The notes under the pieces were generated by a model. That model did not search any database, had not been told where the DNA came from, and saw nothing but the letters and a program-made list of their open reading frames with translations. A DNA stretch of 40,169 nucleotides from the NCBI GenBank assembly GCA_964535275.1, contig CAZHSX010000002.1:1-40169 (forward strand). The letters run 5' to 3'. The translations under genes and the position numbers were made by a program. Of the stretch, positions 1 to 40,169 are shown piece after piece. This stretch comes from an uncultured Candidatus Saccharimonadales bacterium (GTDB taxonomy: Bacteria > Patescibacteriota > Saccharimonadia > UBA4664 > CAZHSX01). Position 1 is the first letter of the stretch. Each line of letters opens with the position of its first letter.

Positions 1-22
1 AAAATTTGGGCGCCGGATGGCA

Positions 23-50
23 ACAGCGTGTCGCGCAGGCTGTCTTTTTG
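23..50 (+). terminator. Terminator-like hairpin for a + strand gene ending upstream of the window
   Basis: ACAGC (23-27) pairs with GCTGT (39-43) and is followed by CTTTTTG (44-50). Confidence 0.4.
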
Positions 51-98
51 CATAAAGCTAGTATAGCAGAGCTGAGGATTAGGGGTTAGAGGTCGGTT

Positions 99-617
99 TT
101 AGCGGCGTTTAAAAATCATCAAAGCGGTACCGATGATTAGGCTAAGAGCCGCCGCCGCCAAGCTAATCCCGGCGCTGTCAGGTGCCCACGCCGGCGATTT
201 AAAACTGTAGACATAGTCACTTTCGATGGGTGCAGGCGCTGAGGCAGCCGCCGGCCCAGGGTGAGCTGACAAATAAGCCGCCACACATTGGGCCTGAACT
301 ACCGCGCTGGCCCGGCCGGCGCAGGCGGCTTGGGCTTGGGCGTAAATCTGGCCGTTAGCGTTGGGCACGGTGGCAGCTTTGGCGGCGTCAACCGCCCGCT
401 GGTAGCTGCCGGACAGCTCAAAACTAACACTAGCATTCATGTGGTTAGCCGTATAAGTTTGCAGCTGTTTTATGTCGGCTGTAACGTCTTGGCCAGATTG
501 ATCGGTTGTAACAATCAGGTCCCGCTGCTGGTGCGCTCCGTTGGCATCAACATTTAACTGCCAAACGCCAATTGCGGTGGCGGCTAAGGCAATAAATAGT
601 AAATAAAAACTTTTCAT
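99..617 (-). CDS. Hypothetical membrane-anchored or secreted protein (172 aa)
   Basis: N-terminal hydrophobic signal/TM (FYLLFIALAATAIGV). C-terminal hydrophobic helix plus basic tail (ISLAAAALSLIIGTALMIFKRR). No recognisable catalytic motif. Confidence 0.6.
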   Translation of the reverse strand: MKSFYLLFIALAATAIGVWQLNVDANGAHQQRDLIVTTDQSGQDVTADIKQLQTYTANHMNASVSFELSGSYQRAVDAAKAATVPNANGQIYAQAQAACAGRASAVVQAQCVAAYLSAHPGPAAASAPAPIESDYVYSFKSPAWAPDSAGISLAAAALSLIIGTALMIFKRR

Positions 618-621
618 CAGC

Positions 622-1353
622 TTAGATTGTAAAGCTTTGGCCGCGGTTGTAAACCTGGCTTTTACCGGCTGTGGTAACGCTGACGCTCCCCTTCCCCATC
701 ACCTTGGCCTGGTCGCCCTGGATAATTAAGGCCGTGTCCTCGTCGATTCCCAGCCAACGGTTACTAATGCCGGCCGGTGTCTGCCGCCACAGCGTCTTTA
801 GCTCGGCGCTAAGATTAGCTCTCATATAATCGTAATGCGGCAAAATAGCATAATCCACCAGGTTTAAGGCCGGCTCCCAACGGGCTGATTCCTTGGCGCC
901 TTCGAAGCTTTGATAGGGGTTGGCAAAAACGTAATTGCCCATGGCCATCGCCCCGGCCGACGAGCCGACCAGTAATTTTCCGGCCCGGTAGGCCCGCTCA
1001 ATCACATCCCATAGCTTCGACCCAGCTAGAACTTCGGTCAGATAACCTGGATCGCCGCCGGATAAATAAAAAATATCGGCGGCTTTGGCAGCTGCTGCCC
1101 ATTTCGGTTGGTCAGCTTGCTGACGATTGTAGACTTCTAAGCCAACTGGTTCTGCGCCTAATCTGGACAGGTGTGCTTTGCCGTCTTGGATCCATTTGCT
1201 GGCGTTTGGTTCCTGTCCGGCGGCCGTCGGTAAGATCGCTACCACCGGATTGGACTTACCCGTTAACTCGAACAAATGCCGGTCAATGGCATCTAAAGCC
1301 GGCGTAAACTCACCCGAGCCAAGTAAAACTAAGTTGGCGGTTGATTTATGCAT
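622..1353 (-). CDS. Peptidase S51 / type-1 glutamine-amidotransferase-like (dipeptidase E or cyanophycinase-like)
   Basis: Family-typical FYLSGGDPGYL and GSSAGAMAMG (GxSAG nucleophile elbow) motifs; 243 aa. Confidence 0.7.
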   Translation of the reverse strand: MHKSTANLVLLGSGEFTPALDAIDRHLFELTGKSNPVVAILPTAAGQEPNASKWIQDGKAHLSRLGAEPVGLEVYNRQQADQPKWAAAAKAADIFYLSGGDPGYLTEVLAGSKLWDVIERAYRAGKLLVGSSAGAMAMGNYVFANPYQSFEGAKESARWEPALNLVDYAILPHYDYMRANLSAELKTLWRQTPAGISNRWLGIDEDTALIIQGDQAKVMGKGSVSVTTAGKSQVYNRGQSFTI

Positions 1354-1374
1354 ATCGGATCTGGACCCGTAAGC

Positions 1375-1575
1375 TTATTCGGTCTTGGTCCAGCTGGCTT
1401 TCACCATCCCCATCATTTCTTCGTCACCCATCGCGGGCATGTCGGGGTGGACAGTGGCGGCATGTTCTTTGCCGGCTGCCATCATGTGGGTCATTGCCTC
1501 GTCGTCGTTGGCAGCTTCCACTTCAGTTACGTGGCCGCAACCAGGCGCCGGGCAGGTAAAACTATACTTTGCCAT
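1375..1575 (-). CDS. DUF1059-like small metal-binding protein (66 aa)
   Basis: FTCPAPGCGH ... KEHAATVHP pattern (Cys pair plus His-rich, acidic). AGGAGAG Shine-Dalgarno upstream of the ATG. Confidence 0.6.
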   Translation of the reverse strand: MAKYSFTCPAPGCGHVTEVEAANDDEAMTHMMAAGKEHAATVHPDMPAMGDEEMMGMVKASWTKTE

Positions 1576-1612
1576 GATTCTCTCCTAAATTAACTACTGA
1601 ACAATAAATCTA

Positions 1613-1786
1613 TTAACTCTTGCGCATCATATCGGCAGCCGCGGCTAGGACAATGATGACTACGCCAATCCAAACGTTGGTGGCCAAGCCCATCCAAAAG
1701 TGTGCCAACACCAGTCCTACGCCCAAGCCAGCAAAGCTGTGCATAAAGGCGTGCGGAGTAAAGCATTGTTTCATTTTGTCGTTCAT
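1613..1786 (-). CDS. Small hydrophobic membrane protein, 57 aa, absent from the ORF track (below the length cutoff)
   Basis: Hand translation gives MNDKMKQCFTPHAFMHSFAGLGVGLVLAHFWMGLATNVWIGVVIIVLAAAADMMRKS with a TAA stop. A strong AGGAGGA SD lies 5 nt upstream of the ATG (revcomp of 1792-1798). Two predicted TM helices. Confidence 0.55.
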   Translation of the reverse strand: MNDKMKQCFTPHAFMHSFAGLGVGLVLAHFWMGLATNVWIGVVIIVLAAAADMMRKS

Positions 1787-1859
1787 AATTTCCTCCTTTC
1801 CAGCTTCAACGATACTCTGCTCGCCCGCTTTCGTCTATGGAGGTAATGACAAACAAGTC

Positions 1860-2408
1860 TTACTTTAGTCGGGATTCGAATTTTTGGCGCAGTTTGGCCA
1901 GCTTGGGGTTGATCACAACCTGACAATAGGCGGCTTCTGGGTGGTTATTAAAGTAGTTTTGATGATAGTCTTCGGCCGGATAAAATTTTTCCAGTGGTAC
2001 AATTTCGGTCACAATCGGGTTGGGCCAAAGCTTGGCCACGGCGGCTTTTGATTGTTCGGCCGCCTGTTTTTGGGCGTCGCTGGCATACAAAATGATCGAG
2101 CGGTATTGCGGACCGATGTCGTTACCCTGGCGGTCGGGAGTGGTGGGGTCGTGGATGGTCCAAAAGATTTCTAAAATGTCGCCATAACCAATAACGGCCG
2201 GGTCAAAGGTAATTTGGTTGACCTCGGCATGGCCGGTGGCGCCGCCGGACACTTGCTCGTAAGTTGGGTCGGGCACTTCACCACCGGCGTAACCGGACAC
2301 GACTTTTTCGACCCCCTTAATCTGTTGGTAGGCCGCTTCCAAGCACCAAAAACACCCGCCGCCAAGCGTTGCAACCTCAGCTTGGCTTGGCGATGATTTG
2401 GCCATCAC
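1860..2408 (-). CDS. msrA: Peptide-methionine (S)-S-oxide reductase MsrA
   Basis: GGGCFWCLE active-site motif and typical length. The start is either GTG at 2408 or ATG at 2405. The ATG overlaps the upstream PAS gene stop (TGATG). Confidence 0.93.
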   Translation of the reverse strand: MMAKSSPSQAEVATLGGGCFWCLEAAYQQIKGVEKVVSGYAGGEVPDPTYEQVSGGATGHAEVNQITFDPAVIGYGDILEIFWTIHDPTTPDRQGNDIGPQYRSIILYASDAQKQAAEQSKAAVAKLWPNPIVTEIVPLEKFYPAEDYHQNYFNNHPEAAYCQVVINPKLAKLRQKFESRLK

Positions 2409-2941
2409 TCTTCCTGCTGTTGGCGCAGTTTTTCGATTCGCTCTTCTAGCTCGTGAATGCGCAACCGGCTACGAGTAGTTAATTCGTCGACCTTTTTTAA
2501 AATATCGCGCAACTGCGCTTCCTTGCTTTTGCGGGCGGTGATATCCGGCTCAATGCCAATGTAGTAGGCCACTTCGCCGTCTTCGCCCAGCACCGGAGTC
2601 ACGCGTAATTCCTGCCAGTATTCTTGGCCGTCTTTACGAATATTTTTAACTTCGCCGGCCCAGGGAAGTTTATCGTTACTAATCGTCTGCCACATTTGTT
2701 TATAAAATTCCTCGGGCATTTGCCCGCCCCACAAATCACCTGGGTTGTGCCCTAATACTTCATCGGGCGAAAACCCGGTTTGGCGCTGAACGGCTTTGTT
2801 GGCGTATACTACATTGCCATTGGGATCGGTAATAACTATATGGTCGGGCAACAGATCAAAAAAGTAACCAATTAGAGTCAGGGCTGCTTGCCAGTCACGA
2901 ATATCGGTTTCGGAAATGTGAACGCGATGAGATTTTGCCAT
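2405..2941 (-). CDS. PAS-domain protein with a C-terminal coiled coil and no output domain
   Basis: PAS-like core (IVITDPNGNVVYANKAVQRQTGFSPDEVLGHNP ... YIGIEPDITARK) followed by a heptad-like charged tail. 178 aa. Confidence 0.75.
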   Translation of the reverse strand: MAKSHRVHISETDIRDWQAALTLIGYFFDLLPDHIVITDPNGNVVYANKAVQRQTGFSPDEVLGHNPGDLWGGQMPEEFYKQMWQTISNDKLPWAGEVKNIRKDGQEYWQELRVTPVLGEDGEVAYYIGIEPDITARKSKEAQLRDILKKVDELTTRSRLRIHELEERIEKLRQQQEE

Positions 2942-2970
2942 GGCTTTAGTATACTGCTAAATCCCCGGCC

Positions 2971-3372
2971 TTAACCTTCGGCTGATTCAGCCGCCTCGGC
3001 GTCGGCCTTGGTGACATGTACGGCGCCGTTGGGATGATTGGCAGGTGAATAGATGGAATAAACTTTGAGTTCGCCAGCGCCGGTGTTAATGATGTTGTGC
3101 CAAGTGCCGGCTGGTACAATAACGGCCCAATTATCCTCGACTTGGTGGGTTTCGTTTAGGTCTTCCCGACTTGGGCCGGCTTCGACGCGAGCGGTGCCTT
3201 GCTCAAAGCGCAAAAACTGATCAACCTCCGGATGCACCTCCAGGCCAATGTCCTCGCCTGGTTTTATCGACATCACCGTCAGCTGGCTATGTTTGCCGGT
3301 CCATAAAACCGTCCGAAAATTTGTGTTGTTGACGGTTTTGTCTTCAATATTTTCAGCCCAAATTAATCCCAT
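2971..3372 (-). CDS. Cupin-domain protein
   Basis: Cupin motifs (GLEVHPEVDQFL ... PAGTWHNIIN). AGGAGG SD upstream. Confidence 0.75.
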   Translation of the reverse strand: MGLIWAENIEDKTVNNTNFRTVLWTGKHSQLTVMSIKPGEDIGLEVHPEVDQFLRFEQGTARVEAGPSREDLNETHQVEDNWAVIVPAGTWHNIINTGAGELKVYSIYSPANHPNGAVHVTKADAEAAESAEG

Positions 3373-3395
3373 TCTTCCTCCTGTTTAAGGCTTTT

Positions 3396-3470
3396 TGGCT
3401 CCGGGGGCGAGATTCGAACTCGCGACCAATTGATTAACAGTCAACTGCTCTACCGCTGAGCTACCCCGGA
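3396..3470 (-). tRNA. tRNA-Asn (anticodon GTT), CCA encoded
   Basis: Revcomp folds as a cloverleaf. Acceptor TCCGGGG/CCCCGGA, D-arm GCTC-AGCGGTA-GAGC, anticodon arm GTTGA-CTGTTAA-TCAAT, T-arm GCGAG-TTCGAAT-CTCGC, then GCCA. 75 nt. Confidence 0.93.
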
Positions 3471-3544
3471 TTACTAATACTCCGAGATTATACCAATTTT
3501 ACTGGTAGGAGTGGAGTATAATTGCTGCATAGGAGGAAATGATT

Positions 3545-3832
3545 ATGCCGGCGAAAAAATCTCATAACCCGGAGATAGAGTTTAAGGCCAACTTCGGTGA
3601 TTCCCAAGAATGGAAAAAGTGGATGAAAGAACGCAAAGGAATGTCAGGCTCAAAATCTCATCATGGCTCGGCCGGGGCGCTCTACTTTGTCGGTTTCATC
3701 GGCTCAATCATATATTGGTGGCAGGCGGCCAATAACTTTGGCGCCGTTGTGACCGGCTTGCTGAAGTCGATGGTTTGGCCGGCTTATGTAGTTTACCACC
3801 TTCTGGCGATGTTCTTTGGCTCGGCGCACTAA
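3545..3832 (+). CDS. Small two-TM membrane protein, hypothetical
   Basis: The ORF track starts at 3539. The second ATG (3545) sits 7 nt after AGGAGGA (3531-3537), which is better spacing. A TATAAT lies at 3517-3522. C-terminal hydrophobic helices. Confidence 0.6.
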   Translation: MPAKKSHNPEIEFKANFGDSQEWKKWMKERKGMSGSKSHHGSAGALYFVGFIGSIIYWWQAANNFGAVVTGLLKSMVWPAYVVYHLLAMFFGSAH

Positions 3833-3842
3833 CTAGCACATT

Positions 3843-4121
3843 ATGCGCAAAGCCAGAACCGAACTTTCAACTGGCCATGGGGTGGTCCACCCAATCCCCG
3901 GCGATTTGCGCCGGGCTCTGACCGCCAGTCCGGATGCGCGGGCGGCTTGGGAAGACATTACGCCGCTCGCCCGCAACGAATGGATTTGCTGGACTATTTC
4001 GGTCAAACAGCAAAAAACTCGGGACGAGCACGTCAAGCGAGTAGTTAGCGAGCTAATTGAAGGCAAGCGCCGGCCGTGTTGTTGGGCCGGCTGTCTGCAT
4101 CGTTTGAAAGGTAGGAGTTAG
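3843..4121 (+). CDS. YdeI/OmpD-associated-family-like small protein
   Basis: DLRRAL..P.ARAAWEDITPLARNEWICW...QKTRDEH and a C-terminal RRPCCWAGCLHR motif resemble that family as I recall it. Confidence 0.55.
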   Translation: MRKARTELSTGHGVVHPIPGDLRRALTASPDARAAWEDITPLARNEWICWTISVKQQKTRDEHVKRVVSELIEGKRRPCCWAGCLHRLKGRS

Positions 4122-4128
4122 TTTAAAA

Positions 4129-4938
4129 TTATTTAGCCCTGGCATTTACTTCGGTTTTGCCGGGCATGATAGTCGCTAAGCGTTTGCGAAAGACGATTGT
4201 GACGATGCCGATCAAGATTTCGATGCCAGCCGTTAAGCCAAAAGCCAGTTTAAGGTGCGACAAAATAGTGTTGATTAAACTCTGAACCGGAGCAGTCAAA
4301 CTTGGCTGTTTAGAAAAATTAATGTTCGCCGTTATATGTGGCTGTTGAGCAGCTAGCAAGCCCATAAACCCGGCGCTTATAACGCCAGACACAAGCAATG
4401 CCACCGCCAATGCCACGTATTTCTGACGCCTGATGCTCATAGCTATGCTGGCCGCCAGCAAGATTAGCGCCGCTACCAGCATGATTAACTTGGCGGTCTC
4501 GAAACCGTGCCCAACTTGCGACACTTTTTGCAACTTATCTGCACCAATGTCCACTTTGAGATTGTCGGGTTTGACGTCAACACCCTGGGCCTGCAGTGCC
4601 GTTCCCAAGTCGGTAAAACTTAAGGTGACGCTATTGCCTTTGCCCTTGGCAACTGATTCAAATTGGGCCAAAGCATCCTTAAGCTTGCCATCGACATAAG
4701 TAGAGGTAAGAGTGGACTGCAGGGCGTTAATGAACTTTTGCTGTTGGACCGGATCGTCGGACGACTGCGAAGCTAGTATCTGGGGGATGGCAGTGGCTAG
4801 TCCCTGGTCAAAACCGCTGTTTTTGGCCGCCGAGCCAAGATAACCAGCGCTGATGGTTTGGTCAAAAATAAGAACCAGTGAAGTGAAAACTAAAGTAATC
4901 GCTAATAGACAGTTAACTAAAAACGATAAAAATTTCAT
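4129..4938 (-). CDS. Hypothetical multi-pass membrane protein, last gene of the two-component operon
   Basis: N-terminal TM, a soluble stretch of about 130 aa, then three C-terminal TM helices. 269 aa. Confidence 0.6.
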   Translation of the reverse strand: MKFLSFLVNCLLAITLVFTSLVLIFDQTISAGYLGSAAKNSGFDQGLATAIPQILASQSSDDPVQQQKFINALQSTLTSTYVDGKLKDALAQFESVAKGKGNSVTLSFTDLGTALQAQGVDVKPDNLKVDIGADKLQKVSQVGHGFETAKLIMLVAALILLAASIAMSIRRQKYVALAVALLVSGVISAGFMGLLAAQQPHITANINFSKQPSLTAPVQSLINTILSHLKLAFGLTAGIEILIGIVTIVFRKRLATIMPGKTEVNARAK

Positions 4939-4950
4939 AGCAGCATCATC

Positions 4951-5316
4951 TTATTCGACTAATGTCTTATTTACAAACTCGACCATTTCCTTGGGCGTAA
5001 AGTTGATCTTGGTCAAATAGTGCTTGACGCCGAGGCTTTTGATTTCTTCTAACAGGTCGGAAGAATATAAGTTACTAAAGACTATCACTTTAACATCTGG
5101 GTGCTGACTCAGGTTGTATTTGCGCAGAAATTCCAGTCCCCCGGTATGGGGCAGGAGCAAATCGAGCAAGATCAAGTCGGGTTCGTGCTTTTTGACCGCT
5201 TCCAGCGCCTTTAATCCGTCAGCGGCTATGTCAACTTCATGGCCGGCATTAACCAGGGCCGACTTATAAATTAATTGGAGGTTTTCGTAATCTTCTACCA
5301 CTAAAATGTAGGCCAT
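4951..5316 (-). CDS. Stand-alone response-regulator receiver (CheY-like)
   Basis: ILVVEDYE acidic pocket and DLILLDLLLP phospho-acceptor Asp. 121 aa, no output domain. AAGGA SD. Confidence 0.88.
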   Translation of the reverse strand: MAYILVVEDYENLQLIYKSALVNAGHEVDIAADGLKALEAVKKHEPDLILLDLLLPHTGGLEFLRKYNLSQHPDVKVIVFSNLYSSDLLEEIKSLGVKHYLTKINFTPKEMVEFVNKTLVE

Positions 5317-5328
5317 AAGTTTAAATCC

Positions 5329-7140
5329 TTAGCCGCTAATTGGTAACTCTATTGTAAAGGTAGAACCATGGTTTTCGCTAGAGTCTAGGGTTAAATTGCC
5401 GCCATGTTGTTCAACAATTTTTTTAGTCATATATAGCCCAAGTCCAAACCCCTCGGTTGTATCTTTTTTGGGGTTATTAATGGTTAGGAACTTTCGGAAA
5501 AGCTTTGGCTGATCAGCTTTGCTAATCCCAAAACCCGCGTCGGTGACTTTAATCCAATAATGACTGGTGTTTTGCCCCAGTTTAATTACCACCTGGCTGC
5601 CCGGGGGTGAATATTTACTGGCGTTGGAAATTAAATTATCGATTGCCAACCGCATTTTTTCACCGTCAATGTTTGCCACCAAAGGCTGCGGCGGCGGAGT
5701 AAATTTGATAGTTTGATGGCGCAGTTTCAGGGGAGCTTGATAATTATCAATCACTCCCTTAGTCAGATCAATCAGGTCGGTCGGGATTGTATTGATTGAC
5801 AGTTTTTCTGATTCAAAATGGGCAACTTCAAGGATTTGCAAAATCAGGCGGCTTAGTTTTTCATTTTCTGAGTATGCCAAATGCAGCATTTTGATTTTTT
5901 CGCTGGCACTCATGTGGTTATCGTCTTCCAAAACCAGGGATAAAAAGCCTTTGACCGCCGTGGTTGGGGTGCGAAGTTGGTGTGATATTAAAGCTATAAA
6001 TTCGGCCTCGGCTTTAGCTTTTTCAGCTAACTCGCCGGCCATAAGGTTGAAAGCCTGAGCTAGTCCGCCAACTTCATCGTTAGAAGCAATTTGGGCGCGG
6101 GTCGAGAAATCGCCTTTACTGAGCTGGGTCGCAGTATCAACTAAGGCCAATATCGGTTTAGTGAAGATTTGGGACATGAATGAGCCAACAAAGATGGTGA
6201 AAAAAACCAGCAAAGCCGAGAAAAATATCACCTGAACGGTTAATTGATTAATTGGCCCAAAGGCCTCGGCTTGATCTATCTGCCCAACAATGCCCAACCC
6301 AGCCTGGCTGATGTACCGGGTGACACCGATCACCGGTTTGCCGCGATAGCTGACGGTACCATTGGTAAACGTTTGCTCTTTTTTAAGCAGGGCTTGAACT
6401 GAAGGCAAATATGTATCGCTCAGTGGGATCTTCCGGTTGAAAGCGGCATGGTCATCAAACCTCAGGGGGCTGACGTAAATTCCGTGCGTATCGTCATATT
6501 GTTTGACCAAAAACATTTCACCCGTTTGACCTAATCCGGTTCTATTGGCGGAAAAACTTAGCAAGCTTTGGGCACTAAGGACGATATAGAACCTAGCCAA
6601 AGTTCTTTCGCCGTATATCATTGGTGTACTAAACAACAAGTGAGCTCCGCTTTGATCGCTAAAAATATCAGCCAGAAGCCGGTCCGGCGTAATGGGCAGG
6701 GTTTTATTTAGTACCAGTCCGGTCGAATCAAGCACTTGCCCTTGCGTGTCAGTTACGGCTACTCCTTCGATTTCTACAAACCTGCCATAGGGACCGGCAG
6801 ACTGGGTGGCAGCCAGCGCTTGGGTAAGGCGGTCTTTAGTGCCGGGGTTGGTTAAAAATGTTTGAACTGCTTGGCGTAGTGGCGCTTGTTGACTGAGGTT
6901 AGTGGTGCCCTGGGAATAGATGCCAAGCTGGTCAACAACCCTAGTTTCCTGAAGTGATGTGACAGCTTCAAGATTGTGCAAAGTCGTACTGCGTAGCGTA
7001 TTTTGGAAATCAATAAAAACCAACGTTCCAATCGCAACGAAGGGAATTAGCGCCGAAATCAAAAAAATTAGGACGATTTTATAACGGATTGACACTTTAG
7101 TCGCCTGGTTGGTGGTCGTCTCCACCAACACTGCCGGCAT
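5329..7140 (-). CDS. Sensor histidine kinase (extracytoplasmic Cache-like domain, HAMP, HisKA, HATPase_c)
   Basis: H-box ISHQLRTPTT, N-box DNLISNASKY, G-box GFGLGLYMTKKIVEQHGG. Two TM helices flank a periplasmic domain of about 270 aa. The start is uncertain. ATG 7140 overlaps yhhQ by 44 nt, and an in-frame GTG at 7095 begins 1 nt after the yhhQ stop. Confidence 0.88.
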   Translation of the reverse strand: MPAVLVETTTNQATKVSIRYKIVLIFLISALIPFVAIGTLVFIDFQNTLRSTTLHNLEAVTSLQETRVVDQLGIYSQGTTNLSQQAPLRQAVQTFLTNPGTKDRLTQALAATQSAGPYGRFVEIEGVAVTDTQGQVLDSTGLVLNKTLPITPDRLLADIFSDQSGAHLLFSTPMIYGERTLARFYIVLSAQSLLSFSANRTGLGQTGEMFLVKQYDDTHGIYVSPLRFDDHAAFNRKIPLSDTYLPSVQALLKKEQTFTNGTVSYRGKPVIGVTRYISQAGLGIVGQIDQAEAFGPINQLTVQVIFFSALLVFFTIFVGSFMSQIFTKPILALVDTATQLSKGDFSTRAQIASNDEVGGLAQAFNLMAGELAEKAKAEAEFIALISHQLRTPTTAVKGFLSLVLEDDNHMSASEKIKMLHLAYSENEKLSRLILQILEVAHFESEKLSINTIPTDLIDLTKGVIDNYQAPLKLRHQTIKFTPPPQPLVANIDGEKMRLAIDNLISNASKYSPPGSQVVIKLGQNTSHYWIKVTDAGFGISKADQPKLFRKFLTINNPKKDTTEGFGLGLYMTKKIVEQHGGNLTLDSSENHGSTFTIELPISG

Positions 7141-7804
7141 TTAGCACGAAATAGCTCAGATACAAAAACGGGATCCCAATCACAGCCACCACCATTTTGA
7201 CGCCAAAACCAGTAAACAGGGATTGAAATAGTTCACTTCTGGGAATGGTGCCGGCAAAAGCGATTGAAAAAAACAGGATGCTGTCCACTAACTGCCCGAC
7301 AGCCGAACTTAATAGAGTCCTAAACCAAAGTAGCTTCTTACCGGTCTTTTGGTGCAAGGTGTCAAACAACCAAACATTTAGATTTTGCGAAACTAGGTAG
7401 GCTGATATGCTGGCAAGGGCAATACGCGGTACGGCCGCAAATACGCTGTGCATCGCCGCTGCTAATCCTTCGGTATTGGGCGCACCGACTAAACGAATTG
7501 AATATTGCCCCATTAATACAAATAAGACCAAGGCGCTAAAGCCGACCCAAACAGATTTAAAAGCCGCTTTGCGCCCGTAGTGTTCGGCAAGCACATTGCC
7601 CGTTAAAAAAATTGAAGCATAAAATACGTTGCCAGCATTGGTTACTAACCCAAAAAGCGGTATCAGCAGAGCCCCAAAAGAACTAACCAAAATAATATTT
7701 GTAACGATTACGCCGGTTAGACCTTCTTTACCCAGCCGCAGCATAAAGAGAATAAAGAAGAGACTGATAGCGGTGGTGGTAAAGAATATTAGCTGGTTAG
7801 GCAT
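7097..7804 (-). CDS. yhhQ: Queuosine-precursor transporter, YhhQ/DUF165 family
   Basis: Multi-pass membrane protein with family-like stretches: NAGNVFYASIFLTGNVLAEHYG and SAVGQLVDSILFFSIAF. Confidence 0.75.
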   Translation of the reverse strand: MPNQLIFFTTTAISLFFILFMLRLGKEGLTGVIVTNIILVSSFGALLIPLFGLVTNAGNVFYASIFLTGNVLAEHYGRKAAFKSVWVGFSALVLFVLMGQYSIRLVGAPNTEGLAAAMHSVFAAVPRIALASISAYLVSQNLNVWLFDTLHQKTGKKLLWFRTLLSSAVGQLVDSILFFSIAFAGTIPRSELFQSLFTGFGVKMVVAVIGIPFLYLSYFVLNAGSVGGDDHQPGD

Positions 7805-7811
7805 TGGCTAT

Positions 7812-7840
7812 ATCGTACATTTCAAATCTCGGGTGGTCAA
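7812..7840 (-). promoter_or_regulatory. Putative sigma70-type promoter of yhhQ, leaderless layout
   Basis: Minus strand reads TTGACC (7835-7840), 17 nt, TACGAT (7812-7817), 7 nt, ATG (7804). No SD is present. Confidence 0.45.
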
Positions 7841-7856
7841 AACGCTTTTGGTTAAA

Positions 7857-7952
7857 CTAAAACCAGAGAATGCCGTCGGAATGCTCGATGACGTCAAAGG
7901 CAAAGGTTGCCAGGTAACGGCGAAACTGCATGCGTAGATGCCGTTTACTCAT
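7857..7952 (-). CDS. Tiny ORF-B (31 aa), hypothetical, coupled to ORF-A
   Basis: Hand translation gives MSKRHLRMQFRRYLATFAFDVIEHSDGILWF. Its ATG overlaps the ORF-A stop (ATGA). No homology recognised. Confidence 0.2.
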   Translation of the reverse strand: MSKRHLRMQFRRYLATFAFDVIEHSDGILWF

Positions 7953-8089
7953 TTTGCAGCCTTAATCGGCGTAGTTCTGACGATCGGTTTTTCGATCTGT
8001 TGCATCAGCGTTTCGTAATACACGATATCGTAAATACTAGGCGCACTGACAAACCGACGATACTTGGATCTTAATTTGCGCTTGTTCAC
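7949..8089 (-). CDS. Tiny ORF-A (46 aa), hypothetical, immediately downstream of lexA
   Basis: GTG start preceded by AGGGGGTAGAG. Translation gives MNKRKLRSKYRRFVSAPSIYDIVYYETLMQQIEKPIVRTTPIKAAK. There is no terminator between lexA and this ORF. Confidence 0.25.
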   Translation of the reverse strand: MNKRKLRSKYRRFVSAPSIYDIVYYETLMQQIEKPIVRTTPIKAAK

Positions 8090-8119
8090 CTCTACCCCCT
8101 CACTTTTATCTTATCTGGG

Positions 8120-8746
8120 CTAATATTTCCTAATCACGCCGATGACCACGCCTTGGATCTGGATATCAGAATGCTTGGGAACGATGATTGGGTCCATAGT
8201 ACTGTTGGCCGGCTGCAGACGGATGTGATCTTTTTCTTTGTAATAGCGCTTCAGCGTCGCTTCCCCGCCATTAATCAGCGCCACTACCACTTCCCCGTTT
8301 GACGGCACTTCTTTTTCTTGAATTACCACGTAGTCGCCGTCCATGATGGCGTCTTCGATCATGCTTTCGCCCTTGACCTGCAGCACATAGGAGTGCCGAC
8401 GGCCGACCATGAAAGGCGGTACTTCTAAGGTTTCGGCATGACCTTCCATGGTTTGAATCGGCTGGCCGGCGGCGATTAGGCCCAGGACCGGCAGACCCAC
8501 GGACCGGTCTTCGTCATAGTCGACGTTTTTAGGTTTGACCAAGGTTATCGAGCGGGCGGCGTTGTCATGCTTTTCCAGCAAACCCTTTTCCACCAAGGTT
8601 TCAATGTGTTCGGCAATGGTAGCAACGGAGCCGAGTTTAAATGCTTCGGCAATTTCGCGGTAGCTAGGGGCGTAGCCGTGTAGCTCGATGAATTCGGAGA
8701 TGTAGTCGAGTACTTCTTTTTGGCGTTTGGTTAATGGTCGGGCCAT
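8120..8746 (-). CDS. lexA: LexA repressor (S24 autopeptidase)
   Basis: N-terminal winged-HTH (LTKRQKEVLDYI...GYAPSYREIA), Ala-Gly cleavage site (LIAAGQPI), catalytic Ser (GESM) and Lys (TLKRYY). Confidence 0.95.
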   Translation of the reverse strand: MARPLTKRQKEVLDYISEFIELHGYAPSYREIAEAFKLGSVATIAEHIETLVEKGLLEKHDNAARSITLVKPKNVDYDEDRSVGLPVLGLIAAGQPIQTMEGHAETLEVPPFMVGRRHSYVLQVKGESMIEDAIMDGDYVVIQEKEVPSNGEVVVALINGGEATLKRYYKEKDHIRLQPANSTMDPIIVPKHSDIQIQGVVIGVIRKY

Positions 8747-8774
8747 AGGTCACCTCTAATTTAACTTTAAATCC

Positions 8775-8803
8775 AATGTACCGAACAAAGTCCGAAGTGT
8801 CAA
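8775..8803 (-). promoter_or_regulatory. lexA promoter with embedded Cheo-type half-sites
   Basis: Minus strand reads TTGACA (8798-8803), 17 nt, TACATT (8775-8780), then a GAGGTGA SD. CCGAACAAA (8781-8789) and TTTGTTCGG (8809-8817) flank the -35 box. Confidence 0.6.
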
Positions 8804-8823
8804 GGGTTTTTGTTCGGCTTGAG

Positions 8824-9083
8824 CCCCCGCCCAGTCATAACATTTACATTTGGCCGGTAAGATTTTAGGTCAGGGCGAGGCGCACGGAGCGAGCATATTG
8901 GTGTATATGTGAGCGACGTGCAACGAAGCCCTGGGGTAAAAGATACCGGCCCGGAGGGAACACCCAGTCTACGGCATCTCGGCGTTGCTCCTCACTCACG
9001 ATATCCCGTATCGCTCGTTCGTTGCGCCTTGAGCTACCGCAAGCTGGATGTTCCAAATTGTAAATTTATGGCCGGGTGGGGGC
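8824..9083. other. Rod-like imperfect palindromic element of about 260 nt. Candidate structured ncRNA or MITE.
   Basis: Terminal arms of about 30 nt (8824-8853 and 9054-9083) are complementary. Internal co-linear complementary blocks are 8878-8884/9023-9029, 8887-8892/9011-9016, 8905-8913/8995-9004, 8920-8925/8983-8988 and 8931-8935/8963-8967. Confidence 0.5.
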
Positions 9084-10843
9084 TATGGCGTATCGACGTG
9101 GGTAAAGTCGAGGCTGGATTTGTAGTGTGTGGTCACCGGATCACTGGCGGTAACGTTACCAGCCAAATCCAAAATGTCGCGGTAAAAAATCGTGGTGGAC
9201 GGCTTGGTAACGTCGTTACTACCGTCAATAAAGAAGGGTCCGCGGATGCGGGCGGATTTAGTTTTGGTGCCGTAAAAATCAAACTTCAGCGTCGTACCCT
9301 GAATGACAGTCTGGATCAAAATGTAGCTGCCGGTGTCATTGCGAAATTGAAAATCCACGCCGGGGTTATAAACGGTGGCATCCACACCCGGTACTCCAAA
9401 CGGCGAGGTGTAAAACCCGACGGCGTAGGCGTGGCTGGTACGCTGGACAATCGGCAAGCCGGCCAGCAGAGCCGCCCGGTAGGCGGTGGATGACACCTGG
9501 CAAATGCCGCCGCCAAAAATCGGCTCGATCTTATCCCCCACAATTGACAACCCCGGCGCCCAACCGTGTTCGGCATCGACGTTAATAAAGTACTGATTGA
9601 ACGAAAACGTTTCGCCGGGTTTGACCAGCACGCCGTTGTACAGCGCCGCCCCCAGGCGAATGTTATTAATCCGCGCCGCCGCCGAACCCGGGAAATAAGT
9701 TACGCCTTCGCCGATTAATTCCTTAATGCCGAGATTGTTTAGGCTTTCTTCGCTAACATCCGGCTTGAGCGGCTGCAAGTTAACGGCCGCCTGACGCTGA
9801 CCGAGCGGCTGGGTAAGGGCGGCGTTAATGGCTACCACGGCGCCGGCTTGATCCAGCTTGGTGCCGGTGCGGCTGGGCTTAAACACGGTGGCTTTGTCGT
9901 CTTGAATCGTCAGCTGGGCATTCTGGGCTGATTGGTCAACGGACTGGGCCAGGGCGGCCACATAAGCGGTAATTTTGGTTTGATCAAGCTCCACCGTGAC
10001 CCCGCCGGCGTCGTAGAAACGGGTTAGATCAAAGGGGTTGGCAACGGTTGAGCGCTGATGGCCGCGAACATTGAGCCAGCTAATAATGGTGCCGGGATCA
10101 ATGGTCTTTTCGAAACCCTGACCCTTAAGTGTCACCGGCCCCTGTAAGTAAGCATCGGCCTGATGCTTGGCCTGGTCCAGCCCGGCCCCGTCAACTTGCG
10201 GCGCCAAATCATAGACCGGCGCGGTGATTGGATCGTCGCTGGCTTGGCTCAAACGCTCGTTAATAAGTAATGTTAACTGGCCGATGTCCAGCCGCCGACC
10301 GGTTTGCCCGGGCACCACGTGGGCGCCGTCGTCGAGGAATTTGAGGCTGGCGTTAACTGCCGGCTGGGTAACGTCATCGGTAATTTGGGCCAGATACGGC
10401 GTTAACTTAGCATCGTCGTAGGTAAACGAAGCGAAGGTGCTGGGCCGGCCCATAACCGACCGCAGGCGCTGGAGCAATTGCGACAGCAGCGAACCGCGCC
10501 GGCCGAAAGTTAGGGCTGCATCCACTGCCCGCCCGGCGTCATATTTTAGGTTAATTTGCTCGGTGGGAATGCGCAGGGTGCTGCTGCCGTAATTGATCGT
10601 CAAGATCGCCACCCGATAATCTTTGAGCTGATCGTTGGCAGTTTGAATAGCGGCATCCCGACCCAAACCCCCCACGTAGGCACCATCAACGCTGACGCCC
10701 GGAAAGGCCTTGCCGGCGTAAACCAAGCTAAAGCCGACGGCAAACAAGCCGGTTAAGGCGGCCAGAGAAAACACGGCGATGCCAAACTTCTGACCGCGCG
10801 TGCGGCTGGGCTCCGGTTTGACTGGAATTGGAGTTTTTGCCAT
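9083..10843 (-). CDS. VanW-domain protein with an N-terminal membrane anchor
   Basis: TM at FGIAVFSLAALTGLFAVGF. C-terminal VanW-like region (KPGETFSFNQYF ... GGGICQVSSTAYRAALLAGLPIVQRTSH). 586 aa. Confidence 0.8.
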   Translation of the reverse strand: MAKTPIPVKPEPSRTRGQKFGIAVFSLAALTGLFAVGFSLVYAGKAFPGVSVDGAYVGGLGRDAAIQTANDQLKDYRVAILTINYGSSTLRIPTEQINLKYDAGRAVDAALTFGRRGSLLSQLLQRLRSVMGRPSTFASFTYDDAKLTPYLAQITDDVTQPAVNASLKFLDDGAHVVPGQTGRRLDIGQLTLLINERLSQASDDPITAPVYDLAPQVDGAGLDQAKHQADAYLQGPVTLKGQGFEKTIDPGTIISWLNVRGHQRSTVANPFDLTRFYDAGGVTVELDQTKITAYVAALAQSVDQSAQNAQLTIQDDKATVFKPSRTGTKLDQAGAVVAINAALTQPLGQRQAAVNLQPLKPDVSEESLNNLGIKELIGEGVTYFPGSAAARINNIRLGAALYNGVLVKPGETFSFNQYFINVDAEHGWAPGLSIVGDKIEPIFGGGICQVSSTAYRAALLAGLPIVQRTSHAYAVGFYTSPFGVPGVDATVYNPGVDFQFRNDTGSYILIQTVIQGTTLKFDFYGTKTKSARIRGPFFIDGSNDVTKPSTTIFYRDILDLAGNVTASDPVTTHYKSSLDFTHVDTP

Positions 10844-10858
10844 ACCCTGATTATAAGC

Positions 10859-11692
10859 CTAAACGTCGAGGTAGGCGGTATATCCTGAAGCGGCCGGCTT
10901 AATCGGGAAGTTTTCCACCTTTTGGGCCACGATCGTAAAATGATGGGCATATTTGCGCAACAGCGGTAATCTGGCCAGCCGTTGATCGAACTTCCAGACG
11001 CGGGTGAGGTCCAGGCCCTTAAACAGTTTGGCCAGTTTGGTATAAATCAGTTCGTCGTGCTCGATTTTAACAATGTCAAAGCCGGTCAAGTTAAGTTTAA
11101 TGATGATTTCCTCGAAGTCATAACGCACAATGTGCCGCCAGCGTTTTTTATCCGCCGCAATTTTTTCGGCCAGGGCGTGGGTGGTCGGCAGATTCCAGAT
11201 AAACAGATGGCCGCCGGGTTTTAAAAGACGATTCAAATACCGCAGGGCCTCGACATCAGTGATGCCGTGCTCGAAGGTGTGTTCCAAAACTCCCGAAGAA
11301 ATCACCGCGTCATAAGATTCGGCCGCCAAGTCTTGTTTCAATTTGGAAAAATCCGGATCAAAAACCGGCTTATTAATTCCCAACTGCTTGTGCCAGTACC
11401 CAATTTCGGCGTTGTCGTAGGGGTTATAAGCCGAAACTTCAAAATCATCCTGTAACAAGTAGGTAATTTGCCCCAAAAAAGCTCCCCAATCCATAATCTT
11501 GGCCTTTTTCTTCAGATATTTTCGCACAATGGCCGTGTAGTAAACGTAGGGCGTTAATTCGCCCAGATTGGCGATGTGCTCGGTGTACTGGCGGTACTTG
11601 GCCGGCGCTTTGGCCAGATGATCAAGGATGGTTTGCAGCTTACCGCGGTCGGCCTGGTATTGTTTCTGAAATTCAGGGTAGCTTAAAAGCAT
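10859..11692 (-). CDS. Class I SAM-dependent methyltransferase (probable)
   Basis: AVISSGVLEHTFE ... LKPGGHLFIW post-I and motif II-like segments. Motif I is degenerate. Confidence 0.6.
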   Translation of the reverse strand: MLLSYPEFQKQYQADRGKLQTILDHLAKAPAKYRQYTEHIANLGELTPYVYYTAIVRKYLKKKAKIMDWGAFLGQITYLLQDDFEVSAYNPYDNAEIGYWHKQLGINKPVFDPDFSKLKQDLAAESYDAVISSGVLEHTFEHGITDVEALRYLNRLLKPGGHLFIWNLPTTHALAEKIAADKKRWRHIVRYDFEEIIIKLNLTGFDIVKIEHDELIYTKLAKLFKGLDLTRVWKFDQRLARLPLLRKYAHHFTIVAQKVENFPIKPAASGYTAYLDV

Positions 11693-11698
11693 AGAGGA

Positions 11699-11727
11699 AT
11701 AATAACCTGGGAATTTGGGGATAACAA
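11699..11727 (-). promoter_or_regulatory. Putative promoter of the 10859-11692 methyltransferase, leaderless layout
   Basis: Minus strand reads TTGTTA (11722-11727), 17 nt, TATTAT (11699-11704), 6 nt, ATG (11692). Confidence 0.45.
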
Positions 11728-11730
11728 TAC

Positions 11731-11759
11731 AAAGAAAATGCCGGGATGTCGCTCCCGGC
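11731..11759 (-). terminator. Rho-independent terminator of the CHAP-propeller gene
   Basis: GCCGGGA (11740-11746) pairs with TCCCGGC (11753-11759). On the minus strand it is followed by ATTTTCTTT. Confidence 0.65.
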
Positions 11760-11803
11760 AGGCGCTGCTTTTGAAGTAGCAGTAACTTTCGTTCGTTTAC
11801 AGC

Positions 11804-13234
11804 TCAGCCCATTGAGGCTGCGCTGGGCGCAGATGCCAAGGTTCCGCCAAGGGATTCCCAGGCACTCCAAGCTCCCGAAGCAAACCTTCGATGAGAAAGA
11901 CCGTTGCTGACATTCTCTACGAAGATGTCCATTACTCCGGACTGCGGAGAGGTGGCGCCAGGTGCAGAGGCTAGTGATCCACCAAGTGACTCCCAAAGCC
12001 CCCAGACATTATCGTAACGGACATGTTCAAGCGAGCCGTCGGTAGCTTCAGCAAAGACATCAAGCACATTGGCTTGAATGCTAACGGCTGCCGGCGCAGA
12101 TGCTAGTGTTCCACCTAGGGATTCCCAGGCCGACCACGAGCCAGAAGCAAAACGCCGGTGCGACAGCCCATTACTACCGTTCTTGACGAAAACGTCCATG
12201 ACCCCAGCTGCCGGGGATGTGACCGAGGGCGCCGACGTCAGAGTGCCGCCCAACGACTCCCAAGAACCCCAGCCGCTATCGTACCTCACATGCTCAAGCG
12301 AACCATCACTGGCTTCGGCGAAAACATCCAATACATTTGCCTGGATGCTGATCGCGGCCGGAGCTGAGGCTAAGGTGCCACCAAGTGATTCCCACGCGGA
12401 CCAAGCCCCTGAGGCAAAGCGACGGTGGGAGAGGCCGTTGCTGGCATTTTCGACAAAAACATCGAGTACGCCGGCTGCAGGTGAAATCACTGCCGGACTA
12501 GACGCTAAGGTGCCACCCAGTGATTCCCATGATCCCCAGCCGTTGTCGTAACGAACGTGTTCGAGAGTGCTGTCGCTGGCTTCTGCAAAAACGTCGAGCG
12601 TCGTGTTGAGCGAAGAACTAGACGTCGTCGGGGTATTAGCCAGGGAATGCACCACGCCGCGTATCGGCAGAGTAACATCGGAACGTGATAGCGTAGTGCC
12701 GGACAGTGTGTACGTTGCCAGATGAGCGGTCCCACTGCCACTGACCATATAGTTCTGTTCAACTGCGTAAACCGTTGCGCCCTCGATTCTATCTACAACC
12801 GAGACGTGGCCGTCAGGAGAACCCGAGGTATGGTTATGCACAATCATGTCACCCGGCACAATTCGCAACGCCGGACTGCCGTTGGGATAAGCCACCATCC
12901 CCATGAAGGGTGCTCCGTCGTAAATCTGATAGGCAGAGGCAGCCGGTGTATTGGGGGATTGGATGAAGCGTCCGTTGTTCTGAGTATACCAACCGCGGGT
13001 GTAATACAGCCTTTGCGGCAATTCGACACACTGCCACGCCGAGCCGACTGGCGTCTGACCACCACATGAAACGGTATCCCAAGTGCCCGACATACTACAG
13101 GCGTTGACACCTTGACCACCCATCCAGTTGGATCCCCAAATTGCCGGCGTCGTATCGGCACGGGCAGATTGCACGCTCACGAGTAAGAGCGCTGACACAA
13201 CAAAAGCAAGCGACCACGGGCGTCGCTGCTGCAT
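11804..13234 (-). CDS. Secreted CHAP-domain peptidoglycan amidase/peptidase fused to a six-blade WxxWESLGG repeat (beta-propeller-like) domain
   Basis: Start moved to ATG 13234, which has a GGGAGG SD 6 nt upstream. The track start at 13279 lacks one. Signal peptide MQQRRPWSLAFVVSALLLVSVQSARA. CHAP Cys (AWQCVELPQ) and His (DGHVSVVD). Six repeats of 44-45 aa. Confidence 0.8.
   Translation of the reverse strand: MQQRRPWSLAFVVSALLLVSVQSARADTTPAIWGSNWMGGQGVNACSMSGTWDTVSCGGQTPVGSAWQCVELPQRLYYTRGWYTQNNGRFIQSPNTPAASAYQIYDGAPFMGMVAYPNGSPALRIVPGDMIVHNHTSGSPDGHVSVVDRIEGATVYAVEQNYMVSGSGTAHLATYTLSGTTLSRSDVTLPIRGVVHSLANTPTTSSSSLNTTLDVFAEASDSTLEHVRYDNGWGSWESLGGTLASSPAVISPAAGVLDVFVENASNGLSHRRFASGAWSAWESLGGTLASAPAAISIQANVLDVFAEASDGSLEHVRYDSGWGSWESLGGTLTSAPSVTSPAAGVMDVFVKNGSNGLSHRRFASGSWSAWESLGGTLASAPAAVSIQANVLDVFAEATDGSLEHVRYDNVWGLWESLGGSLASAPGATSPQSGVMDIFVENVSNGLSHRRFASGAWSAWESLGGTLASAPSAASMG
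11816..12604 (-). repeat. Intragenic tandem repeat: three copies of an 89-aa (267-nt) super-unit, each built of two blades
   Basis: Blades begin at LDVF/MDVF/MDIF with 44/45-aa spacing. Alternating A (LDVFAEASD.SLEHVRYD.GWGSWESLGG) and B (DVFVEN.SNGLSHRRFASG.WSAWESLGG) types. Confidence 0.85.
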
Positions 13235-13382
13235 ACTTACCTCCCTTGTCGAAGGGCATTCGGCGATTTGCCGAACCAACCAATATTAGCACTAAAAAAT
13301 GTACAACTGATTAAACAGGTTACGTTTGTGGTATCAGTGTTATAATATGAAGGTCTAGGGGGTCAAACAAAAGGCAAAAGTC

Positions 13383-13925
13383 ATGGTCAAAAAGTTAATT
13401 CGCAATAAGGCCGTCATAGTGGGGGTAGGGGTTTTAGCTGTTGGCTTGGCCGCCTATGCTTTTCGCGTTAAGGATAGCCAAACCCACACCTCAAACCCCA
13501 GCACTGGCTCTACCCCCAATCAATCTCAAACCACCACCAACAGCCCGGGCAATGACAGCCAACCCCGCAGTGGGACTTCTGTTTCCCCCAGTAATCAACC
13601 AACCACCCCAGCTCCGGCCGCTCCGGCAACCAAGCAAACCGTTAACCCACTGGTAACCGCCTTAAGCCAAAGCGCCACCACAGTGATGTTGAGAGCTAGG
13701 GTTAGTGCCTCGTCGGGAACCTGCACTGCCGTTTTTTCGAAGTCCGGCTACAGCAATGTCGAACGCTCGGCTGGGCTGGTGTTTGTCAGCTCTTATTACG
13801 CCTGCGACGGATTTGATATTGATAAAACTGCTTTCCCAGCAAAGGGTGACTGGACGGCCAAGGTTAAATTCAGTTCCGACACCGCTGAAGGTGAATCTGA
13901 TACCCAGACTATAACGGTGAACTAG
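13383..13925 (+). CDS. Membrane-anchored protein with a Ser/Thr/Pro/Asn-rich linker and a small C-terminal Cys-containing domain
   Basis: TM at AVIVGVGVLAVGLAAYAF. Low-complexity linker of about 70 aa. C-terminal domain of about 90 aa with 2 Cys. TGtTATAAT extended -10 at 13338-13346. Confidence 0.6.
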   Translation: MVKKLIRNKAVIVGVGVLAVGLAAYAFRVKDSQTHTSNPSTGSTPNQSQTTTNSPGNDSQPRSGTSVSPSNQPTTPAPAAPATKQTVNPLVTALSQSATTVMLRARVSASSGTCTAVFSKSGYSNVERSAGLVFVSSYYACDGFDIDKTAFPAKGDWTAKVKFSSDTAEGESDTQTITVN

Positions 13926-13926
13926 C

Positions 13927-16281
13927 ATGAATAAGACCACAAAAAAATTAATCAAAGTTTTGCTGCCGCTGCTAATTGCCGGAGCGGCTCTAACCTTGGG
14001 CCCAGGCCACGCCCGTGCTGCTTTTGATCCTGGGCGCATTATCGATGACAGTCTTTTTACCAACGGGTCTTCAATGAGTGAAGCCAATATCCAGGATTGG
14101 TTGGTTTCCAAAAATTCGACTTGTTTAAAAAACGCGACTTCAGCGGAACCGTTTTACGACACCAGCCAACCTAATAACGTAAGGTATGGCGCCGATGTAC
14201 CGGTATCGCGAGTAATTTGGAAAACCGCCCAACAATTCGGAATTAATGCTCAAGTGATTTTAGTAACTTTGCAAAAAGAACAAGGCTTAATTACCCGTAC
14301 CTCCTGCCCTGCCAGCACAACTAGCTGGGCAATGGGCATGGGTTGCCCGGATTCCAGCCCCGGTTGTGATTCTCGCTACGAAGGCTTTTCGCGTCAAGTT
14401 TGGGAAGGAACAAAGCTACTACGAAACTGTTTTTACCAAGACGTCGGCTGGTACTGCGGCTACATTCCCTTTGCTACCAACCGAGTTTACTTCAACCCCA
14501 ATGCCGGTTGCGGTTATAGCGACGTTTATATCTCCAACCGAGCAACGGCCACGTTATACAATTACACGCCCTACCAACCCAACGCTGCCGCCCTGGCAAC
14601 CAGGTATGGAACCGGCGATAGCTGCAGCGCTTATGGCAACCGAAATTTCCATAATTTCTACGAGGACTGGTTTGGTCCACCCGTCGGTGAAAACTGGACT
14701 TGGTTCGTAGACAGTCAGTCAGGCCCAAATGTCGCCGTTCGCTCAGGGCAGCGTGCTGTAGTAACTCTGCGCGCACGCAACTCCGGCACTACAACTTGGA
14801 CCAATGGTGGCGCGAACCCGGTAAAACTCGGGACTGTCGGCCCGCGTGACCGAGCCAGTCAGTTCTGGACAGACGGCTGGTCTGGAAACCCGGGCCTGCC
14901 CAACTCCCGCCCGGCCACTTTGAGGGAGGGCGCCGTTGGCCCCGGGCAGATTGGCACCTTTAGTTTTGAAATCCAAGCTCCATATGTAAGTTCACCAACT
15001 ACCTATACCGAGGCTTTTTCGCTTGTAGCGGAAAATAAAATTTGGCTGAACGATCCGGGCTTCCAACTTAGCATCACAGTCAGCCCGCCGGGCAGTAATA
15101 CCGCCAGCGTCAGCTCGATTAGTTACAATCCCAATATTGAATCTGACCAACCGGGACTAGTCACGGTTAAAATGGTCAATACCGGAGACGATGCCTGGTA
15201 CCGCGGCGGTCAATTCCCGGTTAAAATCGGCACCGCCCAACCCCATGATCACAGCGGCACTTTTTACGACGGCGGTAGCTCTTGGTTTGCCAATAATCGG
15301 GCGGCTTACATCGAGCCCAACTATGTTTTGCCCGGGCAAACTGCCACCTTTAGCTTTTACGCTAAAATGCCACACACCACCGGCCCAGTGTCAGAAACTT
15401 ATGACTTATTAGCGGAGAATTTGATTTGGTTTGGCGACGAATTTACTTTGACCTTCAACGTTCAGCCCAGCTACACGGCAACCCTGGTCAGCCCAGCCAA
15501 CATCACAATGGTGCCTGGTGAGCCAACCACCGCCAGCGTGCAACTGCAAAACACCGGCACGGCTACTTGGGTCAAAACTGGCGCCAACCCGGTTAAACTC
15601 GGCACCCGCTCGCCGTTTGATCACACCAGCCCCATGTGTTTTGCTCCGCCCTGGCCTACCGCTTGGCCTAGTTGTACACGAGCGGCGCTTTCCACCGCCG
15701 CTTCGGTGGCGCCGGGAGCAACCGGCACGTTCCAATTTGACCTTAATACCCCTTATACCGCCAGTGGCACCTACCATGAGGACTTCCAGCTGGTGGCCGA
15801 AAACTTAAAATGGTTCGGCGACATCGCCCCGCTAACGGTTAACTACACCCCTCCCAATCGCACGTGGTCCCAGACTTCGGTCGGCTCTTGGACCGACAGC
15901 TCCAAAACCACTACGGTCGACCTTACCAATCTCACTCCCGGCCAATCGGTTTACGTGGAGGTTAAGGCTACTAACTCCGGCAACGCTACCTGGTACAACA
16001 ATGGACCTTACCCGGTGCGGTTGGGCACTCAAAACCCGCAAGACCGCATTAGTCGCTATGGCAGTTCGTGGAACATTCCCAACTTGCGCGGAACTATGGG
16101 TACTCGGGCTGCCACCGTACAGGAGGCCTCGGTGGCACCCGGCGGCACGGGCACTTTCGCCTTCACTTTGACCGTTCCTGGCGGCACCGGCACCTTTGAC
16201 GAGTACTTCAACTTGGTGGCCGAGGGTCTAGCTTGGTTCGATGGCTCACCGCCGCTCATCTTCCACACCGTCGTTCACTAA
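13927..16281 (+). CDS. Secreted 784-aa protein with an N-terminal conserved domain (ILVTLQKEQGL motif) and four Ig-like modules of about 125 aa
   Basis: Signal peptide ending ARA-AF. Four modules share N(S/T)G..(T/A)W ... NPVKLGT ... PG..GTF.F ... LVAEN..WF. Confidence 0.65.
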   Translation: MNKTTKKLIKVLLPLLIAGAALTLGPGHARAAFDPGRIIDDSLFTNGSSMSEANIQDWLVSKNSTCLKNATSAEPFYDTSQPNNVRYGADVPVSRVIWKTAQQFGINAQVILVTLQKEQGLITRTSCPASTTSWAMGMGCPDSSPGCDSRYEGFSRQVWEGTKLLRNCFYQDVGWYCGYIPFATNRVYFNPNAGCGYSDVYISNRATATLYNYTPYQPNAAALATRYGTGDSCSAYGNRNFHNFYEDWFGPPVGENWTWFVDSQSGPNVAVRSGQRAVVTLRARNSGTTTWTNGGANPVKLGTVGPRDRASQFWTDGWSGNPGLPNSRPATLREGAVGPGQIGTFSFEIQAPYVSSPTTYTEAFSLVAENKIWLNDPGFQLSITVSPPGSNTASVSSISYNPNIESDQPGLVTVKMVNTGDDAWYRGGQFPVKIGTAQPHDHSGTFYDGGSSWFANNRAAYIEPNYVLPGQTATFSFYAKMPHTTGPVSETYDLLAENLIWFGDEFTLTFNVQPSYTATLVSPANITMVPGEPTTASVQLQNTGTATWVKTGANPVKLGTRSPFDHTSPMCFAPPWPTAWPSCTRAALSTAASVAPGATGTFQFDLNTPYTASGTYHEDFQLVAENLKWFGDIAPLTVNYTPPNRTWSQTSVGSWTDSSKTTTVDLTNLTPGQSVYVEVKATNSGNATWYNNGPYPVRLGTQNPQDRISRYGSSWNIPNLRGTMGTRAATVQEASVAPGGTGTFAFTLTVPGGTGTFDEYFNLVAEGLAWFDGSPPLIFHTVVH

Positions 16282-16291
16282 TCAGCCAGCT

Positions 16292-16320
16292 TTGATAAGA
16301 TAGCGCCGGCTTGGTAAAAT
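16292..16320 (+). promoter_or_regulatory. Promoter of the 11-gene glycan operon
   Basis: TTGATA (16292-16297), 17 nt, TAAAAT (16315-16320). This sits 16 nt upstream of the wecB TTG start. Confidence 0.5.
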
Positions 16321-16336
16321 AGGGCGCAGGCGAGTT

Positions 16337-17455
16337 TTGAATAAAACCCTGAAAGTCCTAACCATTTTCGGCACTCGACCGGAAGCCATTAAGCTGGCTC
16401 CGGTTATTCAGGCTTTGGAAAAACATCACATTACCGACCAAGTAGTGTGCGTGACCGGCCAGCACCGGGAAATGTTAGATCAAATGCTGAGCCTGTTTGC
16501 CATTAAGCCCGATCACGACTTGCGCGTAATGACCGAGTCGCAAAGCCTGGAGCAAATCAGTTCGCGGGTGCTGCTGGGCCTGGAAGATGTGCTGGAGCAA
16601 ACAAAGCCCGATTTGGTACTGGTGGAGGGTGACACCACTACAGTATTAATGGGTGCACTGGCAGCCTTTTACAAAAAAATCCCGGTTGGTCACATCGAAG
16701 CCGGCCTGCGTACCGATAACAAATACAACCCATTCCCCGAAGAAATGAACCGGCGGTTGACGGCCCAACTGGCCGACTTGCATTTTGCCCCCACCCAGCA
16801 GGCCAAGCAGAATTTGCTGGCCGAAGGGGTTAAGCCCGACAAGATTTTTGTGACCGGCAACACTGTGATTGATGCCCTGCTGTGGGTGCTGGAGCAAAAA
16901 CGGCCTTTTGAAAGTCAGGCTTTAAAAGCGCTAAAAACTGAAGGTCGCCGCGTGATTTTGGTTACCACACATCGGCGCGAAAACCTGGGTGAGGGCATGG
17001 AGGCAATCTTTAGCGCCATTAAGCGTTTGGCCGGCGAATTTAGCGACCTGCTGTTTGTGTTCCCCGTTCACCTCAACCCGGCGATTCAAAAGCACGCGAC
17101 TGACACGTTTAAAGACGTGGCCAACGTGGTGCTGACGGAGCCGCTGGGTTATTCGGACCTGGCCAAAGTTATGCAAATGTCCTACTTGGTTATGACCGAT
17201 TCCGGCGGCATTCAAGAAGAAGCCCCGGCGCTGGGGAAGCCGGTGCTGGTACTGCGCGACACCACCGAACGGCCGGAGGGGGTGGAGGCCGGTACGGCCA
17301 AGCTGGCCGGCACCGCCGCGGACAAAATTTACGAGTACGCTAAAGAGCTGATAACCGACTCGGCGGCATATGAAAAAATGGCCAAGGCCATTAACCCCTA
17401 CGGCGACGGCACCGCCGCCAAGCAAATAGTTGAGATTATTAGCCAAAAAATATGA
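16337..17455 (+). CDS. wecB: UDP-N-acetylglucosamine 2-epimerase (non-hydrolysing)
   Basis: FGTRPEAIKLAP, HIEAGLRT and TDSGGIQEEAP motifs. TTG start. Confidence 0.92.
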   Translation: MNKTLKVLTIFGTRPEAIKLAPVIQALEKHHITDQVVCVTGQHREMLDQMLSLFAIKPDHDLRVMTESQSLEQISSRVLLGLEDVLEQTKPDLVLVEGDTTTVLMGALAAFYKKIPVGHIEAGLRTDNKYNPFPEEMNRRLTAQLADLHFAPTQQAKQNLLAEGVKPDKIFVTGNTVIDALLWVLEQKRPFESQALKALKTEGRRVILVTTHRRENLGEGMEAIFSAIKRLAGEFSDLLFVFPVHLNPAIQKHATDTFKDVANVVLTEPLGYSDLAKVMQMSYLVMTDSGGIQEEAPALGKPVLVLRDTTERPEGVEAGTAKLAGTAADKIYEYAKELITDSAAYEKMAKAINPYGDGTAAKQIVEIISQKI

Positions 17456-18768
17456 TTGCCATTGCCAAAAAATACTTCCAGGGGCTACAGCGGGTTTTTT
17501 TGAATACGCCGGCTGCTCAAGATACTGCCATTATCTATGTCAGCTCGCTCTTTAGTTCGGCGGTTGGGTTTGTGGCTTCCCTGCTGGTTGCCCGCCACCT
17601 AGGTCCGGCCGATTTTGGCATCGTCACAGCTTACAATTCCATTGTCTTAACCTTGACCGGCCTGACCGATTTTGGCTTGGGGGTAGGATTAATCAAATTC
17701 GTCACTCCCCTTTTGCAATCCAGCCTCGAAAAAGCCCGATCGTATCTGCGCTTTGTTTTGTATGCCGAACTTGCCAGCGGGCTAACTGTATTGGTGCTCG
17801 GAACAGTGCTGGCCGGCACCTTGCACAATTTTGTCGGCAGCTCGATTTCCGTCGGTATTATCCGCTTGGCCATAATTTCGGCCGCCGTTACTTCGACCGC
17901 GGCTTTCAACGGCGCGGTTCTAAATGCCTATAAACGCTTTAAACTTAATGCCGCGCTTAATACCGGTGCCAGTTTGCTGCGATTTTTGTACATCCTGTTT
18001 TTGCTCAAAATCCTTGGCTTAAGTATTAGTAATATTATTATCGGCTCGGTTGGCATCGCCGTTTTGGCCGCGGTAGTGGGCTTTATCGTCATCCCTAAAG
18101 ATTTTTTCGGCGAGGTGAAACGGGGAGAGCTAAAAATCGCCGGCAAAGCCGTGCTGGGGTTTAGCGGCTGGCTAACAATAAGCTATGTTTTGACCGCCGT
18201 CAGCGGCCGGCTGGATTTCTTTTACCTCTACCGCCTCCGCGGCGCCACCCAGGCTGGTATTTACGGCGCGGCTATTCAGTTGTCGCTGGCATTTAGCTTA
18301 CTGGTGGGGGCGATCAGTACAGTGATGACTCCCTACATCAGCGAAAAAATTACGCTGGAGCAAAAACGGTTGTTTTTGAAAAAGACCCTGGCCCTGTCTG
18401 CCTTCGGAGCCTTACTTTTCCTAGCTTCTATGTTCATTATGCCGACGGTAATTAGCCTGCTTTTCGGTGCCAAATATTTAGGTGCCATTGTCCCGCTGAA
18501 AATTCTGATTGTTCATTTTGCCCTTAACGTCTTCCTGATTCCGATTACTCTCATGTATATTCCCTTTGGGCAGGTCAAAGTGGGCACCCTTGTATCAGCC
18601 TTGCAGCTGGTGGTAGCCCTGATTCTCTACCCTATTCTGATTAGACATTTTGGGGCCGCCGGGGCGGCCGGTACAGTATTAAGCGGCACAATAATCGGCT
18701 TGCTGGTTTACCCAACTGTTTTACGCTGGCTAATGCATAATGAAGCTAAGAAAATGGAGGCAGTATGA
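17452..18768 (+). CDS. Polysaccharide/oligosaccharide flippase (Wzx-like, MOP superfamily)
   Basis: 438 aa with about 12-14 TM helices. Position and ATGA start/stop overlap with wecB. Confidence 0.7.
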   Translation: MIAIAKKYFQGLQRVFLNTPAAQDTAIIYVSSLFSSAVGFVASLLVARHLGPADFGIVTAYNSIVLTLTGLTDFGLGVGLIKFVTPLLQSSLEKARSYLRFVLYAELASGLTVLVLGTVLAGTLHNFVGSSISVGIIRLAIISAAVTSTAAFNGAVLNAYKRFKLNAALNTGASLLRFLYILFLLKILGLSISNIIIGSVGIAVLAAVVGFIVIPKDFFGEVKRGELKIAGKAVLGFSGWLTISYVLTAVSGRLDFFYLYRLRGATQAGIYGAAIQLSLAFSLLVGAISTVMTPYISEKITLEQKRLFLKKTLALSAFGALLFLASMFIMPTVISLLFGAKYLGAIVPLKILIVHFALNVFLIPITLMYIPFGQVKVGTLVSALQLVVALILYPILIRHFGAAGAAGTVLSGTIIGLLVYPTVLRWLMHNEAKKMEAV

Positions 18769-19421
18769 GCGAAAAATTTCACAATGTGCTGGCTTGGAGT
18801 GAAGAAGAAAAACAACTGATTGGCATTCAAGAAAAGTTTTTACAATACTTCCCGCCGGCTGGAGAAATTCTGGACTTGGGTTGCGGCCGCGGGATTTTCC
18901 TGGACTTGCTGGCCAAGCATGGTTTTAAGCCTGCCGGGGTGGAAATCGACGAACAAATGCTCAAAGCCAGCCGCGATCGCGGATTTGAGGTAGAGCATAC
19001 CGACGCAATTAGTTTTTTAAAAGCCACTAAACGAACGTTTGATGGCATCTTTGCCAGCCACATTGTCGAACACATGAGCGCCGCCGAACTGACAGAGCTG
19101 GTTGATCTTATAAAACAGCGGCTCAAGCCGGGTGGAGTAGCCATTGTGGTCACACCGCGACCAGGTAGTTTATGGGCAACCGAGTACTTTTGGCTTGATA
19201 CAACGCATGTGCGCCCGGTGCCTTACGAGCTGTTAAAGCAGCTGTTTGCACCGCTGCAGACCATTGCCGGTGGTATCGAACCGGATTCGGTACCGGTTAA
19301 AGACGCTGGACCCCTGCTGCGACTAATCCTGGCCGTTCGCCGCAAATTACTGGGCCGGGAACTGTATGATTTCGTTTACGGTGGCGGGGTTTCCTACATT
19401 GTCGTGAAGAATAATGCTTAA
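18765..19421 (+). CDS. Class I SAM-dependent methyltransferase
   Basis: Motif I ILDLGCGRGIF; IFASHIVEHM; LKPGGVAIV. ATGA overlap with the flippase gene. Confidence 0.8.
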   Translation: MSEKFHNVLAWSEEEKQLIGIQEKFLQYFPPAGEILDLGCGRGIFLDLLAKHGFKPAGVEIDEQMLKASRDRGFEVEHTDAISFLKATKRTFDGIFASHIVEHMSAAELTELVDLIKQRLKPGGVAIVVTPRPGSLWATEYFWLDTTHVRPVPYELLKQLFAPLQTIAGGIEPDSVPVKDAGPLLRLILAVRRKLLGRELYDFVYGGGVSYIVVKNNA

Positions 19422-20511
19422 AGTCGGCCTCGACGCACGGGCTCTGGGATCTAGCCGCAAAAGCGGGGTGGCTAATTATATTCAACAATTGGCTACCGAC
19501 CTGCCCGGCGCTGCCAATGATATTCGCTTTTATTACTTCCTGGACCGACATACCTCGTTTGGTGAAGCCCGGCGGTACCGGCGCGGGAATGTCAAAATTA
19601 TTTGGTTGCCAACTCGGAGCGAGAAAAGCTTTATGCGTTGGGTGAGTAAGTTAGCAAAATTTTACCGTCTGGATTTGTGCCAATTCCCCAGCGGCATGAT
19701 CCCGGACGGTTTTAAGGGTAAGGCCATTATCAATATTTACGACCTGATATATGAGCGGTTTCCGCAATTTTATTCGCCACAATCCCTACAGTTGCAAAAA
19801 ACTAAGGTGCGGGAATCCACTCAGCGGGCCGACGGTATCATTACGATTTCCCAGTCCACCAAAAAAGATCTGCAGGAATTCTACGGTACGGCGGCCGCAA
19901 AAATTGCTGTCATTTATCCGATTGTAACCAAAAACCTTAGTACTAACAGCGCCGAGCGTCCTTGGCCGGAACCATATCTTTTGGCCGTCGGCGAAATTCA
20001 GCCTCGAAAAAATTTTATTAACCTCGTTAAGGCCTTGGCTTTATTGACCGATCTGAAAATTCACCTGTACATCGCTGGCAGTATTCAAGATGAGGCCGAG
20101 CACCAACGCCTGATGGAAGTTATTAAAGCCAAGGGCTTAGAGTCTCGGGTCCATATCGGCGGCTACGTCACCGACGCCCAGCTGCAGGGCTTGTATCAGC
20201 ATGCCGAAATGCTAGTATTCCCCTCTTTTTACGAGGGTTTTGGCATCCCAATTTTGGAAGCCTTCGCGCATGATATTCCGGTGGTTACCGGGCAAGTAGC
20301 CTCAATGCCCGAGGCCGGTGGTGACGCGGCCGTCTACGTGGACTCCAACTCGCCGGAATCAATTAGCACGGGCATTGAAAAAATCTTGGCTGATCCCAAA
20401 CTTAAACAAACCTTGGTCAAACGCGGCCGTGAGCAATTGGCCAGATTCAGCCAAACCAACTTGGCCCAAGAAACTATCGCTTTTTACCGACAAGTGGTGG
20501 GCGCCAAGTGA
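19414..20511 (+). CDS. Glycosyltransferase family 4 (GT-B)
   Basis: PSFYEGFGIPILEAFAHDIPVV (E-x7-E region). Confidence 0.85.
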   Translation: MLKVGLDARALGSSRKSGVANYIQQLATDLPGAANDIRFYYFLDRHTSFGEARRYRRGNVKIIWLPTRSEKSFMRWVSKLAKFYRLDLCQFPSGMIPDGFKGKAIINIYDLIYERFPQFYSPQSLQLQKTKVRESTQRADGIITISQSTKKDLQEFYGTAAAKIAVIYPIVTKNLSTNSAERPWPEPYLLAVGEIQPRKNFINLVKALALLTDLKIHLYIAGSIQDEAEHQRLMEVIKAKGLESRVHIGGYVTDAQLQGLYQHAEMLVFPSFYEGFGIPILEAFAHDIPVVTGQVASMPEAGGDAAVYVDSNSPESISTGIEKILADPKLKQTLVKRGREQLARFSQTNLAQETIAFYRQVVGAK

Positions 20512-21500
20512 AAATTATTTTTGTTGCCCCGTCTTTTTACCCGGCCGCTGGCGGCGTGGAAACGCATTTACGGCACGTGGTAAAAATCCTGACTGGCCGC
20601 GGGCACAAACTGGTAATCCTGGTGCGCTACGCGCCGCAAATTCCCCGCCGCCAAACCGTCGACGGTGCTGTGGTGTTGCGCCTACCCCGCCGGCTTAAAA
20701 CCCTGTGGCTATGGACTCATCGCCGAGAGCTGGCCAGGCCGGATGCCATTCACTTTCACGACTTATACCTGCCGGCTTTAAAAAAGCTATACCCAACCGC
20801 CCGGCTGGTTCAAACTTTCCACGGTTATGAAGGCTTTCCGGTTCAACCCGAGGCTATCAAAGTGCGGCAATGGATTCGCAGCCAAGTGCCGTATTGCATC
20901 GCCGTGGGTGCTTTTATAGAAAAATGGTACGGCACCAAATGCGAGGCCGTAATCTACGGCGGAGTGGAAAATCCGCCCCCGGCCATCGCCAAAATCCAAC
21001 CCGCCTACGCGGCCGTGTTTGTTGGCCGGCTGGAGCCCGACACCGGTTTTAAAACTTACCTTGAAGCCTGGGAACTAATTAACAAACAAGATGCCAAAGC
21101 CAAGTTACTGGTTGTGGGCGATGGATCTTTAAACGGCTGGGCGCAGGATTTTGTGCGCCGGCACCAGTTGCAGGTCGAATTTAAAGGTCGCGTGGACTCG
21201 GTGTGGGAAAGTTTGGCGGCGGGGAAGGTGGCATTTGTTAGCGGTTACTTAGCGATTTTGGAAGCCGGAGTTTTGGGCAAGCCGATTGTGGCCTTTTACG
21301 ACACCCCCATTAAAAAAGACTACCTAGAATGTCATCCGATGGCGGCTAATTTTGCCATTGCCGATTCAGTCGCCGCGATTGCCGCTGCTTATGCCAAACC
21401 GCCAAACTCAAGCCAGCAAAAAGCCCTCCAGGCCTGGGCCAAACAGCAGACTTGGGATAAAATTGCTAATCTATACGAGCAAGCTTATGGCAAAATCTGA
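20508..21500 (+). CDS. Glycosyltransferase, GT4-like (GT-B)
   Basis: N-terminal KIIFVAPSFYPAAGGVETH. The C-terminal sugar-nucleotide domain is degenerate. GTGA overlap with the upstream gene. Confidence 0.7.
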   Translation: MKIIFVAPSFYPAAGGVETHLRHVVKILTGRGHKLVILVRYAPQIPRRQTVDGAVVLRLPRRLKTLWLWTHRRELARPDAIHFHDLYLPALKKLYPTARLVQTFHGYEGFPVQPEAIKVRQWIRSQVPYCIAVGAFIEKWYGTKCEAVIYGGVENPPPAIAKIQPAYAAVFVGRLEPDTGFKTYLEAWELINKQDAKAKLLVVGDGSLNGWAQDFVRRHQLQVEFKGRVDSVWESLAAGKVAFVSGYLAILEAGVLGKPIVAFYDTPIKKDYLECHPMAANFAIADSVAAIAAAYAKPPNSSQQKALQAWAKQQTWDKIANLYEQAYGKI

Positions 21501-22239
21501 TTGGCAAAAAATTTGGGCCGAGCAAAACATTGACGTTGCCGCTGATCAAAAGCGGTTGACCGAAGAAAAGCAAACTTTGCGCTGGCAAAAAATGGAGCGC
21601 CTGATCAAGCAGTATCTTGGTGATTTTAAGAATCTAAAAACCATCGAGGTCGGGGCTGGATTGGGAGATTTTTCGATCATTCTTAATGAACTAGGTGCCA
21701 AAACGACTTTGTCGGACTATAGCGAGGAGGCGATTGCCAAAGCCAAGCTACGCTACCAGGCTCACGGTTTGAAGGCCGACTTTGAGATGGCCGATATGTT
21801 AAACGTGCCGGATAAACTCAAAAACAAATTTGATTTAAGTATGTCTTTCGGACTTAATGAGCATTTTTCCGGTGAGGACCGCTACAAAATTACGGCCGCC
21901 CATGCCGAGGTATTGCGCCCTGGCGGTTTAACTTTTATGAGCGTGCCATACAAATATGCCCCCCACTATCAATTCTGGATGCGCCGAAGTATTAAAAAGG
22001 GCGTGTGGCTGTATGGGCTGGAAATTCCATTCTCGCGCACCGAGATCCGACAGCTGGCGGAAAAAGCCGGCTTAAACACTGTGGCCATGTTCCACAGCAG
22101 TTTTTTGGGTGACGTGGCGCGCTTTTTTCCGCTGCCGCGAGCTGTTCGCCGGTTGCTCAATAACCATTTAGAAAAAGCGAACCCGCTTAATCGCTGGGGT
22201 TACGCGTTGGTATATGTCGGACAAAAACCTAAAAGTTAG
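21487..22239 (+). CDS. Class I SAM-dependent methyltransferase
   Basis: Start moved to ATG 21487 (MAKSDWQKIW), giving a 14-nt overlap with the upstream gene. The track start at 21352 runs 149 nt into that gene. Motif I IEVGAGLGDF. Confidence 0.75.
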   Translation: MAKSDWQKIWAEQNIDVAADQKRLTEEKQTLRWQKMERLIKQYLGDFKNLKTIEVGAGLGDFSIILNELGAKTTLSDYSEEAIAKAKLRYQAHGLKADFEMADMLNVPDKLKNKFDLSMSFGLNEHFSGEDRYKITAAHAEVLRPGGLTFMSVPYKYAPHYQFWMRRSIKKGVWLYGLEIPFSRTEIRQLAEKAGLNTVAMFHSSFLGDVARFFPLPRAVRRLLNNHLEKANPLNRWGYALVYVGQKPKS

Positions 22240-23182
22240 CCTTATTACCACCGAGCGCAATGAGCGCGAAGCGATTGCCGAATTTATTGAGTCGGCCATG
22301 GGCCAATCAATGGCGCCGGATGAAATCGTGATTGCCGACGGCGGCAGTACCGACGGCACGGTCGAAATTATTCAGGACTACATTAAAAAGGGGGCCCCGA
22401 TTAAACTGGTGCAAGCCCCCGGCAACCGGGCGGTCGGCCGCAATGCCGCCACCCAGGCTGCCCGCAACGCCATTATTGCCTGCACCGATGTGGGTTCACG
22501 CCTGGATAAAGACTGGCTGAAAAACATTACTAAACCGTTTGCCGACAACCCCAACGCCATGGCCGTAGCCGGTATGTTTGTGCCCGACCCCCAAACTTAT
22601 TTTGAAAAAGTCTCGACCACTTTAATGCTGGCCCCCAATGACAAAATTGATTTGGAAACCTGGCTGCCGTCCAGCCGATCGGTGGCTTACAAAAAGTCGG
22701 CCTGGCAGGCGGCCGGCGGCTACCCCGAGCACACCAACTTTAACGAAGATACGCCGTTCGACTTGGCGCTGAAGGCCAAGGGTTTTAAATTTGAAGACGG
22801 CTTAAAAGCCGTAGTTTACTGGCGACCGCGCTCGAATTTGCGGGAGTTTTACCAACAATACTATTTCTACGCCGTGGGTGACGGATTGGATTTGCTCAAC
22901 CGCCGGTCAATGTTGCTCTTAAGTATCAAATACTTGACAATTGTGGGGTTAACCATCGGCCTAGCTGCTTACCATTCCTGGCTGGCGCTAGTGCCGCTGG
23001 TCTATTTTTTACTGCGGTTGGGTTTGCGCGTACGCCGGGCGGGGCGCAAAATCGGCGGGCTTAAGACTTATTTATTAATGATGGTAGTCGCCGTGACTTT
23101 TGATTGGTCCCAAATTTTAGGCTACTGGTATGGCTATCTCAACCGCGATCGGCTCCGCAACAGCCAGAAGTTAGTGCGATGA
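22214..23182 (+). CDS. Glycosyltransferase family 2 with C-terminal TM helices
   Basis: IVIADGGSTDGT and CTDVGSRLD motifs. Hydrophobic C-terminus. Confidence 0.8.
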   Translation: MSDKNLKVSLITTERNEREAIAEFIESAMGQSMAPDEIVIADGGSTDGTVEIIQDYIKKGAPIKLVQAPGNRAVGRNAATQAARNAIIACTDVGSRLDKDWLKNITKPFADNPNAMAVAGMFVPDPQTYFEKVSTTLMLAPNDKIDLETWLPSSRSVAYKKSAWQAAGGYPEHTNFNEDTPFDLALKAKGFKFEDGLKAVVYWRPRSNLREFYQQYYFYAVGDGLDLLNRRSMLLLSIKYLTIVGLTIGLAAYHSWLALVPLVYFLLRLGLRVRRAGRKIGGLKTYLLMMVVAVTFDWSQILGYWYGYLNRDRLRNSQKLVR

Positions 23183-23913
23183 GAATATCAGTGGTGATTA
23201 TTGCCAAAAATGAAGCCGGTTACATTGAAGACTGCCTGCGTTCGGTGGCTTGGGCCAACGAGCGGCTGGTGATTGATGATGACAGTACCGACCGCACTGC
23301 GGCAATGGCAACTGCACTGGAAGCCCGAGTTTTAAGCCACAAGTTAACTGGCTTTGCCACCCAGAAAAATTTCGGGATTGATCAGGCCAAAAATGATTGG
23401 ATCTTAATTTTGGATGCCGACGAACGGGTGTCGCCAGAGTTGGCCGGCGAGATCCAAGCTCTGCCGGACCAGCCGCCGGCGGCGGCGTACTCGATGCCGT
23501 TTCAAAATTACTTGGGCAAAAAGTGGTTTCATCACGGCGGGTTTTACCCCGATCGGCATCTGCGTCTGTTTGACCGCCGCCAGGCCCGCTACGGCGCCCG
23601 CGAGGTCCACGAAACCCTGGACATTAACGGCCAAACGGCGGGGCTAAACGGGTCGGTTATTCACCTCACCTACCGCGACAGCCGAGAATATTTGGATAAA
23701 GTCAGGCGTTACAGCTTGCGTCAGGCCGAAGAAGACTTTCGGCTGCAAAAACCGGAAATCCGCTTAAACTACGCCTGGACGGTCAAAGAATTTATGACCC
23801 GCTACCTCGTGTTGAGTGGCTGGCGTGACGGCTGGATTGGCCTGGTCAGCGCCGTTTTGATGGGCTATTACCGATACTTGTACATTAAGCGTTTTAAACA
23901 GTTGGCAAAATGA
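23179..23913 (+). CDS. Glycosyltransferase family 2
   Basis: Start moved to ATG 23179, which overlaps the upstream stop as ATGA. ISVVIIAKNEA, VIDDDSTDRT and ILDADERV motifs. Confidence 0.8.
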   Translation: MRISVVIIAKNEAGYIEDCLRSVAWANERLVIDDDSTDRTAAMATALEARVLSHKLTGFATQKNFGIDQAKNDWILILDADERVSPELAGEIQALPDQPPAAAYSMPFQNYLGKKWFHHGGFYPDRHLRLFDRRQARYGAREVHETLDINGQTAGLNGSVIHLTYRDSREYLDKVRRYSLRQAEEDFRLQKPEIRLNYAWTVKEFMTRYLVLSGWRDGWIGLVSAVLMGYYRYLYIKRFKQLAK

Positions 23914-25043
23914 AAATTCTTTTTTTAACCCGCAATAATTTGGTGCAACTCGGCGGCGGCGACCGGATTCAACTTTATAAAACAAAGGAAGCTTTGGAGC
24001 GGCGCGGCCACACCGTGACGGTAGCGACTAAATTTGTGAAGGACTTGGCGTCTTATGATGTGGTGCATTTATTTAACATGCAGATCAATCCCCACTCGCT
24101 GCTGGTCTACGCACTGTGGGCCAAAAAACAGGGCAAGCCGGTGGCGTTGGCCACGATTTATTGGAACCCCAAAGAATGGCGCGAGAATACGCCGGCCGAA
24201 TTTGTGGCCGAAGCCAAGGGCAAGCGGCAATTATTGCGCTACCCGTTCCCCGGCGTTAACCTCCTGCGGATTATCGGTTTGCTGTTAACCAGCCCGGAAC
24301 TGCGGCAGTGGTTGGGAATTTTCCTCCGGCACCCTGGCGGCGGCGTGGCGTCAGACTATGTGAAGCGCCAGTTAATTAAAACCGTCGACATTATTTTGCC
24401 CAACGGCGTGTCGGAGCAACGCGAAGTTGAGCGGGATTTTGGAACGGCCAAGCGGGCGGTGTTTGTGCCCAATGGGGTGGAGGCCGAGTTTGATGGGGCC
24501 GACCCGGCCGCCTTTGCCGCCAAATATAAATTAACCGATTTTGTGTTATCGGTGGGACGAGTGGAAAGCCGCAAAAACGCCTTGGCGCTGGTTAAGGCCG
24601 CCAAAAAGTTGGACTTGCCTTTGGTGATGATTGGCAACGACCAAGTCGAGCCCGGTTATGGAGCGGCAGTTAAGGCCGCGGCTGGTCCTAAAACCATCTT
24701 TATACCCGAGATGGATCACGACAGCTTGGGTTCGGCTTACGCGGCCGCAAAAGTGCACGCCCTGGCTAGTTGGTTTGAAACCCCCGGGCTGTCCAGCTTG
24801 GAAGCCGCCCTTTGCGGCGCCAACATCGTTACCACCGACCGCGGCACGGTTAAAGAATACTTTGCCGATTTGGTGTGGTATTGCGACCCGAAGGACCAGC
24901 CTTCGATCGAAAAGGCGCTAACGGCCGCCATGCAGGCACCCAAATCCGACAAATTGCGCCAACATTTACTGGCCGACTTTACCTGGGATAAGACCAGCGA
25001 AGTTACCGAGCAGGCTTACCGGCAGATTATGGAGCCTAAATGA
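23910..25043 (+). CDS. Glycosyltransferase, GT4/GT1-like (GT-B)
   Basis: KILFLTRNN...GGGDRIQ N-terminus. SWFETPGLSSLEAALCGANIV. ATGA overlap. Confidence 0.75.
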   Translation: MKILFLTRNNLVQLGGGDRIQLYKTKEALERRGHTVTVATKFVKDLASYDVVHLFNMQINPHSLLVYALWAKKQGKPVALATIYWNPKEWRENTPAEFVAEAKGKRQLLRYPFPGVNLLRIIGLLLTSPELRQWLGIFLRHPGGGVASDYVKRQLIKTVDIILPNGVSEQREVERDFGTAKRAVFVPNGVEAEFDGADPAAFAAKYKLTDFVLSVGRVESRKNALALVKAAKKLDLPLVMIGNDQVEPGYGAAVKAAAGPKTIFIPEMDHDSLGSAYAAAKVHALASWFETPGLSSLEAALCGANIVTTDRGTVKEYFADLVWYCDPKDQPSIEKALTAAMQAPKSDKLRQHLLADFTWDKTSEVTEQAYRQIMEPK

Positions 25044-26209
25044 AAATCGGCGTCGACATTCGTCCCCTGCAAACCGATCACCGCTACCGCGGCATCGGTA
25101 GCTACGTGCGTAATTTGGTCGTAGTTCTAGCCGCCGATTCCGCCAACCAATATGTTTTTTACCAATTTGGCGACTCGCAGCCGCTGGCCGAGTTGAAACT
25201 GCCGGCCAACTTTAAGTACCAAACTGTTAATCTCCCTCGCCGCCCCTACCAGCACCTTCTGTATAACTTAAAAAACTGCCTGCACCAAAGCTTGCGTTTG
25301 GACCGCGGCCAAATTGACGTTTTTTTGGCCACCGATCTTGAGGCCGGACTGCCCAAGGCTGACGTGCCGGTAGTCGGCGTGGCCTACGATCTTATTCCCC
25401 GACTTTTTCCCGACCGCTCCCTACCCCATTCACCCAAGGCCTTAGCGGCCAAAATCTTGCGCGGCTGGCAGTACCGGCTGTATTTGGGCCAGTTGCGCCG
25501 GGCCAAAGGGCTAATCGCCATTTCTAACGCCACCAAACAGGATTTGGTTGACCAGCTGGGTATCGGGCCGGACAAAATCAGCGTGGTGCCGCTGGCCTAT
25601 GACCCGGAATTTCGACCGCTAAAATCAGCGGCGGTTTTGGGCAAGTTTGGCATCACCAAGCCGTATTTAATGTACGCCGGCGGCAGTGAGCCGCGCAAAA
25701 ACGTGCTGGCGCTGGTGAATGCCTTCGAGCAATTAACCGATCTGGATCTGCAGCTGGTACTGGCCGGATATGATTTTGACCTTAATCGCCCGGCCATAAA
25801 TCCGCCGCTGATGGCCGCCATTGCGGCTTCGCCGCGGCGGGCCGACATAATCCTGGCAGGGTTTGTGCCCAACCAAGATTTAATCGCCCTCTACTCCCAG
25901 GTTAAAGTTTTCGTGTTCCCCTCGCTTTACGAGGGCTTTGGTATCCCGGTGCTTGAGGCCATGGCCTGCGGGGCGCCGGTGGTAGCCTATCGCAACTCGT
26001 CTATCCCGGAGGTGGCCGGCGAGGCAGCCAAAATACTTGACCCCAATGCCAGCCTAGCCGACGCTACTCGCCAAGTCGCGACCGACGCGGAGCTGCGGCA
26101 GGATTTGATTGCCAAAGGAACCCGTCGAGCGGCTAAATTTTCTTGGTCACAGACGGCCCAGCAAACGATTAAAATTTTGGAGGCAGCCACCCGTGCGCAT
26201 CGCGGTTGA
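25040..26209 (+). CDS. Glycosyltransferase family 4
   Basis: PSLYEGFGIPVLEAMACGAPVV. ATGA overlap. Confidence 0.85.
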   Translation: MKIGVDIRPLQTDHRYRGIGSYVRNLVVVLAADSANQYVFYQFGDSQPLAELKLPANFKYQTVNLPRRPYQHLLYNLKNCLHQSLRLDRGQIDVFLATDLEAGLPKADVPVVGVAYDLIPRLFPDRSLPHSPKALAAKILRGWQYRLYLGQLRRAKGLIAISNATKQDLVDQLGIGPDKISVVPLAYDPEFRPLKSAAVLGKFGITKPYLMYAGGSEPRKNVLALVNAFEQLTDLDLQLVLAGYDFDLNRPAINPPLMAAIAASPRRADIILAGFVPNQDLIALYSQVKVFVFPSLYEGFGIPVLEAMACGAPVVAYRNSSIPEVAGEAAKILDPNASLADATRQVATDAELRQDLIAKGTRRAAKFSWSQTAQQTIKILEAATRAHRG

Positions 26210-27323
26210 CGGGGAAGCCTTAATTCGCCGCCGCAAGACCGGCGTGGATTATTATGCCCGGGGTTTGTTGCAGGCCGCCATTGCTCAACTGCCGGAAGTC
26301 GAATTTGAGCTGTGGTACGGCGGCCCTCGTCATGACGCCGGATTAGCCGGTCCCAATGTCAAAATCCGACGCCTGCCGTTACCCGCTAAACTATCCCAAA
26401 AGCTGGCCATGAGCGCCTATGGGTTTTTAATCCCCTGGCTGCTAAGTTGGACCGGTCGCAAGCCGGACGTTTTTTTGGCCCCCAACTTTGTGTTTTTGCC
26501 AGGGCTGCGAGCGCAGCGTAAAATTGCCGTAATTCACGATTTGACCTTTGAGTTTTATCCCCAATATATGACACCCAAAATCCGCCGTTTCCTGCACGTT
26601 TTTACTGTCCGCACCGCTCGCCAAGCCGACGCCATTATTGTCAACTCCGCCAACACCAAAAATGACGTGGCTAAACAATATCAAATTGACCCGACCAAAA
26701 TTACCGTAGCCGGTCCGGCGGTTGACCACCAACGTTTTCGACCCGGCGGCCGCCCCAATCCGAGTTATGGCATCGACGGGCCTTACATTTTGTTTACCGG
26801 CAGCTTGGAACCGCGCAAAAACGTGGGCGGATTGCTGGCGGCTTACGAGCAGTTAGACCCGAGTTTGCAAAAGCAATTCGCGCTGGTGCTTGCCGGCGGT
26901 AAGGGCTGGCTGAATGAAGCCATTATGGCCACGATTGAGCGACTGCGTCAGCAGGGGTTACAAATTATAACGACCGGTTACGTTGATGAAAACGATCTGC
27001 CAGACTTGTATGCCGGCGCCAGTTTGTTTGCTTATCCGTCTTTTTACGAAGGCTTTGGCATGCCGGTGCTGGAAGCGATGTCCTGCGGCGTGCCGGTGGT
27101 GACTAGCCGTGGGGGAGCGCTGGCCGAGGTGGCGGGTGAGGCAGCCGTGCTGGTTGATCCAAACGATACCGCCGATTTGGCACGGGCGATTAGTAAAATT
27201 CTGACCGATCAGGATGAAGCCAAAAGACTGGCAGCGGCCGGGGTTAAGCGCGCGCAAGAATTTTCGTGGACGAGATCGGGCGCCAAATTGGCGGCCGTGA
27301 TTCGAAATTTAAAGGCTAACTAA
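26193..27323 (+). CDS. Glycosyltransferase family 4
   Basis: Start moved to GTG 26193 (VRIAVDGEAL), with GGAGG 9 nt upstream. The track start at 26109 overlaps the previous gene by 101 nt. PSFYEGFGMPVLEAMSCGVPVV. Confidence 0.8.
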   Translation: MRIAVDGEALIRRRKTGVDYYARGLLQAAIAQLPEVEFELWYGGPRHDAGLAGPNVKIRRLPLPAKLSQKLAMSAYGFLIPWLLSWTGRKPDVFLAPNFVFLPGLRAQRKIAVIHDLTFEFYPQYMTPKIRRFLHVFTVRTARQADAIIVNSANTKNDVAKQYQIDPTKITVAGPAVDHQRFRPGGRPNPSYGIDGPYILFTGSLEPRKNVGGLLAAYEQLDPSLQKQFALVLAGGKGWLNEAIMATIERLRQQGLQIITTGYVDENDLPDLYAGASLFAYPSFYEGFGMPVLEAMSCGVPVVTSRGGALAEVAGEAAVLVDPNDTADLARAISKILTDQDEAKRLAAAGVKRAQEFSWTRSGAKLAAVIRNLKAN

Positions 27324-27329
27324 AGCAAA

Positions 27330-27357
27330 GGGCCGGACGGGAATTCCCGTCCGGCCC
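27330..27357. terminator. Perfect 12-bp palindromic hairpin between convergent genes (bidirectional terminator)
   Basis: GGGCCGGACGGG AATT CCCGTCCGGCCC. No long T-tract on either side. Confidence 0.6.
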
Positions 27358-27364
27358 ACGACCG

Positions 27365-28336
27365 TTATGGCAGCTGTTTACGCTGCAGCGCGATGTCAGA
27401 CTCCACCATCATGCGGGCCAGTTCCGGCAGCTGCGTTTTGGGCTCCCAACCCAAAACCTGCTTGGCTTTGCTGGCATCACCCAAAAGCATCGGCACTTCG
27501 GCCGGGCGCATGAAGCGCTTGTCCTGCTCGACGTACGGTGTCCAATCGTCGATGTCCACCGCTTTGAACGCCAGGTTCAGGAAGTCGCGGATGCTGTGAG
27601 TCTGGCCGGTAGCGATTACGAAATCGTCCGGCTGATCCTGCTGCAGCATCAGCCACATGGCTTCGACGTAGTCCCCGGCGTAGCCCCAGTCCCGTTTGGG
27701 ATCGAGATCGCCGAGCACCACTTTGTCCTGCAGGCCCAAATGGATCCGGGCCACCGCCTGGCTGATCTTGCGCGTCACGAATTCCGGCCCGCGCCGGGGT
27801 CCTTCGTGATTGAACAAGATGCCATTACTGGCGTGGATGCCGAAACTTTCACGGTAGTTGACAGTAGTGTGATGCGCGAAAGCCTTGGCCACGGCGTAAG
27901 GGCTGCGGGGTTGGAACCGGGTTGCCTCGTTCTGCGGCGCCGGAGCGTTGCCGAACATCTCTGACGAGCCGGCTTGGTAAAACCGGATGTCGGGGTTGAC
28001 CTCGCGGATGGCTTCGAGCAGCCGCAGGGCTCCGAGTCCGGTTGATTCCGCCGTTAAGACCGGCTGGTCCCAGGATGTCTTCACGAAGCTCTGGGCTGCC
28101 AGGTTGTAAACCTCGGCCGGATGGTAGCGGTCCAGGATCCGCACCATCGACATCTCGTCGGTCAGGTCACCGTCGACCATCACGATCTCGTCTTGCAAGT
28201 GGGCAATGCGGTCGTGGTTGGGCAAGCTGGTGCGCCGCTCCATGCCGATCACCCGGTAGTCCTTGGCCAGCAACAATTCCGCCAAATGGCTGCCGTCCTG
28301 GCCGTTTATGCCCGTGATAAACGCCTTGCGCTTCAC
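27365..28336 (-). CDS. gmd: GDP-mannose 4,6-dehydratase
   Basis: AFITGINGQDGSHLAELLL Rossmann motif and YAVAKAFAHH (YxxxK). Start set to GTG 28336 (MKRKAFITG), preceded by GGGGGAAGC. The track uses TTG 28366. Confidence 0.9.
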   Translation of the reverse strand: MKRKAFITGINGQDGSHLAELLLAKDYRVIGMERRTSLPNHDRIAHLQDEIVMVDGDLTDEMSMVRILDRYHPAEVYNLAAQSFVKTSWDQPVLTAESTGLGALRLLEAIREVNPDIRFYQAGSSEMFGNAPAPQNEATRFQPRSPYAVAKAFAHHTTVNYRESFGIHASNGILFNHEGPRRGPEFVTRKISQAVARIHLGLQDKVVLGDLDPKRDWGYAGDYVEAMWLMLQQDQPDDFVIATGQTHSIRDFLNLAFKAVDIDDWTPYVEQDKRFMRPAEVPMLLGDASKAKQVLGWEPKTQLPELARMMVESDIALQRKQLP

Positions 28337-28384
28337 GCTTCCCCCATCTCTCGACAATATTTCCAACTCAATGTGCGAGTATGT

Positions 28385-28412
28385 ATTTTATAGATATAGC
28401 CAGGTTTGTCAA
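28385..28412 (-). promoter_or_regulatory. Putative gmd promoter
   Basis: Minus strand reads TTGACA (28407-28412), 16 nt, TAAAAT (28385-28390). Confidence 0.45.
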
Positions 28413-28435
28413 TTTGGCGAGCTTACTTGTATAAT
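28406..28435 (+). promoter_or_regulatory. Putative promoter of the Wzy_C gene, leaderless layout
   Basis: TTGTCA (28406-28411), 18 nt, TATAAT (28430-28435), 6 nt, ATG 28442. The -35 overlaps the gmd -35 on the opposite strand. Confidence 0.5.
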
Positions 28436-28441
28436 GTGCCA

Positions 28442-29818
28442 ATGCAGTTACTCGGTAGTTTACCCTGGCGCAAAGTCGGTAGTTTGACGGTAGAGCGGGC
28501 CAGCCGCTATTTAATTTACTTTATTTTGGCGGCTTTGCCGCTGGAGCGAGTGCCGGCTTTTCACGCCTTTTACGGTGGTTATGAAATCACCATTCGACTC
28601 ACCCAAATCGCCGGCGTGTTTTTGATCGGTATTAACCTGCCTTCACTTTGGAACCGCCGTCGGCAATTGTGGCGTTCGCCTTGGCTTTGGCTGTCGCTGT
28701 TCATTTTTGCCGCAATCCTAAGCGCGGCATTGGCGATTGAACTTAAACGGGCTTTGATGGTCACCGGCTTTATCACTTTTGACATTCTGCTGGCTTGGGT
28801 CATTGCCAATCGGTTTGAGCGCGATAAATTGGACACCTATGCCAAAATCTTTCTGGGCAGCGCCCTGGCGGCCACGGCCTTCGGCCTGTTCCAGTTCTTT
28901 GGCGACTTGCGCGGTCTGCCAACTAGCGTGACGGCTCTATTGCCGCGTTACACCAAAGGCGTTTTTGGCTTCCCGCGCATTCAATCCACCGGGTACGAGC
29001 CATTGTTTTTTGCGGACTACCTGTTAGTACCGAGTATGCTGGCGGCGATGTTATATGTTCGGCGCGGGTGGCGATACTTGTGGGCGATGGTGCCGATGCT
29101 AGCGGTGCTATGGATCACCCTGTCGCGCGGGGCTTATGCCGGGGCGGTCAGCGGGTTGGTGATTATTATTGGCATAGCGCTGTGGCACAAGCAATATGCC
29201 AAACTACTGGGGTTACTAGCCGCTATTGGCGCCAGCGTTTTACTGGCAGTCGGCATGGTTGCTGTAGCCCCCAAGCTGGCAGTCCACTTGCCGACCCAGG
29301 CCCTTGACAGTGGGAACGCCGTAGACCGGTCAGCCGATCAAACAACTGCCGGCAGTATTCACGCCTTTGGTGCCCAAACCCGCAATATTACCAGCGGCGA
29401 TTCGTTTTTTAACCGCACCGAAACTTGGAAAATGGCCATTAAGGCCTTTAAGCAGCGGCCGTTACTGGGTATTGGGCCTGGCACTTTCGGCAGTTTTGCC
29501 CATCGCCAAAATCCGGCTTACTTTATTGATAACACTGCCATCGTGAACAACGAAACCTTGGAGCTGCTGGCTGAACATGGACTGATTGGCGCCATTTTGC
29601 TCATAGCTTTCGCCGTTAGTTTGGCCAAAATTGCCTGGCAGCACCGGCCGGCCAAGTTTGATAACTTCAGCATTTGGAAGTTGGGCTTGCTGGCGGCTCT
29701 GGTTGGCATTACGGTCCAATACCAAACTTTTTCGACTCTCTACATCACCCACGTTTGGGTAGCGATAGGCTTACTGGCAGCCTTAGTGTTGCAGCCGATG
29801 GCTAAACCTAAGTCTTAA
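28442..29818 (+). CDS. O-antigen ligase / Wzy_C-domain membrane protein (ligase, polymerase or O-oligosaccharyltransferase)
   Basis: Multi-pass membrane protein with WITLSRGAYAG and GIGPGTFGSF...NETLELLAEHGLIG segments. Start moved from TTG 28406, which is the -35 box, to ATG 28442. Confidence 0.72.
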   Translation: MQLLGSLPWRKVGSLTVERASRYLIYFILAALPLERVPAFHAFYGGYEITIRLTQIAGVFLIGINLPSLWNRRRQLWRSPWLWLSLFIFAAILSAALAIELKRALMVTGFITFDILLAWVIANRFERDKLDTYAKIFLGSALAATAFGLFQFFGDLRGLPTSVTALLPRYTKGVFGFPRIQSTGYEPLFFADYLLVPSMLAAMLYVRRGWRYLWAMVPMLAVLWITLSRGAYAGAVSGLVIIIGIALWHKQYAKLLGLLAAIGASVLLAVGMVAVAPKLAVHLPTQALDSGNAVDRSADQTTAGSIHAFGAQTRNITSGDSFFNRTETWKMAIKAFKQRPLLGIGPGTFGSFAHRQNPAYFIDNTAIVNNETLELLAEHGLIGAILLIAFAVSLAKIAWQHRPAKFDNFSIWKLGLLAALVGITVQYQTFSTLYITHVWVAIGLLAALVLQPMAKPKS

Positions 29819-30503
29819 AAACTCCGAACTTAAGGATGAACCAGAGGTGCGAAAAACCATCGCGCCAGGTAATTTTTTTGCCCTCGGCGTAGCTGCGGCC
29901 ATAGTAGGAAATGCCAACTTCGTAAAAAACGCGGCGGGCCTTGGCCAGTTTAATAGTAATTTCGGTGTCTAAGCCAAAGCGGTCGGTGGTTAGGGTAATG
30001 CCTTTTAGGGCGTCCGTACGGAACACTTTGTAGCAGGTTTCAACATCGGTCAAATTTAGATTCGACACCATGTTAGTCAGCATAGTCAAAAGTTTGTTGC
30101 CGACATAGTGCCAATAATAGTTAACGCGGTGCGGGCCTACGCCTTTAAAGCGCGATCCGTAAACTACTTCAGCCTTGCCCTCCACAATCGGTCCCAGCAG
30201 CATTTCGTAGTCGGCCGGGTCATATTCTAGGTCGGCATCTTGGATAATAATTACATCGCCTTTGGCGTTAGCTAGCCCATCGCGCACTGAAGCGCCCTTA
30301 CCACGGTTGGCGGCGTGATAGATGACCTGATGCTTTTTGGCATAGGTCTTGAGTAACTCACGACTGCCGTCAGTGCTGGCGTCATCAATTATAATAATGT
30401 CTTTTTTTAGTCCCGACACCGGCGCAGCTTCAACCGCCGCGATGATTTGGGCCAAGGTCGGGGCCTCGTTATAAACCGGAATAATAATGGTGACTTGTTT
30501 CAT
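29808..30503 (-). CDS. Glycosyltransferase family 2, polyprenyl-phosphate sugar synthase-like (Dpm1/GtrB/ArnC type)
   Basis: IIIPVYNEA, IIDDASTDGS and IQDADLEYDP motifs. Soluble, 231 aa. ATGA-coupled to the upstream methyltransferase. Confidence 0.75.
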   Translation of the reverse strand: MKQVTIIIPVYNEAPTLAQIIAAVEAAPVSGLKKDIIIIDDASTDGSRELLKTYAKKHQVIYHAANRGKGASVRDGLANAKGDVIIIQDADLEYDPADYEMLLGPIVEGKAEVVYGSRFKGVGPHRVNYYWHYVGNKLLTMLTNMVSNLNLTDVETCYKVFRTDALKGITLTTDRFGLDTEITIKLAKARRVFYEVGISYYGRSYAEGKKITWRDGFSHLWFILKFGVFKT

Positions 30504-31219
30504 ATGGGTTTTTGGGCGATCAGCAAAATATTTTTGCCGACCGGCGGGTGAATTAGTGTTTCCAGCGGCCGAGCCAGCGGTACCACCAAACTATCGTACA
30601 GTTTGACAGCTCCAGGTTCAACCCTGGTGGAGCCCAGCAGGCGATATTTGAGCCACCAGGGTGCGATGCCCAAAAAGTCAAAATAACGCGAGCTTTGAAC
30701 CGCAAAACCGGCGGCGGTGACTTTAGCTTCCAAGCCTTTTTTGGTGTAGCGGCGGAAATGGCCAATTTGACTATCCAGACGGCTAAATAATCTGGGTAGA
30801 GCCGGCACAAAAATAAATGCCCGACCACCGGGTGCCAAGGTGTTGTACACGGTTTTGAGCTCGCCGGCGTCGTCTTGGATGTGCTCCAGTACGTTGATGT
30901 AGACGATGGAGTCGGGCCGGGGCGAGATGGTGGCAGCGACGGTCGCGAAAAGAGCGTTGCAAAGTTTGGTGTTGGTTTGACCGGCCATGACTCCCTGCAG
31001 GCGCGGAAACATTTCGGCGGACGGTTCGACCAAAGTTAGGCTGGCGGGTGAAAGTTCTAAAAGCAGGTGCGAAAAACCGCCGGAACCGGCCCCTACTTCC
31101 ACGATGTTTCTTCCTAAAAAAGGCCGGAAAATATCCAAAATCCAGCGGTGATAATTAGCCGCCAAATCCATGGCTTCAAGGTCGCGGCCGGGGTAGGAAA
31201 GTTGGCTTTTGACAGTCAT
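30500..31219 (-). CDS. Class I SAM-dependent methyltransferase
   Basis: Motif I IVEVGAGSGGF; YINVLEHIQDD; LAPGGRAFIFVP. Confidence 0.8.
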   Translation of the reverse strand: MTVKSQLSYPGRDLEAMDLAANYHRWILDIFRPFLGRNIVEVGAGSGGFSHLLLELSPASLTLVEPSAEMFPRLQGVMAGQTNTKLCNALFATVAATISPRPDSIVYINVLEHIQDDAGELKTVYNTLAPGGRAFIFVPALPRLFSRLDSQIGHFRRYTKKGLEAKVTAAGFAVQSSRYFDFLGIAPWWLKYRLLGSTRVEPGAVKLYDSLVVPLARPLETLIHPPVGKNILLIAQKPI

Positions 31220-31230
31220 ATCGTTACATT
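31202..31230 (+). promoter_or_regulatory. Putative promoter of the GT-C gene, leaderless layout
   Basis: TTGGCT (31202-31207), 17 nt, TACATT (31225-31230), 7 nt, ATG 31238. Confidence 0.35.
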
Positions 31231-31256
31231 ATAGGTAATGCCAAAGCTGACTACAA
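31228..31256 (-). promoter_or_regulatory. Putative promoter of the 30500-31219 methyltransferase operon
   Basis: Minus strand reads TTGTAG (31251-31256), 17 nt, TATAAT (31228-31233), 8 nt, ATG 31219. Confidence 0.4.
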
Positions 31257-32656
31257 AACGCCTGGGGATTTTGCTCGCCGGGGTTATAGCCGTAATCGTC
31301 AGTTTTGGGGTACGGTTTTATGACCGCCAACCGCTGGCTGGTGATGAACCGCATTATTTGGTAATGACTTACAGTTTGATCCAAGATCATGATTTGGATG
31401 TTAAAAATGACTACCAAACCCAGCGCTATCTAAGTTACTACCCTGCCTTGCTTGATCCGCATGTGGCTGGCGGACGGATAAAAACTAACGACCACTGGTA
31501 CTCGTTGCACGGGCCGGGACTGGCATTTTACCTGGTGCCGTTTGTGTGGCTGGGCGGGCGGGCCGGGGCCACTACCGGTATGATTTTGCTGAGTTTGTTG
31601 GTGCTGACTTTGACGTGGGCATGGATTAAGCGAGTTACCGGACGGGTCGACATTGCCGTGATTACCACTCTGATACTTTTGGCTTCGATATTTTGGCTAG
31701 GGCTGGCCGGTTATATTTACCCAGATTTAATGATCGCGGCCGGGCTGCTGGGCGGGGTTTTAATACTAACAATGCCGCGCCGCCAACTCTGGCAGCTAGT
31801 TCTGCTGGGCACAATTTTAGGCACCCTGCCCTGGGTGCACTTTAAAACCCTGCTGCCGGCCGCCGTCATTGGCCTACTGGGGGTTTACCAAATTGCCAAA
31901 GGCGAGCGGCCGGCGCTGGTGAAAAATTTGGTGGCGCTAATACTACCCGCTGCCATTCTCCTGATTGCTTTTGAGCTCAAAAACCACCAGTGGTACGGCG
32001 TATGGCTGCCCAACCAAATTTACGGCAGTGATGTTCAGCCGTTCCAATTGTCGCCGCTGCGCAGTTTGCCGGCCATGGCCTTTGATGCCAGCAAAGGTTT
32101 GTTTACCAATAATCCGGCGCTACTACTGCTATTTGTCGGCTTGCCGCTATGGTGTAAGCAAGCCCGCCGGTTGTTTTGGCCGGCCGCGGCCGTTTTTGTG
32201 GCTTCATTGGCACTATTGGCCGGTTTCCCGCAGTGGCAAGGGGGATATGCTCCCAGCGGCCGTTACTTGATGGAAATTGTGCCGCTGCTGCTACCAGCGA
32301 TTGGGTTTGCCCTGTTGCAATGGCGTAACTTGGCCGCCAGGCTGGTAATTGTCACGACGGTCGCCATCCAGATACTGCTGGCAGCCTGGTTTGTGTATTG
32401 GCAAACCCCGCTCAGCGTTGGCGGTCCCGTCAGCTCTTTATTTACCAGCCTAGCCGCCAAAACCGGACTGCAGCTGGACAGGTTAATGCCGAAATTTACA
32501 CTGGATACGATCTTGGCCAATCCTGGCGATATGGCGCTGGTGGCGGCGTGGATACTGCTGTGCGTTTTATTAATTTGGTTGGGTTACGATTTAGCCCGTC
32601 AAATTAAAACCCAAAAGAAAGTGGGCGGTCCGAAGACCGCCCACAAAGCGCACTAA
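31238..32656 (+). CDS. Integral-membrane GT-C-fold glycosyltransferase (ArnT/PMT-like), probable
   Basis: 472 aa with about 12 TM helices. The first extracytoplasmic loop carries an acidic motif (AGDEPHYLVMTYSLIQDHDLDV). Divergently paired with a polyprenyl-P sugar synthase-like GT2. Confidence 0.55.
   Translation: MPKLTTKRLGILLAGVIAVIVSFGVRFYDRQPLAGDEPHYLVMTYSLIQDHDLDVKNDYQTQRYLSYYPALLDPHVAGGRIKTNDHWYSLHGPGLAFYLVPFVWLGGRAGATTGMILLSLLVLTLTWAWIKRVTGRVDIAVITTLILLASIFWLGLAGYIYPDLMIAAGLLGGVLILTMPRRQLWQLVLLGTILGTLPWVHFKTLLPAAVIGLLGVYQIAKGERPALVKNLVALILPAAILLIAFELKNHQWYGVWLPNQIYGSDVQPFQLSPLRSLPAMAFDASKGLFTNNPALLLLFVGLPLWCKQARRLFWPAAAVFVASLALLAGFPQWQGGYAPSGRYLMEIVPLLLPAIGFALLQWRNLAARLVIVTTVAIQILLAAWFVYWQTPLSVGGPVSSLFTSLAAKTGLQLDRLMPKFTLDTILANPGDMALVAAWILLCVLLIWLGYDLARQIKTQKKVGGPKTAHKAH
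32611..32644 (-). terminator. Rho-independent terminator of the NlpC/P60 gene, embedded in the 3-prime coding end of the convergent GT-C gene
   Basis: GTGGGCGGTC (32621-32630), CGAA loop, GACCGCCCAC (32635-32644). On the minus strand it is followed by TTTCTTTTGG. Confidence 0.65.
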
Positions 32657-32660
32657 CTAA

Positions 32661-34019
32661 TTACCGCCCCGGCCACTCCGGGTTAGCCCAGCTCCAACCA
32701 AGGTAGCTGCCGATGCCGGGCATATTCCAGTTGGTTTGGAAAATCACTAGGCCGGTGGAAATAAATTGGCCATTGCCCAGCGACAGCATCACATGCCCCA
32801 AGCCGGGCACACCGGTGAAAAACACCAATGCTCCGGGCGGCGGATTGTGATCGCCATGGATCAGGCCGCGAGCCTGCAGATTCTGGAACTGGCCAATGGC
32901 GGTGTAGTAACCACTGTTGGCCATACCATAAGCATTGGCTACAAACCGGTCGCACCAACCATTCCAGGGCTTGCCGTCGGGCTGATACTGCTGCCCGATT
33001 TGCGACTGGGCCCAGCCAATGGCTCGCTGCTCGCGCGAACCGGCCCCCACCCCTGGCAAAGTGCCGATTTGGTAGGCACCATCGGCTAAGCTCCAACCCA
33101 GACTGCCACCTGCAAAATCTTGGCGCCAGCCGCCTTGCCAAGGATATTGGTCGCTAGTCGGCACGTCCAGCAAGCCCGCTGCCCCGCCAAGGTCAATGTA
33201 CTTGTGTAACAATTCGCCGAGCACATCGTAACTTTCACTGGCTCCATCCTCGCTCAGCAAAATGTTCCAGCCGCGTTGCCCGCCGCTGAAATCTTGCGCC
33301 CAAGCCGCGCCCCAAAGATGCCGATTGTTATTGGGGTAACCCACGACCGCGGCAGCTCGGCCGCCAAAGTTACCTTCTAGGTACTGCCACTCCGGCCCAG
33401 TCACGGTGTAAATGGCCGGCCCGCAACCTGGCGACATCAGGGCTGATTTGCCGGCCAACCCGCCCTCAAAATCCTGGATGCAACCATTGCCCCAAACGTG
33501 TACGGCATCAATCGGCTTACCGAGTTGGTTCACACCGCCGGCTGCTTGGTCGGCAATTTCATAGCCGGCCTCAAAATCCGATCCCTCGCCCACCCGGTAG
33601 CTTGGCGGCGAAGCCGGTACAATCGTCTTCAAATCCGCCGGCTTACAATCCGGGATACCGGCGGTGGGCAAGTATGGCACCCCGCCGCTAACCAGGCTAG
33701 TGGAAACGTAGCCGGCTACCGGAGCTGTCAACTTGAACCACATTGGATTAAAGTCGTAGAGATGCTCACTCCAAACTTGGCACTGAATGGTAACGATCGT
33801 ACCCGGCTTCAACACAGTTAGCGATTGGCTGTTAGCTGTTATGCCGCTGTAGGCATTAGCTGATTCGTTTTGGTTGCCGAAGTCGCCGCCAATGTGGCTG
33901 ACGATTGGCTTGGCCGCCGCAGCAGCCGGCCCGCCGGTCCACAACATTTGGCCAGCCACAATCAAATTAACTAAAAAGAGCGCCTTGCGGCACCCTCCGA
34001 CTTTACGAACTCCCAGCAC
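32661..34019 (-). CDS. Secreted or anchored NlpC/P60-family cell-wall hydrolase with LGFP-like repeats
   Basis: N-terminal TM/signal. Repeated W(G/Q)..W.QDF.GG segments. C-terminal catalytic Cys (NGWCDRFVANAYG) and His (GHVMLSLGNG). GTG start preceded by GGGGGTG. Confidence 0.72.
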   Translation of the reverse strand: MLGVRKVGGCRKALFLVNLIVAGQMLWTGGPAAAAAKPIVSHIGGDFGNQNESANAYSGITANSQSLTVLKPGTIVTIQCQVWSEHLYDFNPMWFKLTAPVAGYVSTSLVSGGVPYLPTAGIPDCKPADLKTIVPASPPSYRVGEGSDFEAGYEIADQAAGGVNQLGKPIDAVHVWGNGCIQDFEGGLAGKSALMSPGCGPAIYTVTGPEWQYLEGNFGGRAAAVVGYPNNNRHLWGAAWAQDFSGGQRGWNILLSEDGASESYDVLGELLHKYIDLGGAAGLLDVPTSDQYPWQGGWRQDFAGGSLGWSLADGAYQIGTLPGVGAGSREQRAIGWAQSQIGQQYQPDGKPWNGWCDRFVANAYGMANSGYYTAIGQFQNLQARGLIHGDHNPPPGALVFFTGVPGLGHVMLSLGNGQFISTGLVIFQTNWNMPGIGSYLGWSWANPEWPGR

Positions 34020-34138
34020 ACTGCACCCCCATGGTCTCGCGTGGGATACTCAACCGCGGTCGCGATTGCTAACTTACCATATAAGCAAGCGGCCAAGTGA
34101 TGCAAGCTTGAGCAATTTAGTAGGCTATAATCTTAAGC

Positions 34139-35236
34139 ATGAAAATCGTCATCGACGGCCGCATGATTGGCTGGACCGGCATTGGCCGCTACACCCGCAA
34201 CCTGCTTGACCGGCTGCAAGGACTGGACACTGCCAACCAATACACCGTTTTACTGTTGAAGAAAGACTGGGATACTTGGAAGCCGCAAGCGGACAACTGG
34301 CACAAGCTGATGGTCGACTTCGCGCCCTACAGCCTCAAAGAACAGCTACTATTACCCTTTTTGCTTTACCGCTTAAAAGCCGATTTGGTGCACTTCCCTA
34401 GCCCCAACGTGCCGTTTTTATATCTTAAAAAACACATCACTACCATCCACGATCTAACCCTCGTGGAGTACAAAAACGTGCGCGGACGGCGCTGGGCGTA
34501 TGAAGTAAAATATTGGTTGTTTCGGCTAGTCATTAGGCGCGCAGCCAAAGGATCCAGGGCCGTAATAACTGACGCGGAATTCGTAAAACGACAAGTGGCC
34601 GAGCGCTATCATGTGCAGCCCAGCAAAATTACCGCCATCCATTTGGCGGCCGACCTGCCCACGGACAAGGCTGACCGCCGGACGGCCGAACCGCCGTTTT
34701 TATTGTCTGTCGGCAACGCCTACCCATTTAAGAACTTGGAGCGGCTACTAGACGCTTTAGCCATCCTGCGCCAAAGCTGGCCGAAAATCACGCTGACGCT
34801 GGTCGGCCCAGCCGATTATTTTTACGAGCTGCTGCGCCAAAAAGCTAGGGCCAAAGAGCTAGAAAAATCTGTCCGATTTGCCGGGCGCGCCGGTGACGAC
34901 GAATTAGCTAAGTTGTACCGCACCGCCGCCCTGTATGTTTTCCCCTCCTTGTCCGAAGGTTTCGGCTTGCCAGGGTTGGAAGCCATGGCGCATAGTCTGC
35001 CGGTTGTGAGTTCGAATGCCACCTGCTTGCCCGAAGTCTTGGGCGATGCCGCCATTTACTTTGACCCTAAGGACCCCAAAGACATCGCCGAAAAAATTAA
35101 TTGGGCGCTGGACCATCCGGCCGAGCTCGACCGCTTACGCCAAGCCGGCCTTAAGCAAATCCAAAAATATTCTTGGGAAGCAACCGCCCAAAAAACTTTG
35201 GCCGTTTACCAACAGGCTCTGGGTTCTAAAACCTAA
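34139..35236 (+). CDS. Glycosyltransferase family 4
   Basis: PSLSEGFGLPGLEAMAHSLPVV. TATAAT (34126-34131) lies 7 nt upstream of the ATG, with no SD. Confidence 0.85.
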   Translation: MKIVIDGRMIGWTGIGRYTRNLLDRLQGLDTANQYTVLLLKKDWDTWKPQADNWHKLMVDFAPYSLKEQLLLPFLLYRLKADLVHFPSPNVPFLYLKKHITTIHDLTLVEYKNVRGRRWAYEVKYWLFRLVIRRAAKGSRAVITDAEFVKRQVAERYHVQPSKITAIHLAADLPTDKADRRTAEPPFLLSVGNAYPFKNLERLLDALAILRQSWPKITLTLVGPADYFYELLRQKARAKELEKSVRFAGRAGDDELAKLYRTAALYVFPSLSEGFGLPGLEAMAHSLPVVSSNATCLPEVLGDAAIYFDPKDPKDIAEKINWALDHPAELDRLRQAGLKQIQKYSWEATAQKTLAVYQQALGSKT

Positions 35237-35239
35237 CCG

Positions 35240-35692
35240 CTACTTTTTCTTAATTACCACTTGCCGGTGCGGTTCTTGGCCGGTGCTTTCAGTTGTGATC
35301 TCCGGTATTTCCGCCAGCACCATGTGTACCGCCCGGCGCTCGACGGCGCTCATGGGCGGCAGGGTTTGCGGCTGGCCGCTGACAATCACCTCTTCGGCCG
35401 CGGTTTTGGCAGTGGCCTGGGCTGACTCTAAACGCGACTGCTTGTAGCCGGCAATGTCGACCGACACAAAGACTTTTTCGGTAGTTTTAGCCCGCACCAT
35501 AGCATTTACCAAATGCTGCAATGAACGCAAAGTTTCACCATGGTGGCCGATCAGTCGGCCGCTGGGATCGGCGTCAATGGTGAGCTCCACTACGTCGTCG
35601 TTTTCAGTCACCTTGGCTTTGGCGTTCAGGCCAAAAAAGGCCAACAGTTCCTCCAGCCGCAGCTTGGCCAAGGCGGCGACATCCTGGCCCAT
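35240..35692 (-). CDS. jag: Jag/KhpB-type RNA-binding protein (KH plus R3H domains)
   Basis: GRLIGHHGETLRSLQHL (KH GxxG) and R3H-like LPPMSAVERRAVHMVL. Conserved position after yidC. Confidence 0.85.
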   Translation of the reverse strand: MGQDVAALAKLRLEELLAFFGLNAKAKVTENDDVVELTIDADPSGRLIGHHGETLRSLQHLVNAMVRAKTTEKVFVSVDIAGYKQSRLESAQATAKTAAEEVIVSGQPQTLPPMSAVERRAVHMVLAEIPEITTESTGQEPHRQVVIKKK

Positions 35693-36420
35693 TAGTTCTT
35701 GGCTTCCATTTCTTCAACGTCGCGGTTTAGCACCAAGTGCTGCTGAACAATGGCGACTAGGCTAGTAACCGTCCAGTACAGGGCTAGGGCCGCCGGCAAC
35801 TTCAAAGCCACCAACACTGTTAGGGCTGGGAAAATATAAACGGCGCCGGCCATGCCCGGCATGGCTTTTTGCCCGGCACTTTTCTTGGGTGTTAACTGCT
35901 TGGTTTGGTAGAACTGGGCCAGACCCGCTACGACGGCCAAAACGGCGCTGGGAACAGCTAAATTCAACCCGCCTGCCAGTGTCGGCTTGAAACTGCCGCT
36001 GGCGATGACGGTTTTAATGAAGGCCAGATTTTTAACCGGCCCGTAGGCCAGGTGGGCAATTTCGCCGGGTTTAATAACGTCACGCAGTACCACAAACAGG
36101 GCTAAAAACAGCGGCAATTGCACAAGTAACGGCAGAAGTGAGGCAAACGGGCTGATTTCTTTGGTTTTGTACAGTTCCATCAACAGCTTCCCCTCCAGTT
36201 GCTTGTCGCCTTTGGCTTTAGCCTTAACCTTAGCAATTTCGGGCGCCAGTTCGGCCATGGCCTTTTGCGAATGCAGTTGCTTGTTGACCAGCGGCCATAG
36301 CGCTAGCCGTACCAGAATGGTTAGTAAAATCACGGCCACACCAAAGTCATGACCGGGTATGACGGCATAAATTAAAGCCAGCAGGTTAAACAGCGGCAGA
36401 ACCAGGATCGTATTAAACAC
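35692..36420 (-). CDS. yidC: Membrane protein insertase YidC (short, monoderm type)
   Basis: GVAVILLTILVRLALWPL...QKAMAELAPE and conserved rnpA-yidC synteny. 242 aa. Confidence 0.9.
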   Translation of the reverse strand: MFNTILVLPLFNLLALIYAVIPGHDFGVAVILLTILVRLALWPLVNKQLHSQKAMAELAPEIAKVKAKAKGDKQLEGKLLMELYKTKEISPFASLLPLLVQLPLFLALFVVLRDVIKPGEIAHLAYGPVKNLAFIKTVIASGSFKPTLAGGLNLAVPSAVLAVVAGLAQFYQTKQLTPKKSAGQKAMPGMAGAVYIFPALTVLVALKLPAALALYWTVTSLVAIVQQHLVLNRDVEEMEAKN

Positions 36421-36784
36421 TATCAGTTCCTTTATTAATGACTGGGCCGAATTTAAGTCCGGCGGCGGTCAGAGCTTGTTCCAATTGCTTTTTGAGCCCG
36501 GCAGGATTAGCGGCGGGCTCGGCATGAACGGTTATAACCAGATCGTAACCGGCCGGAACGGTGGCCCACAGCTCGGCTAATTGGGCGGCCAGCTGGCGGC
36601 GCAAACGATTGCGCACCACGGCCTTTTTGGACACCTTGCGCCCGACCACCACCACGCCGCGGGATAGGTTAAGTCCATTGGTCAAAACTTTAGCGTGCAA
36701 GCTGTCGGCCCGGCCATAGCGGCCGCGGGCATGAACCCGATTAATGTCAGCTGGGCGGCGCAGCCGGTGGGGCGCCGCTAGCAT
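36413..36784 (-). CDS. rnpA: Ribonuclease P protein component
   Basis: Basic protein with the RNR-type motif KKAVVRNRLRRQL. Lies between rpmH and yidC. Confidence 0.88.
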   Translation of the reverse strand: MLAAPHRLRRPADINRVHARGRYGRADSLHAKVLTNGLNLSRGVVVVGRKVSKKAVVRNRLRRQLAAQLAELWATVPAGYDLVITVHAEPAANPAGLKKQLEQALTAAGLKFGPVINKGTDSV

Positions 36785-36921
36785 TAGACCGAAACCTTGG
36801 CGCGCCCCTTAAGACGGCGCCGCTTCAACACAACCCGCCCGCTGGCAGCCGCCATGCGGGAACGAAAACCGTGCACCTTGCGACGGCGGGCTTTTTTGGG
36901 TTGGTAGGTTCGCTTGCTCAT
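36784..36921 (-). CDS. rpmH: 50S ribosomal protein L34 (45 aa), absent from the ORF track
   Basis: Hand translation gives [45 protein letters not shown]. The stop overlaps the rnpA ATG (TAATG). Confidence 0.93.
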
Positions 36922-37120
36922 TACTCTGGGAGTTTATGCTAAAAGCCCTTAGGCGTCAATTCAGTCAATTATTTGTCCCCACCTTTTAGCTAGTTCTCCA
37001 CAGCGCCAAACCTGAAGTGAGGATAAATGGGGAAAACCCTTAGGTAGAAAAGTTTAATTTGTGGAAAAGAGCTATAGTAGTTATGATTGTTTCTAAGCGT
37101 TCGCGTTAAGAAGGAGTGAG
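36922..37120. promoter_or_regulatory. rpmH-dnaA intergenic region: DnaA-box cluster (oriC part 1) plus the rpmH and dnaA promoters
   Basis: One-mismatch DnaA boxes are TTCTCCACA (36994-37002), TGAGGATAA (37018-37026) and TGTGGAAAA (37060-37068). The rpmH promoter reads TTGACG (36954-36959), 17 nt, TAAACT (36931-36936) on the minus strand. Confidence 0.6.
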
Positions 37121-38467
37121 ATGGAACTGCGGGGTCTGTGGCAAGCTGTGCTCGGCGAGCTGGAAGTCAGCGTCAGCCGCGCTAATTTTGCGACTTGGCT
37201 CAAAAATACTTCGGTGGTGGCTAATGAAAACGGCCGCATTGTGGTAGCTGTGCCACATTTTTATGCCAAAAAATGGCTGGAGGAAAAGTACCACAGTGAT
37301 ATCCTTAAGGCCGTCACCAAAGTCACCGGCACCAATAGCCAGGTGGAGTTTCGCATTAGCTCCCTGGCGCCAGTGGTAGCAACCCCTGAACTAGCTATGG
37401 CATCGCCCTCAGCCATTCCCGCCGCGGCTGCCAAGCCAAACCTTACCAAGCTTAACCCTCGCTACACCTTTGATAATTTTGTGGTCGGCTCCAGCAACGA
37501 GCTGGCCTACGCCGCGGCCGGAGCAGTGGCCAAAAACCCCGGCACTAAATACAATCCCTTGTTTATTTACGGCGGCGCGGGACTGGGCAAGACCCATCTG
37601 ATGCAAGCCATCGGCAATGAAATCTTAAAACGCGACCCGGCCAAGACGGTTGAATACGTTACCAGCGAAGGTTTTACCAATGAATTTATCGCCAGCATCT
37701 CACGCAAGAAAAACAGCGCCTTTACCGATAAATACCGCAACGTGGACGTATTAATCGTCGACGATGTCCAGTTTTTGATGGGCAAAGAAAAAACCGTCGA
37801 CGAATTTTTTCACACTTTTAACGCCCTGCATCACACTAACAAGCAAATAATTCTGTCCAGCGACAAACCACCGCAGGCTTTGACTGGACTGGAAGATCGC
37901 TTGCGCTCGCGGTTTGGCTGGGGCATGACGGCCGATATCGCAATTCCGGATTTGGAAACCCGCGCCGCCATTTTGCAAAGCAAGGCCGCGGCTCAGGGCA
38001 TAAACCTACCGCTTGAGGTGGTGGACTATTTAGCACGCAACATCCGCCAAAACATCCGTGAGCTGGAGGGGGCTCTAACCCAACTGATCGCGCATTGTGA
38101 GCTGCGAGCCTGCGAGCCAGCGCTGTCTGACGCCATGGGGCTAGTAGCCGGCATCTCGGCGGGCAAGTCGCGGCTCAAGCCATTGTCGGCCAAACTAATC
38201 ATCGAACAAACCGCCAGCTTTTTTGACCTCGCCAGCGCTGACATCACCGGCACTAAGCGCGATAAAGCCATCGTGACGCCCAGGCAGTTGGCAATGTATC
38301 TGATGCGCCACGAGCTAGGCTTGTCTTACCCCAAAATTGCTAGTAGCGTCGGTGGCCGCGACCACACCACCGCCATGCATTCGGTCACCAAGATCGAAAA
38401 TCAGCTGGAAGCCGATGAAAATCTGCGCCAACAGCTTAATCTCATCAAAGAGCGCTTAACTATCTAG
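37121..38467 (+). CDS. dnaA: Chromosomal replication initiator DnaA
   Basis: Walker A GGAGLGKTHL, a DnaA signature region, and the C-terminal DNA-binding domain (HTTAMHS). AAGGAG SD. Confidence 0.97.
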   Translation: MELRGLWQAVLGELEVSVSRANFATWLKNTSVVANENGRIVVAVPHFYAKKWLEEKYHSDILKAVTKVTGTNSQVEFRISSLAPVVATPELAMASPSAIPAAAAKPNLTKLNPRYTFDNFVVGSSNELAYAAAGAVAKNPGTKYNPLFIYGGAGLGKTHLMQAIGNEILKRDPAKTVEYVTSEGFTNEFIASISRKKNSAFTDKYRNVDVLIVDDVQFLMGKEKTVDEFFHTFNALHHTNKQIILSSDKPPQALTGLEDRLRSRFGWGMTADIAIPDLETRAAILQSKAAAQGINLPLEVVDYLARNIRQNIRELEGALTQLIAHCELRACEPALSDAMGLVAGISAGKSRLKPLSAKLIIEQTASFFDLASADITGTKRDKAIVTPRQLAMYLMRHELGLSYPKIASSVGGRDHTTAMHSVTKIENQLEADENLRQQLNLIKERLTI

Positions 38468-38474
38468 GGCTGTT

Positions 38475-38508
38475 AGCAACCTGCGGATAACACCGAGGTT
38501 GCTTTTTT
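38475..38508 (+). terminator. Rho-independent terminator after dnaA, with a DnaA-box-like sequence in its loop
   Basis: AGCAACCT (38475-38482) pairs with AGGTTGCT (38496-38503), followed by a T6 run. The 5-prime side of the hairpin, spanning the last stem base and the loop, contains TGCGGATAA (38482-38490). Confidence 0.7.
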
Positions 38509-38716
38509 AGTTTCCCCCAGCTATATTAAATTTCCCACTGGCGGGGCAGTTAATTAACATCCTTTTACACCGGTTTTAAACATAAGGTTTTTGGTTTAAT
38601 AACGCTTATGTAAGCAATAAGTGTCAGGTTTTACCCATTATCCCCAATCCTTATTATTACTACGACGTTTTTAAATAAAGAGATATAATAAACAGTAAGG
38701 GCGGAGTGAGGAAAAA
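38509..38716. promoter_or_regulatory. dnaA-dnaN intergenic region: candidate oriC part 2 with an AT-rich unwinding element
   Basis: TTATCCCCA box (38638-38646) is followed directly by an AT-rich stretch (about 38647-38695). Confidence 0.5.
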
Positions 38717-39829
38717 GTGAAGCTAAGTCTAACGCAAGAAAACCTAGCTCATGCCCTAGCCGTAGTCACCCGTGCAGTCTCGAGTCGTTCGAGTCTGCCG
38801 GTACTAGGCAATGTTCTTATCACCACCGATGCCAAGCGGCTAAAGATTGCCGCTACTAATTTAGAGATCGGTATAAATTATTGGTTGGGCTGTAAGGTTG
38901 AAAAAGAAGGCGGCATCACTGTGCCGGCTCGTTTATTTAATGAGTTTGTGACCAGTTTGCCTAGCGGCAACATTGAACTATCCAGTGACGGCAGCAACCT
39001 GGTAGTGACTACACCGCATTACGAATCGACCATTAATGGCATCGCGGCCGATGAATTCCCGCTGATTCCGGAAATTAAAACCCAGCCGGCGCTGACTTTG
39101 CCGGGCGAGGACTTCCGCGAAGCTCTATCCCAAGTTGTGATTGCTGCTTCACTGGATGAAGCCCGGCCGGTGTTGGCGGGAGTGTATTTGTACATCGAAG
39201 CCGGGCATTTAGTGATGGTTGCAACTGACAGCTACCGTCTAGCCGAGAAGAAATTAAAACTTAAGGATAAGATTGAGGACGACAAGTTAGCAGTGATCGT
39301 GCCGGCGCGGACCATGCAGGAGCTGGTACGGATTTTAGCCGACACCAGCGAGCAGCTAAATATTTACCTGGGTGATAACCAAATAATGTTCGAGGCCGGT
39401 GACACCCAATTAACCTCGCGCTTAATTGAAGGCCAGTACCCGAACTACCGGCAAATTATTCCCGAAAAAGACGAAAGCTTTATTGAAATCGCCACCGCCG
39501 AATTCAACCGTATTACTAAAGTGGCGGGACTGTTTGCCCGTGAGAATTCGGGCAGCGTGAAACTGGAAATTAAACCCGAGGGGTTGGTGAGCTTGGTGTC
39601 CAGCGCGCCGCAGGTGGGCGAAAACACCTCGACGGCCGAATGCACCGTCAGCGGCGAGGGCGGCAGTATTTCATTGAACGTGCGTTACCTCAGCGACGTG
39701 TTAGGGGTGATCAAAAGTCCCGAGGTTAGCTTTGCCATCAGCGGCAAGCTTAACCCCTGCGTGCTACGTCCGGCTGGTAAAAATGCCGGCCAAGACTACC
39801 TGCATATTATTATGCCGCTCCGAACCTAA
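38717..39829 (+). CDS. dnaN: DNA polymerase III beta sliding clamp
   Basis: GTG start with GGAGTGAGG SD. Typical three-domain length (370 aa). Typical N-terminus (L...L..AL..V.R.V..R..LPVL.NVLI) and C-terminal MPLR. Confidence 0.95.
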   Translation: MKLSLTQENLAHALAVVTRAVSSRSSLPVLGNVLITTDAKRLKIAATNLEIGINYWLGCKVEKEGGITVPARLFNEFVTSLPSGNIELSSDGSNLVVTTPHYESTINGIAADEFPLIPEIKTQPALTLPGEDFREALSQVVIAASLDEARPVLAGVYLYIEAGHLVMVATDSYRLAEKKLKLKDKIEDDKLAVIVPARTMQELVRILADTSEQLNIYLGDNQIMFEAGDTQLTSRLIEGQYPNYRQIIPEKDESFIEIATAEFNRITKVAGLFARENSGSVKLEIKPEGLVSLVSSAPQVGENTSTAECTVSGEGGSISLNVRYLSDVLGVIKSPEVSFAISGKLNPCVLRPAGKNAGQDYLHIIMPLRT

Positions 39830-39855
39830 CCCAGGGCTTAAGGTATAGTGGGGGT

Positions 39856-40169
39856 ATGCTTAAGACTTTGGCGCTGACCAACTTCAGAAGTTACGCTGCC
39901 GACGAATTTGGGTTTGGTCCAGGCGTCACATTGGTTGTCGGTCCTAATGCCAGCGGTAAAACCAATTTGCTGGAAGCGGTGTATGTGTTGGCAGCCACCA
40001 AAAGCTTCCGGGCGGCGGACGCGGATTTGGCCCGTTATAACCAAGACTTCTTCCGCGTAGCGGCAGATTTTAATCAGGACCAAATCGCCTTAGCCTGGAC
40101 ACACCAAGACGGCGCCACCCGCAAGCAAATCACTCATAACGGCGTTAAAAAAAGCCTGGCCGGTCACAT
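39856..40169 (+). CDS. recF: DNA replication/repair protein RecF (5-prime partial, runs off the window)
   Basis: Hand translation gives MLKTLALTNFRSYAADEFGFGPGVTLVVGPNASGKTNLLEAVYVL with a Walker A motif. dnaA-dnaN-recF synteny. Not in the ORF track because there is no stop in the window. Confidence 0.88.
   Translation, partial: MLKTLALTNFRSYAADEFGFGPGVTLVVGPNASGKTNLLEAVYVLAATKSFRAADADLARYNQDFFRVAADFNQDQIALAWTHQDGATRKQITHNGVKKSLAGH

Follow-up and report, generated by a model that had tools for sequence, protein, structure and literature searches.

MITEs are defined as non-coding elements of 50-800 bp (PMC11602168), and TIR-like ends, small size, a stable fold and absence of coding sequence make up their published description (PMC10969869; PMC11602168). 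They are typically AT-rich, and their target-site duplications (TSDs) can decay in old copies (PMC10969869). The named families of bacterial MITEs and intergenic palindromes, such as Correia/NEMIS, ERIC, RUP, QMITE2 and SPRITE, are each confined to certain taxa, and the literature found describes none from Saccharimonadia; a literature search on Saccharibacteria MITEs and on 6S RNA of Patescibacteria turned up nothing relevant.

The palindromic element described here lies between a vanW-like gene and lexA of an uncultured member of the Saccharimonadia (Patescibacteria; TM7). It is like these families in being shorter than 500 bp, in having TIRs of about 30 nt, in being non-coding, intergenic and located directly 3' of a stop codon, in the very stable stem-loop predicted for its transcript and in its presence or absence at a syntenic site. 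It is unlike them in that no TSD, second copy, cognate transposase or IS ends were found, in that it has no sequence similarity to the named families and in that it is GC-rich relative to its surroundings (55.5% GC versus 40% in the adjoining native spacer and 52.6% in the contig), whereas MITEs are typically the opposite.

Foldback elements and REPIN-like inverted doublets come close in another respect: in them, too, two inverted copies of a unit form a long hairpin, and the unit itself contains a palindrome. The units of our element, however, are about 131 nt long as compared to about 20-40 nt for REP, the window encodes no RAYT or Y1 transposase, and a single copy of the element was found in the DNA searched. 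The Y-shaped fold of the element (see below) furthermore resembles what we take to be the T- or Y-shaped terminal hairpins of parvovirus ITRs and of Streptomyces telomeres, with which it would share a closing stem and two internal palindromes, in both DNA strands. Unlike these, the element is intrachromosomal, between conserved genes and not at the end of a replicon, its arms are much longer, and no replication or nicking protein is associated with it.

The stretch of DNA analyzed (hereafter the window) is one entire contig of 40,169 nt. Its LexA is alone in its 90% cluster; the closest relatives (at most 83% identity) belong to uncultured Saccharimonadia, Parcubacteria and further Patescibacteria. 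The contig represents chromosomal DNA, because dnaA, dnaN, yidC and a jag-like gene (KH/R3H) are found at 35-40 kb, because a large glycosyltransferase/Wzy cluster and two-component genes are present as well, and because no transposase, integrase or reverse transcriptase (RVT domain) was found among the window ORFs scanned for domains. The element, which adjoins the promoter of the SOS repressor gene (Table 1), is unusual for a reduced Patescibacteria genome.

Table 1. Features of the vanW-lexA region, numbered from the first nucleotide of the window
Feature	Position	Strand	Description
vanW-like gene	9083..10843	-	PG_binding_4 and VanW domains; stop codon abuts the palindromic element
lexA	8120..8746	-	LexA_DNA_bind and Peptidase_S24 domains
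lexA promoter	8775..8803	-	TTGACA, 17-nt spacer, TACATT; conserved in relatives; contains CTTC-N7-GTTC (8783-8797)
Whole palindromic insertion	8822..9084	no strand	263 nt, 55.5% GC; supported by inverted repeat, fold z-scores, contig-wide outlier rank and absence from syntenic relatives
Left terminal arm	8822..8850	no strand	AGCCCCCGCCCAGTCATAACATTTACATT; pairs with 9055-9084
Right terminal arm	9055..9084	no strand	ends in CT (+ strand), which corresponds to 'AG' in the TAG stop codon of vanW
Left internal hairpin	8851..8951	no strand	about 34 pairs; self-complementarity z = 13
Right internal hairpin	8957..9054	no strand	diverged inverted copy of the left hairpin; self-complementarity z = 8.4

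Arms, halves and predicted folds

A first-pass annotation of the window had pointed to complementary outer arms and to a co-linear complementarity of the interior. Every segment that it listed is present, and both features were recovered, the arms as 8822-8853 and 9053-9084 (32 nt with 75% complementarity in an ungapped comparison, or about 28 pairs when a 1-nt shift is allowed) and the interior as the blocks I4 (8878-8894/9013-9029, 82%) and I5 (8909-8925/8983-8999, 82%). The complementarity of 8851-8951 to 8957-9054 is beyond chance (z = 5.3; none of 300 shuffles was as good). The right arm, which had been seen to end at the vanW stop, in fact overlaps two bases of this stop codon (CTA, 9083-9085 on the + strand). 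No conserved ORF was found: the ORFs within the element are without relatives, and the longest, starting with TTG, encodes only 63 aa. When the open stretches from five of the six frames were joined and compared to 5.8 billion protein clusters, there was no match at E<=1 and not even a self match, which is weak evidence, as gene callers evidently call no ORFs there.

Folding of both strands, a check that had been recommended, yielded energies far beyond those of shuffled sequences, with z = -6.1 for the + strand and z = -7.1 for the - strand (none of 200 shuffles as good); with DNA parameters the z-scores were -4.4 and -5.4. Among 606 overlapping 263-nt segments of the contig the element is the strongest GC-corrected folding outlier on both strands (z = -4.3 and -4.2), and comparable long palindromes were found neither elsewhere in the window nor in the loci of the relatives.

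The predicted minimum-energy fold is on both strands a Y, in which a closing stem of about 28 bp and two hairpins of about 100 nt each meet in a three-way junction (-124.0 kcal/mol on the + strand, -122.9 on the - strand); for QMITE2 a dG of about -113 has been published (PMC10969869). The element had been drawn as a single rod-like hairpin. Such a rod can indeed form but is not optimal: when only pairs between the left and the right half are allowed, the energy is -121.3 kcal/mol on the + strand and -110.2 on the - strand, 2.7 and 12.7 worse than the best fold, and the rod would thus be a genuine near-optimal alternative on the + strand only. The central bubble of 24 x 24 nt in the original drawing did not survive, since its two strands pair locally, in I6 (8863-8876/8928-8941) and I2 (8957-8980/9031-9054).

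Both the Y and the rod are possible because the two halves of the element are inverted copies, each with its own palindrome. When 8822-8953 is compared with the reverse complement of 8954-9084, the two align from end to end with 59% identity (78 of 132 positions), the outer 30 nt being better conserved than the interior. The element thus contains a unit of about 131 nt, made up of a 30-nt arm and a 100-nt hairpin, twice in inverted orientation, and the two copies have diverged. A covariance model of the unit matches nothing but these two halves. There are 15 hairpin pairs at homologous columns of both copies, and 6 of them have changed on both sides and are still paired, a number reached by 10 of 500 column shuffles (slid controls gave 0-2). 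This may be a hint that the hairpin structure was maintained between the half-copies, albeit a weak one, because it comes from two sequences only, which also defined the structure.

G-U pairs in the arms had been taken to favor, weakly, a + strand transcript. The argument is sound for the closing stem (-38.1 kcal/mol on the + strand, -33.0 on the - strand) and for the left hairpin (-52.0 as + strand RNA, -41.8 as - strand RNA), but it is reversed in the right hairpin (-47.7 as - strand RNA, -32.9 as + strand RNA) and therefore does not generalize. The + strand favors the closing stem by 5 and the left hairpin by 10 kcal/mol, the - strand the right hairpin by 15. With equal totals and conflicting preferences of the domains, the calculated energies contain no net strand signal. 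In either copy the repeat unit is more stable in the same 'sense', which, with two copies only, is a coin-flip observation.

The vanW-lexA site in relatives

The adjacency of vanW and lexA is conserved in nine relatives (L001, L002, L003, L004, L127, L129, L130, L147 and L148), whose LexA is 73-83% identical to that of the window and whose VanW is locally up to 84% identical. In none of the nine is the element present at this site. From the vanW stop to the ATG of lexA there are 336 nt in the window as compared to 118 nt in L001, 94 nt in L002, L003 and L004, about 107 nt in L127, at most 84 nt in L129 and L130 and 74 nt in L147. In eight syntenic relatives, with spacers of 74-118 nt, the site is thus empty, and in L001, L147 and L002 just 4-12 nt separate the vanW stop codon from the -35 hexamer of lexA. 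Without the 263-nt palindrome the gap in the window would be 73 nt, which is within the range of the relatives. A search of the related loci for arm-like sequences (up to 3 mismatches) found none in a meaningful context.

Read toward lexA, the window contains ...GTCGATACGCCA-TAG, then the palindrome and then CTCAAGCCGAACAAAAACC-CTTGACA..., the lexA promoter beginning 18 nt downstream of the palindrome on the - strand. Since CCGAACAAAAACC-(G)CTTGACA also precedes lexA in L005, this stretch is native. From the short element-free gaps in the relatives it follows, by parsimony, that the element was gained in this lineage; to judge from these comparisons, the insertion is specific to this lineage and separates the vanW stop codon from a conserved, ancestral lexA promoter.

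Other DNA has been gained at the same place. In L148, which has 176 nt here, the same junction of vanW stop and lexA promoter (890-1030) is occupied by about 115 nt of unrelated, AT-rich filler, which ends in a 9-bp hairpin (CCTTTGAGA-tgtaag-TCTCAAAGG) just ahead of the -35 hexamer. In L005, which is from a 1.19-Mb contig, two extra genes are found between vanW and lexA (2783-3870), encoding an AAA_17-like protein of 180 aa and a protein of 144 aa. The filler and the extra genes show that the site tolerates unrelated insertions, and the filler in L148 marks the junction as a place where sequence has been gained repeatedly.

All of the window comes from one MAG contig and from one assembly of the population, which raises the question of a chimeric fold-back generated during assembly. 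Fold-backs that arise as artefacts repeat the neighboring genome sequence almost perfectly in inverted orientation. The two halves of the element have no more than 59% identity and are without a match elsewhere in the contig, and the junctions with the flanks fall exactly at a stop codon and at a conserved promoter. An artefact is therefore very improbable.

The lexA promoter is strongly conserved in L001, L002, L126-L133, L137, L144, L147, L148, L150 and L151. It consists of TTGACA, a direct repeat similar to GTTC-N7-GTTC that fills the spacer, and the -10 hexamer. The direct repeat resembles what we take to be the SOS box of Alphaproteobacteria and not GAAC-N4-GTTC, presumably the SOS box of Gram-positive bacteria; the rest of the window shows no enrichment of the motif. 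On both sides of the -35 hexamer of lexA there is, in the window (8779-8815) and in L005 (about 3895-3935), an inverted repeat, CCGAACAAAAACC ... GG(T)TTTTGTTCGG. Its 15-nt arms are perfect in L005, whereas L001, L002 and L129 lack the repeat, which may be a second, palindromic operator arrangement.

Candidate RNA genes and the predicted vanW-lexA transcript

6S RNA has a size of about 180-200 nt. The proposal in the first-pass annotation that the element could encode a 6S-like RNA can point to a superficial likeness only, namely a long closing stem and an irregularly paired interior, which the element displays when it is forced into the rod. A comparison with Rfam had been suggested as a check. 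When positions 8600-9300 were analyzed with cmscan, none of 4227 Rfam families, the 6S models included, matched at E<=10, and a scan of the whole window at the Rfam gathering thresholds found only a tRNA and nothing at the element. The element belongs to no curated RNA family and specifically is not 6S RNA. Besides failing the covariance models, it lacks an open central bubble in its best fold, is too long with its 263 nt, is not conserved at the vanW-lexA site (absent in nine of nine syntenic relatives) and has no promoter of its own. That it is the 6S RNA (ssrS) of the host bacterium is thus extremely unlikely.

The sole sigma-70-like promoter in 8600-9300 is that of lexA, which lies on the downstream side and is directed away from the element, and the terminator scan found no terminator at the element. 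An intrinsic terminator was also rejected, there being no U tract; the sequence next to the closing stem is CTCAAGCC on the - strand and TATGGCG on the + strand. Since the element starts at the vanW stop, without an intervening terminator and without a sigma-70-like promoter of its own, transcription on the - strand is expected, most likely as the 3' tail of the vanW mRNA. By analogy to other transcribed intergenic palindromes (REP, ERIC, Correia, SPRITE), so stable a structure in the transcript could stabilize or process the upstream vanW message and could reduce read-through into lexA.

It is another matter whether the element is a functional structured RNA that acts in cis on the vanW-lexA transcript or is a lineage-specific small RNA. 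A switch between rod and Y might then control read-through into lexA or processing. Such a function would be in line with the exceptional stability of the fold, with the two nearly iso-energetic conformations of the + strand (-124.0 and -121.3 kcal/mol), with the 6 of 15 common hairpin pairs that are doubly changed and still paired (10 of 500 shuffles reach this) and with the unit folding better in the same 'sense' in both copies. We nevertheless consider it unlikely. The element is absent from all nine syntenic relatives, no search revealed a homologue or an Rfam match, promoter and terminator of its own are lacking, the two strands do not differ in total energy and the preferences of the domains conflict, and the covariation is weak, coming from the same two sequences that yielded the structure. 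With an orphan single copy that lacks comparative support caution is advisable: strong predicted folding plus a 6S-like sketch do not amount to evidence for an RNA gene.

Several other classes of structured DNA or RNA were considered and rejected. A retron msr-msd would call for a reverse transcriptase, and no RVT domain is present in any scanned ORF of the window; a DGR was dismissed for want of an RT and of a template/variable repeat pair. R-box motifs of an integron attC were not seen when the sequence was read by eye. An IS200/IS605 PATE or omega-RNA does not fit, as there was no HEARO match and its hairpins would have to be far shorter. A type I toxin was dismissed because the 63-aa ORF encodes a protein that is rich in arginine instead of being hydrophobic and that is without relatives.

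Origin of the insertion and its genomic surroundings

A search for further copies by BLASTN had been proposed to distinguish a repeated element from a unique one. There is no second copy or fragment within the 40-kb contig, and in about 275 kb of related Saccharimonadia DNA blastn, nhmmer and a half-unit covariance model matched only the two halves used for training. BLAST against collections of phages and plasmids gave chance matches of 21-36 nt only. A degenerate 24-25-nt arm pattern had no exact match in the JGI metagenomes and none in IMG/VR, and a two-block pattern of the interior had none in IMG/VR. The 17-nt arm consensus CCCCCRCCCRGYCATAA, when compared to genome contigs, was too unspecific for 596 Gb and is uninformative on copy number: it gave at least 119 single matches, in unrelated taxa, none being longer than 17-23 nt among the matches listed. 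One match among those listed is in a Saccharibacteria genome (L063); it lies inside an ORF and has no further similarity.

How does the element compare with a MITE? Its 263 bp, its longest ORF of 63 aa, its 32-nt, 75% complementary ends (10-15 bp or more are expected of TIRs) and the empty sites in related genomes are as they should be. A TSD of 2-10 bp was not found. The flanks are CTTGAG and CTATGG (GGCTTG and ATGGCG if AG/CT is included in the element) and have in common at best T[C/A]. The proposed assignment to MITE- or ERIC-type palindromes was therefore borne out with respect to the terminal inverted repeats, the lack of coding capacity and the presence or absence at a syntenic site, but not, in the DNA searched, with respect to copy number, TSD and IS ends. 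A single copy, no TSD and no related IS ends had been named beforehand as findings that speak against a MITE, and all three are found in the accessible data. The MITE-type label nevertheless appears to fit better than 6S RNA and is, on the grounds of anatomy and of the empty sites, the best available; mobility is unproven, because neither a TSD nor a second copy was found. The 6 double substitutions in 15 pairs also speak against a MITE relic in that they hint at a structural constraint, which a dead relic would not need.

In our opinion the best explanation, with about an even chance of being correct, is a lineage-specific palindromic insertion, probably transcribed as the 3' tail of vanW, that would have originated as a non-autonomous foldback or MITE-like mobile DNA. 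If MITE-like, the element would have landed directly upstream of the promoter of the SOS repressor gene, where it could uncouple lexA from read-through from vanW, and it would be one of few cases in which non-autonomous mobile DNA is documented in a reduced Saccharimonadia genome.

A serious rival, although in itself rather unlikely, is that the palindrome arose locally by inverted duplication of about 131 bp, via template switching or fold-back repair, then diverged and was never mobile, being essentially neutral filler in a permissive intergenic site. It would account for the single copy in everything searched, for the missing TSD and for halves that are inverted copies with 59% identity, and unrelated filler (L148) and extra genes (L005) are indeed found at the same site. 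A donor for the unit was, however, found neither nearby nor elsewhere in the contig; the outer 30 nt are better conserved between the halves than the interior, as are TIRs; and the hairpins, which have 6 compensatory pairs, have remained very stable although the halves differ at 41% of positions.

There is, finally, a small chance that the element is the first sighted copy of an undescribed hairpin element of Patescibacteria, either mobile DNA with folded modules of about 131 nt or a bistable RNA module that gates read-through into lexA. In the former case, the hairpin modules would be recognized as folded single strands; in the latter, the change between rod and Y within the vanW-lexA transcript would gate read-through into the SOS repressor gene. 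The sole positive hint is the hairpin shape kept across half-copies with 59% identity (6 compensatory pairs).

The contig that carries the insertion has several features of its own. The jag-like KH/R3H gene, yidC, dnaA and dnaN are found at 35240-39829 in their usual order, and therefore this contig probably includes the region of the chromosomal replication origin, at a distance of about 28 kb to the palindromic element. Upstream of vanW, the - strand encodes at 11804-13279 a 491-aa protein built of DUF346 repeats; in the DNA of this gene a 44-nt core is present in five copies, with spacings of about 133 nt or 267 nt. It is followed on the + strand (13927-16281) by the gene for a 784-aa protein with Ig-like N_BRCA1_IG domains and, after this gene, by a polysaccharide locus of about 19 kb (16337-35236) with genes for UDP-GlcNAc 2-epimerase, a flippase, many GT4 and GT2 glycosyltransferases, methyltransferases, Wzy and GDP-mannose dehydratase. 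A conserved stretch of 41 nt is common to four GT4 paralogues of this locus.

Follow-up and report, generated by a model that had tools for sequence, protein, structure and literature searches.

The question raised by this locus is which cell surface would be acted upon by a predicted secreted enzyme that a member of the Saccharimonadia encodes in fusion with a ring of similar repeats. Cultivated Saccharimonadia/TM7 live attached to other bacteria and, if the protein (P0001) is active on cell walls, it bears on how these organisms breach or read the wall of a host. The gene lies in the window (the whole stretch of DNA analysed, 40,169 nucleotides [nt] in length), which comes from an assembly of 557 kb in 45 contigs that is approximately 79% complete.

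Gene structure and domain organization

A single long open reading frame (ORF) extends from 11804 to 13279 on the reverse strand, the strand to which all features given below belong. Its coding part (11807-13234) specifies a protein of 476 amino acids (aa). The ATG at 13234 is likely the start codon, with a GGGAGG sequence in Shine-Dalgarno position 6 nt upstream. Residues 1-26 (13157-13234), MQQRRPWSLAFVVSALLLVSVQSARA followed by Asp, probably form a Sec-type signal peptide, with an n/h/c layout that comprises charge, a hydrophobic core and an AxA motif; cleavage would fall after SARA. Approximately 44 nt past the stop codon, a consensus scan and the sequence itself indicate a hairpin with a T-run (11739-11760) that resembles an intrinsic terminator, and beyond this hairpin lies a sequence resembling a promoter for the following gene. 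Because of this terminator-like structure, the gene is probably monocistronic. Its GC content is 57.0% (56.2% at third codon positions [GC3]), within approximately 1.5 standard deviations of the ORFs of the genome. The shadow ORFs that a preliminary description of this DNA had remarked upon in the other frames are present, with lengths of 85-157 aa.

The N-terminal module (residues 28-200; 12635-13153) is a CHAP cysteine amidase/peptidase domain with a Cys-His-Glu/Asn centre. Residues 28-215, analysed alone, match PF05257 over profile positions 3-81 of 81 (31.3 bits, E = 2.9e-7; gathering cut-off 26); CHAP is not reported by full-length Pfam and NCBIfam scans of the protein. Both residues proposed as catalytic in the preliminary description are present, namely Cys69 in QCVELPQ (13028-13030) and His143 in DGHVSVVD (12806-12808), and each is conserved in 51/51 sequences of a CHAP alignment. 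The same is true of Gln68 and of Asn161 (12752-12754), while Glu159 (12758-12760) is found in 48 of the 51; these last two catalytic positions form a Glu-x-Asn motif that reads VEQN. When 1.84 billion representatives were searched exhaustively, 482 homologues of the domain were returned at E≤0.001, including 178 at E≤1e-10, and many of the relatives retrieved in a second search carry the source label "CHAP domain".

The predicted structure of this module agrees with its assignment. The AlphaFold2 model has a pLDDT of 89.8 and a pTM of 0.87, and its top Foldseek matches in the PDB are all CHAP domains, including the Escherichia coli glutathionylspermidine (Gsp) amidase and, among endolysins, Ly7917, PlyPy, PlyGRCS, CHAPK and LysGH15. 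TM-scores against the PDB are modest (0.3-0.5, with approximately 0.5 for Gsp amidase, the closest solved fold), owing to an N-terminal extension of approximately 40 aa that contains two cysteines (C46 and C57). In PHROGs, the domain matches endolysin families. It is followed by a Ser/Thr-rich linker (residues 201-210; 12605-12634), at the flanks of which pLDDT is low in both models: at the end of that for the CHAP domain and at the start of that for the propeller.

The C-terminal domain (residues 211-476; 11807-12604) is predicted to be a six-blade DUF346/PLL-type beta-propeller with near three-fold symmetry. A blade HMM resolves the protein into exactly six units, each of 44-45 aa, in the order A-B-A-B-A-B, and detects six blade-equivalents in the majority of homologues examined. 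The A blades are 68-80% identical to one another and the B blades 80-89%; comparison of A with B blades gives 45-56%. A gap-free repeat family search places three two-blade units of 267 nt, with exact spacing, at 12604, 12337 and 12070. The six alternating repeats and three super-units that had been read from the sequence are thus reproduced, as are the segments said to recur verbatim: the protein contains three copies of NGLSHRRFASG and two of WESLGGTLASAPAA.

The earlier suggestion of a DUF346- or PLL-like propeller is likewise borne out by family searches and modelling. DUF346 (PF03984) scores 68.5 bits against a cut-off of 22, in five stretches, and PF26607 (Beta-prop_PLL) is among the precomputed Pfam matches. 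A PDB sequence search retrieves Photorhabdus PLL, PLL2-5 and PHL with E-values of 6.5e-51 to 6.5e-35. The AlphaFold2 model, computed from residues 204-476 with 34 homologues, is an all-beta ring of 24 strands (6 × 4) with a pLDDT of 95.2 and a pTM of 0.91. Seven-bladed PLL lectins rank first among its Foldseek matches (E = 7e-21, TMq 0.72-0.77, rmsd 4.0-4.4 Å), followed by the six-bladed AAL, AFL and AofleA (TMq 0.72-0.79; rmsd 3.7-3.9 Å for the best AAL entries); the lowest rmsd, 3.7 Å, is that of 6GKE. The count of six blades rests on the six repeats, the 24 strands and the confidence of the model in its pTM and closure. Every homologous PDB entry found for the propeller is seven-bladed. Six-bladed PLL-type propellers are plentiful in sequence databases.

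With respect to ligand binding, the blades depart from the characterized lectins. Two tryptophans contribute to the fucose site of PHL, Trp199 in "LWH" and Trp214 at the second W of WxxWxSLGG, along with Thr194; the galactose site of PHL involves stacking on Trp202 (PMC5584973). In a HMMER alignment, the equivalent of Trp214 is kept in 6/6 blades of P0001 and that of Trp199 in 0/6: SLEH in the A blades places Glu at this position, and GLSH in the B blades places Ser. Thr194 corresponds to Ser or to Ala/Gly/Val, and the 3-4-residue "IWQ" insert in which Trp202 lies is absent. The blades instead bear HVRY or HRRF. Judged from the alignment, this is a distinct Arg-rich blade type that lacks the fucose tryptophan of PLL; it is also found in P0053 (an M23 + propeller protein), P0021, P0030 and P0034. 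Because the fucose-stacking tryptophan is missing in all six blades, sugar specificity is not transferable from PLL/PHL. Carbohydrate targeting, as proposed in the preliminary description, is plausible for this protein.

Predicted function and target

We estimate a probability of roughly two in three that P0001 is a secreted, glycan-targeted peptidoglycan hydrolase. This reading is based on the company that the propeller keeps: among its best 120 homologues, fusion partners include M23, amidase_2, GH25, YkuD, SpoIID, GH18, PG_binding_1, CHAP, CAP and papain-like domains, a pattern that would fit a surface-targeting module for secreted enzymes. Most likely, the CHAP domain would cleave peptidoglycan through its papain-like Cys69-His143-Glu159/Asn161 centre; the cut could fall on the MurNAc-L-Ala amide bond, in the stem peptide or in the cross-bridge. 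The (A-B)×3 propeller, for its part, would most likely act in multivalent binding, anchoring the enzyme to a repetitive polymer of a cell surface, and the most likely such polymer would be a wall glycan. Two observations weigh against parts of this reading. The closest solved CHAP fold, that of Gsp amidase, does not belong to a wall enzyme (and the TM-scores are approximately 0.5), which counts against a wall hydrolase; the replacement of the PHL fucose-site tryptophan by Glu or Ser in every blade means that sugar binding is not to be presumed on grounds of homology.

If the protein does act on a wall, the odds appear roughly even between that of the producer and that of a host or neighbour. 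A host- or competitor-directed enzyme, which would nick or lyse the foreign wall while the propeller reads a polysaccharide on it, is possible. The membership of the genome in the Saccharimonadia is consistent with this: cultivated Saccharibacteria use lectin-like adhesins to attach to glycans of the host wall, and they remodel that wall (PMC11623550; bioRxiv 10.64898/2026.10.06.756255). The gene also behaves as an accessory one, with no full-length orthologue in 60 relatives and its CHAP subfamily in 3/301 genomes of the class (DUF346 is found in 12/301). Furthermore, hydrolases of housekeeping appearance are encoded separately: besides P0001, three CHAP or NlpC-like proteins are found in the genome, among them one coiled-coil + CHAP and one LysM + CHAP protein. 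On the other hand, the gene is situated amid the organism's own envelope genes, encoding a VanW/PG_binding_4 protein, a SAM methyltransferase and a glycan operon (wecB/flippase/GT/MT), and its CHAP subfamily is just as rare among genomes sampled from the class of the actinomycete Nocardioides (1/301), so that no host-derived origin is visible.

The same envelope-related neighbourhood argues for a self-directed autolysin, a reading that we hold as tentatively as the last. Such an enzyme would remodel or separate the wall of its producer and be retained on a secondary glycan of that wall, which may be the methylated product made by the neighbouring glycan operon. Wall-polymer-binding repeats are common in autolysins. 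The PLL family, moreover, includes lectins that bind O-methylated sugars (PMC6943638). Set against these points are the terminator of the gene, since a monocistronic gene would not be co-transcribed with its neighbours, the absence of the gene from nearly all relatives, which would be unusual for a core autolysin, and the lack of conservation of the PHL ligand-site residues.

A more elaborate version of the host-directed reading, which we regard as improbable, would make P0001 the wall-opener of an episymbiont: the ring would read a wall polymer of the host and the CHAP domain would nick peptidoglycan at the attachment site, with the units kept alike to provide three equivalent binding sites and their codons driven apart against recombination between repeats (see below).

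Action of the CHAP domain on something other than peptidoglycan is less probable still. The domain would then be an amidase or protease with a different substrate, for example a thiol-polyamine conjugate or a surface protein, and the propeller a protein-binding platform. The best structural and PDB sequence matches of the domain, both to Gsp amidase, point in this direction, as does the loss of the sugar-site tryptophans from the blades; in addition, the hydrophobic sites of PLL can accept peptide ligands (PMC6943638). However, the matches in PHROGs are endolysins, and the partners of the propeller in homologous proteins are mostly wall enzymes. Gsp amidases are cytoplasmic, whereas P0001 is predicted to be secreted.

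Age of the triplication

The preliminary description held that the repeat units are near-identical copies, implying recent duplication or concerted evolution in a recombination-prone gene. The first part of this claim stands at the protein level, where the three units are 75-84% identical, but not at the DNA level, where identity is 65.5-67.4% over the 267-nt units; the second part is contradicted by the codons. Third codon positions are 26-36% identical between units, and Nei-Gojobori estimates give a pS of 0.83-0.99, beyond the saturation level, and a dN of 0.11-0.20. Synonymous sites are thus saturated, and a dN this low at such a pS indicates purifying selection on each of the three units. 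Sites that encode the same amino acid use the same codon 15, 18 and 21 times in the three unit pairs, compared to 21-25 expected by chance. The total of 54 identical codons (64-72 expected; P = 0.004-0.07 depending on the null) is suggestive of selection for codon dissimilarity, but as a hint; in the nearest full-length homologue (P0002), the units are saturated at synonymous sites without such a deficit.

Other properties of the DNA lead in the same direction. The longest exact word common to two units is 9-14 nt, which is too short for homologous recombination. Tandem Repeats Finder reports no 267-nt array in 11700-13400, and the repeat is visible only by gap-free family search or at the protein level. 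As a positive control, the units of another member of the family (P0008) are 83-96% identical as DNA and share 72/75 codons: this is what recent repeat amplification looks like.

In a tree of individual blades, the A blades of P0001 form one clade (99/98) and its B blades another (98/97). P0002 has A and B clades of its own, and between the orthologues P0021 and P0030 each blade groups with its positional counterpart. These clades place the triplication in the P0001 lineage, after its split from all sampled relatives. An A-B alternation inherited as an ancestral, positionally orthologous pattern was considered and rejected, as the P0001 and P0002 clades are separate in the tree. The exact 267-nt spacing and the blade tree together bear out the derivation of the propeller from a triplicated two-blade unit, as first proposed. 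Judged from the tree and the codons, this is an old, lineage-specific triplication held by strong purifying selection, under which the units have stayed similar in protein sequence and their codons have diverged completely. That the repeats were recently duplicated or gene-converted, with an unstable copy number, is very unlikely: the protein identity of the units, the clustering of blades within P0001 and the near-identical DNA repeats of P0008 favour it, but the DNA and third-position identities, the sharing of codons at or below chance, the pS values, the short common words and the negative Tandem Repeats Finder result all oppose it. P0001 is consequently a case in which internal repeats appear "recent" as protein and ancient as DNA, and it advises caution in repeat-based inference.

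Relatives and comparison with known systems

The nearest full-length homologue, P0002, is a metagenomic protein of 497 aa with 43% identity to P0001 over 97% of the length. P0002, P0275 and P0221 are uncharacterised CHAP + Beta-prop_PLL proteins that share both the architecture and the CHAP subfamily of P0001. The fusion of a CHAP domain with a PLL-type propeller is thus already in the databases, though uncharacterised, and both domain families are known. P0002 is also six-bladed and has its own A/B alternation, but the blades of P0001 and of P0002-type proteins have been amplified independently in each lineage. A literature search found no paper that joins Saccharibacteria with "CHAP domain", and none of the papers retrieved for DUF346 appears relevant from its title or abstract.

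Horizontal transfer of the gene from actinobacterial hosts was also considered and is unsupported. In its favour, P0002 adjoins Lsr2 on a contig that also encodes a serine recombinase, which suggests an actinobacterial or mobile context for that homologue. Against it are the near absence of the CHAP subfamily from the class of Nocardioides (the single genome in 301 cited above) and the GC and GC3 values of the gene, which are within the range of its own genome. The subfamily was found in 0/5 actinomycete genomes with related propellers, and a scan of genome contigs with P0001 retrieved only distant actinomycete propellers, at approximately 30% identity.

Within the Saccharimonadia, other proteins have a comparable layout: a small secreted catalytic domain joined to a PLL-type propeller, at a size similar to that of P0001 (459-497 aa). 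One of these (L009) has a CHAP domain (45 bits) and a propeller; L027, L029 and L030 have a weak CHAP-like domain and six blades; L025 and L026 combine CAP with a propeller, and L028 a weak M23-like domain with a propeller. Their catalytic lineages nevertheless differ from that of P0001, with 27% identity or none to its CHAP domain, and their blades follow the canonical "LWHKW" pattern, in contrast to the "HRRF/HVRY" type of P0001.

Points of modest interest in P0001 are its six-blade geometry, its divergent blade type and its repeats, which are alike as protein and scrambled in their codons. The structure and ligand of one six-bladed PLL-type propeller would annotate thousands of proteins.

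The propeller has two kinds of structural counterpart. The Photorhabdus lectins PLL and PHL (PDB 5C9O, 6RFZ, 6T96, 8Q83 and 5MXE) have four-stranded W-motif blades that are homologous to those of P0001, with approximately 35-39% identity. Unlike P0001, with six blades of 44-45 aa, they have seven blades of approximately 47-48 aa, and they are stand-alone, oligomeric lectins (PMC5584973, PMC6943638) rather than the C-terminal part of an enzyme. AAL (1OFZ/6GKE), AFL (4AGI) and AofleA (7C38) have a six-blade ring geometry like that of P0001, but identity in the aligned matches is 11-18%, a resemblance of fold and not of family.

The catalytic domain has the papain-like alpha+beta fold of the CHAP domains of LysK (CHAPK, 4CSH), LysGH15 (4OLK), Ly7917 (5D74), PlyPy (5UDM) and PlyC (4F88) and of Gsp amidase (3A2Z). 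CHAP endolysins and autolysins and Gsp amidase also share with P0001 the Cys-His pair plus the Glu-x-Asn motif. P0001 differs from the CHAP endolysins and autolysins in its additional N-terminal loop of approximately 40 aa with two cysteines and in its binding module. Targeting in phage lysins and autolysins is usually by SH3b, LysM or choline-binding repeats, and the CHAP enzymes compared here carry SH3b, LysM or a CBD in the place that the propeller takes in P0001; if active on walls, P0001 would be a compact wall hydrolase targeted by a PLL-type lectin propeller.

Divergence and similarity of propeller repeats

The three two-blade units of the P0001 propeller (11807-12604, minus strand) differ from one another at synonymous sites by more than saturation would predict, with pS values of 0.83-0.99. 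Between units, 54 same-codon pairs are observed versus 64-72 expected (P 0.004-0.07). This excess synonymous divergence is a candidate sign, possible but unproven, of selection against nucleotide similarity between the repeats; none was seen between the repeats of P0002, a CHAP and PLL-propeller homologue from a metagenome. The two-blade units of P0008, a PLL-propeller gene of another organism (L024, 1001-2485), share 96% DNA identity, with 72 of 75 codons identical. Within this family, instances of recent amplification or gene conversion do exist.

Genes flanking P0001

The P0001 gene is transcribed divergently from a neighbour encoding 784 amino acids (aa). The secreted N-terminal domain of this neighbour (approximately 225 aa; 13927-14700, plus strand; motif LQKEQGLITRT) has no match in Pfam or the PDB. 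A homologous domain (33% identity, E 4e-32) forms the N-terminus of P0021, P0030, and P0034, where it is joined to a PLL propeller of the 'HRRF' type found in P0001. The two divergent genes thus represent two alternative partners of a single type of propeller.

On the other side of P0001, a promoter-like TTGTTA-17-TATTAT (11699-11727, minus strand) ends only about 6 nt upstream of the ATG of the next gene, a methyltransferase (11692), a spacing consistent with a leaderless mRNA.

The CHAP domain and its relatives

An hmmscan of full-length P0001 against Pfam gives no CHAP match, even at E≤1, but the CHAP domain scanned in isolation scores above the gathering cut-off. A valid N-terminal domain can thus be concealed by a repeat-rich C-terminus, and may go unseen in routine annotation of such proteins.

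The assembly (approximately 0.56 Mb) encodes three further CHAP or NlpC-like proteins: at 32661-34019 of the window (minus strand), on contig C1 (approximately 20700-21900, plus strand), and on contig C7 (approximately 9386-10600, minus strand). One has a PcsB-like layout (coiled-coil N-terminus, C-terminal CHAP), one combines a LysM-like region with CHAP, and the third, of 452 aa, matches CHAP weakly at its C-terminus.

The nearest relative of the P0001 CHAP domain is that of P0121 (59-63% identity, varying with the search), encoded at 548-2026 of L019, a locus where defence-like genes (two SMODS, S_4TM, TIR, and KAP NTPase) adjoin it. In P0121 CHAP is joined to Tectonin-type repeats, whereas in P0001 it is joined to PLL blades.
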